The notes below the pieces were generated by a model. That model was given only the letters and a program-made list of their open reading frames with translations. It was not told where the DNA came from and made no database searches. This document shows, piece after piece, positions 1 to 64,000 of a DNA stretch of 64,000 nucleotides. Made by a program: the position numbers and the translations under genes. Where the stretch lies: sequence record OR062945.1. One strand, given 5' to 3'. How positions within the stretch are numbered: the stretch's first letter is position 1; each line of letters starts with the position of its first letter. The stretch is from Escherichia phage 308Ecol101PP.

Positions 1-210
1 GATAAAATCCACGGTGAAGAAGAGTTCGTTCCTCCGGCATGGAACGAAATAATGAAAATGGTTGAACGACGTGAAAATGCTGCCAAATCGGCAGCAAAAC
101 ATCCGTGCCCGGAATGTGGAACTATCCAAGTCCAACTGGTTAACTGGACCACTAATAACTTGAAATTGAAATGCCGTAAATGCTTCCACAAATTTGAGAG
201 AACATTATAA
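1..210 (+). CDS. hypothetical protein, C-terminal fragment with zinc-ribbon-like Cys pairs; 5' end lies outside the window
   Basis: Frame 1 is open from the window edge to TAA at 208-210; translation ends ...CPECG...CRKCFHKFERTL. Confidence 0.4.
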   Translation, partial: DKIHGEEEFVPPAWNEIMKMVERRENAAKSAAKHPCPECGTIQVQLVNWTTNNLKLKCRKCFHKFERTL

Positions 211-623
211 TGAGATATAGCCTTCGTTGTTTTATCGCAGCTTTAGTTTTTGCTATTATTCCATTCATTTGGAACAGCCAGAATACTTACATGGAAACTA
301 AAGTAATTCCTGTGGAGGTAGTGGAATTAATCTCAGGCCAATCTACAGGAAAATATTCTAAATTAGAATTTATTGCAGTCTATAAAGATGAGCAAGGACG
401 AGTTTTTGACAGGCGTGTATCGCCATCGTTTTATACGCTTCTGAATAAAGGTGATACGATAGCTATAGAAATTCGTGAGATGGATATCAAACAAACTACT
501 AAAGATAACTTGATTTGGTTCTTTGGTACAGTGTTGTTGGTTTCTATCTGTATCACAGGTTTTATTACATGTATTGTATTTGGCATTGCATATTTAATCG
601 ATGAAAGGAAAAATAATGTTTAA
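210..623 (+). CDS. hypothetical membrane protein
   Basis: 137-aa ORF with hydrophobic N- and C-terminal segments; start overlaps upstream stop (TAATG). Confidence 0.5.
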   Translation: MRYSLRCFIAALVFAIIPFIWNSQNTYMETKVIPVEVVELISGQSTGKYSKLEFIAVYKDEQGRVFDRRVSPSFYTLLNKGDTIAIEIREMDIKQTTKDNLIWFFGTVLLVSICITGFITCIVFGIAYLIDERKNNV

Positions 624-879
624 AGTGTACGGGTATGACTCTACTATTCATAAATGCATTTATTGCGATAATGCGAAACGATTGCTGACTGTTAAGAAAC
701 AACCATTCGAATTCATTAATGTTATGCCAGAAAAAGGTGTGTTCGATGATGAGAAAATTGCTGAGCTTCTGGTTAAGCTTGGTCGTGAATCACAAGTTGG
801 ATTGACTATGCCTCAAGTGTTTGCTCCTGATGGAACTTCGATCGGTGGCTTTGACCAACTACGAGAATATTTTAAATGA
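616..879 (+). CDS. nrdC: NrdC thioredoxin/glutaredoxin
   Basis: 87 aa starting MFKVYGYD with a CIYC redox motif; matches T4 NrdC in length and sequence from memory; start moved from track ATG 601 to ATG 616. Confidence 0.85.
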   Translation: MFKVYGYDSTIHKCIYCDNAKRLLTVKKQPFEFINVMPEKGVFDDEKIAELLVKLGRESQVGLTMPQVFAPDGTSIGGFDQLREYFK

Positions 880-1232
880 CATATTCATTAAATCTTAAAG
901 ATTTCCAAGATGTATACGAAGTTTGTGCCAATGAACTTGGTCCTGATGCTCCAACTATTATTGAAGTTTTAAATGTGCTCCCTTCATCATTAGCTTACGA
1001 AGCCAAATCATGTGGTTGGAACGACACTGTCGTTCGTGATGACCTTTACGTCCTGATGAACGATATGATGGTTAAAAAGGCAGAACCGGTTGCACCAATG
1101 GTTACCATTACCGTTGAAGAATATAATCGCCTGCAAGCCATTGAAGAGCTTCTGTGGAACATTGAATGTGACCTGCCATCCGGACTAGAATCCTGGATTG
1201 ATTATGAAGAGCTCAATAAACTCCGGGGTTAA
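876..1232 (+). CDS. hypothetical protein
   Basis: 118-aa ORF, start overlaps nrdC stop; acidic. Confidence 0.45.
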   Translation: MTYSLNLKDFQDVYEVCANELGPDAPTIIEVLNVLPSSLAYEAKSCGWNDTVVRDDLYVLMNDMMVKKAEPVAPMVTITVEEYNRLQAIEELLWNIECDLPSGLESWIDYEELNKLRG

Positions 1233-1360
1233 ACCGTGGTATTCGGCTCGATGGGAGACAGTCGAGCCAGACGTCGAAACAGTTTACAATGACGAAGAAA
1301 CGTGTTATGATGAACCTTCAATAAATGAATTAATTGATATGGAAATGGGAAGAGATTATT

Positions 1361-1531
1361 ATGCAAGTTAAATTATTGTACCGTTTATTAAAAAATGGCA
1401 AGCATGATTGGTATTTGCTTATTAAAACCGATCCGAATTTTTTCTCTGGACAACCATTTACAGTTCGTCCTACTAAACGTCAGCTTCGCAAAGCTAAACG
1501 TTCCCATCGTAACTTTTATAGAGAATATTGA
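1361..1531 (+). CDS. small basic protein with C-terminal RPTKRQLRKAKR tail
   Basis: Track ORF 1334..1531 begins at TTG; first ATG at 1361; the C-terminal motif recurs in three other small ORFs in the window. Confidence 0.4.
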   Translation: MQVKLLYRLLKNGKHDWYLLIKTDPNFFSGQPFTVRPTKRQLRKAKRSHRNFYREY

Positions 1532-1532
1532 T

Positions 1533-1946
1533 ATGAATATTTCTGAAACTCGCGGTAAATGGTTCAAGATTGTTAAAGAAGACGAAGAACTCCAAGATAA
1601 GTTTCCTGAATTAAAGAAAGATACGATCATCAAGGTAATTGGTACTACTACCGAAGATGGTTATGGCGACCATGGCATTATCGAAGTGATGTTGAACACA
1701 GGTGAGAAACTTTGCATCTATGACCGTGATACTTCTCTTTGGTGCTTCTGGGAATCCCATTCAATAGATGAACTCGAAGAAATTGACCAAGTAGTTTGTG
1801 ATGGTGGACTTGGCGAATTCGAAGGTGAACGTATTTCTTATGCTTTAGCTAAATTAGCCGCCCAAGAAAATAATGACGGTTATGAAGGTAATCTGATGCA
1901 AGCCGCAGCGGAATACATTGAATATTTAGAAAGACGTTTAAGTTAA
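1533..1946 (+). CDS. hypothetical acidic protein
   Basis: Track ORF 1395..1946; internal ATG at 1533 follows the stop of the preceding ORF. Confidence 0.45.
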   Translation: MNISETRGKWFKIVKEDEELQDKFPELKKDTIIKVIGTTTEDGYGDHGIIEVMLNTGEKLCIYDRDTSLWCFWESHSIDELEEIDQVVCDGGLGEFEGERISYALAKLAAQENNDGYEGNLMQAAAEYIEYLERRLS

Positions 1947-1955
1947 GGGCTTATT

Positions 1956-2135
1956 ATGAAAACTGCATTATTTTTTGGCGAAAGAACAAACGGTCAAAAA
2001 TCTTGGAAATTTGTTATAATTGGTGCTCCAAACAATCCGAACATGAGGACTTCAATCATTTCGGTAACACGTCCTACTAAAAGAATGATTCGCCAATACA
2101 AACGTTTCCATCGTGACTTTTATAACATTTATTAA
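1956..2135 (+). CDS. small protein with C-terminal RPTKRMIRQYKRFHRDFY tail (not in ORF track, 59 aa)
   Basis: Hand-translated ATG 1956 to TAA 2133-2135; its 3' end is about 75 percent identical at DNA level to the 3' end of 1361..1531. Confidence 0.4.
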   Translation: MKTALFFGERTNGQKSWKFVIIGAPNNPNMRTSIISVTRPTKRMIRQYKRFHRDFYNIY

Positions 2136-2137
2136 AT

Positions 2138-2145
2138 TATAAATA
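2138..2145 (+). promoter_or_regulatory. T4-type late promoter (TATAAATA) upstream of gene 49
   Basis: Exact TATAAATA about 29 nt upstream of the gene 49 ATG. Confidence 0.5.
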
Positions 2146-2168
2146 CCCTTATCTAATATGGTAAGGGT
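2145..2168 (+). promoter_or_regulatory. inverted repeat that can sequester the gene 49 ribosome-binding site
   Basis: Arms ACCCTTA (2145-2151) and TAAGGGT (2162-2168); the downstream arm contains the Shine-Dalgarno sequence. Confidence 0.45.
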
Positions 2169-2173
2169 TTATT

Positions 2174-2647
2174 ATGTTATTATCTGGCAAATTATACAAA
2201 GAAGAAAAACAAAAATTTTATGATGCACAGAATGGTAAGTGTCCTATTTGCCACCGTGAATTAGACCCTGATGTTCAAGGTAACCATCTTGACCACGACC
2301 ACGAATTAAACGGGCCAAAAGCAGGTAGAGTTCGTGGGTTACTCTGTAATCTGTGCAACGCAGCAGAAGGCCAAATGAAGCATAAGTTCAACCGTTCCGG
2401 TCTTAAAGGACGTGATGTCGACTACCTCGAATGGCTTGAAGCTCTTCTTGCTTATTTGAAACAAGATTATTCTGATAATAATATCCATCCTAATTTTGTT
2501 CCAGACAAAACTAAAGAGTTCTCAAGACTAGGTAAAGAGGAAATGATGGCTGAGATGCTTCAAAGAGGATTTGAATATAATGAATCTGATACCAAAACAC
2601 AATTAATAGCTTCATTCAAAAAGCAGCTTAGAAAGAGTTTAAAATGA
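2174..2647 (+). CDS. 49: endonuclease VII (Holliday junction resolvase)
   Basis: 157 aa, N-terminal CPIC...C...C zinc site and HLDHDHELNG motif; matches T4 gp49 from memory. Confidence 0.9.
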   Translation: MLLSGKLYKEEKQKFYDAQNGKCPICHRELDPDVQGNHLDHDHELNGPKAGRVRGLLCNLCNAAEGQMKHKFNRSGLKGRDVDYLEWLEALLAYLKQDYSDNNIHPNFVPDKTKEFSRLGKEEMMAEMLQRGFEYNESDTKTQLIASFKKQLRKSLK

Positions 2648-4461
2648 AAATTGAAAAAGAAATTGAAGGATTAATTCATAAAACTAATAAAGATCTTTTG
2701 AACGAGAATGCTAATAAAGATTCTCGTGTTTTTCCAACTCAACGGGACCTTATGGCTGGTATTGTGTCTAAGCACATTGCCAAAAATATGGTCCCGTCTT
2801 TTATTATGAAAGCACATGAAAGCGGAATTATCCATTTCCATGATATTGATTATTCCCCTGCTCTTCCATTTACTAATTGCTGTTTAGTAGATTTAAAAGG
2901 AATGCTTGAAAACGGGTTTAAGCTAGGTAATGCTCAAATTGAAACGCCTAAATCGATTGGTGTTGCTACTGCAATTATGGCACAAATTACCGCACAGGTT
3001 GCTTCACATCAGTACGGCGGAACGACTTTTGCTAATGTAGATAAAGTACTTTCTCCTTATGTTAAACGCACCTATGCAAAACATATTGAGGATGCAGAAA
3101 AATGGCAAATCGCTGATGCGTTGAATTATGCCCAATCTAAAACAGAAAAAGACGTATACGATGCATTTCAAGCTTATGAGTATGAAGTAAATACTCTTTT
3201 TAGCTCAAACGGTCAAACGCCTTTTGTAACAATTACATTTGGTACTGGAACTGACTGGACTGAACGAATTATTCAGAAAGCAATTCTTAAAAACCGCATT
3301 AAAGGCCTTGGTCGTGATGGAATAACTCCTATTTTCCCTAAACTTGTTATGTTCATTGAAGAGGGTGTCAATCTTTATAAAGACGACCCGAACTATGATA
3401 TTAAGCAGCTTGCTCTAGAGTGTGCAAGCAAAAGAATGTATCCTGATATTATTTCAGTTAAGAACAATAAAGCTATCACTGGTTCATCTATTCCTGTTTC
3501 TCCAATGGGTTGTCGTAGTTTCTTGAGTGTATGGAAAGATTCGACTGGAAATGAAATTCTTGATGGACGTAATAATCTTGGTGTTGTAACACTGAATCTT
3601 CCTCGTATTGCGTTAGATTCTTATATTGGAACACAATTCAATGAACAGAAATTTGTTGAGCTATTTAATGAACGAATGGATCTGTGTTTTGAAGCCTTGA
3701 TGTGTAGAATTAGTTCTTTAAAGGGTGTTAAAGCAACTGTTGCTCCTATTCTTTACCAAGAAGGTGCATTCGGGGTTCGTCTTAAACCTGATGACGATAT
3801 AATTGAGTTATTTAAAAACGGTAGAAGTTCAGTGTCCTTAGGATACATTGGTATTCACGAATTGAATATTCTTGTCGGTCGTGATATTGGACAAGAAATT
3901 TTAACTAAAATGAATGCTCGTCTTAAGCAGTGGACTGAAAGAACCGGTTTTGCTTTTAGCTTGTATTCTACTCCTGCTGAAAACCTGTGCTATCGCTTCT
4001 GTAAACTTGATACCGAGAAATATGGAAGTGTAAAAGATGTTACTGATAAAGGCTGGTACACTAATAGTTTCCATGTTTCAGTAGAAGAAAATATCACTCC
4101 GTTTGAAAAGATTTCTCGCGAAGCCCCATATCATTTCATTGCGACTGGCGGACATATTTCTTATGTTGAACTTCCTGATATGAAAAATAACCTAAAAGGT
4201 CTTGAGGCTGTATGGGATTATGCTGCACAACATTTAGATTATTTTGGTGTTAATATGCCAGTAGATAAATGTTTTACATGTGGAAGTACTCATGAAATGA
4301 CTCCTACTGAAACCGGATTTGTTTGTTCTATTTGTGGAGAAACTGACCCTAAAAAGATGAACACCATAAGAAGAACATGCGGTTATCTTGGAAATCCTAA
4401 CGAACGCGGATTTAATCTCGGCAAAAATAAAGAAATCATGCATAGGGTTAAACACCAATGA
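2644..4461 (+). CDS. nrdD: anaerobic ribonucleoside-triphosphate reductase
   Basis: 605 aa, C-terminal glycyl-radical region and CxxC zinc site (CFTCGS...CSICGE); uninterrupted ORF. Confidence 0.9.
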   Translation: MKIEKEIEGLIHKTNKDLLNENANKDSRVFPTQRDLMAGIVSKHIAKNMVPSFIMKAHESGIIHFHDIDYSPALPFTNCCLVDLKGMLENGFKLGNAQIETPKSIGVATAIMAQITAQVASHQYGGTTFANVDKVLSPYVKRTYAKHIEDAEKWQIADALNYAQSKTEKDVYDAFQAYEYEVNTLFSSNGQTPFVTITFGTGTDWTERIIQKAILKNRIKGLGRDGITPIFPKLVMFIEEGVNLYKDDPNYDIKQLALECASKRMYPDIISVKNNKAITGSSIPVSPMGCRSFLSVWKDSTGNEILDGRNNLGVVTLNLPRIALDSYIGTQFNEQKFVELFNERMDLCFEALMCRISSLKGVKATVAPILYQEGAFGVRLKPDDDIIELFKNGRSSVSLGYIGIHELNILVGRDIGQEILTKMNARLKQWTERTGFAFSLYSTPAENLCYRFCKLDTEKYGSVKDVTDKGWYTNSFHVSVEENITPFEKISREAPYHFIATGGHISYVELPDMKNNLKGLEAVWDYAAQHLDYFGVNMPVDKCFTCGSTHEMTPTETGFVCSICGETDPKKMNTIRRTCGYLGNPNERGFNLGKNKEIMHRVKHQ

Positions 4462-4928
4462 ATTATGATAGATTTTATCCTTGCGATTTTGTGAATGGCC
4501 CTGGTTGCAGGGTCGTTCTTTTCGTTACAGGTTGTTTGCATAAATGCGAAGGGTGTTATAATAAATCAACATGGAACGCTAGAAATGGTATTCCATTCAC
4601 GGGTGAAACACTAGAGCAATTAATTGAATGTTTGAATAATGATTATATAGAAGGATTAACTATAACTGGAGGAGACCCTCTCTATCCCGATAACAGAGAT
4701 GTTGTTCATTGCATTGCTCAAACAGTAAAAAATCTTTATCCCAATAAAAGCATTTGGTTGTGGACAGGATATAAGTTTGAAGATATTAAACAACTAGAAA
4801 TGCTTAAATATGTTGATGTTATTATTGATGGGAAGTATGAGAAAAATCTTCCGACTAAAAAGATGTGGCGAGGATCAGATAATCAGCGACTTTGGTCAAA
4901 TACCGATGGGGTGTGGAAACATGATTAA
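4458..4928 (+). CDS. nrdG: anaerobic RNR activating protein (radical SAM)
   Basis: 156 aa with Cys cluster CLHKCEGCYN; start overlaps nrdD stop (ATGA). Confidence 0.85.
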   Translation: MNYDRFYPCDFVNGPGCRVVLFVTGCLHKCEGCYNKSTWNARNGIPFTGETLEQLIECLNNDYIEGLTITGGDPLYPDNRDVVHCIAQTVKNLYPNKSIWLWTGYKFEDIKQLEMLKYVDVIIDGKYEKNLPTKKMWRGSDNQRLWSNTDGVWKHD

Positions 4929-5038
4929 ATTGAATTACATTATGGATACTATAAATGATATGATTTTTCGTTTTGGTCCAGAATTTTATTCGCAGTATAG
5001 TTTGGTGTTTATCAATGCTTAGTTAATTAAGGGTAAAT

Positions 5039-5254
5039 ATGTACAAATTTCGTAAAGGTTTAGCTGATTTTCTTACAACTGTAACGTTCTTTTTGTTTAT
5101 GGCAGTTGGAGCTATTTTTCTTATTCCTTTTACTGTTGTATTTTTCTTGATTAGTTTAATTTCTCCGGAAAAGGGTTTATCCTCCAGCGAATTCAATGAA
5201 CGTTTGGACAAAATTACTAATAAACTGAATTCTGTTCTTGATAAAAAGGCTTAA
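5039..5254 (+). CDS. hypothetical membrane protein
   Basis: 71 aa with one long hydrophobic segment. Confidence 0.45.
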   Translation: MYKFRKGLADFLTTVTFFLFMAVGAIFLIPFTVVFFLISLISPEKGLSSSEFNERLDKITNKLNSVLDKKA

Positions 5255-5256
5255 TT

Positions 5257-5574
5257 ATGATTAGTTTTGAGCGGTATGTGGTAGAGAGTTGGAAAGGTTT
5301 TGATATGTTCGGTAATGACTATTATTTTTACGAATGTAATCTAAATCCTAGTTTTTGGGCTGGACGTGAACGAGATCTCGAAGAAATTAATGCTCGTGCC
5401 GAATTGTTAGGTGAACTGCCTACGGTTTATTTTACCTTTGATGAATCTGGATTTGTTATCCAGGTTTATTTTCCTGAAGAAAACTCTGGTGAGGATTCTG
5501 TTAATCCTCCTTATTGGGCTTACCAAGGAATTATTTCTCGTGGAACAAAACTCGAACTTAAAGAACAAGATTGA
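5257..5574 (+). CDS. hypothetical protein
   Basis: 105-aa ORF immediately after previous stop. Confidence 0.45.
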   Translation: MISFERYVVESWKGFDMFGNDYYFYECNLNPSFWAGRERDLEEINARAELLGELPTVYFTFDESGFVIQVYFPEENSGEDSVNPPYWAYQGIISRGTKLELKEQD

Positions 5575-5863
5575 AATTTATGGCATCCCTGAAGAAGTAG
5601 GACGTTGTCCAGGATGTTATACTGTTACAAAACTTTTAAAGGAGCTCAATGCTCCTTATACATTTTATAAAGTCCTCACTAATAATGGTAAGATTGAATA
5701 CGACCGTCCTTTAATCGTATCTCTTGCTAAACGTGCAGGATTCACTTCACTTAATATTCGTTATCCTGTCATATTTTTAAATGATAAGAAACAAAAGAAT
5801 ATTGCAGAGTTTAAAAAGTCCTTGATTTCATTAGGATACGACTCTGATATCATAGAAGATTGA
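5570..5863 (+). CDS. nrdH: glutaredoxin-like protein (NrdH-like), start codon uncertain
   Basis: CPGC redox motif and glutaredoxin-like sequence begin at KIEIYGIPEEVGRCPGCY; no in-frame ATG/GTG/TTG near the homologous N-terminus (in-frame ATT at 5570). Confidence 0.55.
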   Translation: MEIYGIPEEVGRCPGCYTVTKLLKELNAPYTFYKVLTNNGKIEYDRPLIVSLAKRAGFTSLNIRYPVIFLNDKKQKNIAEFKKSLISLGYDSDIIED

Positions 5864-5889
5864 CCAGGTGCCGCCTGGTCTTCTTTATC
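5862..5889 (+). terminator. rho-independent terminator after nrdH
   Basis: Stem GACCAGG/CCTGGTC with loop TGCCG, followed by a T-rich tract. Confidence 0.55.
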
Positions 5890-5971
5890 TCATTTCTAAT
5901 ATAATCCATTGGAATCTTCACTTCACTATCTCCTTGTGCCCCTCTCAAATCGAAAATATTTTCATAAAACA

Positions 5972-6000
5972 GTTTACATCCTCAATAGATGTGTTAAGAT
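5972..6000 (+). promoter_or_regulatory. candidate early promoter (GTTTAC ... TAAGAT)
   Basis: -35-like GTTTAC and -10-like TAAGAT with 17-nt spacing. Confidence 0.35.
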
Positions 6001-6028
6001 TAAACCATCTACTATAGAGGAAAATAAA

Positions 6029-6211
6029 ATGACAATTGAAGATAAAGAAATTAAGGTCGACCAGTACTATTCTGTCAATGGTAATGCAGTACAGATAACC
6101 AGAGTTTCAAGCCTGGATGTTTGGTACCGTTCAATCAAATATCCAGAAATTGGTGAAATGCTTTGTGACCGTGGTATCTTCTGTTCAATTGCAAAGGAAA
6201 TTAAGCCATGA
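6029..6211 (+). CDS. hypothetical protein
   Basis: Track ORF 5909..6211; ATG at 6029 preceded by AGGAAAATAAA. Confidence 0.35.
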   Translation: MTIEDKEIKVDQYYSVNGNAVQITRVSSLDVWYRSIKYPEIGEMLCDRGIFCSIAKEIKP

Positions 6212-6456
6212 TTAGTTTAGATTCAAAGAAAGTTGTTCTAACTCTTAATGTAAACAACGAACGTCTGGTGTTCATTACCATTTCTGATTTGAACGTTGAA
6301 ATTGCTAATGGCGTCCGTACTTATCAAACGTATAAAACACATTGGGACTATATCCCAATGTTGACGCTTACTCAGCGTTTAGAATCAATTGGTCTTAAAG
6401 ACCTTTCAGTAAGTGAAGTGAATTTTATCAAACGCATTGTATCAATCAACCTCTGA
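6208..6456 (+). CDS. hypothetical protein
   Basis: 82-aa ORF, start overlaps previous stop. Confidence 0.4.
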   Translation: MISLDSKKVVLTLNVNNERLVFITISDLNVEIANGVRTYQTYKTHWDYIPMLTLTQRLESIGLKDLSVSEVNFIKRIVSINL

Positions 6457-6463
6457 GGTACTT

Positions 6464-6757
6464 ATGGGTAAAACGTATCGTCGTAAAGATTTGAAAGTTC
6501 GCGATTACGACTATTTTGGTAAGCGTAAAGCTCCTGACGGTGTTAGTCACAAAGACATGGTTGAAAACATTTTCCGCTCAGATAAATGGAAACGTATGAA
6601 AGGCGTTGATTCCGAAGTCAAGAACGAAATGAATCGACAACTCCGCAAAGAAGTTCGTAAGTTGAAAAAAGATGTTTACAGTAAAGAAGATTATGATTAT
6701 AATACTTCTCATACTGAAGCCAAACGTAAAGCTAACGAATGTTATCGTTACAGTTGA
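6464..6757 (+). CDS. hypothetical basic protein
   Basis: Track ORF 6437..6757; ATG 6464 preceded by GAGGTA; Lys/Arg-rich. Confidence 0.4.
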   Translation: MGKTYRRKDLKVRDYDYFGKRKAPDGVSHKDMVENIFRSDKWKRMKGVDSEVKNEMNRQLRKEVRKLKKDVYSKEDYDYNTSHTEAKRKANECYRYS

Positions 6758-6764
6758 GGAAATT

Positions 6765-6899
6765 ATGAATATCAAACGAATGCTTTTTAAGCAGGGATTA
6801 TATACTTTAAATGTTAATCCAAAGGGTGATACAACTAAATGGTCCGTAAATGACTGGATTAAGTTCATCGATGAAAATGGGGCGTGGAACACAAAATGA
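6765..6899 (+). CDS. hypothetical small protein (44 aa)
   Basis: Internal ATG of track ORF 6672..6899 with GAGGA Shine-Dalgarno. Confidence 0.3.
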   Translation: MNIKRMLFKQGLYTLNVNPKGDTTKWSVNDWIKFIDENGAWNTK

Positions 6900-7096
6900 A
6901 TCCTGAAAATATTGTGTCATGGCAACTTCGTGAAGAACGTGCCGAATTCTTTGCCAATATGAAACTCAACGGCGTTGAGGACGAAGACTTTTTACGTTGG
7001 TTCTGGATTTACAAATACAAAGAATGCCAGCACGCTGTACTACTGACTTGTGCAGCTATGTATGAAGGCTGGAAAGGCGCTAAAAAGTTCGGTTAA
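6896..7096 (+). CDS. hypothetical protein
   Basis: ATG 6896 overlaps previous stop (ATGA). Confidence 0.4.
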   Translation: MNPENIVSWQLREERAEFFANMKLNGVEDEDFLRWFWIYKYKECQHAVLLTCAAMYEGWKGAKKFG

Positions 7097-7099
7097 TAA

Positions 7100-7128
7100 T
7101 GTACAACGATAGGAAGACGTGTTATTAT
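7100..7128 (+). promoter_or_regulatory. candidate early promoter (TGTACA ... TATTAT) inside a 10-bp inverted repeat
   Basis: 17-nt spacing; arms GATAGGAAGA (7108-7117) and TCTTCCTATC (7129-7138) flank the -10. Confidence 0.45.
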
Positions 7129-7159
7129 CTTCCTATCGTCTTAAAATGAGGAAAATATC

Positions 7160-7399
7160 ATGGAACAAGAATTAGACGTTATTACATCGAAAAAACGTCT
7201 TGAAGTCGTAGTGAATGGCTCAACTATTAAGTTTGTATATGACACTTTAACTGATGCTATTACCGTTAGTTGTGGTGGAAAGGCTTTTAGTCTAGATTCT
7301 ACTGAAAACAAATACCCGTTCTATAAAGGTATCTTTGATATGGGTGTTGATATCAGTGTTCGTCAAGCAAACTATTTACATTATCTTATCACGGAATAA
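7160..7399 (+). CDS. hypothetical protein
   Basis: 79-aa ORF with GAGGAAAATATC upstream. Confidence 0.45.
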   Translation: MEQELDVITSKKRLEVVVNGSTIKFVYDTLTDAITVSCGGKAFSLDSTENKYPFYKGIFDMGVDISVRQANYLHYLITE

Positions 7400-7428
7400 T
7401 GCACAAACTCTTGAGAGCAGAGTATAAT
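7399..7428 (+). promoter_or_regulatory. candidate promoter (ATGCAC ... TATAAT) with 6-bp inverted repeat; element recurs at 52681
   Basis: TATAAT at 7423-7428 flanked by GAGAGC/GCTCTC; a near-identical 33-nt element lies at 52684-52716. Confidence 0.45.
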
Positions 7429-7467
7429 GCTCTCTCATTGGATAATAAAATAACCGAGGAAAATAAT

Positions 7468-7800
7468 ATGTCTACTAAAATCAAAAACGTAGTTAATTCT
7501 TTCGCTTTCGATAAAGTTGTTGCTCTTCTGGAATCCGGCAATATTGTTACTCCTCAAGTCCTTGACGCGTGGGAATTCCGTCTTTATGAAATCATGCAAA
7601 AACACGACCAGAAAATTGGACGTAATTCTATTCGTGAAATTCTAGTACAATATATTCTTTCTGAATTTGACGTTGCTGCATTTGGTGTTGAATCTAAAGC
7701 TTATCAGAAACATGAAATCTCTGAAAAGACTATCCGTCGTATGAAAAATCAACGTAAGAAAAAATTCGTTGACCTGAAAATTGTTAAGGCGGTAAAATGA
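7468..7800 (+). CDS. hypothetical protein
   Basis: Track ORF 7399..7800 starts inside the promoter element; ATG 7468 has GAGGAAAATAAT upstream. Confidence 0.45.
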   Translation: MSTKIKNVVNSFAFDKVVALLESGNIVTPQVLDAWEFRLYEIMQKHDQKIGRNSIREILVQYILSEFDVAAFGVESKAYQKHEISEKTIRRMKNQRKKKFVDLKIVKAVK

Positions 7801-8024
7801 GCGTATTAACAGAATCTTTGATTAATGACCTGCGTCTAGCTGGTTACGAAGTTGGTACAAATAGCCTAGGTCTTTCTCAGATTGAAGGGCTTGGATTTAT
7901 CCTAGAATATGAATTCAAACAATGGTGGCTATATGCTACGGCTGACGATGCGTTGAATATCGATTTCGTTGACCAATTTGATTCGTTGGATGATGCTCTT
8001 GAAGCAGCAAAGGAACTAGAATGA
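7797..8024 (+). CDS. hypothetical acidic protein
   Basis: 75-aa ORF, ATGA overlap with previous gene. Confidence 0.45.
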   Translation: MSVLTESLINDLRLAGYEVGTNSLGLSQIEGLGFILEYEFKQWWLYATADDALNIDFVDQFDSLDDALEAAKELE

Positions 8025-8290
8025 AATTAACTCGAATCAGTATAACTGAAGAAAAGCTGGGCGAATTTTATGTTGACGAATATATGAAAGTCACGTATTT
8101 TCCATTCGTTAAAGGTGTTGGTTTTTGGGAAACTCATGTATCTCAATTAAACGAAGGCGACTATAACGAAACACATGAGAACTTTTTAGATTTTCTTTAT
8201 AATGCCGGTCTTACTGAGCTTTATATCGATATCCATGAGTTCAAACGTTTAATGGAAAAAGTGTTTCAGGCTTATTGTTTGCTCCGATAG
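8021..8290 (+). CDS. hypothetical protein
   Basis: 89-aa ORF, ATGA overlap with previous gene. Confidence 0.45.
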   Translation: MKLTRISITEEKLGEFYVDEYMKVTYFPFVKGVGFWETHVSQLNEGDYNETHENFLDFLYNAGLTELYIDIHEFKRLMEKVFQAYCLLR

Positions 8291-8297
8291 TATCTCG

Positions 8298-8341
8298 TGC
8301 TTTAAGATAGGTCTCTAAATATTATGATATAATAGACCTAT
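8298..8341 (+). promoter_or_regulatory. promoter region upstream of gene 55 (TGCTTTA box; TATAAT at 8328-8333; inverted repeat ATAGGTCT/AGACCTAT)
   Basis: The -10 hexamer sits in the loop of an 8-bp inverted repeat; the MotA-box-like TGCTTTA is too far from this -10 to be its partner. Confidence 0.4.
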
Positions 8342-8362
8342 GAATTGAGCTAAGAGGTACTT

Positions 8363-8920
8363 ATGACTGAACAAAAACCTAAAAATAACTATGTGAATAA
8401 TAAAGAGCTTCTCGCCGCTATAATCGAGTGGAAAAAGGAGCTCTTAAATAATAAAGACCCAAACAAAATTATTCGTCAGAATGATACCATCGGTTTAGCA
8501 ATTATGCTTATCGCCGAAGGCCTGTCCAAACGTTTCAACTTTTCAGGATATACCCAGTCTTGGAAGCAGGAGATGATTGCAGATGGGATTGAAGCCTCTA
8601 TTAAGGGACTTCATAATTTCGACGAAACTAAGTACAATAACCCACATGCATACATAACTCGAGCTTGTTTTAATGCTTTTGTCCAACGTATCAAAAAAGA
8701 ACGTAAGGAAGTTGCAAAGAAATATAGTTACTTCGTTCATAATGTCTACGACAGTCATGACGATGATATGGTAGCGTTGGTAGATGAAACGTTTATTCAA
8801 GACATCTACGATAAAATGACGCATTATGAAGAATCCGCTTATAAAGCTCCTGGGGCTGAAAAGAAGGAAGTTGTTAGCGATTCGCCTAGTTTGGATTTTT
8901 TATATGAGGATGACAATTGA
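8363..8920 (+). CDS. 55: late-transcription sigma factor gp55
   Basis: 185 aa, same length as T4 gp55; matches T4 gp55 from memory. Confidence 0.9.
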
Positions 8921-9119
8921 CATCTCTAACTACTTAGAAGAACCTTTTGACGAAGCAATCCCTTATTTGGTAAAACTGTTGGGTCGTGAATTTAAGATTA
9001 ATTTTGACATCGACCCTTTGAACCCACATGACGTGTCATTTTCGATAAATGGGACTCCGGTTGAGTATGAGTTCTGTATTGAAGAGGATGGACGTTTTTA
9101 TTTTAATTTAATGAGATAA
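8910..9119 (+). CDS. hypothetical protein (start uncertain)
   Basis: Track ORF 8826..9119 overlaps gene 55; internal ATGs at 8904 and 8910. Confidence 0.35.
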
Positions 9120-9120
9120 T

Positions 9121-9444
9121 ATGACTACCGAGATTATTGAAAATAAAGAAGCAGAAGATGCAGTAGCTAAAATGCTACAAGAAATCCAAAAGAAAAATGA
9201 AGCTGAAGCACGTAAAAAATCCGAAAAGATTCTTAAAAAGAATCGTTTTGAACTAAACCGTCTTTATGCTCATGCTCAAGAAGCAGCAATTCAAAACAAC
9301 TTCGAAGCTTACGAATATGCTATTAAGAAATCTCGGGATATTCTACGACAACCATATAATGACAAGTTAATTAAAATCCAGTGGGTTACTACTCGTCAGG
9401 CTATTGAGGACATCATTAACGGCGCTAGTTCAAACAAAGTTTAA
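9121..9444 (+). CDS. hypothetical coiled-coil protein
   Basis: 107 aa, Lys/Glu-rich. Confidence 0.45.
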   Translation: MTTEIIENKEAEDAVAKMLQEIQKKNEAEARKKSEKILKKNRFELNRLYAHAQEAAIQNNFEAYEYAIKKSRDILRQPYNDKLIKIQWVTTRQAIEDIINGASSNKV

Positions 9445-9664
9445 ACGTCTGAAGCTGAACGCAGGGTTCACTCTTAAATTGGGAGGTCCTCTTTGTGTTA
9501 AAATCTCTGAAAAGGAATATCACGACGGTTCTATTACAGAAATTTGTCCGCCTATTGTAAAGGCAGACCCAAAACAACTCGTGTGGGTCGATTCATTTCA
9601 AGTTAAGAAATGGTGGAAACGATGAGAGAAATCGATTTAGGTATTTTCTGAGAGGTGATTATGC

Positions 9665-9838
9665 ATGACGAACGACCTGACCTCTGAAAATTTCGATAAA
9701 ATCCGTAAAGGCAAAGCAGAAAGAATGAGACGTTTTAAAGAGTCTTATGATAAAGCTAAAGCCGAAGGAACTATTACATACAAGCCCATTCGATTTAAAA
9801 GTTCAAATGAGCCTCTGTACGGTGTACTATGTGGATAG
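9665..9838 (+). CDS. hypothetical small basic protein (57 aa, not in ORF track)
   Basis: Hand-translated ATG 9665 to TAG 9836-9838 with GAGGTGA upstream; lies at the locus where T4 carries agt. Confidence 0.3.
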   Translation: MTNDLTSENFDKIRKGKAERMRRFKESYDKAKAEGTITYKPIRFKSSNEPLYGVLCG

Positions 9839-9862
9839 GAACTCTTCGGAGTTCCTTTTTTG
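9838..9862 (+). terminator. rho-independent terminator (UUCG tetraloop)
   Basis: GGAACTC-TTCG-GAGTTCC followed by TTTTTTG. Confidence 0.6.
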
Positions 9863-9907
9863 CTTTATAAACGGATGATAGAATGAATTAACTAATGAGG
9901 AAATAAT

Positions 9908-10927
9908 ATGAAAATTTTGCACTTAGGCGACTTCCATATCGGAGTCAAACAAGATGACCCATGGGTTCAAGATATTCAACGTGATGGTATTCGTCAAGCA
10001 ATTGAATACTCTAAGAAACACGGGATTAAAACTTGGATTCAGTACGGTGATTGGTTTGACGTCCGTAAAGCAATAACACATCGTACAATGGAATTCAATC
10101 GTGAAATCGTTGATATGATTTCTAAAGCAGGCATTCACGTTCATGTCACGATAGGAAACCACGACATGGCGTTTAAGAATACAATAACACCTAACACTGT
10201 TTCTGAATTGTTAACTCAATTTGAAAACTTTACTATTTATGAGCATCCAACTACTGTAGATTTTGACGGATGTCTGATTGATATCGTTCCATGGATGTGT
10301 GAAGAAAATACGGGTGAAATCTTAGAGCACATCAAGACTTCTTCTGCTGCGTATTGTGTTGGGCACTGGGAACTGAATGGCTTTTATTTCTATAAAGGAA
10401 TGAAGTCTCATGGGCTTGAACCTGATTTCTTAAAGACCTATAAACAAGTCTGGTCCGGCCACTTCCACACAATCTCTGAAGCTGCTAACGTCAAATATAT
10501 TGGGACACCATGGACCCTTACTGCAGGTGATGAGAACGACCCGCGCGGATTCTGGGTATTTGACACTGATGTTGAACGTATGGAATTTATTCCTAATGAA
10601 ACAACATGGCATCGACGAATCACTTATCCATTTAAAGGCAAAATCAATTATTCTGATTATACTAATCTAGCCGTACGTGTTATAGTATCAGAAATTGATT
10701 CAGAGTTGACTAAGTTTGAATCTGAACTTGAAAAAGTAGTTCACTCTCTTCGTATGGTTTCTAAAGTTGATAACAGTGTTGAATCTGATGACGACCAGGA
10801 AATCGAGATTAAATCACTTCAAGATATCATTAAAGAATATATTGACGCGATTCCAGATATCTCAGACGAAGACAGAGAAGCGCTGGTCAAATATTCCAAC
10901 GAACTTTATATTGAGGCAACACAATGA
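9908..10927 (+). CDS. 47: recombination nuclease subunit gp47 (Mre11-like)
   Basis: 339 aa, phosphoesterase motifs (DFHIG, GNHD, GHWE); matches T4 gp47 from memory. Confidence 0.9.
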   Translation: MKILHLGDFHIGVKQDDPWVQDIQRDGIRQAIEYSKKHGIKTWIQYGDWFDVRKAITHRTMEFNREIVDMISKAGIHVHVTIGNHDMAFKNTITPNTVSELLTQFENFTIYEHPTTVDFDGCLIDIVPWMCEENTGEILEHIKTSSAAYCVGHWELNGFYFYKGMKSHGLEPDFLKTYKQVWSGHFHTISEAANVKYIGTPWTLTAGDENDPRGFWVFDTDVERMEFIPNETTWHRRITYPFKGKINYSDYTNLAVRVIVSEIDSELTKFESELEKVVHSLRMVSKVDNSVESDDDQEIEIKSLQDIIKEYIDAIPDISDEDREALVKYSNELYIEATQ

Positions 10928-11181
10928 CTTTAGATGAATTTAACAATGCTGGACTCGGGCTTGAAGTTGAAATAGACGTTAAAGATGATGATGGATTCGA
11001 GAACACTATCAAGTATTGGATTGAGCCATTACGCGTTGAAGGCAATGAAGTTAAAGCAGTTCATGTCTGCACAGACTGGGCTATTGAATTTAGCTTTAAT
11101 ATAATGGACAACGATACTCCTGGCTCTATTCTTAAAATGGCTGAAGCGTGTATTGAGGACGCGTATAATGACGAAGACTGA
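10924..11181 (+). CDS. hypothetical protein (46.x locus)
   Basis: 85-aa acidic ORF between 47 and 46. Confidence 0.45.
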   Translation: MTLDEFNNAGLGLEVEIDVKDDDGFENTIKYWIEPLRVEGNEVKAVHVCTDWAIEFSFNIMDNDTPGSILKMAEACIEDAYNDED

Positions 11182-11407
11182 TTATGAAATCCATCGTCAT
11201 GAATTTAGTATTGGTGACGGTTATATTGGTGTCGTTGAATGGACTGAGAATTACGAGGAATCAACTCCTCGTTTCTTTGGAACAATGTATGTTACCTGTG
11301 AGTACGCGCCAGGTGTTGTTATTTATGCAGAACTAGATGAATATTTTGCTGATAGAGATGACATGTTAAAATATGTAGAGGACTTCATTCGAAGAGAATA
11401 CATATGA
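11168..11407 (+). CDS. hypothetical protein (46.x locus)
   Basis: Track ORF 11153..11407; ATG 11168 chosen to limit overlap. Confidence 0.4.
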   Translation: MTKTDYEIHRHEFSIGDGYIGVVEWTENYEESTPRFFGTMYVTCEYAPGVVIYAELDEYFADRDDMLKYVEDFIRREYI

Positions 11408-13092
11408 AATCATTTAAATTAAATCGTGTTCGTTATCAAAACATCATGTCGGTAGGTGGGAATCCTATTGACATCCAATTAGATAAAGTCCAAAAGACAT
11501 TAATCACTGGTAAAAATGGCGGTGGTAAATCTACGATGTTAGAAGCCATTACTTTCGGACTTTTCGGTAAACCATTTCGTGATGTTAAGAAAGGGCAAAT
11601 CATTAATAGCACGAACAAGAAAGAGCTCTTAGTTGAGCTTTGGATGGAATTCGATGGTAAAAAATACTTCATTAAACGTGGCCAAAAGCCCAATATTTTC
11701 GAAATCTCCGTTGACGGTGTTCGTCTCGATGAATCTGCCAGCAGTCGTGACTTCCAAGAAGAATTTGAACGTAGCATCGGAATGTCATACGCGTCTTTTA
11801 AACAAATCGTTGTGCTTGGGACGGCAGGGTATACCCCTTTCATGGCTCTTAGCACCCCTGCTCGTAGAAAACTTGTCGAAGACCTTTTAGAAGTCGGCAC
11901 ACTCGCCGAAATGGATAAAATCAATAAGTCTCAAGTTCGAGAACTTAATTCTCAGGGACAAGTTCTTGATGCCAAGAAAGATGGTATTATCCAACAAATT
12001 AAGATTTATAATGAGAATATCGAACGTCAAAAGAAATTATCTGGTGATAATGTAGCGCGTCTACAGAATATGTATGACGACCTAGCCAAAGAAGCTCGTT
12101 CATTAAAAGCAGAAATCGAAGAAGCTAATGAGCGACTACTTAATATCGTTCTTGATGAAGACCCTACTGAGGCATTCAACAAGATCGGACAAGAAGCATT
12201 CTTGATTAAATCTAAAATCGACTCATATAACAAAGTTATTAAGATGTATCATGACGGTGGTACATGTCCTACTTGTGCATCGCAGTTGCACCAGGGTGAT
12301 CCTATTGTCTCTAAGATTACCGATAAGCTTCACGAATGTAATCACTCATTCGAGCAACTTACATGTCACAGAGATAATCTGAGTGTCCTAGTGGACGAAT
12401 ATAGAGCTAATGTTAAGACTAAACAGGACCTTGCATCTGATATTCGTACCAAGAAACAAGCAATGATTGCCACTATTGATAAAGCTAAGAAAGTTAAAGC
12501 TGCAATAGAGCAAGCCTCAGCAGAATTTATCGACCATGCCGATGAGATAGCTTTGCTTCAAAAAGAACTTGATAAAATCATTAAAACAAAATCAGATATC
12601 GTTCTTGAAAAATACCATCGTGGTATTATCACAGATATGTTAAAAGATTCTGGTATTAAAGGTGCTATCATTAAAAAATATGTGCCTCTGTTCAACAAGC
12701 AGATTAACCATTATCTTAAAATCATGGAAGCTGATTACGTGTTTTCTATTGATGAAGAATTCAATGAATCTATAAAATCACGTGGCCGTGAAGAGTTCAG
12801 TTATGCTTCATTTAGTCAAGGCGAAAAAGCGCGTATCGATATCGCATTGTTGTTTACATGGCGAGATATTGCTGAAAAGGTCTCTGGTGTTAGAATCAAT
12901 ACATTAATTATGGACGAAGTCATGGATTCCGCGACTGATTCTGAAGGTATTAAAGCTATTTCAACAATTCTTAACTCTCTAACCGATGCAAACGTGTTTA
13001 TAATTAGTCACAGAGACCATGACCCACAAGCTTATGGACAACATCTTCAAATGAGCAAAGTTGGACGATTTACTGTAATGACTGTTTCATAA
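11404..13092 (+). CDS. 46: recombination nuclease subunit gp46 (Rad50/SbcC-like ATPase)
   Basis: 562 aa, Walker A GKNGGGKST, coiled-coil middle with CPTC zinc hook, C-terminal signature/Walker B. Confidence 0.9.
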   Translation: MKSFKLNRVRYQNIMSVGGNPIDIQLDKVQKTLITGKNGGGKSTMLEAITFGLFGKPFRDVKKGQIINSTNKKELLVELWMEFDGKKYFIKRGQKPNIFEISVDGVRLDESASSRDFQEEFERSIGMSYASFKQIVVLGTAGYTPFMALSTPARRKLVEDLLEVGTLAEMDKINKSQVRELNSQGQVLDAKKDGIIQQIKIYNENIERQKKLSGDNVARLQNMYDDLAKEARSLKAEIEEANERLLNIVLDEDPTEAFNKIGQEAFLIKSKIDSYNKVIKMYHDGGTCPTCASQLHQGDPIVSKITDKLHECNHSFEQLTCHRDNLSVLVDEYRANVKTKQDLASDIRTKKQAMIATIDKAKKVKAAIEQASAEFIDHADEIALLQKELDKIIKTKSDIVLEKYHRGIITDMLKDSGIKGAIIKKYVPLFNKQINHYLKIMEADYVFSIDEEFNESIKSRGREEFSYASFSQGEKARIDIALLFTWRDIAEKVSGVRINTLIMDEVMDSATDSEGIKAISTILNSLTDANVFIISHRDHDPQAYGQHLQMSKVGRFTVMTVS

Positions 13093-13118
13093 ACGCTTTA
13101 ACACGATGTGGTTATAAT
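13092..13118 (+). promoter_or_regulatory. candidate MotA-dependent middle promoter
   Basis: AACGCTTTA box, then 12 nt, then TATAAT (13113-13118). Confidence 0.4.
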
Positions 13119-13146
13119 GACCACATCAAATTAAATGGAGAACAAC

Positions 13147-13335
13147 ATGGAGTATTCAACTGGCCAACATCTTCTCGTTGTCCCTGAAATTAAAAAATAT
13201 GTTTTGACCAATACGTTTTCAGGTGAAGAACATATTGTTACTGAACAAATGCTCAAATCTGCTTTTAAAGATGAGTATAATAAAATAATGTCTAATCGCA
13301 ATTCCGCATGGACAGTTACCGACTTCTACGAATAA
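13147..13335 (+). CDS. hypothetical protein (45.2 locus)
   Basis: Track ORF 13135..13335; second ATG has GGAGA upstream. Confidence 0.4.
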   Translation: MEYSTGQHLLVVPEIKKYVLTNTFSGEEHIVTEQMLKSAFKDEYNKIMSNRNSAWTVTDFYE

Positions 13336-13347
13336 GAGAGAAATAAT

Positions 13348-13764
13348 ATGTTTACTACTGCTAAAGGTTTCACTGCTGCTGATCTGAAAGTTACTTCTAT
13401 CCGTACTGACGCTAACCCACATAACCATAATCGTGTTCGTAAAGCATGGGTCCTGCATTGTGATGACGCAAGTGCTAAAAAACTCCAATCTTTGCCACAA
13501 GAAACTCGTTTTATGATTTATGGTTTTATTGATAACGATGTATCTGATATGTGGATTCATCTGATGCGTAAGCACTATAAAGATTCTATTGAAGCCGGCG
13601 GAAAAATCGTTCTTGATAAAGATGGTTCTGAGCGTCTGGAAGATCTCTACTGTGTTGATGCCGACGAACAACTAATTGCAGCTGGTGAAATTGTTGCTTC
13701 TAAAATTCCAGAATATATTGAATCACTGCCTGAAGCTATTAAAAAGCAGATGGTTGCTGCATAA
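13348..13764 (+). CDS. rpbA: RNA polymerase binding protein RpbA (by position)
   Basis: 138 aa, directly upstream of gene 45 as in T4; no recognisable motif. Confidence 0.5.
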   Translation: MFTTAKGFTAADLKVTSIRTDANPHNHNRVRKAWVLHCDDASAKKLQSLPQETRFMIYGFIDNDVSDMWIHLMRKHYKDSIEAGGKIVLDKDGSERLEDLYCVDADEQLIAAGEIVASKIPEYIESLPEAIKKQMVAA

Positions 13765-13806
13765 TAAATTTGTTATAAACTTTGAATTGTCTTGAAAGGA
13801 AATAAA

Positions 13807-14493
13807 ATGAAACTGTCTAAAGATACTATCGCTATTCTGAAAAACTTTGCCTCTATTAACTCCGGCATTCTGCTGAGTCAAGGTAAATTTATTATGACTC
13901 GTGCAGTTAATGGCACCACTTATGCGGAAGCAAATATCTCTGATGAAATTGATTTTGACGTAGCACTTTATGATTTGAATAGCTTCTTAAGCATTTTGAG
14001 TCTAGTGTCTGATGATGCTGAAATTTCGATGCACACCGATGGCAATATTAAAATTGCAGATACACGTTCCACGGTTTATTGGCCTGCCGCTGACAAGAGC
14101 ACCATTGTTTTTCCTAATAAGCCAATTCAATTCCCAGTGGCTTCTGTGATTACTGAAATTAAAGCCGAAGACCTTCAACAATTGCTTCGAGTTTCACGTG
14201 GTCTTCAGATTGATACAATTGCTATTACAAATAAAGATGGTAAAATTGTTATCAACGGCTATAATAAAGTTGAAGATTCTGGACTAACTCGTCCTAAGTA
14301 TTCTTTGACTCTTACCGATTATGATGGTTCTAACAATTTTAACTTCGTAATCAATATGGCTAATATGAAAATCCAGCCAGGTAACTATAAAGTAATGTTG
14401 TGGGGAGCTGGTGATAAAGTTGCAGCCAAGTTTGAAAGCTCTCAAGTAAGTTATGTTATTGCGATGGAAGCCGATTCTACTCACGACTTCTAA
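13807..14493 (+). CDS. 45: sliding clamp gp45
   Basis: 228 aa starting MKLSKDT; matches T4 gp45 in length and sequence from memory; track start 13792 is TTG. Confidence 0.9.
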   Translation: MKLSKDTIAILKNFASINSGILLSQGKFIMTRAVNGTTYAEANISDEIDFDVALYDLNSFLSILSLVSDDAEISMHTDGNIKIADTRSTVYWPAADKSTIVFPNKPIQFPVASVITEIKAEDLQQLLRVSRGLQIDTIAITNKDGKIVINGYNKVEDSGLTRPKYSLTLTDYDGSNNFNFVINMANMKIQPGNYKVMLWGAGDKVAAKFESSQVSYVIAMEADSTHDF

Positions 14494-14496
14494 GTC

Positions 14497-14523
14497 AAAG
14501 CTTTACGTTTATTGTGATACGAT
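14497..14523 (+). promoter_or_regulatory. candidate MotA-dependent middle promoter upstream of gene 44
   Basis: AAAGCTTTA box, then 12 nt, then TACGAT. Confidence 0.4.
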
Positions 14524-14526
14524 TAT

Positions 14527-14542
14527 GGAGGAGAAATCCTCC
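14527..14542 (+). promoter_or_regulatory. 5' UTR hairpin upstream of gene 44
   Basis: GGAGG-AGAAAT-CCTCC inverted repeat 27 nt upstream of the start. Confidence 0.35.
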
Positions 14543-14568
14543 GGTTTAATGATAATGAGGAAAATTAC

Positions 14569-15531
14569 ATGATTACTATCAATTCCAAAGAACACATTCT
14601 AGAACAGAAATATCGTCCTTCTTCCATTGACGAATGTATTCTGCCTGCGTATGACCATGAAACATTCAAGTCTTTAGTATCTAAAGGAAAACTTCCTCAT
14701 ATTATTTTGCACTCTCCTTCTCCTGGTACAGGTAAAACAACCGTAGCAAAAGCATTATGTAATGATATCAATGCCGAAATGATGTTCGTCAACGGTTCTG
14801 ATTGTAAGATTGATTTTGTACGGGGACCGTTAACCGCATTCGCTCGTTCAGTCTCAATGGAAGGCAAGCCTAAAGTTATTGTTATTGATGAATTTGACCG
14901 TAGTGGCCTCGCCGAATCACAACGTCACCTTCGTACGTTTATGGAAGAATTCTCTAGTAACTGCTCTATTATTATTACTGCTAACAACATCGATGGAATT
15001 ATTGAACCATTACGTAGTCGTTGTCGAGTTATCGAATTCGGACGTCCAACCGAAGAAGATAAAATCTCGATGATGAAGAAAATGATTCATCGTATGGTTG
15101 AAATCTGTAAGAACGAAAATATCGAAATCGCTGATATGAAAGTTGTTGCAGCTCTGGTTAAAAAGAACTTCCCAGACTTTCGTCGAACAATTGGCCAATT
15201 AGACCAGTACTCGTCTAAAGGTGTTCTTGATGCGGGTATTTTGTCTATCGTAACTAATGACCGTGGCACAGTCTCTGATGTTATCGAAGCAATGAAGAAC
15301 AAAGATATCAAACAGCTTCGTGCATTAGCTCCAAAATATGCCGCAGATTATTCATGGTTCATCGATAAATTAGTTTCAGAATGTTATGACCAAGTTGCAC
15401 CTGGTAAAAGTATTATTTCGCTTTATGAAATTGCAGGCGAAAACAATAAGTTTCATGGATTAGCAAGTAATATTGAATTACATGTTATGTATATGCTTCT
15501 TCAACTGACCTGCGAACTGACTTGGAAATAA
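14569..15531 (+). CDS. 44: clamp loader large subunit gp44 (AAA+)
   Basis: 320 aa, Walker [11 protein letters not shown], Walker B VIVIDEFD. Confidence 0.9.
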
Positions 15532-15532
15532 T

Positions 15533-16096
15533 ATGAACTTATTCGATGATGACGTCCAGCTTAACGAGCACCAAATTGCATGGAAGTCTAATGACGCTGA
15601 TGCGATTCAAAAATGTGCTGATATGTTTAAAGAAAAACCTGAGAATGAATTCTTTAAAATCATTAATGCTATTAATGAAAAGAAATCTATGTCAATTGCT
15701 CAGGTCGACTACTCAAAATTTATGGTTGAGAACTCATTATCCCAGTTCCCAGAATGTATGCCAGCTGTTTACATGATGAACTTAGTCGGTTCTGAATTAA
15801 GTGATGAAGCGCACTTCAACTATATGATGGCGGCAATTCCGCGTGGTCGTCGATTCTCTAAATGGGCTAAACTAGTCGAAGACACTTCAGAGTTACTAGT
15901 TATCAAACTGTTGATGAAACATTACACAATCAACATGAATGATGCTACTGAGTATAAGCGGCTCCTTGAAAAAAATAACAAGTTGCCAATAGTCCTTAAA
16001 GAACTGAAGGCCATGGTCACTGATGAGTTTCTCAAAGAAGTTACAAAAAATGTGAAAGAACAAAAACAATTTAAAAAATTAGCATTGGAATGGTAA
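15533..16096 (+). CDS. 62: clamp loader small subunit gp62
   Basis: 187 aa, same length as T4 gp62, immediately after gene 44. Confidence 0.85.
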
Positions 16097-16098
16097 AA

Positions 16099-16467
16099 AT
16101 GATTGAAATTAAATTGAAGAACCCTGAAGATTTTCTGAAAGTCAAAGAGACTTTGACCCGTATGGGCATCGCTAATAACAAGGATAAAGTCCTTTACCAG
16201 TCTTGTCATATCCTCCAAAAGCAAGGTAAGTACTATATCGTCCACTTTAAAGAAATGCTGCGTATGGACGGACGTCAGGTTGATATTGACGGTGAAGACT
16301 ATCAGCGACGTGATTCGATTGCTCAGTTGCTTGAAGACTGGGGATTGATTGTTATTGAAGACTCTGCTCGTGAAGATCTGTTTGGCCTGACTAATAACTT
16401 CCGTGTTATCTCTTTTAAACAGAAAGATGACTGGACTTTGAAAGCAAAATATACAATTGGTAATTAA
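16099..16467 (+). CDS. regA: translational repressor RegA
   Basis: 122 aa starting MIEIKLKNPEDFLKVKETLTRMGIANNKDKVLYQSCHILQK; matches T4 RegA from memory. Confidence 0.85.
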   Translation: MIEIKLKNPEDFLKVKETLTRMGIANNKDKVLYQSCHILQKQGKYYIVHFKEMLRMDGRQVDIDGEDYQRRDSIAQLLEDWGLIVIEDSAREDLFGLTNNFRVISFKQKDDWTLKAKYTIGN

Positions 16468-16472
16468 AGCAA

Positions 16473-16491
16473 TGGGACTTCGGTCCCATTT
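16473..16491 (+). terminator. hairpin with UUCG tetraloop after regA (short U tract)
   Basis: TGGGAC-TTCG-GTCCCA followed by TTT, then TATAAT at 16496. Confidence 0.4.
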
Positions 16492-16548
16492 GGAGTATAA
16501 TAAGTTCATCAACAAACAAAAGACAATAACTCGTCTAAAGGAAATTAA

Positions 16549-19260
16549 ATGAAAGAATTTTACTTAACGGTTGAACAGATTGGTGATTCAATTTTTGAAC
16601 GTTACATCGATTCTAACGGCCGTGAACGTACTCGTGAAGTAGAATATAAACCATCACTGTTTGCTCATTGTCCAGAAAGTCAGGCTACGAAATATTTCGA
16701 TATCTACGGTAAGCCGTGTACTCGTAAGTTGTTCGCCAATATGCGTGATGCCTCCCAATGGATTAAACGCATGGAAGATATCGGACTTGAAGCACTTGGC
16801 ATGGATGATTTCAAATTGGCGTATTTGTCTGACACTTATAACTATGAAATCAAATACGACCATACAAAAATTCGTGTGGCTAACTTCGACATCGAAGTAA
16901 CATCTCCGGACGGGTTCCCTGAGCCGTCACAAGCAAAACATCCGATTGATGCTATCACTCATTATGACTCAATTGATGACAGGTTTTATGTATTTGACCT
17001 TTTGAATTCTCCATATGGTAATGTAGAAGAATGGTCTATTGAAATCGCTGCTAAGCTTCAAGAACAAGGCGGTGATGAAGTTCCATCTGAAATTATCGAT
17101 AAAATCATTTATATGCCGTTCGATAACGAAAAAGAATTGTTGATGGAATATCTCAACTTCTGGCAACAGAAAACTCCTGTCATTTTGACTGGATGGAACG
17201 TTGAGTCATTTGATATTCCATATGTGTATAACCGAATCAAGAATATTTTTGGCGAATCTACTGCGAAACGTTTATCACCACATCGTAAAACTCGTGTTAA
17301 AGTTATCGAAAACATGTATGGTTCTCGTGAAATCATTACATTGTTCGGTATCTCTGTTCTTGATTACATTGACCTTTACAAAAAATTCTCTTTTACCAAT
17401 CAACCATCATATTCTCTGGATTACATTTCAGAATTTGAATTGAACGTTGGTAAACTGAAATATGACGGCCCTATTTCTAAGCTTCGTGAAAGCAATCACC
17501 AACGATATATTTCTTATAACATTATCGACGTGTATCGTGTATTGCAAATTGATGCTAAACGTCAGTTCATCAACTTGAGTTTGGACATGGGTTATTATGC
17601 TAAGATACAGATTCAATCTGTGTTTAGCCCAATTAAAACATGGGATGCTATTATTTTTAATAGCCTTAAAGAGCAGAACAAGGTGATTCCACAAGGTCGT
17701 TCTCACCCGGTTCAACCTTATCCCGGCGCTTTTGTTAAGGAACCTATTCCAAATCGATACAAATATGTAATGAGTTTCGACCTTACATCTCTGTATCCAA
17801 GTATTATTCGCCAAGTGAATATTAGCCCAGAAACAATAGCAGGAACGTTTAAAGTAGCTCCACTACATGATTATATTAACGCAATCGCTGAACGTCCTTC
17901 TGATGTGTACAGTTGTTCTCCTAACGGCATGATGTATTATAAAGACCGTGACGGTGTTGTTCCAACTGAAATCACTAAAGTCTTTAATCAACGTAAAGAA
18001 CATAAAGGTTACATGCTTGCAGCTCAACGTAATGGCGAAATAATTAAAGAGGCATTGCATAATCCTAATCTTTCTGTTGACGAACCATTAGATGTTGATT
18101 ATCGTTTCGACTTCAGTGATGAGATTAAAGAAAAGATTAAAAAGTTGTCTGCTAAATCTCTTAATGAAATGTTGTTTAGAGCTCAACGTACTGAAGTTGC
18201 AGGTATGACTGCCCAAATTAACCGTAAATTGCTTATCAACTCACTTTATGGTGCACTTGGCAACGTTTGGTTCCGTTATTATGATTTGCGTAATGCTACT
18301 GCAATCACAACATTCGGGCAAATGGCTTTACAGTGGATTGAACGTAAAGTTAATGAATATCTGAATGAAGTTTGTGGCACAGAAGGTGAAGCTTTCGTTC
18401 TTTATGGTGATACAGACTCTATTTACGTATCTGCTGATAAAATTATCGATAAGGTTGGTGAATCTAAATTCCGTGATACCAACCATTGGGTAGACTTCTT
18501 AGATAAGTTTGCACGTGAACGTATGGAACCAGCTATTGATAGAGGTTTCCGTGAAATGTGTGAATACATGAACAATAAACAACACTTAATGTTCATGGAC
18601 CGAGAAGCTATCGCTGGGCCTCCACTCGGTTCTAAAGGTATTGGTGGATTCTGGACTGGTAAGAAACGTTATGCATTAAACGTGTGGGATATGGAAGGAA
18701 CCAGATACGCTGAGCCTAAACTCAAAATCATGGGTCTAGAGACTCAGAAATCTTCGACTCCTAAAGCAGTACAGAAAGCTCTTAAAGAATGTATTCGTCG
18801 TATGCTTCAAGAAGGTGAAGAATCATTACAAGAATATTTTAAAGAGTTTGAAAAAGAATTCCGTCAATTGAATTATATTAGCATCGCGTCGGTATCTTCT
18901 GCGAATAACATTGCTAAATATGATGTAGGTGGATTCCCTGGTCCTAAATGCCCGTTCCATATTCGTGGAATTCTGACGTATAACCGGGCTATCAAAGGTA
19001 ATATCGATGCACCGCAAGTTGTAGAAGGTGAAAAAGTATATGTTCTGCCTTTACGTGAAGGAAACCCATTCGGTGATAAATGTATCGCATGGCCTTCTGG
19101 TACTGAAATCACAGATTTAATTAAAGACGATGTACTTCATTGGATGGACTACACTGTTCTCCTTGAGAAGACATTTATTAAACCACTTGAAGGATTCACA
19201 TCAGCAGCGAAACTCGATTACGAGAAGAAAGCATCTCTGTTCGATATGTTCGATTTTTGA
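16549..19260 (+). CDS. 43: DNA polymerase gp43 (family B, with 3'-5' exonuclease)
   Basis: 903 aa; exonuclease motif FDIEV, polymerase motifs DLTSLYPSI, KLLINSLYG and YGDTDS; N-terminus matches my memory of RB69 gp43. Confidence 0.95.
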   Translation: MKEFYLTVEQIGDSIFERYIDSNGRERTREVEYKPSLFAHCPESQATKYFDIYGKPCTRKLFANMRDASQWIKRMEDIGLEALGMDDFKLAYLSDTYNYEIKYDHTKIRVANFDIEVTSPDGFPEPSQAKHPIDAITHYDSIDDRFYVFDLLNSPYGNVEEWSIEIAAKLQEQGGDEVPSEIIDKIIYMPFDNEKELLMEYLNFWQQKTPVILTGWNVESFDIPYVYNRIKNIFGESTAKRLSPHRKTRVKVIENMYGSREIITLFGISVLDYIDLYKKFSFTNQPSYSLDYISEFELNVGKLKYDGPISKLRESNHQRYISYNIIDVYRVLQIDAKRQFINLSLDMGYYAKIQIQSVFSPIKTWDAIIFNSLKEQNKVIPQGRSHPVQPYPGAFVKEPIPNRYKYVMSFDLTSLYPSIIRQVNISPETIAGTFKVAPLHDYINAIAERPSDVYSCSPNGMMYYKDRDGVVPTEITKVFNQRKEHKGYMLAAQRNGEIIKEALHNPNLSVDEPLDVDYRFDFSDEIKEKIKKLSAKSLNEMLFRAQRTEVAGMTAQINRKLLINSLYGALGNVWFRYYDLRNATAITTFGQMALQWIERKVNEYLNEVCGTEGEAFVLYGDTDSIYVSADKIIDKVGESKFRDTNHWVDFLDKFARERMEPAIDRGFREMCEYMNNKQHLMFMDREAIAGPPLGSKGIGGFWTGKKRYALNVWDMEGTRYAEPKLKIMGLETQKSSTPKAVQKALKECIRRMLQEGEESLQEYFKEFEKEFRQLNYISIASVSSANNIAKYDVGGFPGPKCPFHIRGILTYNRAIKGNIDAPQVVEGEKVYVLPLREGNPFGDKCIAWPSGTEITDLIKDDVLHWMDYTVLLEKTFIKPLEGFTSAAKLDYEKKASLFDMFDF

Positions 19261-19300
19261 TATAATGACATGGACGGTAAACTAATTAAATGAGAGAAAT

Positions 19301-19936
19301 ATGAAAACTACTCCTATTACTATCGCTATTGACGCAATCATAAAACAAGCTTCTTCTTTGGCCGCTATGGCCAAAGTAATTAGTCAAAACCCTGCTCGTT
19401 ATAATGCTATTCTAGAAACTCTTCGACGCCCAGGACTTAGTAATTATGAAAGCCGAGTAATTATTACAGGTGTTGGTAAGAATGCTAATATTGCAACTAA
19501 AGCTTCTGAGACATTTGCTTCACTTGGTATCCCGAGTATGTACTTGAACACTGGGCATTATTCTCACGGTGATGCAGGATTCATTGCGCCTAATGATGTG
19601 TTGATTCATATTAGTCGTTCTGGTAAAACTGAAGAAATGATAGGCGTGGCTAAGCATCTTAAAATGATTCGTCCGAACGTCAAACAGATTCTGTTGCATT
19701 GTAACCCGGACATTCCACAAGAATACGAAGCTCTTTTTGATTATACGTTCTGTACAGGCATCGCAGTAGAGGTTGATGAGAATTCTCTGGCTCCGACCAT
19801 GTCCACTACATTGTTGTTAGCGCTTATCGATACGTTTGCTATCAACCTTTCGTCTGAACGTGGATTTACCTCTAATGACTTCCTTAAGTTCCACCCTGGT
19901 GGTGCACTAGGTGCCATGTTACGAGGCGAACAATGA
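19301..19936 (+). CDS. SIS-domain sugar-phosphate isomerase (KdsD/GutQ-like or GmhA-like, no CBS domains)
   Basis: 211 aa; SIS-like pattern GVGKNANIA...SRSGKTEE and C-terminal HPGGALG, characteristic of arabinose-5-phosphate isomerase SIS domains. Confidence 0.7.
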   Translation: MKTTPITIAIDAIIKQASSLAAMAKVISQNPARYNAILETLRRPGLSNYESRVIITGVGKNANIATKASETFASLGIPSMYLNTGHYSHGDAGFIAPNDVLIHISRSGKTEEMIGVAKHLKMIRPNVKQILLHCNPDIPQEYEALFDYTFCTGIAVEVDENSLAPTMSTTLLLALIDTFAINLSSERGFTSNDFLKFHPGGALGAMLRGEQ

Positions 19937-20076
19937 AAGCAATAACAATAGGACTTTTACTATTGATGCTTGTCATGACTATCTACTGGAGCTTAACGGC
20001 TCCAGTAATGATTCCGACTCTTATAATCGGATGGATTATGATTGGACTACAAGCAAAGTATGAATGCTTTAACTAG
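19933..20076 (+). CDS. hypothetical small membrane protein (47 aa, not in ORF track)
   Basis: Hand-translated ATG 19933 (ATGA overlap) to TAG 20074-20076; almost entirely hydrophobic. Confidence 0.35.
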   Translation: MKAITIGLLLLMLVMTIYWSLTAPVMIPTLIIGWIMIGLQAKYECFN

Positions 20077-20117
20077 AATAGTGTACAATACTCCTACTTA
20101 CCAATGAGGACCACAAC

Positions 20118-21803
20118 ATGAAAAAAGCTGTTATTCTTGGTGCTGGACTGGCAACTCGTTTGTATCCAATAACGCATCATATTCCTAAGGTGCTTGTTAA
20201 CTATAAACAAGACACTATTCTGAGCAATTTGTATACAATTTATTCTGACCTTGGCGCAGATGAAATTATTGTAGTAGTTCATTCAAAATTTGCTGAAACT
20301 GTTCGAGCTTATTGTGAGCAAGAAGGGTTCAATGTGACTATTCGTACAGTTGATGAAGCGTATGGTTCTGCTTATGCTCTTGCTAAATTGCACAAAGATT
20401 TAGACGGCCATAATGTAATTGTTAACTGGTGTGATATTATTCCTGATTTTGGTTCGTGGTCTTGGAATGTTAACGCAATCTATGTTAAGGGTGACGAATG
20501 TCGATATAATTTCGACGGTGAAAATATCACTAATGTAGGTTCAACAGGTGGTAATGTTGTAGGAATTTATCAGTTCAAAGACTGGGAATTCTATATGGGT
20601 TCTACTGATGAGGAAATTCATGAATACTGCAAAGGACGTGATTTCGTAGAATTCCTTTACGGCAGCGCATTCAATAAATCAGAGCTTATGAATCTAATTG
20701 ATTTAGGTGATATGCCTAAACTTGAAAAAGCTCATGAAGTTCGTGAACTTAATCGTAGTTTTAATGCAGTTGAAATTGGTGAAGAAACTGTAACTAAATT
20801 CGCATTAACCGAACAGGGCCGAGCTCTTCAGAAAGATGAGATTTCATGGTATCTTAAAGTGAAATCAGATTCAGTTCCTCAGTTAGTTTCTGTTAATGAA
20901 AATAACTTTGAAATGGAACGCATTAAAGGTAAGCCGGCATTTGAATATATTAAATCCAAATCAAGTCTTGCTCGTCCACAAATTGTTGATGCAATTTTAG
21001 ATGCACTGAAATTCAGCACAGACACTTATTTTGTAAGTCCTGAAACTGTTCGTCGTGATTTCACTAAAGAATTCTATACTAAAGTTATTGATCGTTGTGA
21101 AAGTATTCAACCATTGATTGATTCATTTGGTAAAATCACACATGTGAACTACACTAAGATTGGGCGTCTGAAGCCAATGTTGAAACAAGCTTTAGAACAC
21201 CTTATTCGTTATCATAACCGTTCTCAGGGACAGTACTCTGTTATTCATGGTGACCCGAACTTCAGTAATACTATGATTACTGATAATGGTGAAGTCAAGT
21301 TTATCGACCCTCGTGGATATTTTGGTGAAACCAAGATTTATGGGCCAAAATTGTATGATGAAGCTAAAGTGCTTTACGCTGTTTCAGGTTATGATGAATT
21401 CAACGCTAATCCGACTTGGGGACAGTTTACTATTGATGAAACAACTTGTAATGTGACTATTAACATCAATCCGTTAGTTTACAAATATGGAAAGATGAGT
21501 TCGTTTAACGAGTATCATCATTTGGCAGTGGCAATTATCTGGATTGCATTAGGTGGTTATTTCAAGAATAATCCACTTAAAGCGGTAGCCGCATATTATA
21601 AAGGTATGGAACTTCTGACTAAGCAATTACGTAATATGGGCCGTGTACTTCAGGACGGCACTATTAGTTATGATGTAGCAGAACCTGTAACGGCTACTCT
21701 GATTACAAAAAATCCTGGTAAATGGGTACTAACTGATAAAGAAACTGGTGTTTCTTATCGTCCAATCGGTGGCGATATCACTCATCAATGGGAACGAATC
21801 TAA
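20118..21803 (+). CDS. bifunctional sugar-1-phosphate nucleotidyltransferase / kinase-fold protein
   Basis: N-terminus ILGAGLATRLYPIT resembles the G-x-G-T-R motif of sugar nucleotidyltransferases; C-terminal HGDPNFSNTMI...KFIDPRG resembles the catalytic loop of APH/choline-kinase-fold kinases. Confidence 0.7.
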   Translation: MKKAVILGAGLATRLYPITHHIPKVLVNYKQDTILSNLYTIYSDLGADEIIVVVHSKFAETVRAYCEQEGFNVTIRTVDEAYGSAYALAKLHKDLDGHNVIVNWCDIIPDFGSWSWNVNAIYVKGDECRYNFDGENITNVGSTGGNVVGIYQFKDWEFYMGSTDEEIHEYCKGRDFVEFLYGSAFNKSELMNLIDLGDMPKLEKAHEVRELNRSFNAVEIGEETVTKFALTEQGRALQKDEISWYLKVKSDSVPQLVSVNENNFEMERIKGKPAFEYIKSKSSLARPQIVDAILDALKFSTDTYFVSPETVRRDFTKEFYTKVIDRCESIQPLIDSFGKITHVNYTKIGRLKPMLKQALEHLIRYHNRSQGQYSVIHGDPNFSNTMITDNGEVKFIDPRGYFGETKIYGPKLYDEAKVLYAVSGYDEFNANPTWGQFTIDETTCNVTININPLVYKYGKMSSFNEYHHLAVAIIWIALGGYFKNNPLKAVAAYYKGMELLTKQLRNMGRVLQDGTISYDVAEPVTATLITKNPGKWVLTDKETGVSYRPIGGDITHQWERI

Positions 21804-22189
21804 TGCACCGTGTAAAAAACATGCTTAATCTTTGTTTTGATGTCGATGATTGTATAACAGAGTGGAATAACAATCGTGATTACGTGAACTTCAAACCAGA
21901 CGTCGAAATGGTGTCTGCCATTAATGCCCTGTATGATGCAGGGCATACCATAACGCTTTACACTGCTCGCGGTATGAAGTCAGTAGGTCCTGGTCGTATA
22001 GCAATTGACATTCTCCCAAGTCTGATTCAGAACTTGGCAAACATTGGATTGAAGTACCATAATTTGCTAACACATAAACCAGTATATGATTGGATTATCG
22101 ACGACAAAGCTATGCGTCCTGACGAATTCAAAGCTCTTATGAATAAAGGCGAATTCGAAACATTTAAATCATATAAACCGAATCTATAA
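21803..22189 (+). CDS. HAD-superfamily phosphatase
   Basis: 128 aa with HAD motif I (FDVDDCIT); TAATG overlap with upstream gene; track start 21788. Confidence 0.6.
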   Translation: MHRVKNMLNLCFDVDDCITEWNNNRDYVNFKPDVEMVSAINALYDAGHTITLYTARGMKSVGPGRIAIDILPSLIQNLANIGLKYHNLLTHKPVYDWIIDDKAMRPDEFKALMNKGEFETFKSYKPNL

Positions 22190-22235
22190 TAATTTAAGTA
22201 AGACCTGCAAAAACCATCGCATCAATTAACGTGGG

Positions 22236-23411
22236 ATGCAAAAAAAAAAAATGAATACTTTTAAAATCGGAACGAATTTTGATTTAGCTCTTCTTGATAA
22301 AATCGTAGAGCTCAATAAAACTTATCCTAATAGCTTGATAAACGAAGTATACGGCTCTACAAGAGAAATGGCTTTTGTAGCAGCCAGACCTGATTTTAGG
22401 CTTCCTGACGTTGACAAAAAGATGTTAGAAGATTACGTTAAACGTTGTAACGAATTAGGTATTTGCTTTAACTATACACTCAACACGATAAATCCTGGTT
22501 CAAAAAGAGAACTAGTTGAGTGGAAGAAGAAAGCTATTCAGGATTATGTTCAGTATCTTTGGTCAATAGGCGTATGGCGTATTACTATCGCTAACCCTGT
22601 TGTTATGGAAATTGTTCGTGAAGTCAATAAAGACATTGAGATTGAAGTTTCAACAATTCTACATGTCGATGCTGTAACTCAAATCAAATACTTGCATGAC
22701 CAATATAATATCAAAAAGGTCTGCTGTGGAATTCATAAGAACCGTTCAGTTTCTTTCCTGAAACGTGCAGCAGAGTTTTGTAATAAGAACAATATAATAT
22801 TTGAAGTTCTTGTAAATGAGTTCTGTTCTAATGCTGGTAAAGGGTACACAACACATTGTAGCTATCGTGACTCTTGCTATATTTTCCATAGCACCGATGT
22901 TACAGTAGATGATGCCAAATCCTTAAATGGATATCCAATGCAACACTGTATTAAAGCTCGTGATACAGATCCATTTAACTGGTTGAGAACTCGTTTTGTT
23001 CGTCCTCAAGATTTGAAACTTTATAATGATATTGGTATCACTCAATTTAAAGTTTCAGGACGTACAGGTAGCACCGACTACATTTTAAAAGTTCTTGAAG
23101 CTTACGCTTCTGAAAAGTTTGAAGGTAATTTGTTGGAATTGTGGAAGCCTTTAGAGACCATTTTCACTCTTGAAAATGAGACTGAGTTTTCACATACGGT
23201 AAATATTGAAACCTCTTTGTTAGACGGCTTTTTAGAAAAAAGGTGGTTCAAACATCCAGATTTCGATTGTGCTAATGAAATCTGCGGGACGACGTGTACA
23301 TATTGTGAAAGATATTATAAACGTCAGTTATCTAAAAATGGGTTATCAGAAAACTCTATATCTATTATTGATATAACTAACTCTGATGACGCTTTGAGGT
23401 ACCCAGAATGA
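22236..23411 (+). CDS. hypothetical Cys-rich protein (start at ATG 22236 or 22251)
   Basis: 391 aa with many Cys (CCGIH, EFCSNAG, HCSYRDSC, CANEICGTTCTYCE); an A12 tract lies between the two candidate ATGs. Confidence 0.5.
   Translation: MQKKKMNTFKIGTNFDLALLDKIVELNKTYPNSLINEVYGSTREMAFVAARPDFRLPDVDKKMLEDYVKRCNELGICFNYTLNTINPGSKRELVEWKKKAIQDYVQYLWSIGVWRITIANPVVMEIVREVNKDIEIEVSTILHVDAVTQIKYLHDQYNIKKVCCGIHKNRSVSFLKRAAEFCNKNNIIFEVLVNEFCSNAGKGYTTHCSYRDSCYIFHSTDVTVDDAKSLNGYPMQHCIKARDTDPFNWLRTRFVRPQDLKLYNDIGITQFKVSGRTGSTDYILKVLEAYASEKFEGNLLELWKPLETIFTLENETEFSHTVNIETSLLDGFLEKRWFKHPDFDCANEICGTTCTYCERYYKRQLSKNGLSENSISIIDITNSDDALRYPE
22240..22251 (+). repeat. homopolymeric A12 tract at the 5' end of the Cys-rich gene
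   Basis: ATGCAAAAAAAAAAAATG read directly from the sequence. Confidence 0.8.
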
Positions 23412-23493
23412 TTTCTAGAAAAACTTTTAACCACCAACTTAACGAAGAGATTTTGACTATTAAAATTAACAGCAACGAACAAATTCTTAAAAA

Positions 23494-23513
23494 GGCCCTT
23501 ATGGGCCTGTTTG
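23494..23513 (+). terminator. candidate weak terminator hairpin
   Basis: GGCCC-TTAT-GGGCC followed by TGTTTG. Confidence 0.3.
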
Positions 23514-23645
23514 AAACTAAAGCGGCTAAAGTGATTAAAGAAACCTGTTCAACTAGAATACTACGCTGATGCATTTCTTCATAGTGTTCTTGGAAATATC
23601 GATGCTGAAGCTTTACGTTATATCAACATCGCTAAGAAATTCAAA

Positions 23646-23671
23646 TAAGCTTTATGAATTGAGTATATAAT
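23646..23671 (+). promoter_or_regulatory. candidate MotA-dependent middle promoter upstream of gene 42
   Basis: AAGCTTTA box, then 11 nt, then TATAAT (23666-23671). Confidence 0.4.
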
Positions 23672-23689
23672 AACTGTATTGAGGTAAAC

Positions 23690-24406
23690 ATGGGAAAACA
23701 TAACACAATGAAATATATTAAAGCCGCAGATTTTCAATCCGCATTTAAAGCTGTCAATCGTGAAATTTTAGAAAATCCACAGTTCGTTACTGATTCTCGT
23801 ATTGGACGTTGTAATGAAATTGGGTCTATGACAGTAGTTGTTGATACCCCTTCATCATTCAAAATGACCGACCCACGTATTAATCGCATCTCTTATGAAT
23901 ATGCTGAAGATTTCTGGAAATTTATGATTTCTGGTGGTACTGATGCAAAAGAAGCATTTAAGGCATATCCTAACGTTGCTAAATTTATTTCTAAACCTAA
24001 ATCAGACGCTTTGCCTGCAAACTTCAACACTTTCTATGGTCCACGAATTGCGGCCCAGTTACCAGCTCTTCTCAAAGAACTTAAAGAGAAACCTAATTCA
24101 CGAAGAGTTGTGTTTCAAATTCTTGAAAGTTCAGATCAGGCTTTGCTTGATTCGGATGAAACGCTTGAATATCCATGTACTGACTCAGTGACTTATTATA
24201 TTCGTGATGGTAAGCTTTATACCCACTGTCATATGCGTTCTCAGAACTGTGCTGTTGTTATGCAGTTGGATTTTTATCTCCAAGGAAAATTACTTCATTA
24301 TATCGCTAACGAATGTGGTGTAGAAGTTGGTGATTATACTCATACCATGGTAAGTGCCCATGTGTTTGAACGTGATTTTGATTATGTTAAAGGATTCCTT
24401 GACTAA
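23690..24406 (+). CDS. 42: dCMP hydroxymethylase (thymidylate-synthase fold)
   Basis: 238 aa; TS-family pattern SRRVVFQIL ... YPCTDS (catalytic Cys) ... QLDFY (Asp 31 residues after the Cys, as in cytosine-specific members). Confidence 0.7.
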   Translation: MGKHNTMKYIKAADFQSAFKAVNREILENPQFVTDSRIGRCNEIGSMTVVVDTPSSFKMTDPRINRISYEYAEDFWKFMISGGTDAKEAFKAYPNVAKFISKPKSDALPANFNTFYGPRIAAQLPALLKELKEKPNSRRVVFQILESSDQALLDSDETLEYPCTDSVTYYIRDGKLYTHCHMRSQNCAVVMQLDFYLQGKLLHYIANECGVEVGDYTHTMVSAHVFERDFDYVKGFLD

Positions 24407-25305
24407 TGGCTATTTTCCGCGTACCTATCTTGAGTATGCGGTCTTATGAAACTGGACAGTATGCTATCCTTAAGGATGGCAACTTCCAACTTCATTTGCA
24501 CCGTGCTAATCCGGGTGATGTGATTACATATCCACGTAATGCATCTGATATTAAAGAATGCGAACGTCTTTTTCCAGAATTTAAGTTTGTTCCATTATGG
24601 TATAAAGATAACGCGTATAACACTCGTAAATATTTCTGGTCTGAAAATGAATTTGTGGTTGATTCATTAATTGCTTATTATGATTGTGATTTTCTAATCA
24701 CAGATATCACTGGATATGACGGCGCTTTTGATGTGGAATTCAATTTCAATATCACTGCAGACCCTAATAAACCACGTTTTTATATTGACGAATTCTTAAA
24801 AACCGACATGTTGTCGGTTAATCGTTCACTTCAAACTACTGTGTTGAATGAACGTCAAAAAGAAGTGCTGGTTAACGCAGGTGCAGATGGTAATAAGATT
24901 ATCGTAACCCAGAAAGTTATACGTCCTTCCATCATGCAGCGTCTTGTAGGTGATTTGGCTCCTATTCATCTAGATGGTATTTTTCATCCATTTCGAATTA
25001 GTGACCCGTGCTATCGTTTTGAACAAGTGGTTGAATGTGCAATTCAATTAGGTCAACCGCTTTATATAACTGATCCAAATAATAGTTTCGACAGAAATAA
25101 GTATCCTGAAGAAGCGCTGATTCGAATTTTTAATCCAACTAAAACTGAGTACTATCAAATTCTTAAAGGACGTCCGAAGATTCAATATTTCGAAAATCCT
25201 GAAGAAGTATTCCATCCAGGTCTTGGTGAGTTCATCTACTTTAATGCTTTAATTTCTTCGCCGTATAATATACCTAAATACGAAGATGTCGTAATCGAGG
25301 AATAA
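24406..25305 (+). CDS. hypothetical protein at the locus where T4 encodes beta-glucosyltransferase
   Basis: 299 aa, TAATG overlap with gene 42; no resemblance to T4 beta-GT that I can see. Confidence 0.5.
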   Translation: MAIFRVPILSMRSYETGQYAILKDGNFQLHLHRANPGDVITYPRNASDIKECERLFPEFKFVPLWYKDNAYNTRKYFWSENEFVVDSLIAYYDCDFLITDITGYDGAFDVEFNFNITADPNKPRFYIDEFLKTDMLSVNRSLQTTVLNERQKEVLVNAGADGNKIIVTQKVIRPSIMQRLVGDLAPIHLDGIFHPFRISDPCYRFEQVVECAIQLGQPLYITDPNNSFDRNKYPEEALIRIFNPTKTEYYQILKGRPKIQYFENPEEVFHPGLGEFIYFNALISSPYNIPKYEDVVIEE

Positions 25306-25306
25306 A

Positions 25307-25855
25307 ATGGTTAAAATTATTTTAGTAGATGGCCCGGATAATGCCGGTAAAACAACTTTCATTAATGACATAATGGAAATTAGTGAAAGATATGTAAAGA
25401 TTGATTTCCCTAAACGAACAGTTGATGGACGTTTCGATGTTAAGTCTCGAAATGAAGTTGGCTGTTTCGAAACGATGTTGAATTATTTAGACCCTACTAA
25501 GATTTATCTGTTAGACCGTGGATATATTAGTAACTGGGTTTATGGACGTATTCGACAAGATGCGGACTCGGTTCTTGACGTTTATGAACAGGATTATGTT
25601 CGTCTTTGCCAAAACCATGATGTGTTCACAATTATTTTAACACGTAACGAAATGACTGAAAGTTTTGAAGACGACCTTATTACTTTGTCTTCATTCGGTT
25701 TTAATACAGTCATTTCATATTTTGAAGAGTTTGCAATTCATAACAAAATCCAAACGTATCAATTACTTAATCATGACGGTGCTAACAAAGTTATAGGATT
25801 TAATGCAAGCGAACGTAATTATTTGATTACAGAAATTATCAAATGGGCTCGTTAA
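25307..25855 (+). CDS. P-loop nucleotide kinase, thymidylate-kinase-like
   Basis: 182 aa; Walker A VDGPDNAGKTT and DRGY motif as in the Tmk family. Confidence 0.55.
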   Translation: MVKIILVDGPDNAGKTTFINDIMEISERYVKIDFPKRTVDGRFDVKSRNEVGCFETMLNYLDPTKIYLLDRGYISNWVYGRIRQDADSVLDVYEQDYVRLCQNHDVFTIILTRNEMTESFEDDLITLSSFGFNTVISYFEEFAIHNKIQTYQLLNHDGANKVIGFNASERNYLITEIIKWAR

Positions 25856-25873
25856 GAGCCTGTTTAAAGTTTT

Positions 25874-25901
25874 AAATGCTGTATAACCCTTAGTATATAA
25901 T
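25874..25901 (+). promoter_or_regulatory. candidate middle promoter upstream of uvsX
   Basis: AAATGCTGTA box-like element, then 12 nt, then TATAAT (25896-25901). Confidence 0.35.
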
Positions 25902-25954
25902 CGTCTTATCTTTTAAACATGAGTAAAATATAATGATGCCTATGGAAAAATACA

Positions 25955-27127
25955 ATGTCTGATTTAAAATCTCGTCTGATTAAAGCTTCTACTTCTAAAA
26001 TGACTGCAGACTTGACTAAGTCTAAGCTGTTTAATAATCGTGATGAAGTCCCTACTCGTATTCCGATGTTGAATATTGCATTAGGTGGTGCACTGAATGC
26101 CGGGTTGCAATCAGGCTTAACTATTTTTGCTGCTCCTTCTAAACACTTTAAAACGTTGTTTGGGCTGACCATGGTTGCAGCATATATGAAGAAATATAAA
26201 GATGCAATTTGTTTGTTCTATGATTCAGAATTTGGTGCTTCAGAATCTTATTTTCGTTCAATGGGTGTTGATTTAGACCGTGTAGTTCATACTCCTATTC
26301 AATCTGTCGAACAACTTAAAGTTGATATGACTAATCAGCTTGACGCGATTGAACGTGGTGATAAAGTTATTATCTTTATCGATTCAATCGGTAATACTGC
26401 ATCTAAGAAAGAAACCGAAGATGCGTTGAACGAGAAAGTCGTAGGTGATATGTCTCGTGCTAAGGCACTTAAATCTCTTTTCCGTATTGTGACCCCGTAT
26501 CTGACTATTAAAGATATTCCGTGTGTTGCAATTAACCATACAGCAATGGAAATCGGCGGATTGTATCCTAAAGAGATTATGGGCGGTGGTACAGGTATTC
26601 TTTATTCTGCCAACACGGTATTTTTTATCTCTAAACGTCAGGTTAAAGAAGGCACAGAATTGACCGGTTATGACTTCACGTTGAAAGCAGAAAAATCTCG
26701 AACCGTTAAAGAAAAATCTACTTTCCCAATCACGGTTAATTTTGATGGTGGTATCGACCCATTCAGTGGCTTGTTAGAAATGGCAACTGAAATTGGTTTT
26801 GTAGTTAAGCCTAAAGCCGGGTGGTATGCTCGAGAATTCCTTGACGAAGAAACAGGCGAAATGATTCGTGAAGAAAAATCATGGCGTGCTAAAGCTACTG
26901 ATTGTGTAGAATTCTGGGGACCGTTGTTTAAACACAAACCTTTCCGAGACGCAATTGAAACTAAATATAAACTAGGTGCTATCTCTTCTATTAAAGAAGT
27001 TGATGACGCTGTTAATGACCTTATTAATTGCAAAGCAACAACTAAAGTTCCGGTTAAAACTTCTGATGCACCGTCTGCAGCAGATATAGAAAACGACCTT
27101 GACGAAATGGAAGATTTCGATGAATAA
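25955..27127 (+). CDS. uvsX: RecA-like recombinase UvsX
   Basis: 390 aa; N-terminus and RecA-fold core match T4 UvsX from memory. Confidence 0.9.
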   Translation: MSDLKSRLIKASTSKMTADLTKSKLFNNRDEVPTRIPMLNIALGGALNAGLQSGLTIFAAPSKHFKTLFGLTMVAAYMKKYKDAICLFYDSEFGASESYFRSMGVDLDRVVHTPIQSVEQLKVDMTNQLDAIERGDKVIIFIDSIGNTASKKETEDALNEKVVGDMSRAKALKSLFRIVTPYLTIKDIPCVAINHTAMEIGGLYPKEIMGGGTGILYSANTVFFISKRQVKEGTELTGYDFTLKAEKSRTVKEKSTFPITVNFDGGIDPFSGLLEMATEIGFVVKPKAGWYAREFLDEETGEMIREEKSWRAKATDCVEFWGPLFKHKPFRDAIETKYKLGAISSIKEVDDAVNDLINCKATTKVPVKTSDAPSAADIENDLDEMEDFDE

Positions 27128-27461
27128 TCTCGATGATTTAAATCTAGAAATCGTTGATGAATCCCCTTCTTCGGAAGGGGAAGACATTCGCAAAGAACGA
27201 GTGTTTAATGAATCTCTTAAAATTATCCGTTCAGCAATGGAAAATGTCATTCAAGAGATTCTGATTACACTTGAAGACGGTTCTCATCATATAGTCTATA
27301 TTACAAAACTAGACTGGGTTGATGGTAAAATCGTAATGGACTTTGCAGTTCTTGACCAGGATAGAAAAGCAGAACTTGCACCACATGTTGAAAAATGTGT
27401 TACAATGCAAGTACAACAAGCTTTTAATGAACGGACCAAGAAAAAATTTAAATTCTTTTAA
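27120..27461 (+). CDS. 40: gp40 head vertex assembly chaperone (by position)
   Basis: 113 aa between uvsX and 41; track ORF begins at TTG 27099, first ATG at 27120. Confidence 0.5.
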   Translation: MNNLDDLNLEIVDESPSSEGEDIRKERVFNESLKIIRSAMENVIQEILITLEDGSHHIVYITKLDWVDGKIVMDFAVLDQDRKAELAPHVEKCVTMQVQQAFNERTKKKFKFF

Positions 27462-27470
27462 GGAGTTATC

Positions 27471-28913
27471 GTGGTAGAAATTATTTTGTCTCATCTAGTA
27501 TATGACCAGGCTTATTTTTCTAAGGTCTGGCCTTATATGGATTCTGAGTATTTTGAGCGTGGACCGGCAAAAAATGTCTTTAAAATTATAAAGAGCCACG
27601 TTAACGAATATAATGCAATGCCATCTATCAATGCGTTAAAGGTGGCTTTAGATAACAGTTCTTTAACTGAAGCCGAATATAAAGGAACTTCAGACCTAAT
27701 TGAAAAATTGGCTGATACTCCTGAAGACCATGAATGGTTGGTTAAAGAAACTGAGAAATATGTCCAGCAAAAAGCGATGTATAATGCTACGTCCAAAATC
27801 ATTGAGATTCAGTCTAATGCTGAATTACCTCCAGAACAACGTAACAAGAAAATGCCTGATGTAGGAGCTATTCCTGATATTATGCGTCAAGCACTTTCAA
27901 TTTCGTTTGATAGTTATGTTGGGCATGACTGGATGGAAGACTATGAAGCACGCTGGCTTTCTTATCTAAACAAAGCACGTAAGGTCCCGTTCAAATTAAA
28001 CATTCTGAATAAAATCACTAAAGGTGGTGCTGAAACCGGTACACTGAATGTTTTAATGGCTGGTGTTAACGTTGGTAAATCTTTAGGCCTTTGTTCACTT
28101 GCTGCAGATTATCTTCAAACAGGTCATAACGTTCTTTATATTTCTATGGAAATGGCTGAAGAAGTTTGCGCTAAGCGTATAGATGCAAACATGCTTGACG
28201 TATCACTTGATGATATTGATGATGGTAACGTATCTTATGCTGAATATAAAGCCAAGATGGAAAAATGGCGTTCAAAATCCACATTAGGACGTTTAGTAGT
28301 TAAACAGTATCCTACTGGCGGAGCTAATGCTAATACATTCCGTGCATTGCTTAATGAATTGAAACTCAAGAAGAACTTTGTGCCATCTGTAATCATGGTT
28401 GATTACTTAGGTATTTGTGGGTCTTGTCGTATCAGAGTTTACACTGAAAATAGTTACACATTAGTTAAAGCTATCGCAGAAGAACTTCGTGCATTAGCAG
28501 TAGAATCTGAAACAGTTCTATGGACTGCAGCTCAAGTAGGACGTGCAGCATGGGATGCTTCGGATATGAACATGAGCGATATTGCAGAATCAGCAGGTTT
28601 ACCAGCAACGGCAGATTTCATGTTGGCCGTAATTGAAACCGAAGAACTTGCACAAGCCGAACAACAACTTATCAAACAAATCAAATCACGATACGGCGAT
28701 AAGAATAAGTGGAATAAATTCCTGATGGGTGTACGTAAAGGCAACCAGAAATGGATTGAGATTGAGCAAGAAGGCATGAACACATCTAACACAGTAAATG
28801 AAAACGCAGGTGCTCAGATGCGTCAGGCAGAGGTGAATCGTACGGAACGCGTAGGTAAAGCCAAAGCAACACGTGCTGACCTAGATAGCTTAGCCAATGA
28901 GTTAAAATTTTAA
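27471..28913 (+). CDS. 41: replicative DNA helicase gp41 (DnaB-like)
   Basis: 480 aa, GTG start with AGGAG upstream, Walker A GVNVGKS; matches T4 gp41 from memory. Confidence 0.9.
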   Translation: MVEIILSHLVYDQAYFSKVWPYMDSEYFERGPAKNVFKIIKSHVNEYNAMPSINALKVALDNSSLTEAEYKGTSDLIEKLADTPEDHEWLVKETEKYVQQKAMYNATSKIIEIQSNAELPPEQRNKKMPDVGAIPDIMRQALSISFDSYVGHDWMEDYEARWLSYLNKARKVPFKLNILNKITKGGAETGTLNVLMAGVNVGKSLGLCSLAADYLQTGHNVLYISMEMAEEVCAKRIDANMLDVSLDDIDDGNVSYAEYKAKMEKWRSKSTLGRLVVKQYPTGGANANTFRALLNELKLKKNFVPSVIMVDYLGICGSCRIRVYTENSYTLVKAIAEELRALAVESETVLWTAAQVGRAAWDASDMNMSDIAESAGLPATADFMLAVIETEELAQAEQQLIKQIKSRYGDKNKWNKFLMGVRKGNQKWIEIEQEGMNTSNTVNENAGAQMRQAEVNRTERVGKAKATRADLDSLANELKF

Positions 28914-28919
28914 TAAAAA

Positions 28920-28938
28920 GGAGACTTCGGTCTCCTTT
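28920..28938 (+). terminator. hairpin with UUCG tetraloop after gene 41
   Basis: GGAGAC-TTCG-GTCTCC followed by TTTCGGGG. Confidence 0.45.
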
Positions 28939-28942
28939 CGGG

Positions 28943-28972
28943 GTTTACATCTTCCTCTAGGCATGATACGAT
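28943..28972 (+). promoter_or_regulatory. candidate early promoter (GTTTAC ... TACGAT)
   Basis: 18-nt spacing. Confidence 0.4.
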
Positions 28973-29001
28973 GTACTTACACCAACCAAGAGGAAAACAT
29001 T

Positions 29002-29376
29002 ATGAATATGTCTCAAGCAATTTTTACTGCAATCACCGAAAACACAACTGTTGAAGTAGTTTCTCCACTGGCAACCTACGTTATTCTTGCTCCTAAAACT
29101 ATTGTATCTCGTATGGAAAACATGGGCAAACGTATCGTACAAATTGTTGGAGCCGGAAATCAAAAACTTGATTATCTGCGAACCATCAAAGCTTATGAAC
29201 ATTTCCAACTCGAAAAAGGTTCTCCTATCCAGGTAGAACTCGTAAATGGTGATATCGTTCGAGCAATGTTCCATCATTTCTATGCATTGAATGACCCATC
29301 TAAAGCAGTTCGTTTAATTGCATACGACGCAAACCAAACCGAAATCAACGCAGATGTATCTAAATTACGTTTTTAA
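29002..29376 (+). CDS. hypothetical protein
   Basis: Track ORF 28963..29376 starts in the promoter; ATG 29002 has AGAGGAAAA upstream. Confidence 0.45.
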   Translation: MNMSQAIFTAITENTTVEVVSPLATYVILAPKTIVSRMENMGKRIVQIVGAGNQKLDYLRTIKAYEHFQLEKGSPIQVELVNGDIVRAMFHHFYALNDPSKAVRLIAYDANQTEINADVSKLRF

Positions 29377-29405
29377 GTTTACTTCTCCAGTAGTTGTGTT
29401 ATTAT
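29377..29405 (+). promoter_or_regulatory. early promoter (GTTTAC, 17 nt, TATTAT) inside a 12-bp inverted repeat
   Basis: Arms CTCCAGTAGTTG (29385-29396) and CAACTACTGGAG (29414-29425); the downstream arm contains the Shine-Dalgarno sequence of the next gene. Confidence 0.5.
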
Positions 29406-29431
29406 AGACCTATCAACTACTGGAGAACAAA

Positions 29432-29749
29432 ATGAAAACCATCGATTGTAAAGCAGAATTTAAGATTTTTTATCACGGTTCAAGTAGTTCAGCTAACATC
29501 GAAAACATGCTTTGTCCTCCTGAGGAAACAGGAGTTCTGTCTGAAACCGGACGTAAGAAAAACTTGGATCGTGTATTCTTTACTGAAGATATCGGTTTAG
29601 CAAAGATTTATGCAGGACGAGCAGCACGCTCTTATGGAGGTGAACCACGTCTCTATCGAGTAATTTCTCCGGTAGACGTAGTTCAAATGAATGATACTAA
29701 AGGTGCTACAGTTTATCACGCTGAATGGGCATTTTGTGAGGAAATATGA
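29432..29749 (+). CDS. hypothetical protein
   Basis: 105-aa ORF. Confidence 0.45.
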   Translation: MKTIDCKAEFKIFYHGSSSSANIENMLCPPEETGVLSETGRKKNLDRVFFTEDIGLAKIYAGRAARSYGGEPRLYRVISPVDVVQMNDTKGATVYHAEWAFCEEI

Positions 29750-29937
29750 GCAAATTAACTAAAGTTACTTTTATAGGTTGGTTTAAAAGCGGTGAGATGT
29801 TCACTAAAGATATCATGTTATCAGGTGATCGCGAAGAAATCGAGTGGGTTACGGTACAACTTGCTGAAGTGAACAACGCATTAGTTAAAGCATTTGTTAA
29901 TGACGAGAAAGTTTTTGAAGCTGATTTCAGAGGATAA
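29746..29937 (+). CDS. dmd: Dmd-like antitoxin (inhibitor of host RnlA/LsoA RNase toxins)
   Basis: 63 aa with pattern FIGWFKSGEMFTK...LAEVNNALVKAF, which resembles T4 Dmd as I remember it; sits between 41 and 61. Confidence 0.65.
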   Translation: MSKLTKVTFIGWFKSGEMFTKDIMLSGDREEIEWVTVQLAEVNNALVKAFVNDEKVFEADFRG

Positions 29938-29938
29938 T

Positions 29939-30151
29939 ATGTATTCAACTGTGTTTAAACCATCAACATACGAATTTGCATCAACTACACAATGGAAAGC
30001 TCTTATTCTGGAAGGATGGGAACTAATGATGGACTGTGAAGCATCTGAAAAGTTTCCGCACGGCAAAGTGGACTTCGTTAAATTTGCTGTACGTCCGACT
30101 AAACGACAGATTCGTCAAGAAAAACGCAAATTTCGCAAAAGTTTAAAATAA
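29939..30151 (+). CDS. small protein with C-terminal RPTKRQIRQEKRKFRK tail
   Basis: Track ORF 29894..30151; ATG 29939 follows the dmd stop; third member of the RPTKRQ-tail family. Confidence 0.4.
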   Translation: MYSTVFKPSTYEFASTTQWKALILEGWELMMDCEASEKFPHGKVDFVKFAVRPTKRQIRQEKRKFRKSLK

Positions 30152-30153
30152 CT

Positions 30154-30183
30154 GTTTACAAGCACCACATACTGTGTTACTAT
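30154..30183 (+). promoter_or_regulatory. candidate early promoter (GTTTAC ... TACTAT)
   Basis: 18-nt spacing. Confidence 0.4.
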
Positions 30184-30211
30184 CTTTTTATCAACTACAG
30201 AGGAAATTAAA

Positions 30212-30580
30212 ATGAAAAAATTAATCGCTTTAGCAATGGTATTTGGATTAACCGGATGTGGTGCCCATGGCTTTATCCCTAATAACGTTGGCCAATTGAT
30301 TTACAATCCGAATGTTAAACAATATGAACAACCTAAAGTTGAAGTGGAAGACCCGGTTACTGTAGGTAATCGAATGATTCAAGCTGATGCCCATGCTCAA
30401 CGTTATCGTGACTCTGATACTGTAGCTGTGTCAAAGGAACAGCGCGTTAAAGAACATTGCTTACAGGCTACTGAAATCGCATTCATTCGCTATGTTGAAA
30501 CAACCGGTAAAGAGCCTACCCAGAAACAAATCGCGAATAACTACGTCCAGTGTATTGAACGTTTAAACAAATTTAATTAA
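30212..30580 (+). CDS. putative lipoprotein
   Basis: Signal peptide with lipobox LTGC (MKKLIALAMVFGLTGC). Confidence 0.55.
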   Translation: MKKLIALAMVFGLTGCGAHGFIPNNVGQLIYNPNVKQYEQPKVEVEDPVTVGNRMIQADAHAQRYRDSDTVAVSKEQRVKEHCLQATEIAFIRYVETTGKEPTQKQIANNYVQCIERLNKFN

Positions 30581-30641
30581 TTGGTTTACGCCAAAGTTAA
30601 AACAAGATGCTATAAACATAACAAATCAAGAGGAAATTAAC

Positions 30642-30890
30642 ATGGAATTATTCGTGGCTAGTTCAGTAGCAGTTTTAATCGCAGGTATTGGTTCAATCAT
30701 CATTTACATGTTGCCTTGGGTAATCGCACTTATTCGTGGCACAAAAAGCACAACAGCAATCTTCTTTGTATCTTTACTCTTTAACTGGACGATGATTGGT
30801 TGGATTGGAACTTTAATTTGGTCTATTGTTGCCGAAAAGAAATCTGCTCAGCAGCCTCAACAAGTAATTATTATTCGCGAAAAAGAATAA
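30642..30890 (+). CDS. hypothetical inner-membrane protein
   Basis: 82 aa with two hydrophobic helices. Confidence 0.5.
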   Translation: MELFVASSVAVLIAGIGSIIIYMLPWVIALIRGTKSTTAIFFVSLLFNWTMIGWIGTLIWSIVAEKKSAQQPQQVIIIREKE

Positions 30891-30894
30891 ACTT

Positions 30895-30924
30895 GTTTAC
30901 ATTATAGATGGACTATAGTATAGT
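30895..30924 (+). promoter_or_regulatory. candidate early promoter (GTTTAC ... TATAGT) with palindromic -10 region
   Basis: 18-nt spacing; GGACTATAGTATAGTAGTCC. Confidence 0.4.
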
Positions 30925-30953
30925 AGTCCTATCAAATCAACTAAGGAGTTAAA

Positions 30954-31247
30954 ATGAAAAAGTTATCATTGGCAGCAATCTTACTCGCAGTATCATGTGC
31001 ACCAGCTCCAGTTACGGCAGGTTATGATAAAGACCTCTGTGAGTGGTCAATGACTGCAAATCAAGAAGATGTTGAACAACAAATCTTCTCTGATATCATG
31101 AACATCACTAAACGAGACCGTCCTAATATGGTTAATAAAGTTGTTGAACAACTTAAGTCCGGTGGTATCATGCAGTACAATTATGTTTTGTATTGTGACC
31201 CTAATTTCGATAACAAAGATATCGTAACCGAAATCACAGGTGAATAA
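30954..31247 (+). CDS. sp: Spackle-like periplasmic protein (superinfection exclusion)
   Basis: 97 aa with signal peptide MKKLSLAAILLAVSCAPAP; T4 Sp is also 97 aa and encoded near dmd and 61. Confidence 0.6.
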   Translation: MKKLSLAAILLAVSCAPAPVTAGYDKDLCEWSMTANQEDVEQQIFSDIMNITKRDRPNMVNKVVEQLKSGGIMQYNYVLYCDPNFDNKDIVTEITGE

Positions 31248-31248
31248 T

Positions 31249-31899
31249 ATGATTTATTACATGCACAAAAACGCGCCATTTAAATATGGTAAATTTCCTA
31301 ATGCACAATGTTATAATATAACGCCGAATGAAAATAATAACGGTTATCATATTGGTGTAATTTTTGTAATTGTTAAAGATAACGAAATCGTTGCCTGGGC
31401 TGATTTTAAAGGTACAACGTATGATGTTAATCCGGTGCCTTTCACATATTACAATATAATGGATTTGGCATATGATTATAATTGGTTTAATCATGACGCG
31501 TTGGCTCATATTGAAGGTGTAGGATTTGACATCTCTTATTCTAGCTATTCATTATGTCCTATGAGCCGAGCTCACGGTAAAGATGCATCATATCTTTCAT
31601 TTCGGAAACGTGTAAACTTCAAACGTAGTACAGAGTATGTCGGTGGACTCTTTGTTAAAGATAATAAAATAACCCGTATTAGTTATCCTTTAAGTGTAGG
31701 TCAAAAAGATGTTGATGTTGATTTAGACTTAACTGAAAATAACATTAATCATATTGCTTCTGTATATTTTGATATCGATGAAAAAATTGTAGTGTGTGGA
31801 TACGAATTACCACCTGAAGAAAAGGCTGAAGCAATTGAAGTCGAATTAGAAATTTCTGTTGATGACCAAATATTTAATGCATTTATGAATCGAGGTTAA
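31249..31899 (+). CDS. hypothetical protein
   Basis: 216 aa; noticeably AT-rich codon usage. Confidence 0.45.
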   Translation: MIYYMHKNAPFKYGKFPNAQCYNITPNENNNGYHIGVIFVIVKDNEIVAWADFKGTTYDVNPVPFTYYNIMDLAYDYNWFNHDALAHIEGVGFDISYSSYSLCPMSRAHGKDASYLSFRKRVNFKRSTEYVGGLFVKDNKITRISYPLSVGQKDVDVDLDLTENNINHIASVYFDIDEKIVVCGYELPPEEKAEAIEVELEISVDDQIFNAFMNRG

Positions 31900-31900
31900 A

Positions 31901-32098
31901 ATGACTACTGCAATTTGCACTGGTTCTAAAATTAGTGTTTTTACAAGTTTTGAAGATTATGAAGTTGTTTCAAAACACCAATACCATATTAGCGTAAAAG
32001 CTAATGATGGTGTAATTTGGAATATTCCACAGTATGAAGGCACTACATATGAAGTCACAGATATAAATGGTGACAAAGCAATCTTTGTAATTGATTAA
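31901..32098 (+). CDS. hypothetical protein
   Basis: 65-aa ORF. Confidence 0.4.
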   Translation: MTTAICTGSKISVFTSFEDYEVVSKHQYHISVKANDGVIWNIPQYEGTTYEVTDINGDKAIFVID

Positions 32099-32117
32099 AT
32101 ATACTCAGGAGGTACCT

Positions 32118-32585
32118 ATGGGTATTATTAACACTGCAATAGATTCTGTTTACGCATATAAGTTTATTCGACTAATGCAAAAACCTTTTACCGAATGGAA
32201 AGCATACGAAGCCAAAATCATCGATGAACGTGGAAGTGTTCTTAAACGTCCTTCTACTCCCGAAGAGAAAGCGGCGTATACACCTTTTCATGCTTCAGTT
32301 CGTTCAATGAAGCGAATGATGAGCACTGTTCCAGGTCTTAATGGAATGGCCTCAATGATGTCTGCCTGGAGTGCTGTAGCTTCACGCTATAACATTACGG
32401 AAGAACAGCAGAAAGAAATATTTAAAGAACTCCCTTTATTTGAGGATATGGTTGCTGGTGATTCAGGTGGCAGCCCTCAAGCTATTGCATCAGGAACAAC
32501 TACAGGTGCAGTCGTAAATAAAGGTCCAGAACAAATTCCTTCCAAGAAAAGAAAGCGAATTAAAGTAAATATTAATAAGTTGTGA
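32118..32585 (+). CDS. hypothetical protein
   Basis: Track ORF 32091..32585; ATG 32118 has AGGAGGTACCT upstream. Confidence 0.45.
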   Translation: MGIINTAIDSVYAYKFIRLMQKPFTEWKAYEAKIIDERGSVLKRPSTPEEKAAYTPFHASVRSMKRMMSTVPGLNGMASMMSAWSAVASRYNITEEQQKEIFKELPLFEDMVAGDSGGSPQAIASGTTTGAVVNKGPEQIPSKKRKRIKVNINKL

Positions 32586-32624
32586 TATGATGGCCTTATT
32601 AATTTAAGGCCTCTGGAGAATACT

Positions 32625-33647
32625 ATGGCTGAATGGATAGATAATGAATTTGCTTATCGTGCGTTTTCTCACCTACCTCGTTTTAGACAAATCAATAATT
32701 CAAGCACATTTAAATTAACATTTCGTTGTCCAGTTTGTGGCGACTCCCAGACAGATGCAATGAAAGCTCGTGGATGGTATTATGGCGGTACTCCTGGTAA
32801 TGTACATTGCTATAATTGTCAATACCACAATACAATTTCCGGATACTTAAAAGAATATGACGAAGAGCTTTATCGCGAATATCTAATGGAAGTTCGTAAA
32901 GAAAAAGCTAGAATGGAACCAAAGATTGAAAAGGTTCCTGAAGCTAAGCCGGAGCCAGAGAAAAAGACTATAAATTCTTTACCGTCTTGTTCTCGTCTGG
33001 ACAAGCTGCCTGAAGAGCATCCTATTGTGAAATATGTTAAGTCTCGATGCATTCCTAAAGAATCATGGAACAGATTATGGTTCACATTAGAATGGCCTAA
33101 ATTGGTCAACAAGATTCAACCTGGTACGTATAAGAAAGAGATTCCCGAACCACGTTTAGTGATTCCTATTTTTAATAAAGATGGGAAGGCCGAGTCATTC
33201 CAAGGGCGTGCACTTCGTAAAGATGCTCCTCAGAAATATATCACTATTAAAGCGTTTGAGTCTGCAACAAAAATTTATGGTGTTGAACGTGTTAAGGAAG
33301 GAGACGTCTGGGTAATGGAAGGCCCTATTGATAGTTTATTCATACCCAATGCAATCGCTATTACAGGCGGCTCAATAGATTTAGATGTGGTACCATTTAA
33401 AGAACGTCGGGTATGGGTAATGGATAATGAACCTAGGCATCCGGATACTATAGCTCGCATGAAGCGATTAGTTGATGCAGGCGAACGTGTCATGTTCTGG
33501 GACCGAGCTCCATGGAGATCAAAGGATGTGAATGATATGGTAATGAAAGAAAATGCAACACCACAAGAAATTTTAGAATATATGAAACAGAATATTTCAA
33601 GTGGGTTGCATGCTAAAATGAGATTATCTCGTTATTCGAAGATTTAA
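32625..33647 (+). CDS. 61: DNA primase gp61
   Basis: 340 aa, N-terminal zinc ribbon CPVCGDS...CYNC, TOPRIM core; matches T4 gp61 from memory. Confidence 0.9.
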   Translation: MAEWIDNEFAYRAFSHLPRFRQINNSSTFKLTFRCPVCGDSQTDAMKARGWYYGGTPGNVHCYNCQYHNTISGYLKEYDEELYREYLMEVRKEKARMEPKIEKVPEAKPEPEKKTINSLPSCSRLDKLPEEHPIVKYVKSRCIPKESWNRLWFTLEWPKLVNKIQPGTYKKEIPEPRLVIPIFNKDGKAESFQGRALRKDAPQKYITIKAFESATKIYGVERVKEGDVWVMEGPIDSLFIPNAIAITGGSIDLDVVPFKERRVWVMDNEPRHPDTIARMKRLVDAGERVMFWDRAPWRSKDVNDMVMKENATPQEILEYMKQNISSGLHAKMRLSRYSKI

Positions 33648-33841
33648 ACAAGCCCTATAATAGCAAAGGCCAAATCAACTACAGTATCCAATGGAACAGA
33701 AGGAACTATAATACCATTAGCAACTAACAATGGTGCAATCCCGAAGTTCCATGAAATAATGCCACCTACAACTATTGCGGCGATAGCAGTTTTCTTTTTA
33801 TTGCCTTTAATAGCGTTTATTAACGATGGAAGTTTAAACAT
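33644..33841 (-). CDS. hypothetical small membrane protein encoded antisense to the surrounding early genes
   Basis: 65 aa, hydrophobic; AGGAGATATT Shine-Dalgarno on the minus strand; near-consensus late-promoter-like AATAAATAA upstream. Confidence 0.4.
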   Translation of the reverse strand: MFKLPSLINAIKGNKKKTAIAAIVVGGIISWNFGIAPLLVANGIIVPSVPLDTVVDLAFAIIGLV

Positions 33842-33929
33842 AATATCTCCTTAGTTACCTATTATTTATTACGCTTTATAAAATTAATGTTAGAATTAAC
33901 TCTCTTATACTGAATTGAAAGGAAAAATA

Positions 33930-34451
33930 ATGGCACACTTTAACGAATGTTCACAACTTATTTCTGGTGTTGATAAAGCAGAAGAAGCTTATTTTAATGC
34001 TCTGATTCACGAAGATAAAGACCCACTTCAGGTAATGCTTGATATGCAGAAATCTTTACAGGTTCGTTTGGCAAATGACAAGCCTGAACATAACAAACAT
34101 CCTGATGAATTGGCCACTGCAGGCGACGTTGTTGATTGGCTGCGTAATCAGAAAGATTATATTGATGATGAATTCCGTGAACTGCTGACTTCACTTGGTG
34201 GTATGAGCAATGGTGAAAAAGCCGCCAGCAGTGTATGGAAGCCGTGGAAAGCACAACATGCTGAATATCGTAATCGTCGTATCGATGAACTGTCTCCTGA
34301 AGACCAGCTTGAAATTAAATTTGAGATGATTGATATTCTGCACTTCGTTCTGAACATGTTCCAAGGTCTGGGTCTTTCTGCTGAAGAAATCTTTAAACTG
34401 TATTATCTGAAGAATGCTGAAAACTTTGCTCGTCAAGACCGAGGTTATTAA
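33930..34451 (+). CDS. 56: dCTP/dUTP pyrophosphatase gp56 (MazG-like)
   Basis: 173 aa starting MAHFNE with acidic MazG-type helices; track start 33915 is TTG. Confidence 0.75.
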   Translation: MAHFNECSQLISGVDKAEEAYFNALIHEDKDPLQVMLDMQKSLQVRLANDKPEHNKHPDELATAGDVVDWLRNQKDYIDDEFRELLTSLGGMSNGEKAASSVWKPWKAQHAEYRNRRIDELSPEDQLEIKFEMIDILHFVLNMFQGLGLSAEEIFKLYYLKNAENFARQDRGY

Positions 34452-34624
34452 TGGCTCGTTTAAATAAACGTCAGCTTAAGAAAGCTCATAAGAAACGTAT
34501 TGACCAACTATTTAAAAATGATAACAGTGAGCTTATTTGTAAGCTCCTGTCTAATCAGCTTCAGCATGTTAGTCAATTATCAGACCATCTACATATGGTT
34601 GATTGGGTTGCAAATGAAACTTGA
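34451..34624 (+). CDS. hypothetical small basic protein (57 aa, not in ORF track)
   Basis: Hand-translated; N-terminus MARLNKRQLKKAHKKR resembles the RPTKRQ tail motif. Confidence 0.3.
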   Translation: MARLNKRQLKKAHKKRIDQLFKNDNSELICKLLSNQLQHVSQLSDHLHMVDWVANET

Positions 34625-34838
34625 TTTTTATGCATGGCAAAAAGCCGGGAGACCGGCTAATAAAGCATTCGGCTCTGATGGATATAATACTAGACTCCAC
34701 TGGAAATTTAATACTCCAGATGATTATTCTCCGGTAATAATTAACGGTGATGTTGTTATATTAGCTAAATTCGGATATTTTATTGTCCCGAAGAAATTCA
34801 TTATAAATACACCTGTAATTAAACAACAAAGGAGTTAA
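34614..34838 (+). CDS. hypothetical protein
   Basis: Internal ATG of track ORF 34500..34838. Confidence 0.3.
   Translation: MKLDFYAWQKAGRPANKAFGSDGYNTRLHWKFNTPDDYSPVIINGDVVILAKFGYFIVPKKFIINTPVIKQQRS
34802..34809 (+). promoter_or_regulatory. T4-type late promoter (TATAAATA) upstream of soc
   Basis: Exact TATAAATA about 31 nt upstream of the soc ATG. Confidence 0.55.
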
Positions 34839-34840
34839 TT

Positions 34841-35077
34841 ATGGGTGGTTATGTAAACATCAAAACCTTTACGCATCCTGCTGGTGAAGGTAAAGAAGTT
34901 AAAGGTATGGAAGTTTCTGTGCCGTTTGAGATTTATTCAAACGAACATCGGATTGCAGATTCTCATTACCAAATCTTTCCATCAGAAAAGGCAGCTTATT
35001 CTACTGTAGTTTCTGATGCAGCTGACTGGAAAACTAAGAACGCTGCAATGTTTACCCCTACACCAGTAAGTGGTTAA
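34841..35077 (+). CDS. soc: small outer capsid protein Soc
   Basis: 78 aa with GYVNIKTF...YQIFPSEKAAYSTV, matching T4 Soc from memory; has its own late promoter. Confidence 0.7.
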   Translation: MGGYVNIKTFTHPAGEGKEVKGMEVSVPFEIYSNEHRIADSHYQIFPSEKAAYSTVVSDAADWKTKNAAMFTPTPVSG

Positions 35078-35086
35078 ATAATTTAA

Positions 35087-35113
35087 GGAATCCTTCGGGG
35101 TTCCTTTTTTTTT
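35087..35113 (+). terminator. rho-independent terminator (UUCG tetraloop) after soc
   Basis: GGAATCC-TTCG-GGGTTCC followed by T9. Confidence 0.7.
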
Positions 35114-35122
35114 GTTTCTACA

Positions 35123-35152
35123 GTTTACAAACACTAAAAACTGTGTTAAGAT
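35123..35152 (+). promoter_or_regulatory. candidate early promoter (GTTTAC ... TAAGAT)
   Basis: 18-nt spacing. Confidence 0.4.
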
Positions 35153-35180
35153 ATTCTTACTTACTCAAGAGGAGAATAAT

Positions 35181-35408
35181 ATGTTAAATCGTTGGATTAA
35201 ACCTAATAACACATTAGGTGCTTTGATTGCTCAAGAAGTTTCGTTGAAATACGGTCTTGGATATTACGATGATGTAGTCGTACACTCATTCATGATGGAT
35301 GGTGAAGACGTCAAATTTAATGCCGAAATCCGTTGGGATGATGGTGGTGTTCGTTTTGTTCGAGGAACAATTAATGCTTACGATACTGAAGAAGTTGTTT
35401 GCTGTTAA
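35181..35408 (+). CDS. hypothetical protein
   Basis: Track ORF 35112..35408; ATG 35181 has GAGGAGAATAAT upstream. Confidence 0.4.
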   Translation: MLNRWIKPNNTLGALIAQEVSLKYGLGYYDDVVVHSFMMDGEDVKFNAEIRWDDGGVRFVRGTINAYDTEEVVCC

Positions 35409-35421
35409 ACCAGGCGAAGGT

Positions 35422-35610
35422 ATGATGCCTATTCCTGATACACACGAAAAAAGTTGGGAATACATTGGTGACGGCATGATGGAAGAAGTTATTCGTCCTA
35501 AGTCTGCTTCAAACTCTTCAAGTTATAATCATTCATACGTATCGTCTTGGCCCGGTGATTCTGGGTCAAGTTATTCTGATTGTGGTTCAAGCTCAGGGAG
35601 CTGCGAATGA
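35422..35610 (+). CDS. hypothetical Ser-rich protein
   Basis: Internal ATG of track ORF 35299..35610 after the previous stop. Confidence 0.35.
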   Translation: MMPIPDTHEKSWEYIGDGMMEEVIRPKSASNSSSYNHSYVSSWPGDSGSSYSDCGSSSGSCE

Positions 35611-35786
35611 ACAAGATAGTTAAATGGTTTAAAAGCTGGGACGATGGTGTCGGTCCAGAAGATTGGCTGGATGTTCTTGAAGAGAATATGGCTAAAGAAT
35701 TCCAGAAACATGAAGAAAAGCTCGTCGAAGATGAAGGCGAACGTATTGTAAAACTTTATATGGGTGAACCATCGAGGAAATTATAA
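35607..35786 (+). CDS. hypothetical protein
   Basis: ATGA overlap; track ORF 35580..35786. Confidence 0.4.
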   Translation: MNKIVKWFKSWDDGVGPEDWLDVLEENMAKEFQKHEEKLVEDEGERIVKLYMGEPSRKL

Positions 35787-36250
35787 TGGATGCTATGCTA
35801 TTTAAAATGTATTTGCTTGAAGCCAAGTCATTTAAACATATACCAGTGGAAGATAAGACTCCACTAGAAATAGCTATTCTAATTAACAAAAGTCTAAATA
35901 ATCCGCAATATATCGTAGAAGAATTCTGCAAATTGCAGATTCCTAAAGGTTACAAAATTCGTGTAGAGCGAGTTGGAGCTATTACTCGTTCTAAAAATTC
36001 TCCGTTTAGTCTTGAAGAAGGCATAAAGGACTTAGGTTATGAATCTACGGAAAATGCCGTTTATGTGAATCCTGAAAAGCGTTTAGACCTGTTTGAAAAG
36101 CGAGACCATAAGTATTTTGCCAAAAAATACTTTATTACATCATTAGCAGATTTAATCCATTTGCAACGAGCTATTTGGAAATTTTTTAAGACAAAAGGTG
36201 TAGCACTAGAAACATTCTCTGAACCGGCTAGTTTTTATCTAGGTGAATAA
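35786..36250 (+). CDS. hypothetical protein
   Basis: 154-aa ORF. Confidence 0.5.
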   Translation: MDAMLFKMYLLEAKSFKHIPVEDKTPLEIAILINKSLNNPQYIVEEFCKLQIPKGYKIRVERVGAITRSKNSPFSLEEGIKDLGYESTENAVYVNPEKRLDLFEKRDHKYFAKKYFITSLADLIHLQRAIWKFFKTKGVALETFSEPASFYLGE

Positions 36251-36431
36251 TATGGACCTTATGAGTATGTTTGACGAGCCTGAAGTTGAGGCTCCTAAAG
36301 TGCATCGTAGTGAACTTATTGATGAACTAGATAGTATTATACAACGACACGGCTTTAGTTTACCTGTTGAAGCCCTGAAAGACCTTGCATCTTATTATGA
36401 CGACCCTCCACCATGGAGTCCTTGGAAATGA
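36243..36431 (+). CDS. hypothetical acidic protein
   Basis: 62-aa ORF. Confidence 0.4.
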   Translation: MNNMDLMSMFDEPEVEAPKVHRSELIDELDSIIQRHGFSLPVEALKDLASYYDDPPPWSPWK

Positions 36432-36592
36432 AAGAGAAATTGAAAGAGAAATTCTTACTAGAAATCAAGGAAAAAGACTTTGAGACATGGTATCGAATGG
36501 TGAAAGGGCTGACATTGCTTTTTAAAGCATCGTTATTCATGTTAGAACAACCTGGTCCTGATGGGCCTTTAGTAGGAAAGCTTAAAAAGTAG
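36428..36592 (+). CDS. hypothetical protein (54 aa, not in ORF track)
   Basis: Hand-translated ATG 36428 (ATGA overlap) to TAG 36590-36592. Confidence 0.3.
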   Translation: MKEKLKEKFLLEIKEKDFETWYRMVKGLTLLFKASLFMLEQPGPDGPLVGKLKK

Positions 36593-36620
36593 TTTACATT
36601 CCCTCCTCTCGTGTTATGAT
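36592..36620 (+). promoter_or_regulatory. early promoter (GTTTAC, 17 nt, TATGAT) upstream of modA
   Basis: Hexamers read directly. Confidence 0.45.
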
Positions 36621-36647
36621 AGGCTTATCTTTAAATGGAGGTCTATC

Positions 36648-37229
36648 ATGACATGTCAATCTGAACTTCAAGAACGTGAATACCTAACAAATCTGATTGA
36701 TAGCAAATTCACCCGCCAAGAACAAAACATTCTCTGGGCTTGCACCGATTCTAAGGAAGACCCAGATTTCCACTATGAATTAGACCATCTTGTTCGTAAG
36801 CATATGACTTCTACAGTACCAGTAGAACTCTACCGTGGTGTAACTCCAGAAGAAGTAGAACGTCTTTCCCTTCTTTCTGTGGGATGCCATTGGTCTCCTG
36901 GACGAGTAACATCGTTCACAACTGATTTCAGTACAGCTCGTCAATTCTCCGGGAGATGGGAATATCAGACGTACACTATTCTTAGTCTCAGGAATGCTCC
37001 GTTCATTTTTGATTACTACCAAAACATGGTTAACATTGTACTCGCCGGAAAGAACCCTAAGCATGTTATGGAAGAAACTCGTATCGATGTCCTAGATATG
37101 ATTGAATCTGAGCAAGAGTACATGGTCTCAGGTATCTCTAGATTTGAGATTGTGGAAATTGAAGACTTAGAATATGACCCTTTATCTCGGTTATACAAAA
37201 TCATTCATTTGAAAATGTTGAATTTTTAG
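36648..37229 (+). CDS. modA: ADP-ribosyltransferase ModA-like
   Basis: 193 aa with ART R-S-ExE pattern (LYRGV ... SFTTDFSTA ... ESEQEYM); T4 modA and modB are adjacent as here. Confidence 0.7.
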   Translation: MTCQSELQEREYLTNLIDSKFTRQEQNILWACTDSKEDPDFHYELDHLVRKHMTSTVPVELYRGVTPEEVERLSLLSVGCHWSPGRVTSFTTDFSTARQFSGRWEYQTYTILSLRNAPFIFDYYQNMVNIVLAGKNPKHVMEETRIDVLDMIESEQEYMVSGISRFEIVEIEDLEYDPLSRLYKIIHLKMLNF

Positions 37230-37258
37230 TGTACAAACTCTTCCGATGATGATACTAT
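37229..37258 (+). promoter_or_regulatory. candidate early promoter (GTGTAC ... TACTAT)
   Basis: 18-nt spacing. Confidence 0.4.
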
Positions 37259-37286
37259 ACCTTTATCAACCATAGGAGAAACCTAA

Positions 37287-37895
37287 ATGTTTATGCCGTA
37301 TAACGAGTGTGAAATTGAAGAAATGGTTCGTCGTGCTCAAAACCCCGAATATCAAGATGTATTGCAGTACGAAATTGATAGTCAATTCAGCGATAATGAA
37401 CAAAGCGTCCTTTGGCAGTGTATGGAAAACAAGCCAGACTGTATTCAACAGGAGTTAAGTTCAATCGTTCGTAGAAATTGGACGTCTTCTGTTCCTGAGA
37501 CAATGTATCGTGGAATCTCTAAGAAAACTATGGCCACACTCGATGATAAAGGCATTGGTAGTATTATTAAATTTGACAGAGTAATGAGCTTCAGCCCAGT
37601 GTTCGGTGTAGCGCGTAACTTTGCTTCGTATAATTTTTACGGAACATTTAATATGTTCTGCATCAAAGATGCACCATTTGCTTTCAACTTCCGTGAACAT
37701 ATGCTTAATATGATTCTGGCTGCACCATCTTGTGAGTTCAATGGAGCTTTCCCTGAAGCGACAAGACGGTCTAATGCTAGACTTATATCTGACGAATGTG
37801 AATTTATGCTCCCTATAGGGACTACACTGCGTGTAGATTCTATTATTCAAGATGGACGTTATACAATCTGGAATCTGTCTATTGTCAGTTACTGA
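37287..37895 (+). CDS. modB: ADP-ribosyltransferase ModB-like
   Basis: 202 aa with ART pattern (MYRGIS ... SFSPVFGVA ... SDECEFM); paralogous to the upstream gene. Confidence 0.7.
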   Translation: MFMPYNECEIEEMVRRAQNPEYQDVLQYEIDSQFSDNEQSVLWQCMENKPDCIQQELSSIVRRNWTSSVPETMYRGISKKTMATLDDKGIGSIIKFDRVMSFSPVFGVARNFASYNFYGTFNMFCIKDAPFAFNFREHMLNMILAAPSCEFNGAFPEATRRSNARLISDECEFMLPIGTTLRVDSIIQDGRYTIWNLSIVSY

Positions 37896-37969
37896 CTGAA
37901 TTGGAATAACCGGATGGAACTCAGAACCATTATAACACATAAAAAATTAAAGCATTTTATGAAAAAAGA

Positions 37970-37998
37970 GTGTACACTACCTGAGGGCATGATATTAT
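37970..37998 (+). promoter_or_regulatory. candidate early promoter (GTGTAC, 17 nt, TATTAT)
   Basis: Hexamers read directly. Confidence 0.4.
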
Positions 37999-38048
37999 AA
38001 GCTTATCAGCTAAACGACCTTAACGTCCGTAAGACAGAGGAAAATATT

Positions 38049-38795
38049 ATGTTATCAAATAATAAAATTAACAAAATTAATCGTCGTCTTGACCACACCA
38101 GAGCTTCTGCGAAGAGACGCTCTAAGGATTTTAACTTAGACTTTAATTACCTTAAAAACATTCTTGATCAAAAGGTCTGTGCTTACTCAGGTGAATCTTT
38201 TAATAACTCTGTTGAAGGTGAGAAATTATCCTTAGAACGTTTTAATAATGATATAGGCTACATTAAAGGTAATGTTATCCCGGTTAAGAAAAAATATAAC
38301 ACGGCTCGTTCTGATTTAACATTAGAAGAACTTATTGAGAAACGCGATGCCATTGCAAGACGTATCGCTAATCCTTCGGCCCGTAAAGTAGAGAAACTTA
38401 ATCTCGACGAGAAGAAATGGGCCCAAATTAAAAAGGTTTATGGTACTATTTTAAAAATCCGAGCAAAACGTGAAAATCGTGTTAAGCATATGGCGAACAT
38501 GATGAAAAATCAACCTTTATCTAACGAATCTAAACTTAGAATTGTTGCTTTGAAAGCACGCATTAATGGCTCACATCAAGCAGAAGGCCATGAACTTACT
38601 AAACTCAACGTTCTTCTTAAAGGCTCTGACTGGAAAACTAAAACTAAATTAACTGACGCTGAATCGCTTTTCGATACATATGATAAAGTTATCCAAGGTC
38701 TGCAACGTTTTGAAAAGATTGGTTTCATTGGTAAATTAAAATTGAAACGTGGCTTACCACTTAGCGCATCATTATTCCAACTGATTAAAGGTTAA
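38049..38795 (+). CDS. srd: Srd-like protein (by position between modB and dda)
   Basis: 248 aa basic protein; assignment rests on synteny only. Confidence 0.4.
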   Translation: MLSNNKINKINRRLDHTRASAKRRSKDFNLDFNYLKNILDQKVCAYSGESFNNSVEGEKLSLERFNNDIGYIKGNVIPVKKKYNTARSDLTLEELIEKRDAIARRIANPSARKVEKLNLDEKKWAQIKKVYGTILKIRAKRENRVKHMANMMKNQPLSNESKLRIVALKARINGSHQAEGHELTKLNVLLKGSDWKTKTKLTDAESLFDTYDKVIQGLQRFEKIGFIGKLKLKRGLPLSASLFQLIKG

Positions 38796-38797
38796 TT

Positions 38798-39109
38798 ATG
38801 GTTTATGTATATGCAATAGTTTATCGAGATATGGAAGGATTTACTGTCCCGGTTCCACTTGATGAGCATCGTCCTGCAGTATTTTTTAGAAAGGATATTG
38901 CAGATAAAGTTTTCGATACTTTGAAAACACAGTATAAAACAGATTTAAAAATGGGAGTTCTAAGAATGGTTGAAACTCCGCGTAAGTTCTGGTTTAATAA
39001 GCTTGAAATGAAACACGTTAAACTAGATGCGGAGACGCAAAGATTGTATCAACGAATCCTGGACACAGGCCGTATTGTTAGTATTCCAATTGCAGGGACT
39101 TTACGATGA
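38798..39109 (+). CDS. hypothetical protein (dda.1 locus)
   Basis: 103-aa ORF. Confidence 0.45.
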   Translation: MVYVYAIVYRDMEGFTVPVPLDEHRPAVFFRKDIADKVFDTLKTQYKTDLKMGVLRMVETPRKFWFNKLEMKHVKLDAETQRLYQRILDTGRIVSIPIAGTLR

Positions 39110-40419
39110 CATTTGATGATTTGACTGAAGGCCAGAAAAACGCCTTCAACGTTGTTATGGAAGCTATTAAAGAAAAGAAACATCATGTAACTATTAATGG
39201 ACCTGCTGGTACAGGTAAAACAACCCTTACTAGATTCATCGTTGAAGCCCTTATTTCTTCTGGAGAATCAGGTATTATTTTAGCAGCCCCTACACATGCT
39301 GCTAAAAAGGTTCTAAGCAAACTTGCTGGTCAAGAAGCATCGACTATTCATAGCATTCTTAAAATCAACCCAACTACATACGAAGAAAACGTATTGTTTG
39401 AACAGAAAAAGGTTCCAGACTTAGCCTTGTGTCGTGTACTGTTATTTGATGAAGCGTCAATGTGCGACCGTTCTCTGTTTAAAATAATGTTAGCTAGTAT
39501 CCCTAAATGGTGTACAGTAATTGGAATCGGCGACCGATGCCAGATTCGTCCGGTAGACCCAGGCGAATCAACTGCGTATCTAAGTCCTTTCTTCACTCAC
39601 AAAGACTTCGTGCAATGCAACCTTACAGAAGTTAAACGTAGCAATGCACCAATTATTGATGTTGCGACTGATATTCGTAATGGCAAATGGATTTACGATA
39701 AAGTAGTTGATGGGCACGGCGTTCATGGATATACAGACCTTAAATCGTATATGATGAACTATTTTAACGTCGTTAAAACTCCTGAAGACCTTTTCGAAAA
39801 TCGAATGATGGCATTCACAAATAAGTCGGTGGACAAGTTAAATTCAATTATTCGCCGAAAACTTCTTGAAACAGAAAAACCATTTATTAAAGACGAAGTC
39901 ATTGTTCTACAAGAGCCATTTACTAAGACATATAAGCTAGACGGTAAAAATATGACCGAAATGCTTTTCAATAATGGGCAATTCGTTCGTATTCGAGATG
40001 CTGTAGAAACGTCTACATTCGTTAAAGCACGTGGTGTTTCAGGCGAATATATGATACGATACTGGAATCTTACAGTAGAAACATATGGTGATGATGAAGA
40101 ATACGTCCGAGAGGATATAAAGGTTATTTCTTCTGAAGAAGAGCTTTATAAATTCAATTTGTTTTTGGCTAAGACCGCAGAAACATACAAATTCTGGAAT
40201 AAAGGTGGTAAAGCTCCATGGAGCGAATTCTGGGATGCTAAACGTATGTTCACTAAGGTGAAGGCACTACCAGTATCAACCTTCCATAAGGCCCAGGGTA
40301 TGTCTGTTGACACAGCCTTTGTTTATACACCGTGTATCCATTATGCCGATTCAGAATTAGCTAAACAGTTATTGTATGTCGGCACAACTCGTGGTCGGTT
40401 TGACGTCCATTTTATTTGA
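39106..40419 (+). CDS. dda: DNA helicase Dda (SF1)
   Basis: 437 aa, Walker A GPAGTGKTT, Walker B LLFDEASM. Confidence 0.85.
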   Translation: MTFDDLTEGQKNAFNVVMEAIKEKKHHVTINGPAGTGKTTLTRFIVEALISSGESGIILAAPTHAAKKVLSKLAGQEASTIHSILKINPTTYEENVLFEQKKVPDLALCRVLLFDEASMCDRSLFKIMLASIPKWCTVIGIGDRCQIRPVDPGESTAYLSPFFTHKDFVQCNLTEVKRSNAPIIDVATDIRNGKWIYDKVVDGHGVHGYTDLKSYMMNYFNVVKTPEDLFENRMMAFTNKSVDKLNSIIRRKLLETEKPFIKDEVIVLQEPFTKTYKLDGKNMTEMLFNNGQFVRIRDAVETSTFVKARGVSGEYMIRYWNLTVETYGDDEEYVREDIKVISSEEELYKFNLFLAKTAETYKFWNKGGKAPWSEFWDAKRMFTKVKALPVSTFHKAQGMSVDTAFVYTPCIHYADSELAKQLLYVGTTRGRFDVHFI

Positions 40420-40428
40420 GAGAAAATT

Positions 40429-41106
40429 ATGAGCACTGACGTTATTATAGATTTTGAAACATTCGGCAATACATCAAAAGCGGCTGTTATTGACCTTGCG
40501 GTTATTGCATATAATTCCGACCCTGAAGTTGTTGAATCATTTGAAGAACTTGTTCAACGAGGTAAGCGAATTAAATTTAATTTAGCTTCTCAGAAAGGGA
40601 AGCGAGTTTTCGCTAAATCCACTATGAAATGGTGGAAAGAACAATCGGCTGAAGCACGTAAAAACTTGGCTCCGTCTGAAGACGATGTCACTACGCTTGA
40701 AGGCATCAAAATCTTTTTAGATTATTGCCGAGCTAATAAAGTTGACCAATGGAAATCACAGATGTGGTGCCGTGGTATGAGCTTTGACTTCCCGATCTTG
40801 GTCGATTTGATTCGTGACCTCTATCGTGATGAAGGTGTTCTTGAACCAGATATTGATACTGATAAATTAGAACCGGTTAAATTCTGGGCTCAACGCGATA
40901 TTCGTACGGCAATCGAAGCTTACTCGTTGACACGAGGATTAAGTATGTGTCCATTACCGATGGGTACGCTAAAAGGATTCGTTGCCCATGATAGTGTTCA
41001 TGATTGTGCTAAAGATATTTTGATGTTAAAATATGCTCAGCGTTATGCGCTTGGTCTTGAAGATGTCCCTGAGAATCCTGACCCGTTAAGTGTAAAACAG
41101 CGATAA
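40429..41106 (+). CDS. dexA: exonuclease A (DnaQ-like 3'-5' exonuclease)
   Basis: 225 aa with exo motif IIDFETFG; T4 DexA is 227 aa. Confidence 0.8.
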   Translation: MSTDVIIDFETFGNTSKAAVIDLAVIAYNSDPEVVESFEELVQRGKRIKFNLASQKGKRVFAKSTMKWWKEQSAEARKNLAPSEDDVTTLEGIKIFLDYCRANKVDQWKSQMWCRGMSFDFPILVDLIRDLYRDEGVLEPDIDTDKLEPVKFWAQRDIRTAIEAYSLTRGLSMCPLPMGTLKGFVAHDSVHDCAKDILMLKYAQRYALGLEDVPENPDPLSVKQR

Positions 41107-41111
41107 AATCA

Positions 41112-41141
41112 GTTTACAACCAAGGACGGTTGGAGTATAAT
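41112..41141 (+). promoter_or_regulatory. early promoter (GTTTAC, 18 nt, TATAAT)
   Basis: Hexamers read directly. Confidence 0.5.
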
Positions 41142-41171
41142 CTTTCTATCTTAACCAAACGGGAAACAATT

Positions 41172-41666
41172 ATGAATATCAATACTACGTCTACTTACAT
41201 CCTGAAAGACGAAAAACAAATCAACTGGTACGGTGCTTCAGTGCGAGCTTATGAAAAGTTTTGTGAAATTTTAGGTGCCACTCAAGGTAATAGTTTCACT
41301 ATTGTTAACTTCATCAAACAAGTTGAAGGCCCTTGGTTATTCTTAGAAATTAAAAATTCATACGGTACAATTTCTACTACTGCCCTTCCGAGCACCGACT
41401 TTGAACTCTTGATTGAAGAAGCACCTGTTAAAGATGGTCTCCACTTTGATATGGATATCGTTTGTATGTACGGTACTCTGATTAAGCCTATTGAGCCTAC
41501 TGATTTATTGTGTAAATATGTTTCAATTCGACGCCCATTCGATGGTCCAGTAAATGGATGGGTAACTGACCAGTGGATTGAAGATGGGGTTGAACTTCTG
41601 AACGTTGTTCATGCCGGTGATTTTAGTGTGGTTCCGCGTAGTGCTGTGGTTAATATCCTTAATTAA
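41172..41666 (+). CDS. dexA.1-family paralog A
   Basis: Track ORF starts at TTG inside the promoter; ATG at 41172; C-terminal module GWVTDQWIEDGVELLNVVHAGDFSVVP shared with the next two genes. Confidence 0.5.
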   Translation: MNINTTSTYILKDEKQINWYGASVRAYEKFCEILGATQGNSFTIVNFIKQVEGPWLFLEIKNSYGTISTTALPSTDFELLIEEAPVKDGLHFDMDIVCMYGTLIKPIEPTDLLCKYVSIRRPFDGPVNGWVTDQWIEDGVELLNVVHAGDFSVVPRSAVVNILN

Positions 41667-41668
41667 TG

Positions 41669-41698
41669 TTGTACATCCAAGGATGGATGGAGTATAGT
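41669..41698 (+). promoter_or_regulatory. candidate early promoter (TTGTAC ... TATAGT)
   Basis: 18-nt spacing. Confidence 0.4.
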
Positions 41699-41726
41699 GA
41701 ATTCAATTTAAACAAAGAGAGAAATT

Positions 41727-42257
41727 ATGATTACTATTGGTGAAATCCTTCGTGTATCTCCTGCTTCTCGTTCTAAAGCTGCAGGTCGTCTGGTTGAAGT
41801 AGCAGGACTTCGTACTAACGGCATGGGACGTGTTAAAGAAGTTAAAGTTCGAATCATCCCCAGTTTTGGCGGACAAGACGCCCAGTATGCTTACGTAAGT
41901 CCTAAATTCCTGGAAAAACATATACGAGTCCAATTTGCTTCAAGCGAAGAAGTTGCACCTGCACACTTTGCTTCTGTTGAAGAAGTTGAATCACGTGATG
42001 GATACGTATGTGAATCCACTGAGCCTAATGTACAGTTCAAATGGGCCCTTTGCAAAGGCGTTGAATTTATAACCGATAAAGAATTTGATTACATCGACGA
42101 ATACGGTTATCCAAGCAAAACTGATATTATGTGTGGCTTCATTAGTGACCAATGGGTTGAAGATGGTGAAAAGTTATACAATATCGTATTCTTAGGTGAC
42201 TTCCGAGTTGTTAAAGAATCTGAAATCACTCGCTATGTGTCTCCTCGTAAAGCTTAA
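41727..42257 (+). CDS. dexA.1-family paralog B
   Basis: 176 aa; N-terminal ASRSKAAGRLVEV and C-terminal GFISDQWVEDGEKLYNIVFLGDFRVV shared with paralog C. Confidence 0.5.
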   Translation: MITIGEILRVSPASRSKAAGRLVEVAGLRTNGMGRVKEVKVRIIPSFGGQDAQYAYVSPKFLEKHIRVQFASSEEVAPAHFASVEEVESRDGYVCESTEPNVQFKWALCKGVEFITDKEFDYIDEYGYPSKTDIMCGFISDQWVEDGEKLYNIVFLGDFRVVKESEITRYVSPRKA

Positions 42258-42266
42258 GGAATTATT

Positions 42267-42686
42267 ATGAATATTGTAAATCTCTCTACAGGTGATTACG
42301 TATATGTATCTGTTGCTTCTCGCTCTAAAGTTGCCGGGAAGTTGGTTGAAGTTCTTTCTGTGAGTGATCCGGTTTTTGGTCGTAACCAAGTTAAAGTTCG
42401 TGACGCTGATGGCAACATTGGTTACGTTAAAAGCCAATTCATTGAACCGGAAGAAAAAGCGTTCAAATGGAAACTGTGCAGGTCTGTTTTAGTTGTAAAA
42501 GACCATGAATTTACTATTGCTGCTGCAACTGACGGGTCTCCATGGTCAACGAATCAAGTTGCTGGTTTTATTTCGGACCAATGGGTAGAAGATGGTGTTA
42601 AGCTTTATAACATCGTTTTCGCTGGACAGTTCATGGTAGTTCCTGAGTTCCAAATCAAAAAATATTGTCCAGCATCTTTTGCATAA
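42267..42686 (+). CDS. dexA.1-family paralog C
   Basis: 139 aa; ASRSKVAGKLVEV ... GFISDQWVEDGVKLYNIVFAGQFMVV. Confidence 0.5.
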   Translation: MNIVNLSTGDYVYVSVASRSKVAGKLVEVLSVSDPVFGRNQVKVRDADGNIGYVKSQFIEPEEKAFKWKLCRSVLVVKDHEFTIAAATDGSPWSTNQVAGFISDQWVEDGVKLYNIVFAGQFMVVPEFQIKKYCPASFA

Positions 42687-42690
42687 AGTT

Positions 42691-42719
42691 GTTTACTTCT
42701 CCTCTGGATTTGGTATTAT
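42691..42719 (+). promoter_or_regulatory. early promoter (GTTTAC, 17 nt, TATTAT) inside a 10-bp inverted repeat
   Basis: Arms TCTCCTCTGG (42698-42707) and CCAGAGGAGA (42731-42740); the downstream arm contains the Shine-Dalgarno sequence. Confidence 0.5.
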
Positions 42720-42745
42720 ATCCATATCAACCAGAGGAGAATAAT

Positions 42746-43270
42746 ATGTTAGTTTACCGCGTAGAACGTAGTTTTTGTACTCAACGTGAATCATTACCAG
42801 GAATTGCTATCGAAGATGGTAAAGCCGTCAGAATTTGGGAAACCTCTTGGAATAAAGAACCTCGCTCGCCATACGGCTGGTCGGGCACCGACAACTCTGA
42901 AGAAACATGGGAGTTCCTTGATAAGCATGGAATACTCTCAGGTAACTTCTACCATCATGGCGACAACTATAATGTCCCTAATCGTCCTACAGTAAATGAA
43001 GACAAACTCCTTGAACAAAATATCTTAAGATACTATAGAATTGATCACACATTTGAATTGAGTGAAGATTGGGCTCAAGGGTTCTATTTTGGATTTGAAA
43101 GTGTTGACGCGGTTTATGCATGGTTTGATGACCAGGTGGATGTTGAACTCTTGAAAGCTAAAGGATACTACATCGCGGTCTATGAAGCACCTGATTTCAT
43201 CCTCGGAAGTTGTCAATTAATGTTTAGACGTTCATTGGCAGAACAAGTTGATTTTATTTTGCTAAAATGA
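42746..43270 (+). CDS. hypothetical protein
   Basis: Track ORF 42665..43270 starts upstream of the promoter; ATG 42746 follows the Shine-Dalgarno sequence. Confidence 0.45.
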   Translation: MLVYRVERSFCTQRESLPGIAIEDGKAVRIWETSWNKEPRSPYGWSGTDNSEETWEFLDKHGILSGNFYHHGDNYNVPNRPTVNEDKLLEQNILRYYRIDHTFELSEDWAQGFYFGFESVDAVYAWFDDQVDVELLKAKGYYIAVYEAPDFILGSCQLMFRRSLAEQVDFILLK

Positions 43271-43299
43271 TGTACAACAACTATGGCCTATGATACTAT
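43271..43299 (+). promoter_or_regulatory. candidate early promoter (TGTACA, 17 nt, TACTAT)
   Basis: Followed by the TAGACCTATCAA motif. Confidence 0.4.
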
Positions 43300-43327
43300 A
43301 GACCTATCAAAACAAGAGGAGAATATT

Positions 43328-43555
43328 ATGAAACGTCAAATCATTAAAAACGTAACTACTGATTCAAACATCGATGAGTTTGAAGATGTTCTGTTTAATC
43401 CTGATTTAGTTGTTGTACAGAAAAACTGGACCGAATTTTTATGCTACACCGAAGTGGTTTACGTTTACGAAAAACTCGGTGATGAAATGCCTATCTATGG
43501 TATCTTCCGTGAAATCACTGAAAACGGTACAACTTATTGGAAGGAAACTTATTAA
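43328..43555 (+). CDS. hypothetical protein
   Basis: Track ORF 43283 starts inside the promoter; ATG 43328 has AGAGGAGAATATT upstream. Confidence 0.4.
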
Positions 43556-43965
43556 TGGCTAATAAATTCCGCGTTAACTCATGGTACCAATTTATAGATA
43601 AACGTACCCAAAAAGAGTTTATTAAAAACCACACTGATAATGGGATTTATGCACGACGTCTTGGCATGGAACCATTTAAAGTATTAGATGTTGACCATCT
43701 TGGCCGTCCTACTAAAATTGTGACATCTACTGGCACGGTTGGATACGCAACAGGCGGTGATATTCTTGATGAAAACTTTATCTGGCTCTCTACTAGTGAA
43801 GCAGAGTTTTTTGATGAAGTGGGAAATCCATATCAAGCGTCCGAAGAGCAAGATTCTGGTGAACTTGACGAATTGACTGAATTTCCTGTGACGACGATTA
43901 CTATCGAAAATAACGACCAGGCATGGTCTTTGTATCAAATGTTGAAAGCACATTTTAAGGAATAA
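43555..43965 (+). CDS. hypothetical protein
   Basis: TAATG overlap; 136 aa. Confidence 0.45.
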
Positions 43966-43967
43966 TA

Positions 43968-44147
43968 ATGCCGTTATACGACTATAAATGTCAATCTGAA
44001 GATTGTGGCCATGAATATGAAAAAATTAAAAGGATTTCTGAACGAGAAAACGATGTTTGTCCTGAATGTCATCGTCTGTCTACTCGTCGGGTTTCTGCTC
44101 CTAAACATGTGAACGGTGGTTTTTACGACTTACTTAAGAAGGGTTAA
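43968..44147 (+). CDS. small zinc-ribbon protein (59 aa, not in ORF track)
   Basis: Hand-translated MPLYDYKCQSEDCGHEYE...CPECH; two CxxC pairs, FmdB-like zinc-ribbon pattern. Confidence 0.5.
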   Translation: MPLYDYKCQSEDCGHEYEKIKRISERENDVCPECHRLSTRRVSAPKHVNGGFYDLLKKG

Positions 44148-44149
44148 TT

Positions 44150-44572
44150 ATGGCTTTTAAAGGTTTTGAAGTTGGTAAGAAATATCGTATTATCAAAGGA
44201 CAGGAAGATAATTTCTTGAGAATTCTTAATACGACTGGTAAACGTCTTAACACTACTCTGCATACAGTTTTATTATCAAGAGATTTTATCGTAGAAGAGA
44301 TGATTGGTTACGGTGTTTCAATGATTGCCGCTGAAACCGATGGACCTGGACGTACAATCATTAGTATGCAAGGTGATATTCTGATTTATGGTGCAGAATT
44401 TAAATTCTTTGAAGAAGTTCCGGAACCAGATACAACTGTCGATTTCAAAAAAGGCTCTATAGAATTTGTTGATGGTTCGGTGATCGTATCAGGCGATGTG
44501 GTCATTACAGTTAAAAGTGAACAAGGGCGTTTGGCTGCAATTGATGCACTTCAGAAAATTAAATTTAAATAA
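44150..44572 (+). CDS. hypothetical protein
   Basis: 140-aa ORF followed by a strong terminator. Confidence 0.5.
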   Translation: MAFKGFEVGKKYRIIKGQEDNFLRILNTTGKRLNTTLHTVLLSRDFIVEEMIGYGVSMIAAETDGPGRTIISMQGDILIYGAEFKFFEEVPEPDTTVDFKKGSIEFVDGSVIVSGDVVITVKSEQGRLAAIDALQKIKFK

Positions 44573-44590
44573 GGGCTTCGGCCCTTTTTG
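44573..44590 (+). terminator. rho-independent terminator (UUCG tetraloop)
   Basis: GGGC-TTCG-GCCC followed by T5. Confidence 0.6.
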
Positions 44591-44635
44591 CTTTAGATTT
44601 CGGATGATAGAATACCTTCATAACGAGGAGACAAC

Positions 44636-46453
44636 ATGATTAAAAATGAAATTAAGGTATTGTCAGATGTAGAACATATTAAGAAACGTAGTGGCATGTA
44701 TATTGGTTCTTCGGCCAAAGAAGCCCACGAGCGTTTTTTGTTTGGTAAATATCAACAAGTTGAATATGTTCCTGGTCTGGTTAAATTAATCGATGAGATT
44801 ATTGACAACTCGGTTGATGAAGCTATTCGTACATCATTTAAGTTTGCAAATAAAATCGATGTGCAAATTAAAAATAATCAAGTTTCGGTGGAAGATAACG
44901 GACGTGGTATTCCTCAAGGTTTAGTTACCGACCAAACAGGTGAACAAATTCCTGGGCCTGTAGCAGCCTGGACTATTCCAAAGGCTGGTGGTAACTTTGG
45001 TGATGACTCTGAACGCAAGACTGGCGGTATGAACGGCGTCGGGAGTAGTTTAACTAATATCTTCTCTACGTTGTTTACAGGCATAACGTCAGATGGCGAA
45101 AATGAAATCACTGTTAACTGTTCAAACGGAATGGAAAACAAATCGTGGTCTTCTAAGAAATCTAAAGGTAAAGGCACTAAAGTAATCTTCACTCCTGATT
45201 TCTCTTCGTTTGAAGAACATAATTTATCTCAAATTTATTTAGATATTACTTTAGACCGACTTCAAACATTGGCAGTCGTTTATCCTGATATCAAGTTCAC
45301 ATTTAATGGTAAAAAGGTTGATGGTAATTTTAAACGATTTGCTAAACAATTTGGCGAAGATAACATCATTCAAGAAAATGATAAAGTCTCTATAGCATTC
45401 ACAACATCACCAGATGGCTTCCGTCATTTAACTTATGTGAATAACATCCATACTAAAAATGGTGGTCATCATGTTGAATGTGTAATGGATGATATCTGCG
45501 AACATCTTTTGCCGGGTATTAAAAAGAAATATAAGGGTATTGAAGTCACTAAAGCTCGTGTTAAAGAATGTCTCACAATGTTGATGTTTATTAGAGACAT
45601 GAGCAACATGCGTTTTGATTCTCAGACTAAAGAACGTTTAACGTCAACGTATGGTGATATTCGTAATCATATCCAATTGGATGCTAAGAAAATTGCTCAG
45701 GCACTTCTTAAAAACGAAGCCTTGATTATGCCTATTGTTGAAGCAGCATTAGCTCGTAAATTGGCAGCAGAAAAGGCTGCAGAAACTAAAGCAGCTAAAA
45801 AGGCAACTAAAGCTAAGGTTCATAAGCATATTAAAGCTAACCAATGTGGTAAAGATGCAGATACGACATTGTTCTTAACAGAAGGTGATTCGGCAATTGG
45901 TTATCTCATTGATGTTCGTGACCGTGAACTACACGGCGGATTCCCATTACGTGGTAAGGTGATGAATAGCTGGGGTATGTCATATGCTGATATGATGAAG
46001 AACAAAGAGCTCTTTGATATCTGTGCTATCACAGGTCTTATTCTTGGTGAAAAGGCAGAGAACACGAACTATCGTAATATTGCAATTATGACCGATGCCG
46101 ATCATGACGGTCTTGGAAGTATTTATCCGGCTTTGCTTGCTTTCTTTAGTAATTGGCCTGAATTGTTTGAACAAGGACGTATTCGCTTTGTTAAAACGCC
46201 TGTAATTATTGCACAAATTGGCAAAACTCAAAAATGGTTTTATACTGTAGCTGAGTATGAAGAAGCTAAAGATACACTTCCTAAGCATAGTATTCGATAC
46301 ATCAAGGGATTAGGCTCCCTTGAAAAGTCAGAATATCGTGAAATGATTCAGAACCCTGTGTACGACGTAGTTAAACTTCCTGAAAATTGGAAAGAACTCT
46401 TTGAAATGTTGTTGGGTGATGATTCAGAACTTCGTAAAGAATGGATGTCCTAA
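44636..46453 (+). CDS. 39: DNA topoisomerase II large subunit, GyrB-like, unsplit (covers T4 gp39 plus gp60)
   Basis: 605 aa; N-terminal GHKL ATPase and C-terminal TOPRIM (IAIMTDADHDGLGSIYP), the part T4 encodes separately as gene 60. Confidence 0.85.
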   Translation: MIKNEIKVLSDVEHIKKRSGMYIGSSAKEAHERFLFGKYQQVEYVPGLVKLIDEIIDNSVDEAIRTSFKFANKIDVQIKNNQVSVEDNGRGIPQGLVTDQTGEQIPGPVAAWTIPKAGGNFGDDSERKTGGMNGVGSSLTNIFSTLFTGITSDGENEITVNCSNGMENKSWSSKKSKGKGTKVIFTPDFSSFEEHNLSQIYLDITLDRLQTLAVVYPDIKFTFNGKKVDGNFKRFAKQFGEDNIIQENDKVSIAFTTSPDGFRHLTYVNNIHTKNGGHHVECVMDDICEHLLPGIKKKYKGIEVTKARVKECLTMLMFIRDMSNMRFDSQTKERLTSTYGDIRNHIQLDAKKIAQALLKNEALIMPIVEAALARKLAAEKAAETKAAKKATKAKVHKHIKANQCGKDADTTLFLTEGDSAIGYLIDVRDRELHGGFPLRGKVMNSWGMSYADMMKNKELFDICAITGLILGEKAENTNYRNIAIMTDADHDGLGSIYPALLAFFSNWPELFEQGRIRFVKTPVIIAQIGKTQKWFYTVAEYEEAKDTLPKHSIRYIKGLGSLEKSEYREMIQNPVYDVVKLPENWKELFEMLLGDDSELRKEWMS

Positions 46454-46495
46454 GCTCCTTCTGGAGCTTCATTTTAATTTTAATAAGGCTTAATT

Positions 46496-47596
46496 ATGAA
46501 AGTTATGTTTATCCCATCTCGCGCAGTCCCATTTAATCCTGACCGTGTACAAGGTGGTCTTGAAGCAGTACATTTAAATGTGTTGAAATATCTTGTGTCC
46601 ATCGGTGCTGATATTGATTATATCGGCTTTGATAATGACACGTTTGGTGACTGGAAAGTTACACACCATCCTGTTGGTCATCTGACTAAATTTAGTCTAG
46701 GTATGAGTTATACTATGGCTCGTAAGATTGTTGAACTAGCCGGCATCCATGAATACGATTTTGTTGTTACTATGGAACCGACTAAACTAACCGTTCAGGC
46801 AATTAAAGACGCAGGTCTCTCTAAAGTTCATAAGAATTTTATGGCAACACCATTTGAACCGGTATCTCGTGGCATTGTTCAAATTTGGGACCAGACTATT
46901 CAAATTCATAAGAATGGTGGTAAGAGTTATGCTCCTACTAAAGCCTTCCGTGAATTTGAACGCAAATATTGTTATATGACTTCAGGTCTGACTGACAAAA
47001 TTGATTATGATTATTGGCGAGCAAATCCGTTGTTTGAAGCCGAAGATTATCCGGTTATTTGTTTGAATGAGAAACCTGAAGTTCTTCCGGCGACTGATCT
47101 GATTATTAGTGCACAACGTTATGACACTAAAATGCGTCGTACTGATGTTGCTCTTGAAGCGATTAAAGCACTAGGCGAAAATGGTGTAGGATACTGTCCA
47201 AGCAAATGGGCACCACCAGCTAAATATCCTGTTATTATTGATGCTCCACACAGTGAAATCATGGAACGTCTTAAAACAGCTAAAGCGCTTATTAATACGT
47301 GTCCTGACACAGGTACGGTAGAGAATAGTTCTATTGAAGCCATCTCTAAAGGTGTCCCTGTAATCCAGTTAGTTTTTAAGGATTATCCTCATGCGACATT
47401 CGAATACGACCCAGATACTGTGCGTGTAGAAATTGATTCCTCTACTCCTAAGAAAGAAGTAGTTGCGCTTTACACAAAAGCTGTATTAGAATTCACTGAC
47501 ACATACGAAGCTCGAGTTAAACGTGCTGAAGCAGTATGGAAGAAGTATAACCGAGATGCAGTTGTTGCGATGTGGGATAAAATCTTCACAGCGTAA
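46496..47596 (+). CDS. GT-B fold glycosyltransferase (GT4-like), candidate DNA glycosyltransferase
   Basis: 366 aa; C-terminal E-x7-E-type motif VENSSIEAISKGVPVIQ typical of GT4 retaining glycosyltransferases; N-terminus MKVMFIPSRAVPFNPDRVQGG. Confidence 0.6.
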   Translation: MKVMFIPSRAVPFNPDRVQGGLEAVHLNVLKYLVSIGADIDYIGFDNDTFGDWKVTHHPVGHLTKFSLGMSYTMARKIVELAGIHEYDFVVTMEPTKLTVQAIKDAGLSKVHKNFMATPFEPVSRGIVQIWDQTIQIHKNGGKSYAPTKAFREFERKYCYMTSGLTDKIDYDYWRANPLFEAEDYPVICLNEKPEVLPATDLIISAQRYDTKMRRTDVALEAIKALGENGVGYCPSKWAPPAKYPVIIDAPHSEIMERLKTAKALINTCPDTGTVENSSIEAISKGVPVIQLVFKDYPHATFEYDPDTVRVEIDSSTPKKEVVALYTKAVLEFTDTYEARVKRAEAVWKKYNRDAVVAMWDKIFTA

Positions 47597-47612
47597 ATCC
47601 TGAATCGCCTGA

Positions 47613-47663
47613 GGCACTATTACACATAAGATGATAAATTATATGGTCTTTAGTAATAGTGCC
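47613..47663 (+). repeat. 11-bp inverted repeat with 29-nt loop between the glycosyltransferase gene and rIIA.1
   Basis: GGCACTATTAC (47613-47623) and GTAATAGTGCC (47653-47663). Confidence 0.5.
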
Positions 47664-47688
47664 CTAGGAATCTACTGAAGAGAATATT

Positions 47689-47889
47689 ATGAGAACATAT
47701 AACGTGGACTTGGAACTTTTTGATAAAGCAGTGCTCCGGGAATTCCGGCTTATCCAAAGATTTTTTGATATCGAGTCAGCAGAGTCCTTTAAAGAACGCT
47801 TTAAAGAAATTCGATATAAAATACAAACCGATACAGCTACTAAAGAAGAACTTCTTGAAGTAGCAGAAATTTTTAAACGTAACTTGTGA
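47689..47889 (+). CDS. hypothetical protein (rIIA.1 locus)
   Basis: 66-aa ORF immediately upstream of rIIA. Confidence 0.45.
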   Translation: MRTYNVDLELFDKAVLREFRLIQRFFDIESAESFKERFKEIRYKIQTDTATKEELLEVAEIFKRNL

Positions 47890-47901
47890 TGAGAGAAAAA
47901 T

Positions 47902-50115
47902 ATGATTATTGAAACGGCTAAAGAAACGATTATTGGTTCAGGCGGTAAGAGCACAGCATTTACTATTCAAGGCAATAGCAAAGTTTATAAGATTTTGTCT
48001 AATGACCTTTATACAAACAAAGAATTGGCTTGTGTACGTGAATTAATCACAAACTGTATTGATGGGCAAATTCTTAATGGTTGCACTGATAAGTTTATTG
48101 TTCAGGCTCCAGGTCGTTTAGACCCACGTTTTGTAGTTCGTGATTTTGGACCTGGTATGAGTGATTTCACTATTCGTGGTAATGACGAAGAGCCAGGAAT
48201 TTATAACTCATATTTTGCTTCAACTAAAACATCGAGTAACGATTTCATTGGTGGATTCGGACTCGGCTCTAAAGCTCCATTAGCATATACTGATACGTTT
48301 AACCTTACGTCTTATCATAATGGTGAAGTTCGTGGTTACGTAATCTACCAAGATGACACAGGTCCACAGATTAAGCCGACCTTTGTAGATAAGATGGGTC
48401 CTGATGACCGTACGGGTGTAGAAGTAGTTGTACCGGTTAACCCGGAAGATTTTGAAAAGTTTGCATCCGAAATTGCATATGTTATGCGTCCTCTAGGTGA
48501 TATTGCAGAAGTTCGTGGTGTTAAAGATATTAAATACTTCCCAGAATTTGATGATGTATATTTGGCCAAGGAAGCTCCATGGGGTGAACGTGGTAATATC
48601 ATGGCTGTTTATGGCGGTATTGTATATCCAATCGGAAGTGTTATTAAAGAACAAACATGGATGATGACACGATGCACTACAGCTTATATTAAATTCCCAA
48701 TGGGTGAACTAGATGTTGCTCCGTCTCGCGAAGCATTGTCATTTGATAAACGTACAGTAGCAAATATCCATAAACGCGTTGCAGAAATCGATGCTAAATT
48801 GTTCGCTGAAGATTCTAAGAAATGGATTGATTGTAAATACCCACGACATGTGTTCCGCGAAATTGATTCTCTTGGCTATACCGCTCGTAAATACATGGAA
48901 AAGGCCGGGTCTAATATTGAATCACTGAAATACTCTAAAGAACAACTAACTTATTCTGAGTTGTACAAACGTTTTAAAATGGGACCTGAGTGGTGTAATC
49001 TTGGTGTCGTATACGATATCGTTGAATCCCCTCGTCTTCGTCGTATTCGTGAAAGTGGTAGCTCATCATCAACCATTTCAATTAACAGCCTGATTGGCAT
49101 TAACATTAAAAACGTTGAAATTGTTATTGACGATGTTAAGGGACGCGTTCCATTAATGCGAGCTCTTAATTCAATTGAAATGTCTAAAGACGAGGTTAAA
49201 TTATCCGGTAAAGTTCCACGCGGTTTTGGTAAAAGCGTACTATTCGTTGACCCTACAGACGAAGATGCAATGAAACTTCTGGAACGCCTTAAAGTTATCT
49301 TTGATGGCGACAACATTAACATGTACAAGACTTCAGAGCTTTTACAAATCGTTAAGCCATGGATTGAAGTCAGGAAACGGACTAATGAGCCTCGTCCTAA
49401 ATCCCCGAGTGCTCATCGATTCTTTAAGAATGAAAACGATGTTTGGGTATCAGAAGACCTCTTTATTCCGGCAAGTGAAGCAGATGAAATCCAAGGTTAT
49501 GCTATAGTTCGTAATCGTTCTAATGCTGAATGTCTTGACGCAGATAAAGGTTGGTTGAACTATGACTCCAATTTCTTGACCCGTATTGCTGATTTGTCAG
49601 GTATTAAAGAGTTCACTGTAGTTCGTCCACAGATTGCTAAGAAAGTTCGTAAACTTGGTGAAGTAGAATGCTTGTTCGAAAAATCAATTAATGACTATAT
49701 TACGCTAATTGATAAAGTGGATTATGATGAGTATGTATCACCAAGTCGTAGAGCACAGCCTTATTTGAATCATATTACTCGTAACGAAGAGCTTAACTTC
49801 CTTAGTAAGTATTTTAGCTCTAAGAACAAAGAAATCAGTAAAGACTTTGCAAAACTCTCAACAGTAAATAATCGTTGGGGATGGAATCGATTCGCAGGTG
49901 CTACTAATACAGACCTGAATAAGAAGTTAGAATTGTGTGCTAAAATTTTCGATAAGCTTAAAGATAATGCTTACGATAATGATGATAAAATGGTTATTGA
50001 ATTCGAAACCAATTATCATATTGTGTCAGAATACATGGGACGACGTGGTACTCTTTCCAAAGAACAGGTCGCTCAAATCGTTAAATTCATGAAGGCCGTG
50101 GAAGCGGCCAAATAA
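47902..50115 (+). CDS. rIIA: rIIA protein
   Basis: 737 aa (T4 rIIA about 725 aa), N-terminal ATPase-like region, position upstream of rIIB. Confidence 0.8.
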   Translation: MIIETAKETIIGSGGKSTAFTIQGNSKVYKILSNDLYTNKELACVRELITNCIDGQILNGCTDKFIVQAPGRLDPRFVVRDFGPGMSDFTIRGNDEEPGIYNSYFASTKTSSNDFIGGFGLGSKAPLAYTDTFNLTSYHNGEVRGYVIYQDDTGPQIKPTFVDKMGPDDRTGVEVVVPVNPEDFEKFASEIAYVMRPLGDIAEVRGVKDIKYFPEFDDVYLAKEAPWGERGNIMAVYGGIVYPIGSVIKEQTWMMTRCTTAYIKFPMGELDVAPSREALSFDKRTVANIHKRVAEIDAKLFAEDSKKWIDCKYPRHVFREIDSLGYTARKYMEKAGSNIESLKYSKEQLTYSELYKRFKMGPEWCNLGVVYDIVESPRLRRIRESGSSSSTISINSLIGINIKNVEIVIDDVKGRVPLMRALNSIEMSKDEVKLSGKVPRGFGKSVLFVDPTDEDAMKLLERLKVIFDGDNINMYKTSELLQIVKPWIEVRKRTNEPRPKSPSAHRFFKNENDVWVSEDLFIPASEADEIQGYAIVRNRSNAECLDADKGWLNYDSNFLTRIADLSGIKEFTVVRPQIAKKVRKLGEVECLFEKSINDYITLIDKVDYDEYVSPSRRAQPYLNHITRNEELNFLSKYFSSKNKEISKDFAKLSTVNNRWGWNRFAGATNTDLNKKLELCAKIFDKLKDNAYDNDDKMVIEFETNYHIVSEYMGRRGTLSKEQVAQIVKFMKAVEAAK

Positions 50116-50124
50116 GGAAACATT

Positions 50125-51072
50125 ATGTACAATATTAAATGCTTGTCCCAAGAAGAACAGTTAGAAGCTTACGGCCTGGTTGAATCAGGCAAATGGACTC
50201 GTAAAGAAATTGCCGATTACTTCGACATTTCAACAGATACTCTTCGTAAGATTGTTAAGAATTTTAAAGCAGAAGGCGTTGTCCCTGAAGCAAACGATGC
50301 CTCTTATGTAATCGAAGAAGTTCCAGAAAATGATGAACCTATTATCGGCGGACATCGTCCTGAAATCGTATGGAACGCGTCATCTAAATTTATTTCAATT
50401 ATTGAAGGACGCGTAGCATACAATGCGACTCCATCAAGTCATGCAAATTTTGAAGAAATTAAAGCTAATCTGGTCGCAGGAAACCTTAGTAAAGCTGTCG
50501 AACTTATTAACATCAAGAAAGCTATTAGTAAGTTTGTTGACGGTAATGTTGTTATTGAAGGTGGTAGTTTATTTTATCAAGGTATAGAGATTCGTTCTGG
50601 CCTGGTTAATCGTATTATTGATTCTATGGAAAAAGGCGAAGACTTTAAATTCTATCTACCGTTCCTTGAAAACCTGTTAGAAAACCCAAGCGAAAAAGCT
50701 GTACAACGTTTATTCGACTTCTTGGTTGCAAATGATATTGAAATCACTGAAGATGGGCATTTCTACGCGTGGAAAGTAGTTCGTAAAGATTATTTAGATT
50801 GCTATAGCGGTACATTTGATAACTCACCAGGTAAAGTTGTTTCAATGCCTCGTACTCGTGTTAACGATGATGATACACAAACCTGCTCCCGTGGTCTACA
50901 TGTTTGCGCTAAATCGTATATTCGTTACTTTGGTTCTAGCTCAGATAAAGTTGTTAAGGTTAAAGTTCATCCACGTGATGTTGTGTCCATCCCAGTTGAC
51001 TATGGCGATGCTAAGATGCGTACTTGTCGTTATGAAGTAATTTCAGACGTTACTGAATTATTTGCAGAATAA
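50125..51072 (+). CDS. rIIB: rIIB protein
   Basis: 315 aa (T4 rIIB 312 aa), by position after rIIA. Confidence 0.75.
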   Translation: MYNIKCLSQEEQLEAYGLVESGKWTRKEIADYFDISTDTLRKIVKNFKAEGVVPEANDASYVIEEVPENDEPIIGGHRPEIVWNASSKFISIIEGRVAYNATPSSHANFEEIKANLVAGNLSKAVELINIKKAISKFVDGNVVIEGGSLFYQGIEIRSGLVNRIIDSMEKGEDFKFYLPFLENLLENPSEKAVQRLFDFLVANDIEITEDGHFYAWKVVRKDYLDCYSGTFDNSPGKVVSMPRTRVNDDDTQTCSRGLHVCAKSYIRYFGSSSDKVVKVKVHPRDVVSIPVDYGDAKMRTCRYEVISDVTELFAE

Positions 51073-51077
51073 TAATT

Positions 51078-51100
51078 GGGGACTTCGGTCCCCTTTTTTT
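51078..51100 (+). terminator. rho-independent terminator (UUCG tetraloop) after rIIB
   Basis: GGGGAC-TTCG-GTCCCC followed by T7. Confidence 0.7.
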
Positions 51101-51114
51101 CTTTAGGGGTAATT

Positions 51115-51402
51115 ATGATTCATCCATTTGACGTATCAGAATCCAAAATTGCTAATCTTCGTGGTCATCATAAGTGTAAATCAGTTTATTGTGCTAAATT
51201 GGTAAAACATCCTGGCGATGCACACTATGGTTGGTTAGAATGCGACGAAGTTGTTATTGAAATCCCACCGGTAGATGCAGAATATCTTGAAGAAGGTGAC
51301 CGCATTTATTTTGGCGAACTACACATCAGAGGTATCTATGGTAAAGACGAACTTGGGACTGTTGAGACTGAAGAATCTTCCGACATTTATCCTGTCGAAT
51401 GA
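51115..51402 (+). CDS. hypothetical protein
   Basis: Track ORF 51076 begins inside the terminator; ATG 51115 has TAGGGGTAATT upstream. Confidence 0.4.
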   Translation: MIHPFDVSESKIANLRGHHKCKSVYCAKLVKHPGDAHYGWLECDEVVIEIPPVDAEYLEEGDRIYFGELHIRGIYGKDELGTVETEESSDIYPVE

Positions 51403-51418
51403 GTTTTTGACTAGTGAA

Positions 51419-51895
51419 ATGAAGGTGAAGATTGCTGACACTGCTCGGTATTCCCTGAGCCAAAATCCTGACCAAAACAAAGAAGATGTAGTTCGACGTT
51501 GTAAGGTTGCGGTCTTTGCAGAGTATGTAGTAGCAAATTGGCTAGACGGATATGTTAATAAAGGTATTGAAGACGTAGAAGACCCGTACACGTATGCATG
51601 GGACGTGTTAGCCCATCCCAAGTATTGTGGAATTCGTGTAGAAGTCAAGACACACCAGATAGATTCTAAATGGATTTCTGTTACCACAGGATACAGTGGT
51701 GATTATCCAGGTGGCAACGGAATCAACATAGGGCCCTTCTTGAACCATCGAGTCGCAGATTGCATTATTATATTAGATGTCAAAGAAACCTCACCTGACG
51801 TCTTCTCTTATTCTATAAAGTTCGTGGGAGACCATGAAGACCTAAAGAAAATCGTCCGCAAGAGCAACTACAACGGGTGGTATCTTCAACTTTAA
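51419..51895 (+). CDS. hypothetical protein at the T4 denB position (start uncertain)
   Basis: Internal ATG of track ORF 51275..51895 after the previous stop. Confidence 0.4.
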   Translation: MKVKIADTARYSLSQNPDQNKEDVVRRCKVAVFAEYVVANWLDGYVNKGIEDVEDPYTYAWDVLAHPKYCGIRVEVKTHQIDSKWISVTTGYSGDYPGGNGINIGPFLNHRVADCIIILDVKETSPDVFSYSIKFVGDHEDLKKIVRKSNYNGWYLQL

Positions 51896-51907
51896 TTTCA
51901 TAAAAGT

Positions 51908-51937
51908 GTTTACAACTAAGTAGGACTATGATATAGT
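51908..51937 (+). promoter_or_regulatory. candidate early promoter (GTTTAC ... TATAGT) with palindromic -10 region
   Basis: 18-nt spacing; TAGGACTATGATATAGTAGTCCTA. Confidence 0.45.
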
Positions 51938-51963
51938 AGTCCTATCTAAAAGAGGATAACATC

Positions 51964-52227
51964 ATGAAATTTAAATTTTTCTACGCAAAACATAAAGTAA
52001 CAGGCGAATTTGTTTCAATGTACAACACTGCAGATGACGAAGGGATGATTTATACCCATTTGGGTCTATCTCATTGGGACTCAGACGTGCCTTATATGTC
52101 ATCTGAAGCCGAAATAACTCGTCTGGTTAATGGACATATGAACTACCATTTTAGTGTTATTCTTTCTAAAGACCTTAAAGAGGTTATCAACAAAGGATAT
52201 ATGGAACTCGCGGAAGTTGAGATATGA
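51964..52227 (+). CDS. hypothetical protein
   Basis: 87-aa ORF with AGAGGATAACATC upstream. Confidence 0.45.
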   Translation: MKFKFFYAKHKVTGEFVSMYNTADDEGMIYTHLGLSHWDSDVPYMSSEAEITRLVNGHMNYHFSVILSKDLKEVINKGYMELAEVEI

Positions 52228-52419
52228 GCTCTAAAATGTGGATCGGAATATGGTTGCTTAGTATCCCTATGATTTGTATAGTATTTTCAATTGTATTGAG
52301 GTACTTATGAAAAATGCACTTATTATTGTACTAAGAACAATTTGTGATACGGGTTTTTACATCGCATGTTCGTTCACTGGATCATGGTTGGCTTTAACAT
52401 ATTTTAATGTAATTTAATT

Positions 52420-52449
52420 GTTTACAACAAGGTAGGATTATGGTATAGT
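52420..52449 (+). promoter_or_regulatory. candidate early promoter (GTTTAC ... TATAGT)
   Basis: 18-nt spacing; GTAGGA/TCCTAC palindrome. Confidence 0.45.
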
Positions 52450-52477
52450 AGTCCTACTGAAACATGAGGAACACAAA

Positions 52478-52678
52478 ATGGCTAAGCTTTTTAAAGATGT
52501 TGAAATTGGTGAAAAATTTGTTCTGAATAATGGTCAGCAGCTTATTCGTGTAGCTTCTATCGCCGGACAAACTCATAACTGTATCGCCACAACGTGTTGG
52601 ACTCGATTCTTTATTGAAGATGACACTGAATGTTTAACTATTGAAGAGCTTTTTGAACGTTCTGATATAGCCGAATAA
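52478..52678 (+). CDS. hypothetical protein
   Basis: 66-aa ORF with GAGGAACACAAA upstream. Confidence 0.45.
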   Translation: MAKLFKDVEIGEKFVLNNGQQLIRVASIAGQTHNCIATTCWTRFFIEDDTECLTIEELFERSDIAE

Positions 52679-52680
52679 AA

Positions 52681-52716
52681 TTGTACAAACTCTTGAGAGC
52701 AGAGTATAATGCTCTC
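52681..52716 (+). promoter_or_regulatory. candidate promoter (TTGTAC, 18 nt, TATAAT) with GAGAGC/GCTCTC inverted repeat; copy of the 7399 element
   Basis: 33 nt near-identical to 7402-7434. Confidence 0.45.
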
Positions 52717-52754
52717 ATGGATTACAAAAACATTAATCAATTGAGGAAATTAGC

Positions 52755-53201
52755 ATGTCCAAATATTTAACTCGTAAAGACCTTCTGGCAGTTGGCGGTG
52801 AAGTTGTTGCAGTAGTTCGTAATGGCGAATACGGTTCTGAAGTTTCTAAAGAGTTTCGTTCTCGTGAAGGTTTTTACTTCTTTGTTAAAGGTTCATCTGA
52901 CTGGCGTCAAGTTGCAGCACGATTCTTTGTAGGACGTCAACGTTCTAAACAAGGGTTGGATGCAATTCTTTCTCACATTCGTCAAGGCCGTTCGCAACTA
53001 GCCCGTACTATGGGCACTAACAATATTGAATATGATGTAATCTTTGTTGCAGCTAAGAACATGAAACCCCTGACTACTGGTTATGGTAAAGGACAATTGG
53101 CTCTGGCATTCACTCGCAATCATACATCAGAATATCAAACACTCACTGAAATGAACCGTCTTCTGGCAGATAATTTCAAATTCGTTCTGCAGAGTTACTA
53201 A
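52755..53201 (+). CDS. ndd: nucleoid disruption protein Ndd
   Basis: 148 aa with [13 protein letters not shown]...[14 protein letters not shown]...[13 protein letters not shown]...[12 protein letters not shown]; matches T4 Ndd from memory. Confidence 0.75.
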
Positions 53202-53209
53202 TTTATACG

Positions 53210-53240
53210 GGCCTATTAAGTTAGGCCTTTAATTTATTTT
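53210..53240 (+). terminator. rho-independent terminator after ndd
   Basis: GGCCTA-TTAAGT-TAGGCC followed by a T-rich tract. Confidence 0.5.
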
Positions 53241-53253
53241 TGAGGTAATTAAA

Positions 53254-53403
53254 ATGGTAGCATGGATTATTGCATTGCTGTGTTGGTCGTTTTTATTCGT
53301 TAACACTTTAGTTACAGGCGAAACAACAGTATTTCAACAGGCTGTGTCACAAGGTACCTTAGCGGTCTTAGCTCTTCTTAACGTATTAAAAGGCGAGCAA
53401 TGA
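53254..53403 (+). CDS. hypothetical small membrane protein (49 aa, not in ORF track)
   Basis: Hand-translated, hydrophobic; GAGGTAATT upstream. Confidence 0.35.
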   Translation: MVAWIIALLCWSFLFVNTLVTGETTVFQQAVSQGTLAVLALLNVLKGEQ

Positions 53404-53540
53404 TTAAGAAAATCTTAGCAGGAGCCTTCGGGCTCTTGTTTTTGCTTACGGTTCTGTACTACGGTGTGATGTTTGGGCTAATCCAAGTAGTGCTTTTCAT
53501 TTCAGATGTTATAATGGTTATTCGTTCATTAATATGGTGA
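53400..53540 (+). CDS. hypothetical small membrane protein (46 aa, not in ORF track)
   Basis: Hand-translated, hydrophobic; ATGA overlap with previous. Confidence 0.35.
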   Translation: MIKKILAGAFGLLFLLTVLYYGVMFGLIQVVLFISDVIMVIRSLIW

Positions 53541-53544
53541 AAAT

Positions 53545-54870
53545 ATGCAATTGAATTCTCGTAATCTAAAAAGTATTATTGATAACGAAGCCTTAGCATA
53601 TGCGATGTACACCGTTGAAAACCGTGCAATCCCAAACATGATTGATGGATTTAAGCCGGTTCAACGTTTTGTGGTTCATCGTGCGTTAGATTTGGCTCGT
53701 GGTAATAAAGAAAAATTTCATAAACTTGCGTCAATTGCAGGCGGTGTTGCAGATTTAGGTTATCACCATGGTGAATCTTCTGCACAAGATGCAGGTGCAT
53801 TGATGGCTAACACATGGAACAACAACTATCCGTTGTTAGATGGCCAAGGCAACTTTGGTTCTAGAACAGTCCAAAAAGCTGCAGCATCTCGTTATATTTT
53901 TGCTCGTGTAAGTAAAAATTTCTATAACGTATATAAAGATACTGAATATGCTCCAGCTCATGAAGATAAAGAACACATTCCACCAAAATTCTATCTTCCT
54001 ATTATTCCGACAGTTCTTTTGAATGGTGTCTCTGGTATTGCAACCGGTTACGCAACAAATATTCTGCCTCATAGTTTTAAATCAGTCAAAAAGGCTGTAT
54101 TACAAGCTCTTCAAGGTAAAAATGTCACTAAGCCAAAAGTTGAATTCCCGGAATTCCGTGGTGAAGTACATGAAGTTGATGGGCGTTATGAGATTCACGG
54201 AACATATAAGTTCACATCTCGCACTCAAATGCAGATAACTGAAATCCCGTATAAATTCGACCGTGAAACGTATGTGAGTAAGGTTCTTGACCCGTTGGAA
54301 GACAAAGGTCTAATCTCATGGGAAGATGATTGCGGTGAACACGGCTTTGGATTTAAGGTGAAGTTCCGTAAAGAGTACTCGCTTCCTGATGATGAAGAGC
54401 TACGTCATGAAAAAATCATGAAAGATTTTAGTCTCATCGAACGTCGTTCACAAAACATCACAGTGATTAATGAAAAGGGTAAATTAGCGGTCTATGATAA
54501 CGTAGTAGACTTAATCAAAGATTTTGTTGAAGTCCGTAAGACTTACGTTCAGAAACGTATTGACAACAAAATCCTTGAATCTGAAAAAGCATTTAAACTT
54601 GCTTTTGCTAAGGCGCACTTCATCAAAAAAGTTATCAACGGTGAAATTGTGATTCAAGGCAAGACTCGTAAAGCTTTGACTGAAGAGCTAGCACAAATCG
54701 AAATGTATAAAGAACATGTCGATAAACTGGTAGGTCTTAACATCTTCCATATCACTTCCGATGAAGCACGTAAATTAGCAGAAGAAGCTAAAGCTAAGAA
54801 AGAAGAAAATGAGTATTGGAAGTCTACTGATGTTGTGACAGAGTACACTAAAGACTTGGAGGCACTTTGA
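53545..54870 (+). CDS. 52: DNA topoisomerase II medium subunit gp52 (GyrA-like)
   Basis: 441 aa (T4 gp52 about 442 aa), GyrA-like N-terminal region. Confidence 0.85.
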   Translation: MQLNSRNLKSIIDNEALAYAMYTVENRAIPNMIDGFKPVQRFVVHRALDLARGNKEKFHKLASIAGGVADLGYHHGESSAQDAGALMANTWNNNYPLLDGQGNFGSRTVQKAAASRYIFARVSKNFYNVYKDTEYAPAHEDKEHIPPKFYLPIIPTVLLNGVSGIATGYATNILPHSFKSVKKAVLQALQGKNVTKPKVEFPEFRGEVHEVDGRYEIHGTYKFTSRTQMQITEIPYKFDRETYVSKVLDPLEDKGLISWEDDCGEHGFGFKVKFRKEYSLPDDEELRHEKIMKDFSLIERRSQNITVINEKGKLAVYDNVVDLIKDFVEVRKTYVQKRIDNKILESEKAFKLAFAKAHFIKKVINGEIVIQGKTRKALTEELAQIEMYKEHVDKLVGLNIFHITSDEARKLAEEAKAKKEENEYWKSTDVVTEYTKDLEAL

Positions 54871-54946
54871 GTGCCCTAGCCTTAGGATTTCTCAGTGCAA
54901 TAGCTGCACTAGTGATTTGGCTGTATTGGTTGGACAAACATGATTA

Positions 54947-54967
54947 GGGAGCTTCGGCTCCCTTTTG
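54947..54967 (+). terminator. rho-independent terminator (UUCG tetraloop) after gene 52
   Basis: GGGAGC-TTCG-GCTCCC followed by TTTTG. Confidence 0.6.
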
Positions 54968-54989
54968 TGCATTTTTTTTTCACAAAACA

Positions 54990-55018
54990 GTTTACATGTG
55001 CTTCAAACATGATATTAT
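54990..55018 (+). promoter_or_regulatory. early promoter (GTTTAC, 17 nt, TATTAT) upstream of motA
   Basis: Followed by the TAGACCTATCAA motif. Confidence 0.5.
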
Positions 55019-55057
55019 AGACCTATCAAATCAAAACAACCAAATTGGAGAAATAAA

Positions 55058-55690
55058 ATGTCTAAAGTTACTTACATCATCAAAGCTTCTGAAAACGCTC
55101 TGAATGAAAAAACTGCTGCAATAATGGTTTATATCATTAAGAACAACTTCACCACTGCTGCCAATGTCCGTGAAGCTCTGGAAGCAGAATACAATGCATC
55201 GGTTGTTAACTCTAACATTGGTGTATTGATTAAGAAAGGTTTAGTCGAAAAATCTGGTGATGGACTTGTAGCAACAGGCGAAGCAATGGATATTATCCAA
55301 AAAGCTGCAGACCTCTTTGCCCAAGAAAATGCTCCAGAACTTCTTCAGAAACGTAACACTAGAAAAGCACGTGGAGTTACTCCTGAAATGCATGAATTAG
55401 CAAACTTTGTTTTTGAAAATATTAAAGATAAAGTTGAAGTTAAAGAAATTGGTGAAAACCGTAGTAACTTGGAAGTTCGATTCGCTAAACGAGTTCTAGG
55501 CATTCGCCAAATTGAAATTCGACGAGATGGCGCTCTTAGAATCTTTGCATACAACATGTCAGAAACTGAATCAAAGCTGTTTACTTCTCTTGAAAATGAT
55601 GTTAAGATTAAGATCGGTGGTAAATATACTTACATTGACTTCCCTAATGTGTCCAAAGAAATCATTACCCTTGTAACTAACGTACTGTGA
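55058..55690 (+). CDS. motA: middle-transcription activator MotA
   Basis: 210 aa starting MSKVTYIIKAS with SNIGVLIKKGLVEKSGDGL; matches T4 MotA from memory. Confidence 0.85.
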   Translation: MSKVTYIIKASENALNEKTAAIMVYIIKNNFTTAANVREALEAEYNASVVNSNIGVLIKKGLVEKSGDGLVATGEAMDIIQKAADLFAQENAPELLQKRNTRKARGVTPEMHELANFVFENIKDKVEVKEIGENRSNLEVRFAKRVLGIRQIEIRRDGALRIFAYNMSETESKLFTSLENDVKIKIGGKYTYIDFPNVSKEIITLVTNVL

Positions 55691-55700
55691 GGAATACATA

Positions 55701-56030
55701 ATGAATAAGCTGAATATTATTAACGAACTTCGTAAATGTGCAGAACCTACTCAGGAAGGATGGGATATTTGGTACCACGGGGCTTATTTAGGGACAATTG
55801 TAAAGATTAAAGCAGGCCAATATACGGTTATTCGTGAAAATAATGACGCGCCATTTGGCCTTCGTAAAAACTACATGGCAGCGATCAGTTCATTTGTTGA
55901 TGCAGCTTACGAAATCTATAAAGAAGATTATAAAGAATATCAACAGTCACAACCGGTTATTCGTTCGATTGGTGTAAATAAACAAGCACAAAAATCTATT
56001 TGGCAACGTATTAAGGAATGGTTTAAATGA
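55701..56030 (+). CDS. hypothetical protein
   Basis: 109-aa ORF. Confidence 0.45.
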
Positions 56031-56488
56031 AAACTTTTAAAGAACGTTTAGCTCTGTTAGATAAAGCTTTGTCGCGTGAGACTCCGGAAAGTCTAGCTGC
56101 TAAATTAGCTTCTTACGGTGGTGAATATACAGAACAAAATGTTTTAGATGAAGTTCCTGAAATCTGTTGGCAGACTCTGTATTGGGATGAAAACCAAAAG
56201 TATCAACGACGAATTGTCTGCGCAGCCAACCGTTTTAAATTAAAAGATGGACGAACTCTTATTATTCCAGGTGCTCGTCATTACTCTAAAGATATGGCTG
56301 AAGTACTTGATATAGTTGGTCCTCAATTAGTCTCGCAACAAGTTTGTGGCGACGACCAAGGCTTTATCGACCAATACTCTAATTACTGGACGCGTGAAGA
56401 AGCAATGATTATTGCAACGTATGCTGGACAGGTACGTATTGAACGTGGCGGAAGTGAGAAAGAACTTTATTCAGAGGACCTTTATTAA
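56027..56488 (+). CDS. hypothetical protein
   Basis: 153-aa ORF. Confidence 0.45.
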
Positions 56489-56769
56489 TGAATATTAAAC
56501 AACTCCAGATTGATGCTATTGAAGCCCACATTAATCATATCAAACGCCTGAATGCTATGATGGAAGAAAATTATGGTATGTATGCTAATCAGCCTGGTTG
56601 GGATGCTTTAGACCATCCTTATTTGGTTAATTTATGTAAAGGTGACACGTTAGCAATTATTCGTGATGGGTTAAAACCTTTCTTGCGTGACATGTATATT
56701 AAAATGAACGAAGAAATTATTAGCTCGTTGCAATATCAATTAAGGAAATTAGACGATGAGAATAATTGA
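56488..56769 (+). CDS. hypothetical protein
   Basis: 93-aa ORF. Confidence 0.45.
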   Translation: MNIKQLQIDAIEAHINHIKRLNAMMEENYGMYANQPGWDALDHPYLVNLCKGDTLAIIRDGLKPFLRDMYIKMNEEIISSLQYQLRKLDDENN

Positions 56770-56980
56770 TTCTAAAGTAGATTATTTTAATTCCGTTAAT
56801 GATAAGAATAAAGCTTTAATTCGCCACTTTATTACTGAGATGGGTTATACCGACTCTAAAGATTTGAAAGAGCACATTATCGAATGTTCTGTGGCTAAAA
56901 AGTTTTCTTTCACAGACAAATGTTTAAACGAGGTTATAAAGCATTATGAACAATCTTGTAGCAAAACACGATTTCAATAA
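56756..56980 (+). CDS. hypothetical protein
   Basis: 74-aa ORF. Confidence 0.4.
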   Translation: MRIIDSKVDYFNSVNDKNKALIRHFITEMGYTDSKDLKEHIIECSVAKKFSFTDKCLNEVIKHYEQSCSKTRFQ

Positions 56981-57054
56981 GGCTTCCGTCCATAAGGACA
57001 AAAAGAAATCAGAACTTCAATCTAAACGTAAACAAAAACATAAGGGTAAAGACT

Positions 57055-57354
57055 ATGCTTACTAAAATCAAAGAAAATCCTGCCACTGAACTTGTTATTC
57101 GATGTGAAGAACTTGCAGAGCTTTATCAGGTTAACCGAGAAGTGTGTCGTAGTGTTATCGTAGATATGGAAGATGAAGTCTGTTCTCGAATTGAGTTTAG
57201 TGTTGATTTCAGTCATTCTAAACCCGGTGAAATCACTATCGTATTTGGTTCTGACTACACTGAAGAACAGGCTCTTAATGTCTTAGAATATGAAATGTCA
57301 TTCTTTGACATACAGGACTACATTGATAGTTATAAGGAACAATATGAGTCATAA
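57055..57354 (+). CDS. hypothetical strongly acidic protein (possible DNA mimic)
   Basis: 99 aa, Asp/Glu-rich throughout; lies between motA and asiA where T4 carries arn. Confidence 0.4.
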   Translation: MLTKIKENPATELVIRCEELAELYQVNREVCRSVIVDMEDEVCSRIEFSVDFSHSKPGEITIVFGSDYTEEQALNVLEYEMSFFDIQDYIDSYKEQYES

Positions 57355-57505
57355 TCTTCAGAACGTAGTAGAGGCCGAACGTGAGCGTGAGGCTTTAGTC
57401 TATAATGAACTATTAGTTCAGTTCTTGGCCTTACACTCGTACGAACAGGAAGACTATACCAATTACGTTAAAAGCGTAGAAAAAGCTGTTTACAATCAAC
57501 ACTGA
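57344..57505 (+). CDS. hypothetical protein (53 aa)
   Basis: Internal ATG of track ORF 57290..57505. Confidence 0.3.
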   Translation: MSHNLQNVVEAEREREALVYNELLVQFLALHSYEQEDYTNYVKSVEKAVYNQH

Positions 57506-57551
57506 TAATGGTACTATATCCATATCAACTAAGTGGAATGAATAAAACGTT

Positions 57552-57824
57552 ATGAATAAAGACATTGAAATCGTACGTGAAATTATTACTATTGCTTCTA
57601 TTTTGATTAAATTCTCTAGGGAAGATATTGTTGAAGACCGAGCAAGTTTCATCGGATTCTTGAATGAGATTGGAATTAAAAAAGATGGTCGGCAGCTAAA
57701 TCAGAATTCTTTTAGAAAACTAATTACAAATTTAACTGCCGAAGAAAAGAAAACACTGATTAGTGAATTCAATGAAGGTTTTGAAAATATTTATCGTCAT
57801 TTAGCGATGTATTCTAACAACTAA
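57552..57824 (+). CDS. asiA: anti-sigma70 factor AsiA
   Basis: 90 aa, MNKDIEIVREIITIASILIKFSREDIVE...; matches T4 AsiA from memory. Confidence 0.85.
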   Translation: MNKDIEIVREIITIASILIKFSREDIVEDRASFIGFLNEIGIKKDGRQLNQNSFRKLITNLTAEEKKTLISEFNEGFENIYRHLAMYSNN

Positions 57825-58484
57825 TTATTTAGCCCTTCCTAGTATTCGGATCGCTTGGTTGCATATAGCCGCTAAGCGATCTTCCTCAAGTATATTACTC
57901 CCCTTATACCAATACATCGTCACAGTTCCGGCATAGATGTTATCCAAATTAAAGTATGGACAACTATACATATAAGAAAGTTCGGCAGTCTTAGATTTTG
58001 TAGGCAAAAATGCAAATTCTGATTTAGATGAGAAATGACGGCCACTTAAATGAATTATATATTCATTGGCCGTTTTATCCACCGGGAATCCGCCAAGGGA
58101 CTTTTCAGAAATTGTGCTAGGTAGTTTGCCTTCATAAGCTATAAGGTCGACAAAATAATTTAAGTTTTTAGGTCTGAAAGAATACACAGCACTAAAATCT
58201 GCACCAGATGAGATATGAACTATTTGCAGTTGTTCTAGAGCCGCAGATTCAAAACGTAAAGCTCGTTCTTTTTGGATTATTTCAGTATAAGTATCATACT
58301 TAGCTCTTACATAATAATCCAGCAAAATACTTCCTTTGTACCATATTAGTGCCATTAGGAACAAAAGAATAATTACCGCTACTCGGGACATTAAAACCTT
58401 TCCGGTAGCGTTATCTTTGAAAATACGATCTAGCAACCCAAATAGAATATCACTAAGCGAAAATGATACTTTTGGTGTTGCCAT
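57825..58484 (-). CDS. t: holin T
   Basis: 219 aa with a single N-terminal transmembrane helix and large C-terminal domain; T4 T is 218 aa. Confidence 0.85.
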   Translation of the reverse strand: MATPKVSFSLSDILFGLLDRIFKDNATGKVLMSRVAVIILLFLMALIWYKGSILLDYYVRAKYDTYTEIIQKERALRFESAALEQLQIVHISSGADFSAVYSFRPKNLNYFVDLIAYEGKLPSTISEKSLGGFPVDKTANEYIIHLSGRHFSSKSEFAFLPTKSKTAELSYMYSCPYFNLDNIYAGTVTMYWYKGSNILEEDRLAAICNQAIRILGRAK

Positions 58485-58493
58485 AATACCTCC

Positions 58494-59045
58494 TTACTTA
58501 AAGATATTTATAATCGCTTTGATAATAGATTTGTTTTCAAGGTCAGGGAATTTAGGGAATTCGCCGCCAAGATGTTCATGTTTTTCTAAAAGGGCAAAGA
58601 ATTTTTTGAGCTCTTTAAATTTTCGTTTTTCTTCTCTATTAGCAACCTCTGCGTCAATAAGAGAACTTAAAACACTGAATAATTTATAGAGTTCATGAAT
58701 TTTCTTATCACGTTGAACTACGCGTTTATATGCTTCATCTTCCTTCCACCCGTCGTCGGTCCAAATGTCAAATTCACCGGGTTCTTCTGTAGTAACATTT
58801 TGAAGAGCACCTGGAGTGTCAATAACAATTTTTTGCTTATCATAAGTCCATACTGTTTTTCCACGATGGTCTTCAACATATACCCATTCTTGTTCGCGTT
58901 CATCAAATACAACAGCATAGCCTTCTTTAGGGTCTAAAGGTTTTTTTGGTGTCGAATGAGCCGGAAATCCTACGCCTTTTAATGGTTTATAATTTTCTTC
59001 TTTGTAAAATTCTTTAGTGTCAAAATAATAGTGATAGAGTTTCAT
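58494..59045 (-). CDS. 38: gp38 tail fibre assembly chaperone (T4 type)
   Basis: 183 aa, MKLYHYYFDTKEFYKEENYKP...; same length as T4 gp38. Confidence 0.8.
   Translation of the reverse strand: MKLYHYYFDTKEFYKEENYKPLKGVGFPAHSTPKKPLDPKEGYAVVFDEREQEWVYVEDHRGKTVWTYDKQKIVIDTPGALQNVTTEEPGEFDIWTDDGWKEDEAYKRVVQRDKKIHELYKLFSVLSSLIDAEVANREEKRKFKELKKFFALLEKHEHLGGEFPKFPDLENKSIIKAIINIFK
58505..58512 (-). promoter_or_regulatory. T4-type late promoter (TATAAATA on minus strand) for t, inside the 3' end of gene 38
   Basis: Plus-strand TATTTATA 21 nt upstream of the t start. Confidence 0.5.
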
Positions 59046-59077
59046 ATTATAAAAAAGGGACAGAAGTCCCTTCTCCT
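59046..59077 (-). promoter_or_regulatory. structured translation-initiation region of gene 38 (hairpin between Shine-Dalgarno and AUG)
   Basis: Minus strand reads AAGGAGAA-GGGAC-TTCT-GTCCC-TTTTTTATAAT-ATG; the hairpin sits between the Shine-Dalgarno sequence and the start codon. Confidence 0.5.
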
Positions 59078-62000
59078 TATGCTAAACGAACGATATAGTT
59101 AAAAGCAACGTTTTTAACTGTGTTTTCTGTATTTCCTGTGGCATTTACAGTTATTGTATGACCATGAGAACCAATCGCTACCGAATGAGAGTGGGCACCA
59201 ATACCTACAGTATGTGTATGGGCACCAATACCAACGGTGTGGGCATGGTTACCTGTGGTACTTGTAGTTCCTGACCAACTATGAGTGTGGGCACCATCTG
59301 AAGAAGTTTTGGCCATATTCGACGCTGCAGTAGCACCGCTCACGGATCCAGTGATTTTAGCGTTGCCGTTTGGTCCCGCACTATTGTATCCATCATAGAA
59401 TATGCTAGTGGGTACGCCGCCTTGTATCTGAGGGCCTGAACGCGCGTGTTGGTGCGCACCAGCGGAACCAGTATTACCACTCACTGTATGGTTATGATTA
59501 CCAGTGGTATTGCTGGTCTTAGTACCATAGTCGAAGCTACTTGTCGTCTTAGTACCATAATCAAAACTTGACGTGGTCTTAGTACCCAAATCTGTGCTTG
59601 ATGCACTTGCACTATGGCTATGTGACTTAACACCGTCTGCTTCTGTACTTAGTACAGCACGCCCGGATGGTTTACCCTTGATAGTTTGACCACGCATATC
59701 AGGCAGAGCGCCGGAAGGATACACCGCAGCTAACTTAGGATACAAGCCAGCATCAAATGTTTGACCTTCCATTATGGCATAACCTTCAGGAGGTGTATCA
59801 GTAGGCCAAGGAATCGGAGCACCAATTGGATAACTTGAGACAATATCTGTCTTAAGGTTATTTATTGTGGTATTCAAGTTAGCAAAATTACCAGAACCAC
59901 CAGTAATATTACCATCAGTACCGAATTGAGCATTACCAACTTTTAATGGTTTAGTAATATCGACAGAATCAGAGTTTAATGCAATACCATGTGAATATGT
60001 GTAGCTGTGCATACGAACGACGTTGCCGCCATCGCCAATACCTAAATACCATTTCGGAACATCTGCTTTACGTCCTTGAATGAAGTTAGAAGACTCTTGT
60101 GTTGGAGCATTTATTCTAATAGCATCTGATGCCATATTTACTGTTATGCGTTGACCAGCCGTAGTACCAGTTGTATCTACTTTAAATCTACCACCGCCGA
60201 TATCTACTACATGGTCCATAGAAACTTGGCCATCGCCTAAATTGATATAAAACGGGCGAAGATTACTTATTCCACCACTTTCACCGGCATCTTTAGGAGT
60301 CGGAATAATGTACAGACTTGTTTCTGAACGTCGGAAAATAGCGCCGTATTCAGCGTTCCAAATTCTTAATGCGTCGGCTGTTCCACCGAATTTAGCTTGG
60401 CCGTTTACAGATAATCCATTATTTGCAACTAAACTTGATTCGCTAACAATAGAACCGGCCGATATAATACCACCACCCACACGTAAAGCGCCGGAAATTC
60501 TGAATTGAAGAGCACCGACAGTTTCAGAACCCGTCGGTGCTAAACGTTGAGAATAAAAATGATAGCCCTGGCCATCATACAATTCAAATACGGTTTCACG
60601 ATTACCGGCGGTGGAGTCGAATGCATTACCCCAGGCTTTCATAGTCAGATAACTTTTATTTTGTCCTGAACGGGTCCCGGCGTTCCACTGGATAGTTCTC
60701 GAGCCATCAACTTTGCTAGGGGCGCCAAATTTAAGGCCTTCGGTATTATTAGAACTATTTAAAAATAATTCGTTGTCTAATTTAACAGGTTGGATAGAAG
60801 AAATAGTGCCGTCAGCATAAAACTGTACATTATTAGAGCCAGTTACCAATTTCAAAATACCCGGATTAACTTCCATGCCTTCTTGAGTATTAATATTAGT
60901 TTTGCCTTTACCACGGAAATAGTGGTTCATTTTTCCGCCAGAATTATATCCAATATGGGTTTGACCATCTCCAGCAGAGTTTTCATCAGCCTGAGTTTGG
61001 ACTGATAAAAGAGCGGCGTTGGTTCCAGGCATAATCCATGTGGTTCCTTGGTCTTCTGAACGTCCAAATAAACCTTTGCGAGTACTACGGAAACTGTCAG
61101 GAGTAATAGAAGCAACAGAATTCCCTGAACCAACTAAATCATAAACACCGGTTTTTTTGTATGATAGCCCCGTCCCGTTATCGCCTAGAGCTAAATAAAC
61201 ACCGAATCCTAAAGCGGCACCATTACCATAGTCGCTTGACGGGTATCCTGCAGTCACAGTACCGATGGCCAGGCTATTGCGGATAATCATTCTGCCGTCA
61301 TTACGAATACCATATAATTTAAATGATGGTGTATTACCAGACCACCAAGAAACTTCATCAGCCTGGCCTGTTTGTGCAGTAACAATTTCATGATACATTG
61401 TACTACCGGATTTAGCTCGCACTTTACGAAGATAGTTTACACCATTCGTTTCGCCGGTGCCTGGATATACATAATTAACTAATGAATCTGTATCATATAC
61501 ACCAAAGGCTTTGCCACCGTGGATAACTGTATCAGCTGCAATGCGTTTAGTTACTAACGAATCTGATGCTAAAATACGGTTGGCTTGAAATTCACCGCCG
61601 TTTATAGAACGGAAATAGAATTCGCTATTAACGGTGCTTCCTGTTCCTTGTCTAACTCTAAGACGTATTTCACCATCAGTTGTAGTTTGAGGACGAGCAT
61701 ATATAACGCCTCGTTCAGTGCCATCAGCATTTTCAAACCATAAATGGGCATTTGATGTTTCACCAGGTGAAGCTCTTGTATAAAACGAACCTTGCAATGC
61801 TCTAAAAGTTTGAGCTGAAATACTAGTACCAGCGGTAATCTGGCCACTTGTGGAAAAATTTCCAAAATTGTTTATTGGCCCATTAACACGTAAAGTTCCA
61901 TTAATAGTAACGTTGCCGTCAACCTGGCCACCTTTAGCAAAGCCTAGGCTAATAATATTACCGAGGTCATCTTTAGTAAAAAGAGTTCGATCTTTTAAGT

Positions 62001-62094
62001 TTATCGCTAATTCGCCTTCGGCTAATTGTGCTGCAGTAGGATTAACTCCTGCCACTTTGCTTCTTTTAAATTGTATCTGTTTTAATGTAGCCAT
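59077..62094 (-). CDS. 37: long tail fibre distal subunit gp37 (receptor-binding)
   Basis: 1005 aa; C-terminal His-x-His repeats ([24 protein letters not shown]) and Gly/Ser/Thr-rich repeats. Confidence 0.85.
59150..59245 (-). repeat. tandem DNA repeats encoding the HxH motifs of the gp37 tip
   Basis: Repeated GGGCACCAATACC...GTGTG units readable in the plus-strand sequence. Confidence 0.5.
59515..59605 (-). repeat. three imperfect 30-33-nt tandem repeats inside gene 37
   Basis: GTCTTAGTACCATA... repeated three times, encoding [11 protein letters not shown] three times. Confidence 0.6.
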
Positions 62095-62102
62095 AAGTCC
62101 TC

Positions 62103-62765
62103 TTAATAATAGCCGAAATCTTGAACAGAATCTTTAATTACAATCTGGTCGAAACGAGGAACATGATTAGCCTCAGACGCCGGATTCTGTGAGAAAAAGT
62201 TTGGTGCTGTTAAAGTACCAATCATGGTATCGCCAGAACGCAATACACGGGAATTTGTGTTATCCGTAACAATATTTATTCGTCCATCAACATAATCTTT
62301 TCGTGTGAGATCATTTGCTGCAACCGGAGCAGTAGCGTTAGAACGGACAGGACCAATTGCATAAAAACCGCCCTTAGTGCTGATATCACCGGTACGAGCG
62401 TTAATAACAACAGTTCGGTCTGCTGAACCTTGTGATGACTTAAAACCAATACCATTCCACGAAACGATGTCAATATTTGCCATATCAAAAGTAGCTGCAT
62501 CACCGTTACCTGGATAAACACCACACTGTTGACTACTACCTACAGTAGGAACATGTACGCCTCCATTAAATCGAACAGTTGCAGCGTAAGTACCACCATT
62601 AGCTTTAGAAACGAAATCGTTATCAGCAGCTTGTGGTTTATTATATTCTGAATAGAGTTTAAACGTTTTATACAGGACGTCATCACCTGCTGGCATTAAA
62701 GGGAAATTACCTTGATGCCATATAACGGCACCGCCAGTTGTACTACCAGCTTTTAAATCGGCCAT
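62103..62765 (-). CDS. 36: long tail fibre distal connector gp36
   Basis: 220 aa (T4 gp36 221 aa), directly upstream of gene 37. Confidence 0.8.
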
Positions 62766-62789
62766 AGTTGTCTCCTTATATGTATACCA

Positions 62790-62797
62790 TATTTATA
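62790..62797 (-). promoter_or_regulatory. T4-type late promoter (TATAAATA on minus strand) upstream of gene 36
   Basis: Plus-strand TATTTATA about 25 nt upstream of the gene 36 start. Confidence 0.5.
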
Positions 62798-62822
62798 CAA
62801 AAATGGGAGACCGAAGTCTCCC
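62798..62822 (-). terminator. rho-independent terminator (UUCG tetraloop, minus strand) after gene 35
   Basis: Minus strand reads GGGAGAC-TTCG-GTCTCCC followed by ATTTTTG. Confidence 0.55.
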
Positions 62823-62827
62823 TAAAT

Positions 62828-63955
62828 TTATTCTGATGCTTCTTTAAATTCTTGTCCAAATACCTTACCAGTATCAGTTGAAGATTGAGTAGGTAATGTC
62901 ATTATGTCTGGAGCACTTAAAGATTCTGAAACATAATTTACACGAATACCATTTACACCAAACTCAGCAGGTTTTGAAACACTTCCATTACATGATACTT
63001 CAGTGAATATAACGTTTCTTAATCCACCTTGCCCGACTGGAGCTGTACGATAACAATAAATCGTGTACCCATCAGCTCCAGCAGGAATTTCTATATAGTC
63101 TTCATATATCTTCCATTCACCTGCGCCCCCATCAAAGTTTATATCCTTAAATGAAATAGGTGAAGTAGAAGGAGATTTAAAGAACCGAATAGAAAGTCGT
63201 GTCGTCCCTTGTGCTAACAAATCAGCATCAGCCATTAGTTGGAATTTCATATAAAGGAAATCTCCAGGCTTCAATTTATACCCAGCGAGAGGTGTAATAA
63301 GGGACGTTGTAGGCATCCTTTTAATTTCATTATTAGTACCTCCAACAGCAGATAAAAATGTGTCTGTCGATTCGTACGTACGACTAGGGAAGCCGGTAGC
63401 ACCAATATCATCGATCGTGTCGTACACAACATCAAGTGGTGTACTATAGTCGGTTGAAGTTTTCTTATTACTATACTTAATATGTTCTAGTGCTATAGCA
63501 TTCTTACCAGAAATATAAAATGCTGAATAAGAAATGTCCACTATATTTAAAACTTGTTGAGCTAATGGAATAACAGAACTCCCAGCTTTAGTAAACCATG
63601 CGAGAACTTCGGGTGGAAAGTTTGTTTTAGCATTAGTAACAAGAGCAAATATAAAATTTGAAGCGTATGTGTCCATGTAAGTAACGAATGCGCTTGACGT
63701 GGCGTCGTTTTCAGTAGAGAAATTATATGTCTTAGATTCAACTACTGCACCTGTTGTAGGATTTATTACACGAACGTTTAATCCAACAGAAAAAACCTGG
63801 GACCCAAGTGGATTATCTTGGAACTTAATATAAGCAGGAGATGTTGATAGCGGGCAAGAGCCCGCTATGCTTAATTTAAATCGTACTGAATTGCTTTCCG
63901 ATAAAAATGGCGTTTGGACGTATCCTTGTCCAAACTTAGCCATAAATTTTTCCAT
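62828..63955 (-). CDS. 35: long tail fibre proximal connector gp35
   Basis: 375 aa (T4 gp35 372 aa), by position upstream of 36. Confidence 0.8.
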   Translation of the reverse strand: MEKFMAKFGQGYVQTPFLSESNSVRFKLSIAGSCPLSTSPAYIKFQDNPLGSQVFSVGLNVRVINPTTGAVVESKTYNFSTENDATSSAFVTYMDTYASNFIFALVTNAKTNFPPEVLAWFTKAGSSVIPLAQQVLNIVDISYSAFYISGKNAIALEHIKYSNKKTSTDYSTPLDVVYDTIDDIGATGFPSRTYESTDTFLSAVGGTNNEIKRMPTTSLITPLAGYKLKPGDFLYMKFQLMADADLLAQGTTRLSIRFFKSPSTSPISFKDINFDGGAGEWKIYEDYIEIPAGADGYTIYCYRTAPVGQGGLRNVIFTEVSCNGSVSKPAEFGVNGIRVNYVSESLSAPDIMTLPTQSSTDTGKVFGQEFKEASE

Positions 63956-63964
63956 AATACCTCT

Positions 63965-64000
63965 TATTCAATCCACTCAAATTTAACAGTTTTATTCACA
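63965..64000 (-). CDS. 34: gp34 long tail fibre proximal subunit, C-terminal fragment
   Basis: Open minus-strand frame ending ...EWIE-stop at 63965-63967; assignment by synteny only. Confidence 0.3.

What the first reader, a model, noticed from the sequence alone, without database searches (positions are those of the whole stretch)
41112..42686. Tandem triplication of dexA.1-like genes, each with its own regulatory context
Three consecutive genes after dexA share a conserved C-terminal module (G-F/W-I/V-S/T-DQW-V/I-EDG...L-Y/L-N-I/V-V...G-D/Q-F-x-VV). The second and third also share an N-terminal ASRSK-x-AG-x-LVEV segment. The first two have their own early promoters; the third is coupled to the second. 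Expansion and diversification of a small domain family right after an exonuclease gene is typical of host-interaction or anti-defence genes under diversifying selection.
Basis: seen in the sequence. Interest (0 to 1): 0.55.

Follow-up and report, generated by a model that had tools for sequence, protein, structure and literature searches.

The report
Known MotB.1 plus two MotB genes
The three genes after dexA are the already-described motB.1 / motB / second-motB early gene cluster of RB69-like (Mosigvirus) T-even phages, small DNA-binding host-takeover proteins that share a 37-residue C-terminal module; the repeat is real, but the "dexA.1-like" name and the diversifying-selection reading are not supported.

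Summary
Three consecutive + strand genes (G1 41172-41666, G2 41727-42257, G3 42267-42686) share a C-terminal core. BLASTP gives G2/G3 E=4e-28, G1/G2 3e-10 and G1/G3 3e-11. G2 and G3 also share the N-terminal ASRSK-AG-LVEV segment.

The name is wrong. T4 dexA.1 and dexA.2 lie between dda and dexA and show no similarity to these genes. The window is a Mosigvirus (97.7% identical to phage ST0). G1 is the MotB.1 homologue, G2 is MotB (Pfam PF17613, E=1e-35) and G3 is a second, linker-less MotB (E=4e-22).

This arrangement is already published for RB69: two motB plus one motB.1 (Patterson-West 2021, PMC7827196). About 200 phage genomes carry a close G3 homologue, typically with all three copies.

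Only 36-37 residues are demonstrably shared by all three genes; the N-terminal domains of G1 and MotB are unrelated.

Gene-wide dN/dS is 0.14-0.29, higher than the neighbours (0.02-0.07) but far below 1. Only the G2 acidic linker approaches neutrality (0.79). Variation comes mainly from linker indels, allele swaps and domain chimeras.

Likely function, by homology to T4 MotB, is early nucleoid/DNA binding that perturbs H-NS. G2 and G3 are not basic overall, so this is an inference.

Side finding: the 119-aa motB.1 of the T4 reference and the "29-aa peptide" of RB69 are frameshifts found only in those reference records.

The parts
41113..41141 (+). Sigma-70/T4-early-type promoter-like site upstream of G1 (TTTACA, 17-nt spacer, TATAAT). 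Its spacer carries CCAAGGACGGTTGGAGTATA.
   Evidence: 11 of 12 matches. A promoter is annotated at the same place in phage NBG1. Conserved in 7 Mosigvirus loci. The spacer element occurs only twice in the window.
41172..41666 (+). G1: MotB.1 homologue, 164 aa, acidic (pI 4.6). It has a MotB.1-type N-terminal domain (about residues 1-85), a DMDIVCMYGTLIKP motif, and then a PTDLLCK segment followed by the MotB-type C-terminal core.
   Evidence: phrog_2333 E=8e-81 over the full length. BLASTP against T4 MotB.1 E=1e-26. Pfam PF17613 hits residues 88-159 only, 34.6 bits against a cutoff of 25. AF2 mean pLDDT 81. The BFVD fold search finds T4 P39415, which is MotB.1.
41547..41654 (+). Shared C-terminal core module in G1 (residues 126-161, PVNGWVTDQWIEDGVELLNVVHAGDFSVVPRSAVVN). 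It forms four beta-strands in the model.
   Evidence: hhalign, core HMM E=8e-24, AF2 strands E127-137, 140-147, 150-155 and 159-163.
41670..41698 (+). Promoter-like site upstream of G2 (TGTACA, 17-nt spacer, TATAGT), with the same spacer element CCAAGGATGGATGGAGTATA.
41727..42257 (+). G2: MotB orthologue, 176 aa. It has a basic KOW-like N-terminal domain (residues 1-63, pI 10.3), an acidic linker of variable length (64-103) and a C-terminal domain (104-176).
   Evidence: Pfam PF17613 E=1.2e-35 over residues 1-171. phrog_1671 E=8e-63. BLASTP against T4 MotB E=1e-41, 42% identity. pI values.
41934..41999 (+). Two 11-aa tandem units in the G2 linker (FASSEEVAPAH / FASVEEVESRD). This is the site of length variation among orthologues, which run from 151 to 176 aa.
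   Evidence: Alignments. Linker dN/dS is 0.79.
42126..42233 (+). Shared C-terminal core module in G2 (residues 134-169).
   Evidence: Core HMM E=2e-26. dN/dS of the C-terminal part (residues 135-176) is 0.07.
42256..42260 (+). AAGGA ribosome-binding site for G3. It overlaps the G2 stop codon, and the G2-G3 gap is 9 nt.
   Evidence: Read directly from the sequence. No + strand promoter-like site lies between G2 and G3.
42267..42686 (+). G3: second MotB paralogue, 139 aa. It is linker-less, lacks the RIIPxxG hairpin insert, and has a neutral N-terminal domain (pI 6.2).
   Evidence: Pfam PF17613 E=4.2e-22. phrog_1671 E=3e-51. BLASTP against T4 MotB E=4e-27. AF2 mean pLDDT 85.
42555..42662 (+). 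Shared C-terminal core module in G3 (residues 97-132).
   Evidence: Core HMM E=7e-27 and hhalign.
40429..41106 (+). dexA (exonuclease A), the upstream neighbour. It starts 9 nt after the dda stop, so no dexA.1 or dexA.2 genes lie between them here.
   Evidence: Pfam PF16473 E=5e-20 and phrog_255 E=2e-81. ORF coordinates.
42746..43270 (+). G4: MotB.2 homologue, the downstream neighbour, with its own promoter-like site at 42692-42719. It is not a member of the shared-module family. In T4 this gene sits before motB.1, whereas here it sits after the motB pair.
   Evidence: phrog_1106 E=2e-45. Aligns only with T4 MotB.2. Annotated motB.2 in RB69. Promoter-like site.

Best explanation
The region is the motB.1 - motB - motB' early-gene cluster of an RB69-like T-even phage (genus Mosigvirus).

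**What the three genes are.**
- G2 is the orthologue of T4 MotB: a basic KOW/SH3-like N-terminal domain, an acidic linker of variable length, and a small beta-barrel C-terminal domain.
- G3 is an old, diverged, linker-less paralogue of G2.
- G1 is the MotB.1 orthologue. It has a different N-terminal domain, described in the literature as LSm-like, fused to the same C-terminal core.

**Shown here.**
- Homology and family membership.
- The 37-aa shared core.
- The promoter-like sites.
- The distribution and the mode of variation.

**Inferred from T4 work (PMC6070864, PMC7827196).**
- The proteins are made within the first minutes of infection: G1 from its own early promoter, and G2 plus G3 from a second one.
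- The MotB-type proteins coat DNA non-specifically through the basic N-terminal domain.
- They remodel H-NS/StpA-DNA complexes on the host nucleoid, and possibly on phage DNA, which modestly raises burst size.

**My own inference.**
- The acidic, extremely conserved C-terminal core is a common partner-binding or oligomerisation module.
- The different N-terminal heads and linkers give the three proteins different nucleic-acid affinities, i.e. subfunctionalisation.

**Evolution.** The family changes mainly by recombination between paralogues and alleles (copy gain and loss, domain chimeras, linker repeat indels), under purifying selection on the core.
For: **Identity.**
- Pfam PF17613 is above its gathering score for all three genes (123, 79 and 35 bits against a cutoff of 25).
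- PHROG 1671 matches G2 and G3; PHROG 2333 matches G1.
- BLASTP against T4 MotB gives E=1e-41 (G2) and 4e-27 (G3). G1 against T4 MotB.1 gives E=1e-26.
- Public Mosigvirus records annotate these genes as MotB, MotB-like or motB.1.
- PMC7827196 explicitly reports RB69 with two motB and one motB.1, and a conserved C-terminal domain shared by MotB and MotB.1.

**Structure.**
- The AF2 models have mean pLDDT 85 (G3) and 81 (G1).

**Distribution.**
- Three modules are present in the window and 8 other loci, including Tequatrovirus RB27.
- Two modules are present in T4 and 9 other loci.
- One module is present in 3 IMG/VR viral contigs (L016-L018); the host genus of these was not checked directly.
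- Wherever both types occur, the MotB.1-type gene lies directly upstream of the MotB-type gene.
- The module occurs in only 29 of 1.84 billion cluster representatives. In the 25 credible hits it is C-terminal in small proteins.

**Selection and mosaicism.**
- dN/dS is 0.14-0.29, the core is at 0.07-0.14 and the linker at 0.79.
- 9-11 of the 16-24 identical core residues use different codons between copies, so there has been no recent gene conversion.
- Chimeras P0035 and P0104 occur in loci with a single MotB-type (KOW N-terminal) gene.
- A G2 N-terminal allele swap is seen in L020 and L021.
- In RB27, G3 is 91% identical to the window copy while dexA is only 67%.

**Charge.** Every KOW-type N-terminal domain in 109 MotB homologues with a recognisable motif has pI 9.5-11.3.
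Against: - No experiment exists for any Mosigvirus MotB paralogue.
- T4 MotB's DNA binding was rationalised by its basicity (pI 9.23). Here G2 has pI 5.4, G3 has pI 6.6 with a neutral N-terminal domain, and G1 has pI 4.6. T4-like non-specific DNA coating may therefore not hold for G3 or G1.
- The T4 motB knock-down has only a 2-fold burst effect, and the motB.1 deletion has no phenotype (PMC6070864; PMC12152347).
- The promoters are consensus matches only. No transcription start site data exist for this phage.
Confidence: 0.85

Rival explanations
1. One reading: the copies are host-interaction or anti-defence genes that expanded and are diversifying under positive selection. Each copy would be tuned to a different host defence, or to a different variant of a host target such as H-NS, StpA or another xenogeneic silencer.
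For: - The three genes are the most variable in their neighbourhood among near-identical genomes. G2 falls to 67% protein identity where dda, dexA and cef stay at 98% or above and G4 at 96.6% or above.
- dN/dS is 3-15 times that of dda and dexA.
- Copy number varies from 1 to 3 between lineages.
- Alleles and domains are exchanged across genera.
- T4 MotB perturbs H-NS, a xenogeneic silencer (PMC7827196).
Against: - Gene-wide and domain-wide dN/dS are all below 1. The shared module is the most constrained part, at 0.07-0.14.
- dS is raised in parallel with dN (0.35-0.37 against 0.07-0.13). This points to old alleles moved by recombination rather than rapid adaptive substitution.
- The highest dN/dS (0.79) is in a low-complexity acidic linker and is compatible with relaxed constraint.
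- No defence-specific phenotype is known: T4 motB mutants lose 2-fold in burst in ordinary lab strains, and the motB.1 deletion shows nothing.
- The sample is small (8 genomes, pairwise NG86 counts), so site-specific positive selection is not excluded.
Confidence: 0.2
2. G1 (MotB.1) acts on RNA rather than DNA. Its N-terminal domain would be an LSm/Hfq-like RNA-binding barrel, and the shared C-terminal core would merely be a common structural scaffold. On this view the three genes do not act in one pathway.
For: - Kim et al. 2025 (PMC12152347) predict an LSm-like fold for the MotB.1 N-terminal domain, grouped with GoF and Frd.2.
- G1 is strongly acidic (pI 4.6), which is unlike a non-specific DNA coater.
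- The G1 and MotB N-terminal domains are unrelated in profile comparison (probability 0.5%).
Against: - The same paper found no effect of MotB.1 on the RNA reporter and no phenotype for the motB.1 deletion.
- An acidic surface argues against RNA binding as much as against DNA binding.
- The core is the best-conserved part of the MotB.1 family, up to 88% identity across proteins with different N-terminal domains. This suggests the core, not the N-terminal domain, carries the key function.
- Wherever both gene types occur, motB.1 lies immediately upstream of motB, which suggests a functional link.
Confidence: 0.15
3. The similarity is a chance or compositional artefact, and the three ORFs are unrelated.
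For: None beyond the short length of the G1 match (29-37 aa).
Against: - BLASTP E-values run from 3e-10 to 4e-28.
- hhalign gives E=4e-15 with independent alignments.
- Pfam PF17613 is above threshold in all three genes.
- The motif is conserved in every related locus examined.
- There are only three hits in the 64-kb six-frame translation.
Confidence: 0.01

Closest known systems
Bacteriophage T4 MotB (gene motB, Pfam PF17613, PHROG 1671; Patterson-West et al. 2018 and 2021)
   Same: - G2 and G3 align with T4 MotB end to end (42% and 39% identity, E=1e-41 and 4e-27).
- They have the same two-domain layout, with the SRSKAAGxLVEV motif in a KOW-like N-terminal domain and the GxI(S/T)DQWVEDGxKLYN(I/V)VF core.
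- They occupy the same genomic slot between dexA and cef, behind an early-type promoter.
   Different: - There are two copies here instead of one.
- G2 carries a longer acidic linker with an 11-aa repeat and is acidic overall (pI 5.4 against 9.23).
- G3 lacks both the linker and the RIIPxxG insert, and its N-terminal domain is neutral.
- No functional data exist for either copy.
RB69 motB.1 / motB / RB69p010 cluster (NC_004928; described in PMC7827196 as two motB, one motB.1 and a 29-aa peptide)
   Same: - Gene order and content are the same: dexA, motB.1, motB, second motB, motB.2, cef, goF.
- Protein identities to RB69 are G3 89%, G2 77% and G1 91% over the intact part.
   Different: - In the window G1 is one intact 164-aa ORF.
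- In the RB69 reference it is split into a 132-aa ORF plus a 29-aa ORF by two single-T insertions that are absent from the window and from the three other Mosigvirus loci aligned.
- G2 is 25 aa longer here because of linker repeats.
T4 MotB.1 (P39415, PHROG 2333; Kim et al. 2025 LSm-like fold family with GoF and Frd.2)
   Same: - G1 aligns with T4 MotB.1 over residues 3-136 (37% identity, E=1e-26).
- Both lie immediately upstream of motB.
- Both are acidic.
   Different: - G1 has a 20-residue insert (DGLHFDMDIVCMYGTLIKPI) that T4-type MotB.1 lacks but other family members carry.
- G1 has its own promoter. In T4, motB.1 follows motB.2 by 10 nt.
- The T4 reference protein (119 aa) lacks the core because of a reference-specific 1-nt insertion. 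Other T4 genome records encode 143 aa with the core.
T4 DexA.1 / DexA.2
   Same: Only the neighbourhood (the dda-dexA region) and the fact that both are small early genes.
   Different: - There is no sequence similarity: E=2.3 and no PF17613 hit.
- They lie upstream of dexA, between dda and dexA.
- This window has no gene in that position; the dda-dexA gap is 9 nt.
Tandem SH3-like small beta-barrel nucleic-acid/chromatin readers (Spt5/NusG KOW repeats, 53BP1 tandem Tudor, KIN17 tandem SH3-like)
   Different: - Sequence identity is only 10-23%.
- No aromatic-cage or other functional motif was checked.
- This is a fold resemblance only, not homology shown here.

Membership tests
MotB family (Pfam PF17613 / PHROG 1671) | Profile match above the curated threshold. 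| tested here: met
   PF17613 scores are G2 123.2 bits, G3 79.2 bits and G1 34.6 bits, against a cutoff of 25. phrog_1671 gives G2 E=8e-63, G3 E=3e-51, and G1 E=8e-15 over its C-terminus only.
MotB family (Pfam PF17613 / PHROG 1671) | Full two-domain architecture: a KOW-like N-terminal domain with the SRSK-AG-LVEV motif plus a C-terminal domain with the DQWVEDG-KLYN core. | tested here: met
   Met for G2 (profile positions 2-157 of 162) and for G3. Not met for G1, whose N-terminal domain shows no similarity to the MotB N-terminal domain (hhalign probability 0.5%). G1 is therefore a member only through the C-terminal core.
MotB family (Pfam PF17613 / PHROG 1671) | A highly basic protein that binds DNA non-specifically (T4 MotB pI 9.23, PMC6070864). 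| tested here: not met
   Whole-protein pI is 5.36 for G2 and 6.57 for G3. The G2 N-terminal domain is basic (10.3) but the G3 N-terminal domain is neutral (6.2). DNA binding itself cannot be tested with these tools.
MotB family (Pfam PF17613 / PHROG 1671) | Co-purification with H-NS/StpA, toxicity in E. coli, and a 2-fold burst-size effect. | not testable with these tools
   These properties are known only for T4 MotB (PMC6070864, PMC7827196).
MotB family (Pfam PF17613 / PHROG 1671) | Genomic position in the early dexA-to-cef block of Tevenvirinae, behind an early-type promoter. | tested here: met
   Gene order is dda, dexA, G1, G2, G3, motB.2, cef, goF.
MotB C-terminal domain as a cold-shock-type OB-fold (HHpred assignment in PMC7827196) | The predicted structure matches OB-fold proteins. 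| tested here: inconclusive
MotB.1 family (PHROG 2333; Category 2 of PMC7827196) | Full-length similarity to T4 MotB.1 and its relatives. | tested here: met
   G1 matches phrog_2333 with E=8.4e-81 over residues 1-164. BLASTP against T4 MotB.1 gives E=1e-26. The BFVD fold search hits P39415 and other family members.
MotB.1 family (PHROG 2333; Category 2 of PMC7827196) | An LSm-like five-stranded N-terminal barrel (Kim et al. 2025). | tested here: inconclusive
MotB.1 family (PHROG 2333; Category 2 of PMC7827196) | The gene lies immediately upstream of motB. | tested here: met
   True in the window and in all 18 other loci (L001-L015, L019-L021) that carry both gene types.
T4 DexA.1 / DexA.2 | Sequence similarity to DexA.1 or DexA.2. 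| tested here: not met
   BLASTP of DexA.1 against G1 gives E=2.3. Neither DexA.1 nor DexA.2 hits PF17613.
T4 DexA.1 / DexA.2 | Position between dda and dexA. | tested here: not met
   In T4 they lie between dda and dexA. The genes in question lie downstream of dexA, and the dda-dexA gap in the window is 9 nt.
Genes under diversifying (positive) selection | dN/dS above 1 for the gene or for a domain. | tested here: not met
   NG86 over 8 Mosigvirus genomes gives G1 0.14, G2 0.29 and G3 0.15. The highest domain value is 0.79, in the G2 linker. Site-level tests were not possible.

The most novel reading that the evidence does not exclude
The invariant, acidic 37-residue C-terminal beta-module (GW/F-V/I-T/S-DQW-I/V-EDG-x-x-L-x-N-V/I-V) is a shared docking or oligomerisation module.
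- It would bring three different N-terminal heads to one common target, such as H-NS/StpA-DNA filaments or each other. The heads are a basic KOW domain (G2), a neutral KOW domain (G3) and an acidic LSm-like domain (G1).
- The extra, non-basic G3 copy would then be a specialised counter-silencing or anti-defence paralogue.
- The variable acidic linker of G2 would tune that activity between host strains.
Probability: 0.2. Interest if true: 0.5.

Novelty: already known. Interest (0 to 1): 0.15.

Why it matters
As a finding it adds little. The motB/motB.1 family, its shared C-terminal domain and the extra motB copy in RB69-like phages are in the literature and in public annotation.

What this re-examination adds is modest:

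1. **A sharper definition of what is shared.** Only 36-37 residues (four beta-strands) are shared between MotB.1 and MotB, and their N-terminal domains are unrelated.
2. **A caution on function.** The basicity used to explain T4 MotB's DNA binding is confined to the KOW N-terminal domain across the family, and it is lost in the second copy (G3).
3. **How the family varies.** It changes by recombination (chimeras, allele swaps, linker repeats) rather than by detectable positive selection.
4. **A correction relevant to published work.**
   - The 119-aa MotB.1 of the T4 reference and the "29-aa peptide" of RB69 come from insertions found only in those reference records.
   - The intact proteins carry the full core module.

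Tried and rejected
**Searches that found nothing useful.**
- A PDB sequence search with G2 gave nothing significant (best E=0.91).
- Tandem Repeats Finder on the region returned only a trivial 9-nt repeat in G1. It did not pick up the diverged 33-nt linker repeat, which was seen only at protein level.
- Rfam at gathering threshold on the whole window gave no hit.
- The antisense ORFs inside G2 and G3 (81, 76 and 54 aa) have no PHROG hit and are treated as spurious.
- No extra copy of the core exists elsewhere in the 64 kb. I was looking for the "29-aa peptide" as a fourth copy; it turned out to be the tail of a frameshifted motB.1 in RB69.

**Results I discarded or down-weighted.**
- My first hhalign of A5 against A6 (E=1.3e-29 over 125 columns) was inflated, because P0185 and P0188 were in both alignments. 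I repeated it without shared sequences and used only that result.
- I considered recent gene conversion as the reason for the identical core. I rejected it because 9-11 of the 16-24 identical residues use different codons between copies.
- I considered MotB to be an internal duplication of one barrel. Comparing the N-terminal and C-terminal profiles gave probability 0.8%, so it is not supported at sequence level.
- The three long proteins (829-1329 aa) in the representative search have E around 1e-4 with several short stretches. I treated them as spurious and did not pursue them.
Full report
**1. What is in the sequence**

On the + strand the region reads as follows:

| Gene | Coordinates | Size |
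|---|---|---|
| dda | 39106-40419 | 437 aa |
| dexA | 40429-41106 | 225 aa |
| G1 | 41172-41666 | 164 aa |
| G2 | 41727-42257 | 176 aa |
| G3 | 42267-42686 | 139 aa |
| G4 | 42746-43270 | 174 aa |
| cef | 43283-43555 | 90 aa |
| goF-like gene | 43555-43965 | 136 aa |

- The three C-terminal cores are GWVTDQWIEDGVELLNVVHAGDFSVV, GFISDQWVEDGEKLYNIVFLGDFRVV and GFISDQWVEDGVKLYNIVFAGQFMVV.
- G2 and G3 also share ASRSK(A/V)AG(R/K)LVEV.

The similarity is far beyond chance.
- BLASTP gives E=4e-28 for G2/G3 (38% identity, full length), 3e-10 for G1/G2 and 3e-11 for G1/G3.
- An HMM of the core finds only these three copies in the six-frame translation of the whole 64-kb window.

**2. What the genes are**

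The window is a Mosigvirus, an RB69-like T-even phage. The 2.9-kb region is 97.7% identical to Escherichia phage ST0, and 128 phage records cover at least 80% of it.

Family searches identify each gene.
- G2: Pfam PF17613 (MotB, "modifier of transcription"), E=1.2e-35 over its full length; PHROG 1671.
- G3: PF17613, E=4.2e-22; PHROG 1671.
- G1: PF17613 only over residues 88-159 (34.6 bits, cutoff 25); PHROG 2333 over its full length, E=8e-81.
- G4: PHROG 1106.

Comparison with T4 (NC_000866) fixes the orthology.
- G2 is the MotB orthologue (42% identity, E=1e-41).
- G3 is a second MotB (39% identity, E=4e-27).
- G1 is MotB.1 (37% identity, E=1e-26).
- G4 is MotB.2.

Gene order differs between the two phages.
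- T4: dda, dexA.2, dexA.1, dexA, motB.2, motB.1, motB, cef.
- This window: dda, dexA, motB.1, motB, motB', motB.2, cef.

- DexA.1 and DexA.2 lie upstream of dexA.
- They have no PF17613 hit.
- DexA.1 against G1 gives E=2.3.
- The RB69 record gives the old synonyms dexA.-1, dexA.-2 and dexA.-3 for motB.2, motB.1 and motB.

**3. It is already described**

Patterson-West et al. 2021 (PMC7827196) grouped 102 phage homologues into MotB and MotB.1 categories.
- They noted the conserved C-terminal domain shared by the two.
- They proposed that one gene arose by duplication of the other.

Kim et al. 2025 (PMC12152347) predicted an LSm-like N-terminal domain for MotB.1. Several public records annotate all three genes as MotB-type regulators.

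**4. Anatomy of the shared module**

With alignments that share no sequences, profile-profile comparison of the MotB.1 and MotB families detects homology only over 36-37 residues.
- The matched stretches are G1 126-161 and G3 97-132, at probability 98.5-98.9% and E=4e-15 to 1.6e-17.
- The N-terminal domains are unrelated (probability 0.5%).
- My first comparison was inflated by two shared sequences and is discarded.
- The Pfam alignment of G1 extends further back, through the "LLCKxV" strand. The whole small C-terminal domain is therefore probably homologous, with a variable insert.

The AlphaFold2 models have mean pLDDT 85 (G3) and 81 (G1).
- They show all-beta domains, and the core forms four consecutive strands.
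- No classic cold-shock/CspA-type OB entry is in the top 60, so the published HHpred assignment of an OB-fold C-terminal domain is not reproduced.
- The tables do not show which domain was matched, so I leave this point open.

The module is rare. A profile of the three window copies finds it in only 29 of 1.84 billion cluster representatives. In the 25 credible hits it sits at the C-terminus of proteins of 43-251 aa. Most remote members carry a KOW-type N-terminal domain together with MotB.1-type C-terminal motifs, which looks like the ancestral architecture.

**5. Regulatory context**

Promoter-like sites lie at three positions:

| Site | Sequence | Matches | Upstream of |
|---|---|---|---|
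| 41113-41141 | TTTACA, 17 nt, TATAAT | 11 of 12 | G1 |
| 41670-41698 | TGTACA, 17 nt, TATAGT | 9 of 12 | G2 |
| 42692-42719 | not listed here | | G4 |

- The scan as a whole is not enriched over shuffles. Support comes from position, from a promoter annotated at the first site in phage NBG1, and from conservation in seven other Mosigvirus loci.
- The G1 and G2 promoters share a 20-nt spacer element, CCAAGGAyGGwTGGAGTATA, that occurs nowhere else in the window (0 expected).
- The T4 and RB27 motB promoters have a different spacer.
- G3 begins 9 nt after the G2 stop and has its own AAGGA.
No transcription start site data exist.

**6. Copy number and mode of evolution**

A core-HMM scan of the loci fetched up to that point gives the following copy numbers.
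- Three modules: the window, six Mosigvirus-type loci (L001-L003, L005, L006 and L021; L006 and L021 carry no genus label), Carettavirus phiE142 (L020) and Tequatrovirus RB27 (L019).
- Two modules: T4 and nine other loci.
- One module: three IMG/VR viral contigs (L016-L018), whose host genus was not checked directly.

tblastn of G3 finds 777 phage records, about 207 of them with at least 80% identity; the sampled rows typically show three places per record.

Protein identity among seven other Mosigvirus-type loci (excluding RB27):

| Gene(s) | Identity |
|---|---|
| dda, dexA, cef | 98-100% |
| G4 | 96.6-99.4% |
| G1 | 91-98% |
| G2 | 67-98% |
| G3 | 86-96% |

Pairwise NG86 dN/dS over 8 genomes:

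| Gene | dN/dS |
|---|---|
| dda | 0.017 |
| dexA | 0.05 |
| G4 | 0.07 |
| G1 | 0.14 |
| G3 | 0.15 |
| G2 | 0.29 |

- By domain, the cores are at 0.07-0.14, the G2 N-terminal domain at 0.36 and the G2 linker at 0.79.
- dS is also raised in G2 and G3 (0.35-0.37 against 0.07-0.13).

The variation has identifiable sources.
- **Linker indels.** 11-aa acidic units in the G2 linker give orthologues of 151, 154, 158, 165 and 176 aa.
- **N-terminal allele swap.** In L020 and L021 the G2 N-terminal domain is replaced by a T4-type allele.
- **Cross-genus exchange.** In RB27, G3 is 91% identical to the window copy while dexA is only 67%.
- **Chimeras.** P0035 has a G2-type N-terminal domain with a G3-type C-terminal domain. 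P0104 has a T4-type N-terminal domain with a G3-type C-terminal domain. Both occur in loci that carry only one MotB-type (KOW N-terminal) gene.
- **No recent gene conversion.** Between copies, 9-11 of the 16-24 identical core residues use different codons.

The picture is relaxed constraint plus recombination on a strongly conserved core. It is not demonstrable diversifying selection. Site-level tests on more genomes remain to be done.

**7. Likely mechanism**

For T4 MotB the following has been shown (PMC6070864, PMC7827196).
- Early, abundant expression.
- Tight, non-specific binding to modified and unmodified DNA.
- Altered H-NS footprints.
- De-repression of part of the H-NS regulon.
- Toxicity in E. 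coli.
- A 2-fold burst-size benefit.

By homology I infer the same for G2, but charge data add a caveat.
- T4 MotB has pI 9.23. Here G2 has pI 5.4, G3 has pI 6.6 and G1 has pI 4.6.
- Across 109 MotB homologues with a recognisable motif, the KOW N-terminal domain is always basic (pI 9.5-11.3), while whole-protein pI ranges from 4.7 to 9.5.
- The G3 N-terminal domain is neutral (6.2).

My working model, which is inference:
- The basic KOW domain is the DNA-binding head.
- The acidic, nearly invariant core is a partner-binding or self-association module common to all three proteins.
- G3 and G1 are subfunctionalised variants.
- The motB.1 deletion in T4 has no phenotype and MotB.1 had no effect on an RNA reporter.

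**8. Side finding**

In the T4 reference (NC_000866.4 / AF158101.6), motB.1 ends at ...DQWIGRWR* after 119 aa.
- The +1 frame continues EDGVELLNVVHAGEYSVVPRSAVVAILN*, which is the core.
- The cause is one extra G: ATTGGAAGATGG against ATTGAAGATGG.
- Only the two reference records carry it. Thirteen other T4, T4T, RB55 and RB59 records are 1 nt shorter over the segment.
- T4T and T4 MT984581 annotate a 143-aa MotB.1.
- The intact form, P0122, is seen on 256 contigs.

The RB69 reference likewise has two single-T insertions, absent from the window and from the three other Mosigvirus loci aligned. They split motB.1 into a 132-aa ORF plus the "29-aa peptide" RB69p012. That peptide is the Category 3 entry of the 2021 paper. 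The 2025 paper describes MotB.1 as 13.8 kDa and does not mention a frameshift.

**9. Verdict**

A real paralogous family with plausible promoters and elevated variability is there, but the name is wrong and diversifying selection is not supported.
- The feature is already known and ordinary for this phage group, so interest is low.

Noticed in passing
L004 (T4 NC_000866.4) locus 1722-1850, minus strand; compare window 41547-41666: The T4 reference motB.1 (119 aa) is truncated by a single extra G just before the shared core, and the core is intact in the +1 frame. Only the two reference records have the insertion. Thirteen other T4/T4T/RB55/RB59 genome records lack it, and two of them annotate a 143-aa protein. 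Published MotB.1 work cites the 13.8-kDa (119-aa) form.
   Followed up: yes
L005 (RB69 NC_004928.1) locus 1482-1978; compare window 41172-41666: The RB69 "29-aa hypothetical peptide" (RB69p012, Category 3 in Patterson-West 2021) is the C-terminal tail of motB.1. It is cut off by two single-T insertions that are absent from the window and from the three other Mosigvirus loci aligned. It is not a separate mini-gene.
   Followed up: yes
window 41120-41139 and 41677-41696: The promoter-like sites of G1 and G2 share a 20-nt spacer/-10 element, CCAAGGAyGGwTGGAGTATA. It occurs nowhere else in the 64-kb window and is conserved at both places in seven other Mosigvirus loci. The T4 and RB27 motB promoters have a different spacer. 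Either one promoter was copied from the other, or there is a shared regulatory site.
   Followed up: partly
window 41934-41999 (G2 residues 70-91): The acidic G2 linker contains two diverged 11-aa units (FASSEEVAPAH / FASVEEVESRD). Orthologues differ by blocks of about 11 aa (151, 154, 165 and 176 aa). Linker dN/dS is 0.79.
   Followed up: partly
L024 1373-1894; L025 3001-3492; L026 2199-2690; L027 37-528: Chimeric single-copy MotB genes occur in metagenome assemblies. P0035 combines a G2-type N-terminal domain with a G3-type C-terminal domain. P0104 combines a T4-type N-terminal domain with a G3-type C-terminal domain. They look like products of recombination between the tandem paralogues or between alleles.
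   Followed up: partly
L019 (Tequatrovirus RB27) 3001-3420, against window 42267-42686: RB27, a Tequatrovirus, carries a G3 copy 91% identical to the window's, while its dexA is 67% and its motB.1 47% identical. The second motB copy is therefore not Mosigvirus-specific and has probably moved between genera.
   Followed up: partly
L020 and L021, locus 2440-2988 (G2 orthologues): In phiE142 and LF82-2 the N-terminal domain of G2 is replaced by a T4-type allele (SIQLKEGVKDEDSE in place of LRTNGMGRVKE), while the C-terminal domain stays of the Mosigvirus type. This is an intragenic mosaic.
   Followed up: no
L001 3739-4332; L021 2443-2991; proteins P0001, P0003 and P0034: Several public records and metagenome gene calls extend G2 by about 21 aa at the N-terminus (for example MEYNEFNLNKERE...). 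The extension starts inside the -10 region of the promoter-like site and is probably an over-extended ORF call.
   Followed up: no
L016-L018, locus 3971-4357: Three IMG/VR viral contigs (L016-L018) carry a single family member that combines a KOW-type N-terminal domain with a MotB.1-type C-terminal domain (DPTDLL...GWVTDQW...ELLNVVH). A 50%-identity cluster representative nearly identical to these (P0233) was found in the representative-library search. This may be the ancestral architecture from which MotB and MotB.1 diverged.
   Followed up: partly
window 43555-43965 (goF-like gene): The goF homologue is also more variable than its neighbours among Mosigvirus genomes (88-94% protein identity, dN/dS 0.17). 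The literature predicts that it shares an LSm-like fold with the MotB.1 N-terminal domain.
   Followed up: no
window 42746-43270: The motB.2 homologue (G4) lies downstream of the motB pair here, with its own promoter-like site. In T4 and RB27 it lies between dexA and motB.1 and heads that transcription unit. This is a local gene-order rearrangement between genera.
   Followed up: no

Follow-up and report, generated by a model that had tools for sequence, protein, structure and literature searches.

Topoisomerase II of the phages T2 and T6 is a two-subunit enzyme, whereas that of T4 consists of three subunits. Cryo-EM structures of the two-subunit T-even enzyme are available (8ylu and others; PMC11461880), and ATP-dependent strand passage and relaxation have been shown biochemically for the enzymes of T4 and T6 (PMC11461880). 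MobA elements are mobile cassettes with a length of 1097-1106 nt (10.1101/2022.08.31.505936). At least ten independent MobA insertions, mostly recent, have been inferred, and each invaded clade has 96-99% identical uninvaded "parental" genomes (10.1101/2022.08.31.505936). Homing into T2 is mentioned in the same work with reference to Bonocora et al. (2011). In T4 and some other phages, the cassette interrupts the TOPRIM-coding region in its middle. There it extends gp39 by a C-terminal tail and gp60 by an N-terminal head, and 50 nt remain untranslated after the glycine of the DxD motif.

Here, we analyzed a 64-kb window, that is, the whole stretch of 64,000 nucleotides from Escherichia phage 308Ecol101PP (OR062945.1). 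Judged by its sequence, the source phage is a Mosigvirus, an RB69-like T-even phage. The unsplit gene 39 described below is already known from public annotation (RB69, JS09) and from the literature. It carries little weight as a discovery, as "60plus39" is labelled in GenBank, the structures of the T2/T6 enzyme have been solved, and the mobility of the cassette into intact alleles has been shown. Its use is that of a clean "empty site" reference, which fixes the insertion points of T4 to the codon (46056/46066 and 46111/46112).

Gene 39 and its product

Gene 39 ("39 plus 60"; 44636-46453, +) was assigned by ORF, Pfam, PHROG, and homology evidence to the unsplit large (ATPase plus TOPRIM) subunit of a phage type IIA DNA topoisomerase. 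According to the ORF listing of the window, it encodes 605 aa, starts with ATG, and contains no internal stop codon. The claim of an earlier note on this DNA that the gene is single and uninterrupted, and homologous to T4 genes 39 and 60, was borne out. The product matches PHROG 543 (5.8e-287). A Shine-Dalgarno sequence, GAGGAG (44625-44630, +), was read from the sequence 5 nt before the ATG. A pattern scan and inspection of the sequence revealed two terminator-like hairpins. One is GC-rich, has a UUCG loop, is followed by a T run, and lies between the ORF005c homolog and gene 39 (44571-44586, +). The other overlaps the gene 39 stop codon and precedes a T-rich run (46452-46469, +); a terminator is annotated at the equivalent place in the record of phage PhAPEC2.

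Two domains of the product were recognized by Pfam. A GHKL ATPase domain extends over aa 47-189 (44774-45202, +; HATPase_c, 3.5e-11, 43.9 bits at a cut-off of 26.4), and a transducer (GyrB second) domain over aa 249-385 (45380-45790, +; DNA_gyraseB, 2.7e-14, 53.4 bits at a cut-off of 27). Motif searches located the N-box EIIDNSVDE (44795-44821, +), the glycine-rich ATP lid GGMNGVGSS (45023-45049, +), and the QTK lysine loop SQTKERL at aa 329-335 (45620-45640, +). Combined with the T4 alignment, they also revealed the catalytic-glutamate motif of TOPRIM, EGDSA, at aa 416-420 (45881-45895, +) and its metal-binding DxD motif, TDADHDG, at aa 486-492 (46091-46111, +). The peptide IAIMTDADHDGLGS corresponds to aa 482-495 of the product. 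Every motif checked, i.e., N-box, glycine-rich lid, QTK, EGDSA, and DxD, was intact. The TOPRIM_C model gave 27.3 bits at aa 520-604, marginally below its cut-off of 29, and the Pfam Toprim model was not among the matches listed for the gene 39 product. The TOPRIM call therefore rests on EGDSA, DxD, and the alignment with T6 gp39. A single polypeptide carries the GHKL ATPase, the transducer, and TOPRIM, followed by the C-terminal tail, as expected for a complete GyrB/ParE-like subunit. That the product is the GyrB/ParE-like ATPase/TOPRIM subunit of a type IIA topoisomerase belongs to an overall explanation that we consider, taken as a whole, very probably correct.

The predicted partner of gp39 is encoded by gene 52 (53545-54870, +). 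Pfam DNA_topoisoIV (4.2e-78, 263.6 bits, aa 27-429) and synteny identify its 441-aa product as a GyrA/ParC-like DNA breakage-reunion subunit, and the syntenic gene 52 of Mosigvirus VIPECOMC06 is annotated as "DNA topoisomerase II". By homology, gp39 and gp52 should form a two-subunit A2B2 enzyme like that of T2 and T6, not the three-subunit form of T4. Given the 82% identity to T6 gp39, the enzyme of 308Ecol101PP would be expected to catalyze ATP-dependent strand passage and relaxation. We infer both the enzymatic activity and the subunit stoichiometry from the sequence.

At the nucleotide level, gene 39 is 99.1% identical to its counterpart in phage JS09, and about 140 further records show 95-99% identity. 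At the protein level, identity amounts to 100% with ATK48, 96% with RB69, and 82% with T6. In the records of RB69 and JS09, the gene is named "60plus39" or "gp60plus39 large subunit topoisomerase II", with mention of the insertion that splits it in T4. The RB69 protein (NP_861694) has 606 aa compared with 605 here, the differences being point substitutions and one codon. The Mosigvirus orthologs JS09 gp176 and those of ATK48, PhAPEC2, and APCEc01 agree with the present locus in both gene and position. RB69 gene 39 likewise lies between the ORF005c and ORF003c homologs, upstream of rIIA.1 and rIIA, and the RB69 gene order cef, goF, 39.2, ORF005c, 39, ORF003c, rIIA.1, rIIA, rIIB is kept here. 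T4 shares these flanking genes, having 39.2, goF, and cef on the upstream side of the locus and rIIA.1 and rIIA on the downstream side.

T4 mutants in the topoisomerase genes 39, 52, and 60 are viable, with delayed DNA synthesis. Loss of function is therefore conceivable in principle, and gene 39 might be an inactive relic in a phage that relies on the topoisomerase of its host. The checked motifs are intact, however, and so is gene 52. A ribosome-binding site precedes the gene and hairpins bracket it, another isolate has a 100% identical protein, and 116 records contain a gene 39 protein with at least 99% aa identity. We consider a relic extremely improbable and regard gene 39 as coding for a presumably functional subunit.

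Insertion points of T4 and search for cassette parts

For comparison with the split gene, T4 gp39 and gp60 were translated from NC_000866, with the gp60 exons joined over the annotated 50-nt gap, and aligned by BLASTP. Residues 1-474 of the 308Ecol101PP protein correspond to T4 gp39 aa 1-473, with 375 of 474 positions identical (79%, E = 0). Residues 473-605 correspond to T4 gp60 aa 27-159, with 116 of 133 positions identical (87%, E = 2e-84). The proteins are homologous across all functional domains. The earlier note had named this alignment as the test of its reading, and the C-terminal part did prove homologous to gp60. Its equation of the C-terminal TOPRIM region with T4 gene 60 was correct for the DxD motif and the tail, but not for the EGDSA half, which resides in T4 gp39. 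The T4 split cuts through the middle of TOPRIM, leaving EGDSA in gp39 and the DxD motif plus the C-terminal tail in gp60. The last 43 aa of T4 gp39 (474-516) and the first 26-30 aa of gp60 are without counterpart in the 605-aa ORF. Together, T4 gp39 and gp60 comprise 676 aa. The excess of 71 aa over the ORF agrees with the TOPRIM insertion of about 70 aa in the T4 cryo-EM structure (PMC11461880).

The site equivalent to the large T4 insertion was located by blastn offsets and hand alignment at the codons of Glu475-Asn476-Thr477 (46057-46065, +). DNA homology to T4 gene 39 extends up to 46056, and that to T4 gene 60 sets in at 46066. The extra DNA of T4 at this site amounts to about 1003 nt and comprises the gp39 tail, mobA, 60.1, and the gp60 head. 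The alignment further identified GGT-CTT (Gly492-Leu493; 46109-46114, +) as the uninterrupted equivalent of the take-off/resume point of T4 gene 60. T4 has exactly 50 extra nt between 46111 and 46112, which shifts the offset from +1000 to +1050. At this point, 308Ecol101PP reads GAC GGT / CTT GGA AGT (Asp-Gly / Leu-Gly-Ser), compared with GAT GGA (50 nt) TTA GGT TCT in T4. Take-off and landing codons of T4 are both GGA, whereas GGT is directly followed by CTT in 308Ecol101PP. In T4 gp60, TDADHDG immediately precedes the take-off codon. By this comparison, the T4 split falls within the metal-binding site of TOPRIM.

In the MobA-element literature, the cassette boundaries are placed at aa 466-473 and aa 490-491 (RB14 numbering). 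Over both boundaries, the codons of 308Ecol101PP gene 39 continue without a break (46028-46165) and are colinear with those of T6 and RB69. By its sequence, the gene is classed as an uninvaded ("parental") Topo2L allele. T6 was used to represent the unsplit genes of Tequatrovirus, and the state of T2 was taken from the literature (PMC11461880; 10.1101/2022.08.31.505936). T6 gp39 is unsplit, has 605 aa, and differs from the 308Ecol101PP protein by a single one-residue gap at 82% identity. Both share the junction pattern GEKAEN.NY.NIAIMTDADHDGLGS. T6 belongs to Tequatrovirus and 308Ecol101PP to Mosigvirus, and the two diverge by about 21% over the 138-nt stretch that surrounds the MobA target, mostly at synonymous positions. 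Against the solved T6 gp39 (8ylu_C), the protein aligns in one stretch (query 1-605, chain 1-604); against the artificial T4 gp39-gp60 fusion (8yo3_C), it aligns in two.

A single ORF could also arise by secondary fusion of the split halves, with a cassette-derived linker inside the ORF, as in a Campylobacter phage clade. Such fused forms do exist (clade 8; 10.1101/2022.08.31.505936). The 605-aa ORF, however, has the length of parental T6 gp39, from which it is separated by one single-residue gap, while the T4 total is 71 aa longer. Neither the 43-aa gp39 tail nor the 30-aa gp60 head has a match in the window. A re-fused gene with a retained linker was rejected because of the ORF length and the absence of the tails, and secondary fusion has, in our view, a negligible probability compared with an allele that was never invaded.

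The window was then searched for parts of the cassette. With the intact MobA of phage e11/2 (272 aa) as the query, tblastn found no MobA homolog in the 64-kb window (best E 0.75). The 43-aa C-terminal tail of T4 gp39 and the 30-aa N-terminal head of gp60 gave only chance matches in tblastn of the same window (best E 0.76 and 1.1, respectively). The 50-nt gap sequence of T4 likewise gave only chance matches of at most 12 nt in the window (best E 0.12). In T4, mobA is a pseudogene; like 60.1 and the 50-nt coding gap, it is absent from the 308Ecol101PP window. These results support the absence of a T4-type insertion from both the gene 39 locus and the 64-kb window, in agreement with the previous claim that the selfish insertion is missing. 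The MobA elements have been reported exclusively inside the gene for the topoisomerase large subunit (10.1101/2022.08.31.505936), and it therefore matters little that the statement on absence is restricted to 64 kb.

The best match to the gap sequence is an exact one of 12 nt (AGCCTTCGGGCT) to the part with the take-off stem-loop, located at 53423-53434 (+), some 110 nt ahead of gene 52. The matching segment is a generic UUCG-tetraloop hairpin, and the match is no better than chance.

The window is colinear with Mosigvirus VIPECOMC06, save for some short indels and the variable part of the distal tail-fibre gene. The ORFs in the stretches that differ from VIPECOMC06 encode a member of a PHROG of unknown function, a small head protein (DUF7422), an ADP-ribosyltransferase paralog, and MotB-like proteins. 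No homing endonuclease was found among them.

Origin of the unsplit form

A gp39 homolog (E <= 1e-20) is present in 1940 phage records, compared with 62 records that have the T4-type split gp39 tail. The unsplit form is the majority state among phage records. A 500-nt probe spanning both insertion points retrieved 154 records with at least 95% identity, and every sampled one matched as a single piece with 99-100% coverage.

Cellular homologs present the same picture. In ParE/GyrB and in the N-terminal half of eukaryotic Topo II, the order of GHKL ATPase, transducer, and TOPRIM is the same as here, and all three reside on one polypeptide. ParE (4juo_C) aligns in a single stretch over the junction (query 7-604, 2.2e-47), and so do human TOP2A (6zy5_B, 9.3e-62) and yeast Topo II. 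The alignment with E. coli GyrB ends at query residue 535, whereas that with ParE reaches 604. According to the E-values, bacterial ParE/GyrB and eukaryotic Topo II are distant in sequence from 308Ecol101PP gp39.

It had been proposed that the continuous gene represents the ancestral state. This is well supported, because the gene is continuous in ParE and eukaryotic Topo II as cellular outgroups, the split tail occurs in only 62 records compared with 1940 that have a homolog, and the literature agrees (10.1101/2022.08.31.505936; PMC11461880). We infer that the unsplit form was inherited and not restored. In this lineage, the gene would have remained unsplit without ever being invaded by the cassette of MobA homing endonuclease and bypass element.

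The unsplit form would instead be derived if an ancestor had lost the MobA/bypass cassette cleanly, for instance by gene conversion in a mixed infection. Progressive loss of element parts has been described in several clades, and the deletion rate may balance the spread (10.1101/2022.08.31.505936). Moreover, a conversion of this kind, if clean and templated by an intact allele, would be invisible in the sequence. In the documented losses, however, either the gene stays split with its tails or its halves are fused again and the tails persist (10.1101/2022.08.31.505936), and no trace of the cassette tails is present here. The stretch by which the cassette replaces parental sequence is 2-7 aa shorter than the latter (10.1101/2022.08.31.505936). 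308Ecol101PP has kept the parental residues Ala474-Glu-Asn-Thr477, as has uninvaded T6, whereas T4 gp60 has no matching residues there. Furthermore, the gene is intact in every member sampled from the 154 close relatives. We therefore regard restoration as very unlikely and retain inheritance of the uninvaded gene as the explanation. The locus adds one more uninvaded lineage and fits the notion of an old, conserved gene that the cassette has parasitized recently and sporadically.

The collection contained no cassette-bearing Mosigvirus among the sampled members of the roughly 154 close relatives, all of which are unsplit, whereas the cassette has spread repeatedly in phages of Tequatrovirus, Proteus, Acinetobacter, Aeromonas, and Salmonella. 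Tentatively, the Mosigvirus-type clade might be refractory to MobA homing, although we consider this rather unlikely. Genetic isolation has been attributed to arabinosyl-hmC DNA (PMC6024577). Such DNA, together with an inability to recombine with T4-type phages (PMC6024577), is one possible cause of refractoriness. Another possible cause is the nucleotide divergence of ~21% at the target site, which may prevent nicking by MobA. Alternatively, Mosigvirus may be cassette-free through lack of exposure. If the clade were indeed refractory, the unsplit gene would point to a natural obstacle to the spread of a homing element, beyond mere non-exposure.

Neighbouring loci

Directly downstream of gene 39 lies an ORF of 366 aa (46496-47596, +), a homolog of RB69 ORF003c that matches PHROG 8302 end to end and has no Pfam match. 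T4 and T6 lack an ORF003c homolog at this position. ORF003c has been proposed to be a GT-B-fold arabinosyltransferase that makes arabinosyl-hmC DNA (PMC6024577). A block of genes at 19301-23411 (+) is located between the DNA polymerase gene (16549-19260) and the "thymidylate synthase" gene (about 23690-24406). In a syntenic relative, this block is annotated as arabinose 5-phosphate isomerase, a 561-aa hypothetical protein, phosphoheptose isomerase, and a "peptidase".

Upstream of gene 39, the small zinc-ribbon gene 39.2 (43968-44147, +; Pfam Zn_ribbon_8) is flanked by the goF homolog (43537-43965, +) and the ORF005c homolog (44150-44572, +). The latter matches PHROG 622, to which the goF homolog of a relative is also assigned in its annotation. 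The two genes look like diverged paralogs on either side of 39.2.

Three tandem MotB-like ORFs are found at 41130-41666, 41727-42257, and 42267-42686 (all +). The first two match MotB families in PHROGs and Pfam, and the third was placed by synteny with annotated MotB-like genes. The segment 41142-41671 is without counterpart in VIPECOMC06; thus, the copy number of MotB-like genes varies between close relatives. The ORF at 36648-37229 (+) matches the PHROG of the RNA polymerase ADP-ribosylase, and the ORF at 37287-37895 (+) sits where a relative has such an enzyme annotated. The two may be adjacent Mod-like paralogs. The segment 36692-37194 is not shared with VIPECOMC06. Finally, the distal long-tail-fibre gene (59077-62094, -) encodes 1005 aa. 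The segment for its middle and C-terminal portions (59959-61905) is unalignable or aligns in fragments in comparison with an otherwise 96-98% identical relative, as expected for a host-range variable region.

Follow-up and report, generated by a model that had tools for sequence, protein, structure and literature searches.

The 64,000-nt stretch of the Escherichia phage 308Ecol101PP genome analysed here (OR062945.1; hereafter referred to as the window) carries ten strong hairpins whose UUCG loop is closed by a C-G pair, and the excess of such structures is real and far beyond chance. They can be assigned to the C(UUCG)G class of T4-type mRNA hairpins on the basis of the loop and its closing pair, their sense-strand and mostly intercistronic location, and the presence of orthologous sites in a T4-related genome. 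Taken together, the data make it quite probable that these hairpins act as compact, leaky intrinsic terminators which at the same time cap the 3' ends of the mRNAs, and that their loop has been selected convergently.

Genome context and census of the hairpins

A megablast search with bases 48000-56000 of the window matched 783 phage records, the best of which was Escherichia phage ST0 (Mosigvirus, Tevenvirinae), a relative of T4, with 98.8% identity. The window as a whole shares ~98% identity with ST0, is collinear with bases 12.0-77.1 kb of that genome, follows the T4 gene order and has a G+C content of 37%. According to the ST0 annotation, the plus strand is occupied up to ~57824 by genes nrdD/G, 55, 47, 46, 45, 44, 62, regA, 43, uvsX, 40 and 41, continued by further T4-type early and middle genes (61, soc, modA/B, dda, dexA, motB, 39, rIIA, rIIB, denB, ndd, 52, motA and asiA), and beyond this point the late genes t, 38, 37, 36, 35 and 34 are encoded on the minus strand. 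Segments with no or a weak (76%) match to ST0 are located at 1520-2070, 13081-13149, 34411-34795 and 59938-61906, the last of which lies within the distal tail fibre gene 37, where variation linked to host range is typical. Conversely, between gene 52 and motA ST0 has ~240 additional bases, which contain an ORF.

Gene calls were restricted by strand with the ST0 annotation as a guide, and spurious ORFs of the minus strand that a greedy six-frame call had produced (e.g. 15922-16509) were discarded. Queries with rIIB, gp41, gp47 and gp36 supplied approximately 100 comparison loci from viral contigs, to which bases 1-50000 of T4 and the rest of ST0 were added. Terminators and promoters are not annotated in the T4 RefSeq record, and a scan of both strands of the whole window at Rfam gathering thresholds gave zero matches. 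RB69, one of the phages in the published terminator set discussed below, is a T4-like genome with the same gene order.

All eight TTCG hairpins listed in the original prediction were found in their places, each closed by a C-G pair and possessing a stem of 6-9 bp when A-T and G-T extensions are counted. Two more, at 27162-27181 and 53417-53440, had been absent from that list, which brings the total to ten (Table 1). Every one of the ten represents the minimum-free-energy fold of the local RNA. The energies (in kcal/mol) are predicted to lie between -8.8 and -14.9 for the stem-loops alone and between -11.0 and -17.3 for segments of 42-50 nt that include flanking sequence. All ten reside on the transcribed strand, eight of them between cistrons and two (27162 and 53417) within coding sequence.

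For counting purposes, a strong tetraloop hairpin was defined as one having a stem of at least 6 bp with at least three G-C pairs; a looser count (G-U pairs allowed, stem of at least 5 bp, no G/C requirement) proved too noisy, giving 12 hairpins each for TTCG, AAAT and TTAT. By the stricter definition, the window contains ten TTCG hairpins in the sense and none in the antisense orientation, the next loop being represented at most twice, and 300 dinucleotide-preserving shuffles yielded on average 0.16 and at most 3 such hairpins on both strands together. The complementarity flanking the 32 CTTCGG hexamers of the window is bimodal, extending over either 1-3 bp or at least 6 bp. The genome-wide comparison of UUCG with other loops, which had been proposed as a check, likewise placed UUCG first: the complete ST0 genome contains 23 TTCG hairpins (22 sense, one antisense) that span both the early and the late regions, and no other loop there exceeds four. 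Among strong sense-strand tetraloop hairpins of the T4-like loci (~1.5 Mb), TTCG accounts for 141 (46 distinct stems), GAAA for 51 and the next loop for 22. The share of TTCG among all strong tetraloop hairpins is 10/69 in the window and 23/207 in ST0, as compared with 7/307 (2.3%) in a 100-kb sample of E. coli K-12, where the seven are mostly not terminator-like.

Bases 1-50000 of T4 itself contain nine sense UUCG hairpins, including the gene 60 bypass hairpin, and five of the nine occupy sites orthologous or analogous to those of the window, namely regA/43 (T4 29952-29969), within gene 40 (22329-22348), downstream of soc (15303-15324), upstream of gene 39 (5381-5398) and upstream of gene 47, where a UUCG hairpin is accompanied by a MotA box (36607-36626).

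Table 1. Coordinates of UUCG hairpins, promoter motifs and terminator-like hairpins with other loops in the window
Feature	Position	Strand	Remarks
Terminator-like hairpin GAAUGGCCCUG-guug-CAGGGUCGUUC then UUUUCG	4493-4518	+	GUUG loop; dG -17.5 kcal/mol
Terminator-like hairpin, GCC triloop	5862-5880	+	intergenic
UUCG hairpin AGGAACUC-uucg-GAGUUCCU then UUUUUU	9837-9856	+	upstream of gene 47; dG -11.2, z -3.8
Middle-promoter motif, MotA box TGCTTTA, 11 nt, TAGAAT	9861-9884	+	4 nt past the 9837 hairpin
UUCG hairpin AAUGGGAC-uucg-GUCCCAUU	16471-16490	+	3 nt past regA stop, 58 nt before gene 43; weak U-tract
Terminator-like hairpin, GUUAA loop	25841-25865	sense	T-rich tail
UUCG hairpin UCCCCUUC-uucg-GAAGGGGA	27162-27181	+	8 bp, no U-tract, dG -13.5; 34 nt past uvsX stop
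UUCG hairpin AAAGGAGAC-uucg-GUCUCCUUU	28917-28938	+	3 nt past gene 41 stop; short U-tract (UUUC)
Early-type promoter GTTTACA-N17-TACGAT	28943-28972	+	5 nt past the 28917 hairpin
UUCG hairpin AAGGAAUCC-uucg-GGGUUCCUU then U9	35085-35106	+	one U-G pair; 7 nt past stop of soc-like gene
Early-type promoter GTTTACA-N17-TAAGAT	35123-35152	+	17 nt past the 35085 hairpin
UUCG hairpin AAGGGC-uucg-GCCCUU then UUU	44571-44586	+	overlaps TAA stop of ORF 44150-44572; upstream of gene 39
Middle-promoter motif, MotA box TGCTTTA, 12 nt, TAGAAT	44589-44613	+	2 nt past the 44571 hairpin
Terminator-like hairpin, UUCU loop	46452-46469	+	after gene 39
UUCG hairpin GGGGAC-uucg-GUCCCC then U7	51078-51093	+	5 nt past rIIB stop; site flagged in the original prediction
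Terminator-like hairpin, UUAAGU loop	53209-53228	+	intergenic, after ndd
UUCG hairpin, core GAGCC-uucg-GGCUC then UUGUUUUUG	53417-53440	+	5 Watson-Crick pairs, 10 bp with G-U; dG -14.9
UUCG hairpin AGGGAGC-uucg-GCUCCCU then UUUUGUG	54946-54963	+	75 nt past gene 52 stop, upstream of motA; dG -12.4, z -4.2
Early-type promoter GTTTACA-N16-TATTAT for motA	54990-55018	+	27 nt past the 54946 hairpin; MotA-like box TGCTTCA in spacer
Terminator-like hairpin GGGAC-uucu-GUCCC then U6	59051-59076	-	between genes 37 and 38
Late promoter TATAAATA for gene 36	62790-62797	-	7 nt past the 62805 hairpin
UUCG hairpin GGGAGAC-uucg-GUCUCCC then AUUUUUG	62805-62822	-	late genes 35/36 junction, 5 nt past gene 35 stop

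Conservation of structure at orthologous sites

Covariation was assessed at the regA/43 site, where 15 distinct orthologues have kept the hairpin. In these, 93% of cells are paired and four of the eight pairs have changed on both sides, the covariation amounting to 0.387 vs. 0.149 in shuffles (0/500), a signal that is abolished by sliding the partners. The closing C-G pair is invariant, the loop is UUCG in 14 orthologues and UCCG in one, and the covariation includes G-U intermediates. The hairpin is followed in the window by a conserved sequence, GGAGTATAAT. The idea that its loop doubles as a MotA box (GCTTC) was rejected, the base before CTTCGG being variable (A, G or C) among the orthologues.

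Similar turnover of stems is seen elsewhere. Six different stems are found after gene 41 in relatives, with an invariant loop and a subsequent GTTTAC; other lineages have no hairpin at this place, and the promoter lies directly behind the stop codon. The stems downstream of soc are GGAAUCC, GGACUCC, GGAACC and GGGAACC in relatives (the soc-like gene of the window, 34841-35077, belongs to phrog_1715, virion structural protein), and those after rIIB are of four different kinds, one of them bearing a UCCG loop; in one lineage the rIIB hairpin is devoid of a U-tract and is directly followed by a Shine-Dalgarno sequence. In the case of the gene 35/36 junction, the whole unit consisting of hairpin, T-run and TATAAATA is kept across the T4-like phages, and its loop is mostly UUCG and elsewhere GAAA, GCAA, UUUG or UUAU.

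Two explanations for the uniform design had been offered originally, a shared origin and selection for the very stable UUCG loop, and it is the latter that agrees with the data: stems co-vary at orthologous sites, and C(UUCG)G is either kept or its loop exchanged for a GNRA one. Interchange of UUCG and GNRA at a single site is what would be expected of convergent selection for stability. The loop is uniform because selection has converged, site by site, on a stable and rapidly folding structure, and not because the elements descend from a common source. A shared origin would imply that the hairpins are copies of one ancestral or mobile palindromic element, similar to REP sequences, which has spread through the genome. 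Although the loop and its closing pair are identical at every site, and the 28917 and 62805 hairpins share a 16-nt core (GGAGACTTCGGTCTCC), the ten stems of the window are all different, and 46 distinct stems are recorded family-wide. Nor does any shared sequence extend beyond the stem-loops in the manner of dispersed repeats, given that the 40-nt sequences on either side do not resemble one another more closely than 40-mers drawn at random from intergenic DNA, and the single high-scoring pair (9837 and 44571) owes its similarity to a shared middle promoter. Moreover, every site has its own orthologous counterpart in distant relatives and in T4, and the loop at one site switches among UUCG, GNRA and others. 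Such an origin is therefore considered highly improbable.

The orientation of the hairpins bears on whether they function as RNA at all. Perfect or near-perfect inverted repeats, several of which adjoin promoters, might also act at the level of DNA as palindromic protein-binding sites, cruciforms or recombination signals. However, a palindrome in DNA would show no strand preference, whereas the transcribed strand carries TTCG, and not CGAA, at 10/10 sites of the window and at 22/23 of those of ST0, a bias that persists in the late region, in which the opposite strand is the sense strand. In addition, the G-U pairs in stems 35085 and 53417 would be mismatched in the complementary strand, and the covariation at regA/43 passes through G-U intermediates. 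By virtue of this strand asymmetry and of the G-U pairs, a function of the palindromes as DNA is effectively excluded.

Probable transcription-unit boundaries and mRNA 3' ends

Eight of the ten hairpins are located at the 3' ends of genes on the sense strand, with 0-7 nt separating the stop codon from the start of the hairpin; three of them (9837, 44571 and 54946) overlap the stop, the one counted for 54946 being that of a putative 26-aa ORF. The hairpin at 9837 overlaps the TAG stop of a 57-aa ORF (9665-9838). The 26-aa hydrophobic ORF, MSALALGFLSAIAALVIWLYWLDKHD (54867-54947, plus strand), overlaps the gene 52 stop with its TTG start codon and the beginning of the 54946 hairpin with its TAG stop; it matches no PHROG, and may therefore be either a genuine gene or a chance reading frame. 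At least four T residues occur in the 8 nt following the stem in seven of the ten cases (9837, 35085, 44571, 51078, 53417, 54946 and 62805), whereas the U-tract is weak at 16471 and 28917 (three T each) and essentially missing at 27162. Since three hairpins have no good U-tract and two lie inside coding sequence, not all ten can be regarded as classical terminators. Across the T4-like family, 73 of 141 UUCG hairpins have at least five T in the best 8-nt window beginning 0-2 nt past the stem.

Promoter motifs were sought as GTTTAC(A)-N16-17-TAnnAT for the early type and as a MotA box TGCTTTA with TAGAAT for the middle type. A motif is present within ~30 nt downstream of six of the ten hairpins, comprising three early, two middle (MotA box) and one late (TATAAATA) promoters. 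The terminator-promoter punctuation that had been proposed is thus a fair description of these six, yet the promoters were said to be early, which is right for only three of them. Furthermore, 10 of the 13 early-promoter-like sites of the window are not preceded by a UUCG hairpin, so that punctuation of this type is not general. The middle promoters start 2-4 nt past the stem, and the T-run of the terminator consequently doubles as the A/T stretch upstream of the MotA box.

Several further observations were made on these promoters. The two middle promoters (9857-9884 and 44587-44613) are near-identical, TGCTTTA...GGATGATAGAAT, with the MotA box adjoining the terminator T-run, and a hairpin is likewise combined with GCTTTA in T4 at 36607, 38715 and 5381. 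Inverted-repeat arms flank the -10 element of several early-type promoters (30895-30950, 51908-51960, 52420-52470 and 7105-7140), an example being TAGGACTAtgatatagTAGTCCTA at 51921-51944, and T4-type relatives show the same design behind gene 41. Of the ORFs that follow the gene 41 hairpin, the longest (28963-29376) has its start upstream of the predicted start site of the early promoter; the PHROG match begins at residue 14 of this ORF, hence the true start is probably the ATG at ~29002.

The hairpin at 51078 is followed by a Shine-Dalgarno sequence and, 21 nt later, by the ATG at 51115 of a 95-aa gene (phrog_2237). No promoter was found between the hairpin and this gene, which implies that termination at 51078 must be leaky and permit some read-through. 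From the patterns described above we infer termination and 3'-end protection by the following route. Once the host RNA polymerase has passed the stop codon, a short stem, made up of 4-7 bp of G/C that A-U or G-U pairs often lengthen, would snap shut on the exceptionally stable UUCG loop and, at the 7/10 sites with a U-tract, would constitute a compact, partly efficient intrinsic terminator. The hairpin left on the released RNA may then cap its 3' end against 3'-exonucleases, and may also hide GGAG motifs, which are present in stems 28917, 53417, 54946 and 62805, from the phage RegB nuclease. With a new early, middle or late promoter often placed within ~30 nt, such hairpins would punctuate the transcription units of a tightly packed AT-rich genome.

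Termination might, on the other hand, be minor or absent, the hairpins serving mainly after transcription as barriers to 3'-exonucleases or as folding nuclei that set and stabilise processed 3' ends. This is consistent with the conservation of hairpins lacking a U-tract (27162 with its orthologues, the window hairpins 16471 and 28917, and the one that follows rIIB in a single lineage), with the read-through needed by the gene at 51115, and with the UUCG loop of the T4 bypass hairpin. In addition, two publications credit T4 CUUCGG hairpins with several functions, including mRNA stabilisation (PMC8948821) and RegB resistance (PMC1702504). Nevertheless, a canonical U-tract, unneeded for 3'-end protection alone, directly follows the stem in 7/10 cases, about half of the family-wide hairpins are T-rich after the stem, and promoters restart right after six hairpins. 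A predominantly post-transcriptional role therefore seems rather unlikely, yet the conserved hairpins without a U-tract make a purely post-transcriptional role a serious partial rival. The two roles are not mutually exclusive. A literature search yielded no usable 3'-end mapping (Term-seq) data on T4-type phages, and likewise no usable account of UUCG loops in the terminators of E. coli.

The claim that terminators almost uniformly employ the UUCG loop is an overstatement and does not hold, as at least six terminator-like hairpins with other loops are present on the sense strand (Table 1), and UUCG accounts for roughly 8-9 of about 15 terminator candidates. Only one hairpin of the scan, and none on the transcribed strand, exceeds the stability of that at 4493; the latter is situated within the 5' end of nrdG, 32 nt past the nrdD stop, and is a further terminator-like structure inside coding sequence. 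A generic terminator pattern was matched 20, 13 and 20 times in three 20-kb segments (bases 1-60000), where 11.6, 10.9 and 11.1 matches were expected; the overall number, 53 vs. ~34 expected, is modestly above chance.

Relation to known systems and hairpins within genes

The abundance of UUCG hairpins between T4 genes is already known, and the window presents its Mosigvirus version. The unusual stability of the UUCG tetraloop was first recognised through T4 mRNA hairpins (Tuerk et al. 1988, PNAS 85:1364, as cited in PMC4371310), and CUUCGG hairpins are described as "especially abundant in T4" and as mostly intergenic in later papers (PMC8948821, citing Tuerk 1988; PMC4371310). That they abound between the cistrons of T4 has long been a textbook fact (Tuerk et al. 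1988). According to Durand et al. (PMC1702504), T4 intergenic stem-loops "like transcription terminators", often UUCG-looped, resist RegB. The hairpins of the window share with those of T4 the loop, the C-G closing pair, the intercistronic sense location and the phage family; stem sequences and the sets of sites differ, which is no difference in kind. One such difference concerns the gene 41 site, where T4 proper lacks a UUCG hairpin while the window and several other lineages have one.

Compared to intrinsic terminators of E. coli and its phages, the structures in the window have in common a G/C-rich stem after the stop codon, a U-tract at 7/10 sites and the same host RNA polymerase, but they differ by stems of unusual shortness (4-7 G/C-rich pairs), by a much greater uniformity of the loop, and by the lack of a good U-tract in 3/10. 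The efficiency of a T7 terminator was reported to be raised by a UUCG loop (Mairhofer 2015, as cited in PMC9157156); as described there, these engineered terminators follow the same principle of a UUCG cap, although they are synthetic, were tested with T7 RNA polymerase and, unlike those of the window, have longer stems. Conserved terminators have been predicted in T4 and five relatives including RB69, with the gene 35/36 site being named (Nolan et al. 2006, PMC1524935), and the 62805 hairpin corresponds to this terminator. The words "tetraloop" and "stem-loop" were not found in that paper; here, the loop is seen to be UUCG mostly and GNRA in some lineages.

The hairpins embedded in coding sequence are the only part of the set that might repay follow-up. 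The one at 27162 lies in the frame of gene 40 (27120-27461), in codons for SPSSEGE. A hairpin with dG of -9 kcal/mol or lower is located 1-60 nt past the uvsX stop in 38 of 40 distinct T4-like orthologues, as opposed to 1/40 and 0/40 in the next two 120-nt windows, which served as controls. At least 11 different stem/loop sequences are represented at this site, with the encoded peptides differing accordingly. The hairpin falls mostly within the N-terminal codons of gene 40 and has no U-tract; in lineages without such overlap with gene 40, the site is occupied by a normal terminator between genes, which has a UUCG or GAAA loop and a T-run. As a tentative proposal, to which we give somewhat less than even weight, 27162 could be an ancient functional element in RNA, defining or shielding the 3' end of the uvsX mRNA or attenuating transcription that enters genes 40-41, and its constraint may be such that the N-terminal peptide of gp40 has to co-evolve with the stem. 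The uvsX/gene 40 hairpin may already have been described in the older T4 transcript-mapping literature.

The second hairpin of this kind, 53417, is contained in a conserved ORF for a hydrophobic product of 46 aa (53400-53540, plus strand; MIKKILAGAFGLLFLL...) that matches phrog_3595 with an E value of 1.7e-22. This ORF overlaps the stop of the preceding gene through an ATGA and is unannotated in ST0, the closest RefSeq genome. Unrelated hairpins of other sequence occupy the position in relatives, and 53417 may represent a second case of an RNA element embedded in a gene.

For annotation purposes, the transcription units of an unannotated T4-like genome can be mapped quickly from the hairpins and the promoter motifs behind them, GTTTAC standing for early, a MotA box for middle and TATAAATA for late promoters. 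As regards the biology of the family, the comparative data indicate that selection targets the stability class of the loop (UNCG or GNRA) and not the ancestry of its sequence, and that RNA structure is maintained inside protein-coding sequence in at least one place.

Follow-up and report, generated by a model that had tools for sequence, protein, structure and literature searches.

Among the early proteins of bacteriophage T4 is Arn, which is not essential, inhibits the restriction of non-glucosylated T4 by McrBC and binds H-NS; its structure suggested DNA mimicry (PMC12707154; PMC6070864). A 2026 preprint describes binding and blocking of the PUA-Cal-HAD defence by T4 Arn, an activity lost by the single substitution N70S, and reports that the Arn proteins of T4 and T2, which differ at three residues, are nevertheless unlike in PUA-Cal-HAD inhibition (PMC12871103). 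T7 Ocr, ArdA and lambda Gam are small, strongly acidic, early proteins of phages or mobile elements that take the place of DNA at the binding sites of defence enzymes (PMC12707154). The role predicted below for a protein of Escherichia phage 308Ecol101PP resembles theirs, but they possess other folds and are non-homologous to it, with no sequence or structural match to any of the three being returned by phmmer against the PDB or by structure searches.

The protein in question is the 99-aa product of an acidic open reading frame (ORF) within a 64,000-nt stretch of the phage genome (OR062945.1), referred to here as the window. Among known proteins it is closest to T4 Arn (PDB 3WX4; Pfam PF22134, DM_Arn), at approximately 17% identity, a relationship missed by both BLASTP and the Pfam model. 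With a probability of roughly 0.7, we regard it as the Mosigvirus-type Arn, a fast-evolving positional ortholog that keeps the Arn fold (approximately 90–100 aa) and charge and would act as a DNA-mimic decoy.

Gene neighbourhood of the 99-aa ORF

The 3.5 kb surrounding the ORF is 97–98% identical to many RB69-like phages (genus Mosigvirus), and contains the following features:

54991..55018, + strand: putative sigma-70-like promoter, the best one ahead of the gene string, from consensus match (TTTACA-16-TATTAT, extended -10 TG)
55058..55690, + strand: motA (Pfam MotA_activ, E = 2.4e-39, and MotCF; 51% identity to T4 MotA)
55701..56980, + strand: tightly packed homologs of arn.4, arn.3, arn.2 and arn.1 (109, 153, 93 and 74 aa; BLASTP against T4)
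56946..57065, + strand: 39-aa lysine-rich ORF, pI 10.1 (DUF7230, PF23876, E = 5.4e-13; PHROG 1359)
57042..57046, + strand: Shine-Dalgarno-like motif AAGGG seen in the sequence 8 nt before the ATG of the 99-aa ORF, putative in function
57055..57354, + strand: intact coding sequence of the 99-aa acidic protein, ATG start and TAA stop
57344..57505, + strand: 53-aa ORF in the asiA.1 slot (PHROG 5245), annotated as a 162-nt coding sequence in relatives
57552..57824, + strand: asiA (Pfam AsiA, E = 2.4e-32; 73% identity to T4 AsiA)

The gene order in the window is motA, arn.4, arn.3, arn.2, arn.1, the 39-aa ORF, the 99-aa ORF, the 53-aa ORF, asiA and t/38/37, and is colinear with that of T4 (motA, arn.4, arn.3, arn.2, arn.1, arn, asiA.1, asiA, t). 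The 99-aa ORF has the location typical of Arn, between arn.1 and asiA.1/asiA in the motA–asiA early region, and is the exact positional ortholog of T4 arn. A first-pass annotation of this DNA had placed a 99-aa ORF between motA and asiA, in the interval where T4 encodes Arn. The ORF is present and intact, and Pfam matches to both flanking genes confirm its placement between them. The region named was also right, but imprecisely drawn, since T4 arn occupies one slot between arn.1 and asiA.1, and it is in this slot that the 99-aa ORF lies.

By BLASTP, the arn.4, arn.3, arn.2 and arn.1 homologs are 75, 81, 41 and 79% identical to their T4 counterparts and the t gene of the window is 75% identical to T4 t, the 99-aa ORF being the sole gene of the motA-to-t string without BLASTP similarity to its T4 counterpart. 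A slot that is approximately 17% identical to T4 amid conserved neighbours (flanking genes 41–81% identical) suggests an arms race with one or more host targets. The asiA.1 slot is likewise fast-evolving, the 53-aa ORF resembling T4 AsiA.1 only weakly (BLASTP E = 0.003, 50% over 20 aa) and being mildly acidic (net charge -5). Its ATG lies inside the final codons of the 99-aa ORF, an overlap that suggests translational coupling. The 39-aa ORF, for which T4 has no counterpart in the same slot, overlaps both arn.1 and the 99-aa ORF, with its final 11 nt covering the start of the latter. Overlaps of this kind on both sides are usual for the densely packed early genes of T-even phages.

The 99-aa ORF is a genuine conserved coding gene. 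It is carried intact by 178 phage records (tblastn against a phage collection), and comparison to five orthologs showed differences mostly at the third codon position (e.g. 3/5/11 and 3/5/13 for the three positions), with 9–12 synonymous codon changes per comparison and synonymous changes equal to or exceeding non-synonymous ones. The N-terminus M(L/I)TK is kept by relatives even at 29–35% identity. The protein matched PHROG 8202 (E = 1.1e-53, residues 1–96 of a 96-position profile) and is approximately 91% identical to RB69ORF259c, and is thus a member of the RB69ORF259c/PHROG 8202 family, from which it shows no difference of substance and to whose copies in approximately 165 phage records it is 77–100% identical.

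The promoter at 54991..55018 may drive early transcription from motA through to the 99-aa ORF. Early expression is deduced from this extended -10 promoter and the uninterrupted same-strand string from motA, and from nothing else. A promoter and terminator scan of the region returned sites no more frequently than in shuffled sequence and found no MotA-box middle promoter upstream of the ORF, so the timing of its expression is read from operon-like packing only.

Remote homology to T4 Arn

Direct searches did not connect the 99-aa protein to Arn. BLASTP against T4 Arn gave no match at E values up to 100, the DM_Arn model gave none even at E values up to 10, so that the protein falls short of the gathering score of 26 bits, a Pfam search of the protein returned no family, and phmmer against PDB sequences found nothing. 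When the whole window was searched using T4 Arn (tblastn) and an Arn-family HMM, only chance-level matches were obtained, which indicates both that no T4-type arn is located elsewhere in the 64 kb and that direct methods are blind to the 99-aa protein. A profile–profile comparison (hhalign) of a narrow seven-sequence family of the 99-aa protein with the Arn family gave a probability of 3.5%. The word-indexed homolog searches had supplied close relatives only, six for the 99-aa protein and 11 for Arn, and the weakness of this first comparison is explained by the narrowness of both retrieved families. Members of the T4-type family are 67–97% identical, most of them at least 87%, and the DM_Arn model was built from a very narrow set.

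More distant relatives provided the connection. Using tblastn, relatives of 32–34% identity were located in the same slot of the Gaprivervirus phages VR25, PSD2001 and TH54. An exhaustive HMMER search of 1.84 billion proteins with the profile of the 99-aa family then recovered a 91-aa metagenomic protein, P0021 (E = 4.9e-7), which on its own contig is positioned directly upstream of a 42-aa ORF, asiA and a holin gene and therefore also occupies the arn slot. P0021 aligned end to end with the 99-aa protein (29% identity, 89 aa, E = 9e-15) and with T4 Arn (33% identity, 90 aa, E = 7e-11), and in tblastn searches of the phage collection it matched T4 arn and the Mosigvirus-type (Mosig-type) genes alike. 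The DM_Arn model itself scores P0021 at 16 bits (E = 0.015), compared to 186.7 bits for T4 Arn. Four other proteins from the HMMER scan, P0019, P0020, P0022 and P0023 (346–1879 aa, with 5–14 matched stretches each), were set aside as repeat or compositional artefacts, P0023 proving on inspection to be an unrelated repeat protein.

With the intermediates added, hhalign of the two families rose to a probability of 92% (E = 5.9e-7 over 85 columns), and a control comparison with P0021 left out gave E = 2.1e-4. Similarly, hmmsearch of 177,635 distinct PDB sequences placed T4 Arn (3wx4_A) at the top with a full-length, colinear alignment at E = 1e-6, the next sequence being at 0.65, and 3wx4_A was still first when P0021 was omitted (E = 1.2e-3). 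A joint alignment of the four allele types (T4-type, Mosig-type, Gaprivervirus-type and P0021-type) is colinear with small gaps only. Conserved across all four are L20, Y31 (Cys in the 99-aa protein), G58, L74 and a C-terminal acidic D-Y motif, and acidic columns 37, 88 and 91 (D37, D88, D91) are common to all four groups. Homology to T4 Arn is therefore detected by sensitive sequence methods, through profiles and through the transitive links provided by P0021, and the 99-aa protein is very probably a highly diverged Arn homolog or ortholog.

Predicted structure and charge

An AlphaFold2 model of the 99-aa protein, produced with templates off, had a pLDDT of 87 and a pTM of 0.74, and showed a predicted order of secondary structure elements of beta-beta-alpha-alpha-beta-beta-alpha-alpha. 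Foldseek against the PDB returned the Arn crystal structure 3WX4 as the top match (probability 1.00, TM 0.63/0.64, 90 columns). Other near-full-length matches directly beneath it had TM scores below 0.4, and no other exceeded 0.5 among the matches listed. 3WX4 was the best match of the model in two independent structure searches, and the model has the same fold as the 3WX4 monomer. Lower Foldseek matches to the Prp protease/YsxB-like family, DCoH, RNA polymerase subunits and metallochaperones had TM scores below 0.5 or partial coverage and were rejected as generic alpha/beta similarity. In BFVD, the model matched uncharacterised proteins of 86–92 aa from Klebsiella phages AmPh_EK29 and KP179 and Escherichia phage EcS1, with TM scores of 0.54–0.73 and only 14–17% identity.

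The protein contains 7 Asp and 16 Glu against 4 Lys and 4 Arg, corresponding to a net charge of -15 and a pI of 4.15, and its acidic residues (23% of the total) are distributed along its length, with 16 of the 23 located in the four predicted helices. Strong net negative charge is a trait of Arn, and is found also in T4 Arn (-9, pI 4.55), P0021 (-12) and the VR25 relative (-15). Compared to T4 Arn, the 99-aa protein is the more acidic and carries a C-terminal extension of about seven residues (SYKEQYES). The first-pass annotation had described the protein as rich in Asp and Glu along its length, which the composition bears out, had suggested from composition and position an Arn-like identity, and had proposed structure prediction as a check. 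That prediction has now been run with Arn 3WX4 as the best match of the model, and the suggested identity is supported by the slot, the P0021 links, the profile comparisons and the predicted fold.

Allelic variation and exchange at the arn slot

At least four allele classes, the four types aligned above, occupy one slot. In the Tequatroviruses phiD1, slur14 and AugustSocin, the arn slot is filled not by T4-type arn but by a Mosig-type allele 89–95% identical to the 99-aa protein. Two barely related arn alleles are exchanged between genera while their position stays fixed, and this replacement argues that either allele can stand in for the other functionally, independently of which DNA modification a phage carries.

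Within the family of the 99-aa protein, amino-acid differences cluster at residues 31–56 and 72–81, and the variable residues may, judged from the alignment, form a specificity-determining surface. The 99-aa protein has Cys31 where nearly all relatives, T4 Arn included, have Tyr, and differs from most relatives at four more residues, E39 (A39 in most), E47 (P47), S53 (N53) and S55 (M55). Residue 72 is a further variable position.

A broader and more tentative reading is that the arn slot constitutes a hypervariable anti-defence locus with at least four allele classes, scarcely recognisable as related, which pass between genera through recombination, with the Mosig-type allele directed at different or broader targets than T4 Arn. 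In place of McrBC, such targets might for example be PUA-Cal-HAD-like systems, or type IV or glycosylase-type defences that act against cytosines bearing arabinose or glucose.

Proposed function

Given its homology, charge and position, the 99-aa protein most likely acts like T4 Arn, and by analogy it would most probably mimic DNA early in infection and thereby inhibit McrBC-type restriction or other defences that bind DNA. Under this proposal it would be expressed early, together with the other genes of the same-strand string from motA to asiA, and in the manner of T4 Arn would serve as a stoichiometric acidic decoy, probably dimeric. The decoy would fill the site at which host defence or nucleoid proteins bind DNA, the candidates being McrBC-type modification-dependent restriction first and then possibly H-NS or PUA-Cal-HAD-type systems, and incompletely modified phage DNA would be protected as the outcome. 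The spectrum of the protein may differ from that of T4 Arn, and literature searches found no functional study of the RB69/Mosigvirus Arn allele.

The two phage types differ in the modification of their DNA. RB69 DNA carries arabinosyl-5-hydroxycytosine, for which the arabinosylation genes have been described (PMC13326640), and this base is used by the phage type that encodes the 99-aa protein, whereas the phage of T4 Arn uses glucosyl-hmC. Within the window, the corresponding genes lie in a cluster:

19301-25855, strand not given: RB69-type DNA hypermodification cluster at the T4 beta-gt position

The cluster contains a SIS-domain protein (arabinose-5-P isomerase-like), a 561-aa nucleotidyltransferase, a 391-aa Peptidase_U32-family protein and a 238-aa thymidylate-synthase-like protein, and by analogy with RB69 would fit arabinosylated 5-hydroxycytosine DNA.

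The alternative that survives best, although we consider it rather unlikely, is a homolog with the Arn fold that has moved to another target, such that McrBC is no longer inhibited, or not mainly, and the protein acts instead on a type IV enzyme that reads arabinosylated 5-hydroxycytosine, on a PUA-Cal-HAD-like system or on H-NS only. The RB69-type arabinosylation genes of the window would be in keeping with such a shift (PMC13326640), as would the low identity of the slot to T4 (approximately 17%) relative to its neighbours (41–81%), the presence of at least four allele classes and the clustering of family variation at residues 31–56 and 72–81. The precedent of T4 and T2 Arn, which with three differing residues diverge in PUA-Cal-HAD inhibition (PMC12871103), points the same way. 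However, fold, size, charge and slot have all been kept, and the Mosig-type allele that replaces T4-type arn in Tequatroviruses is not bound to the arabinosyl modification.

It is far less probable that the 99-aa protein is simply small, acidic and early without being related to Arn, engaged for example in host takeover or in binding RNA polymerase as AsiA and MotA are, and that a widespread alpha/beta fold, acidic composition and position make it resemble Arn by coincidence. Against such a coincidence, 3wx4_A was ranked first among the 177,635 PDB sequences in a full-length colinear alignment at E = 1e-6, P0021 is significantly similar to both families, two structure-search methods ranked Arn first, and the slot is identical. 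That the ORF is spurious and no gene at all can be discounted, as the small size and the overlaps with adjoining ORFs, which are all that favour it, are outweighed by its intact state in 178 genomes, the third-position bias, the PHROG match at E = 1e-53, the confident fold prediction and the Shine-Dalgarno-like motif.

Annotation of the Arn family

The Mosigvirus-type Arn reading supplies a probable function for a gene that is called hypothetical in most of approximately 178 T-even genomes, including RB69 and several phage-therapy candidates. The RB69ORF259c family is without an assigned function in PHROGs, RefSeq and most GenBank records ('hypothetical protein'), while the annotators of AugustSocin (Bas38) had already named their copy Arn. 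Many GenBank and RefSeq records, along with PHROG 4452, instead call the neighbouring arn.1–arn.4 'anti-restriction nuclease', a label that apparently reflects propagated gene names and not evidence of function. The annotation can be corrected on this point, as the neighbours are labelled and the actual counterpart of Arn is not.

The curated Pfam family DM_Arn spans one narrow branch of Arn only, and the BFVD matches suggest that the reach of the Arn fold within Straboviridae may go far beyond that family. The diverged alleles at this fixed slot offer a natural panel for the evolution of DNA-mimic specificity, with McrBC, H-NS and PUA-Cal-HAD as the targets of interest, which is relevant to the prediction of phage host range where defence systems are present.

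Other acidic ORFs of the window

Among the 94 ORFs of 60 aa or more that the 64-kb window contains without overlap, the 99-aa protein ranks third by net charge per residue, behind 10924..11181 and 7797..8024, and thus lies in the acidic tail without being unique. Three further ORFs are small and very acidic, namely 10924-11181 (85 aa, net charge -17, PF25721 T4_Y03C), 7797-8024 (75 aa, net charge -13, DUF5495) and 11168-11407 (79 aa, net charge -11, DUF5487), and these are possible additional candidates for mimic or decoy proteins.
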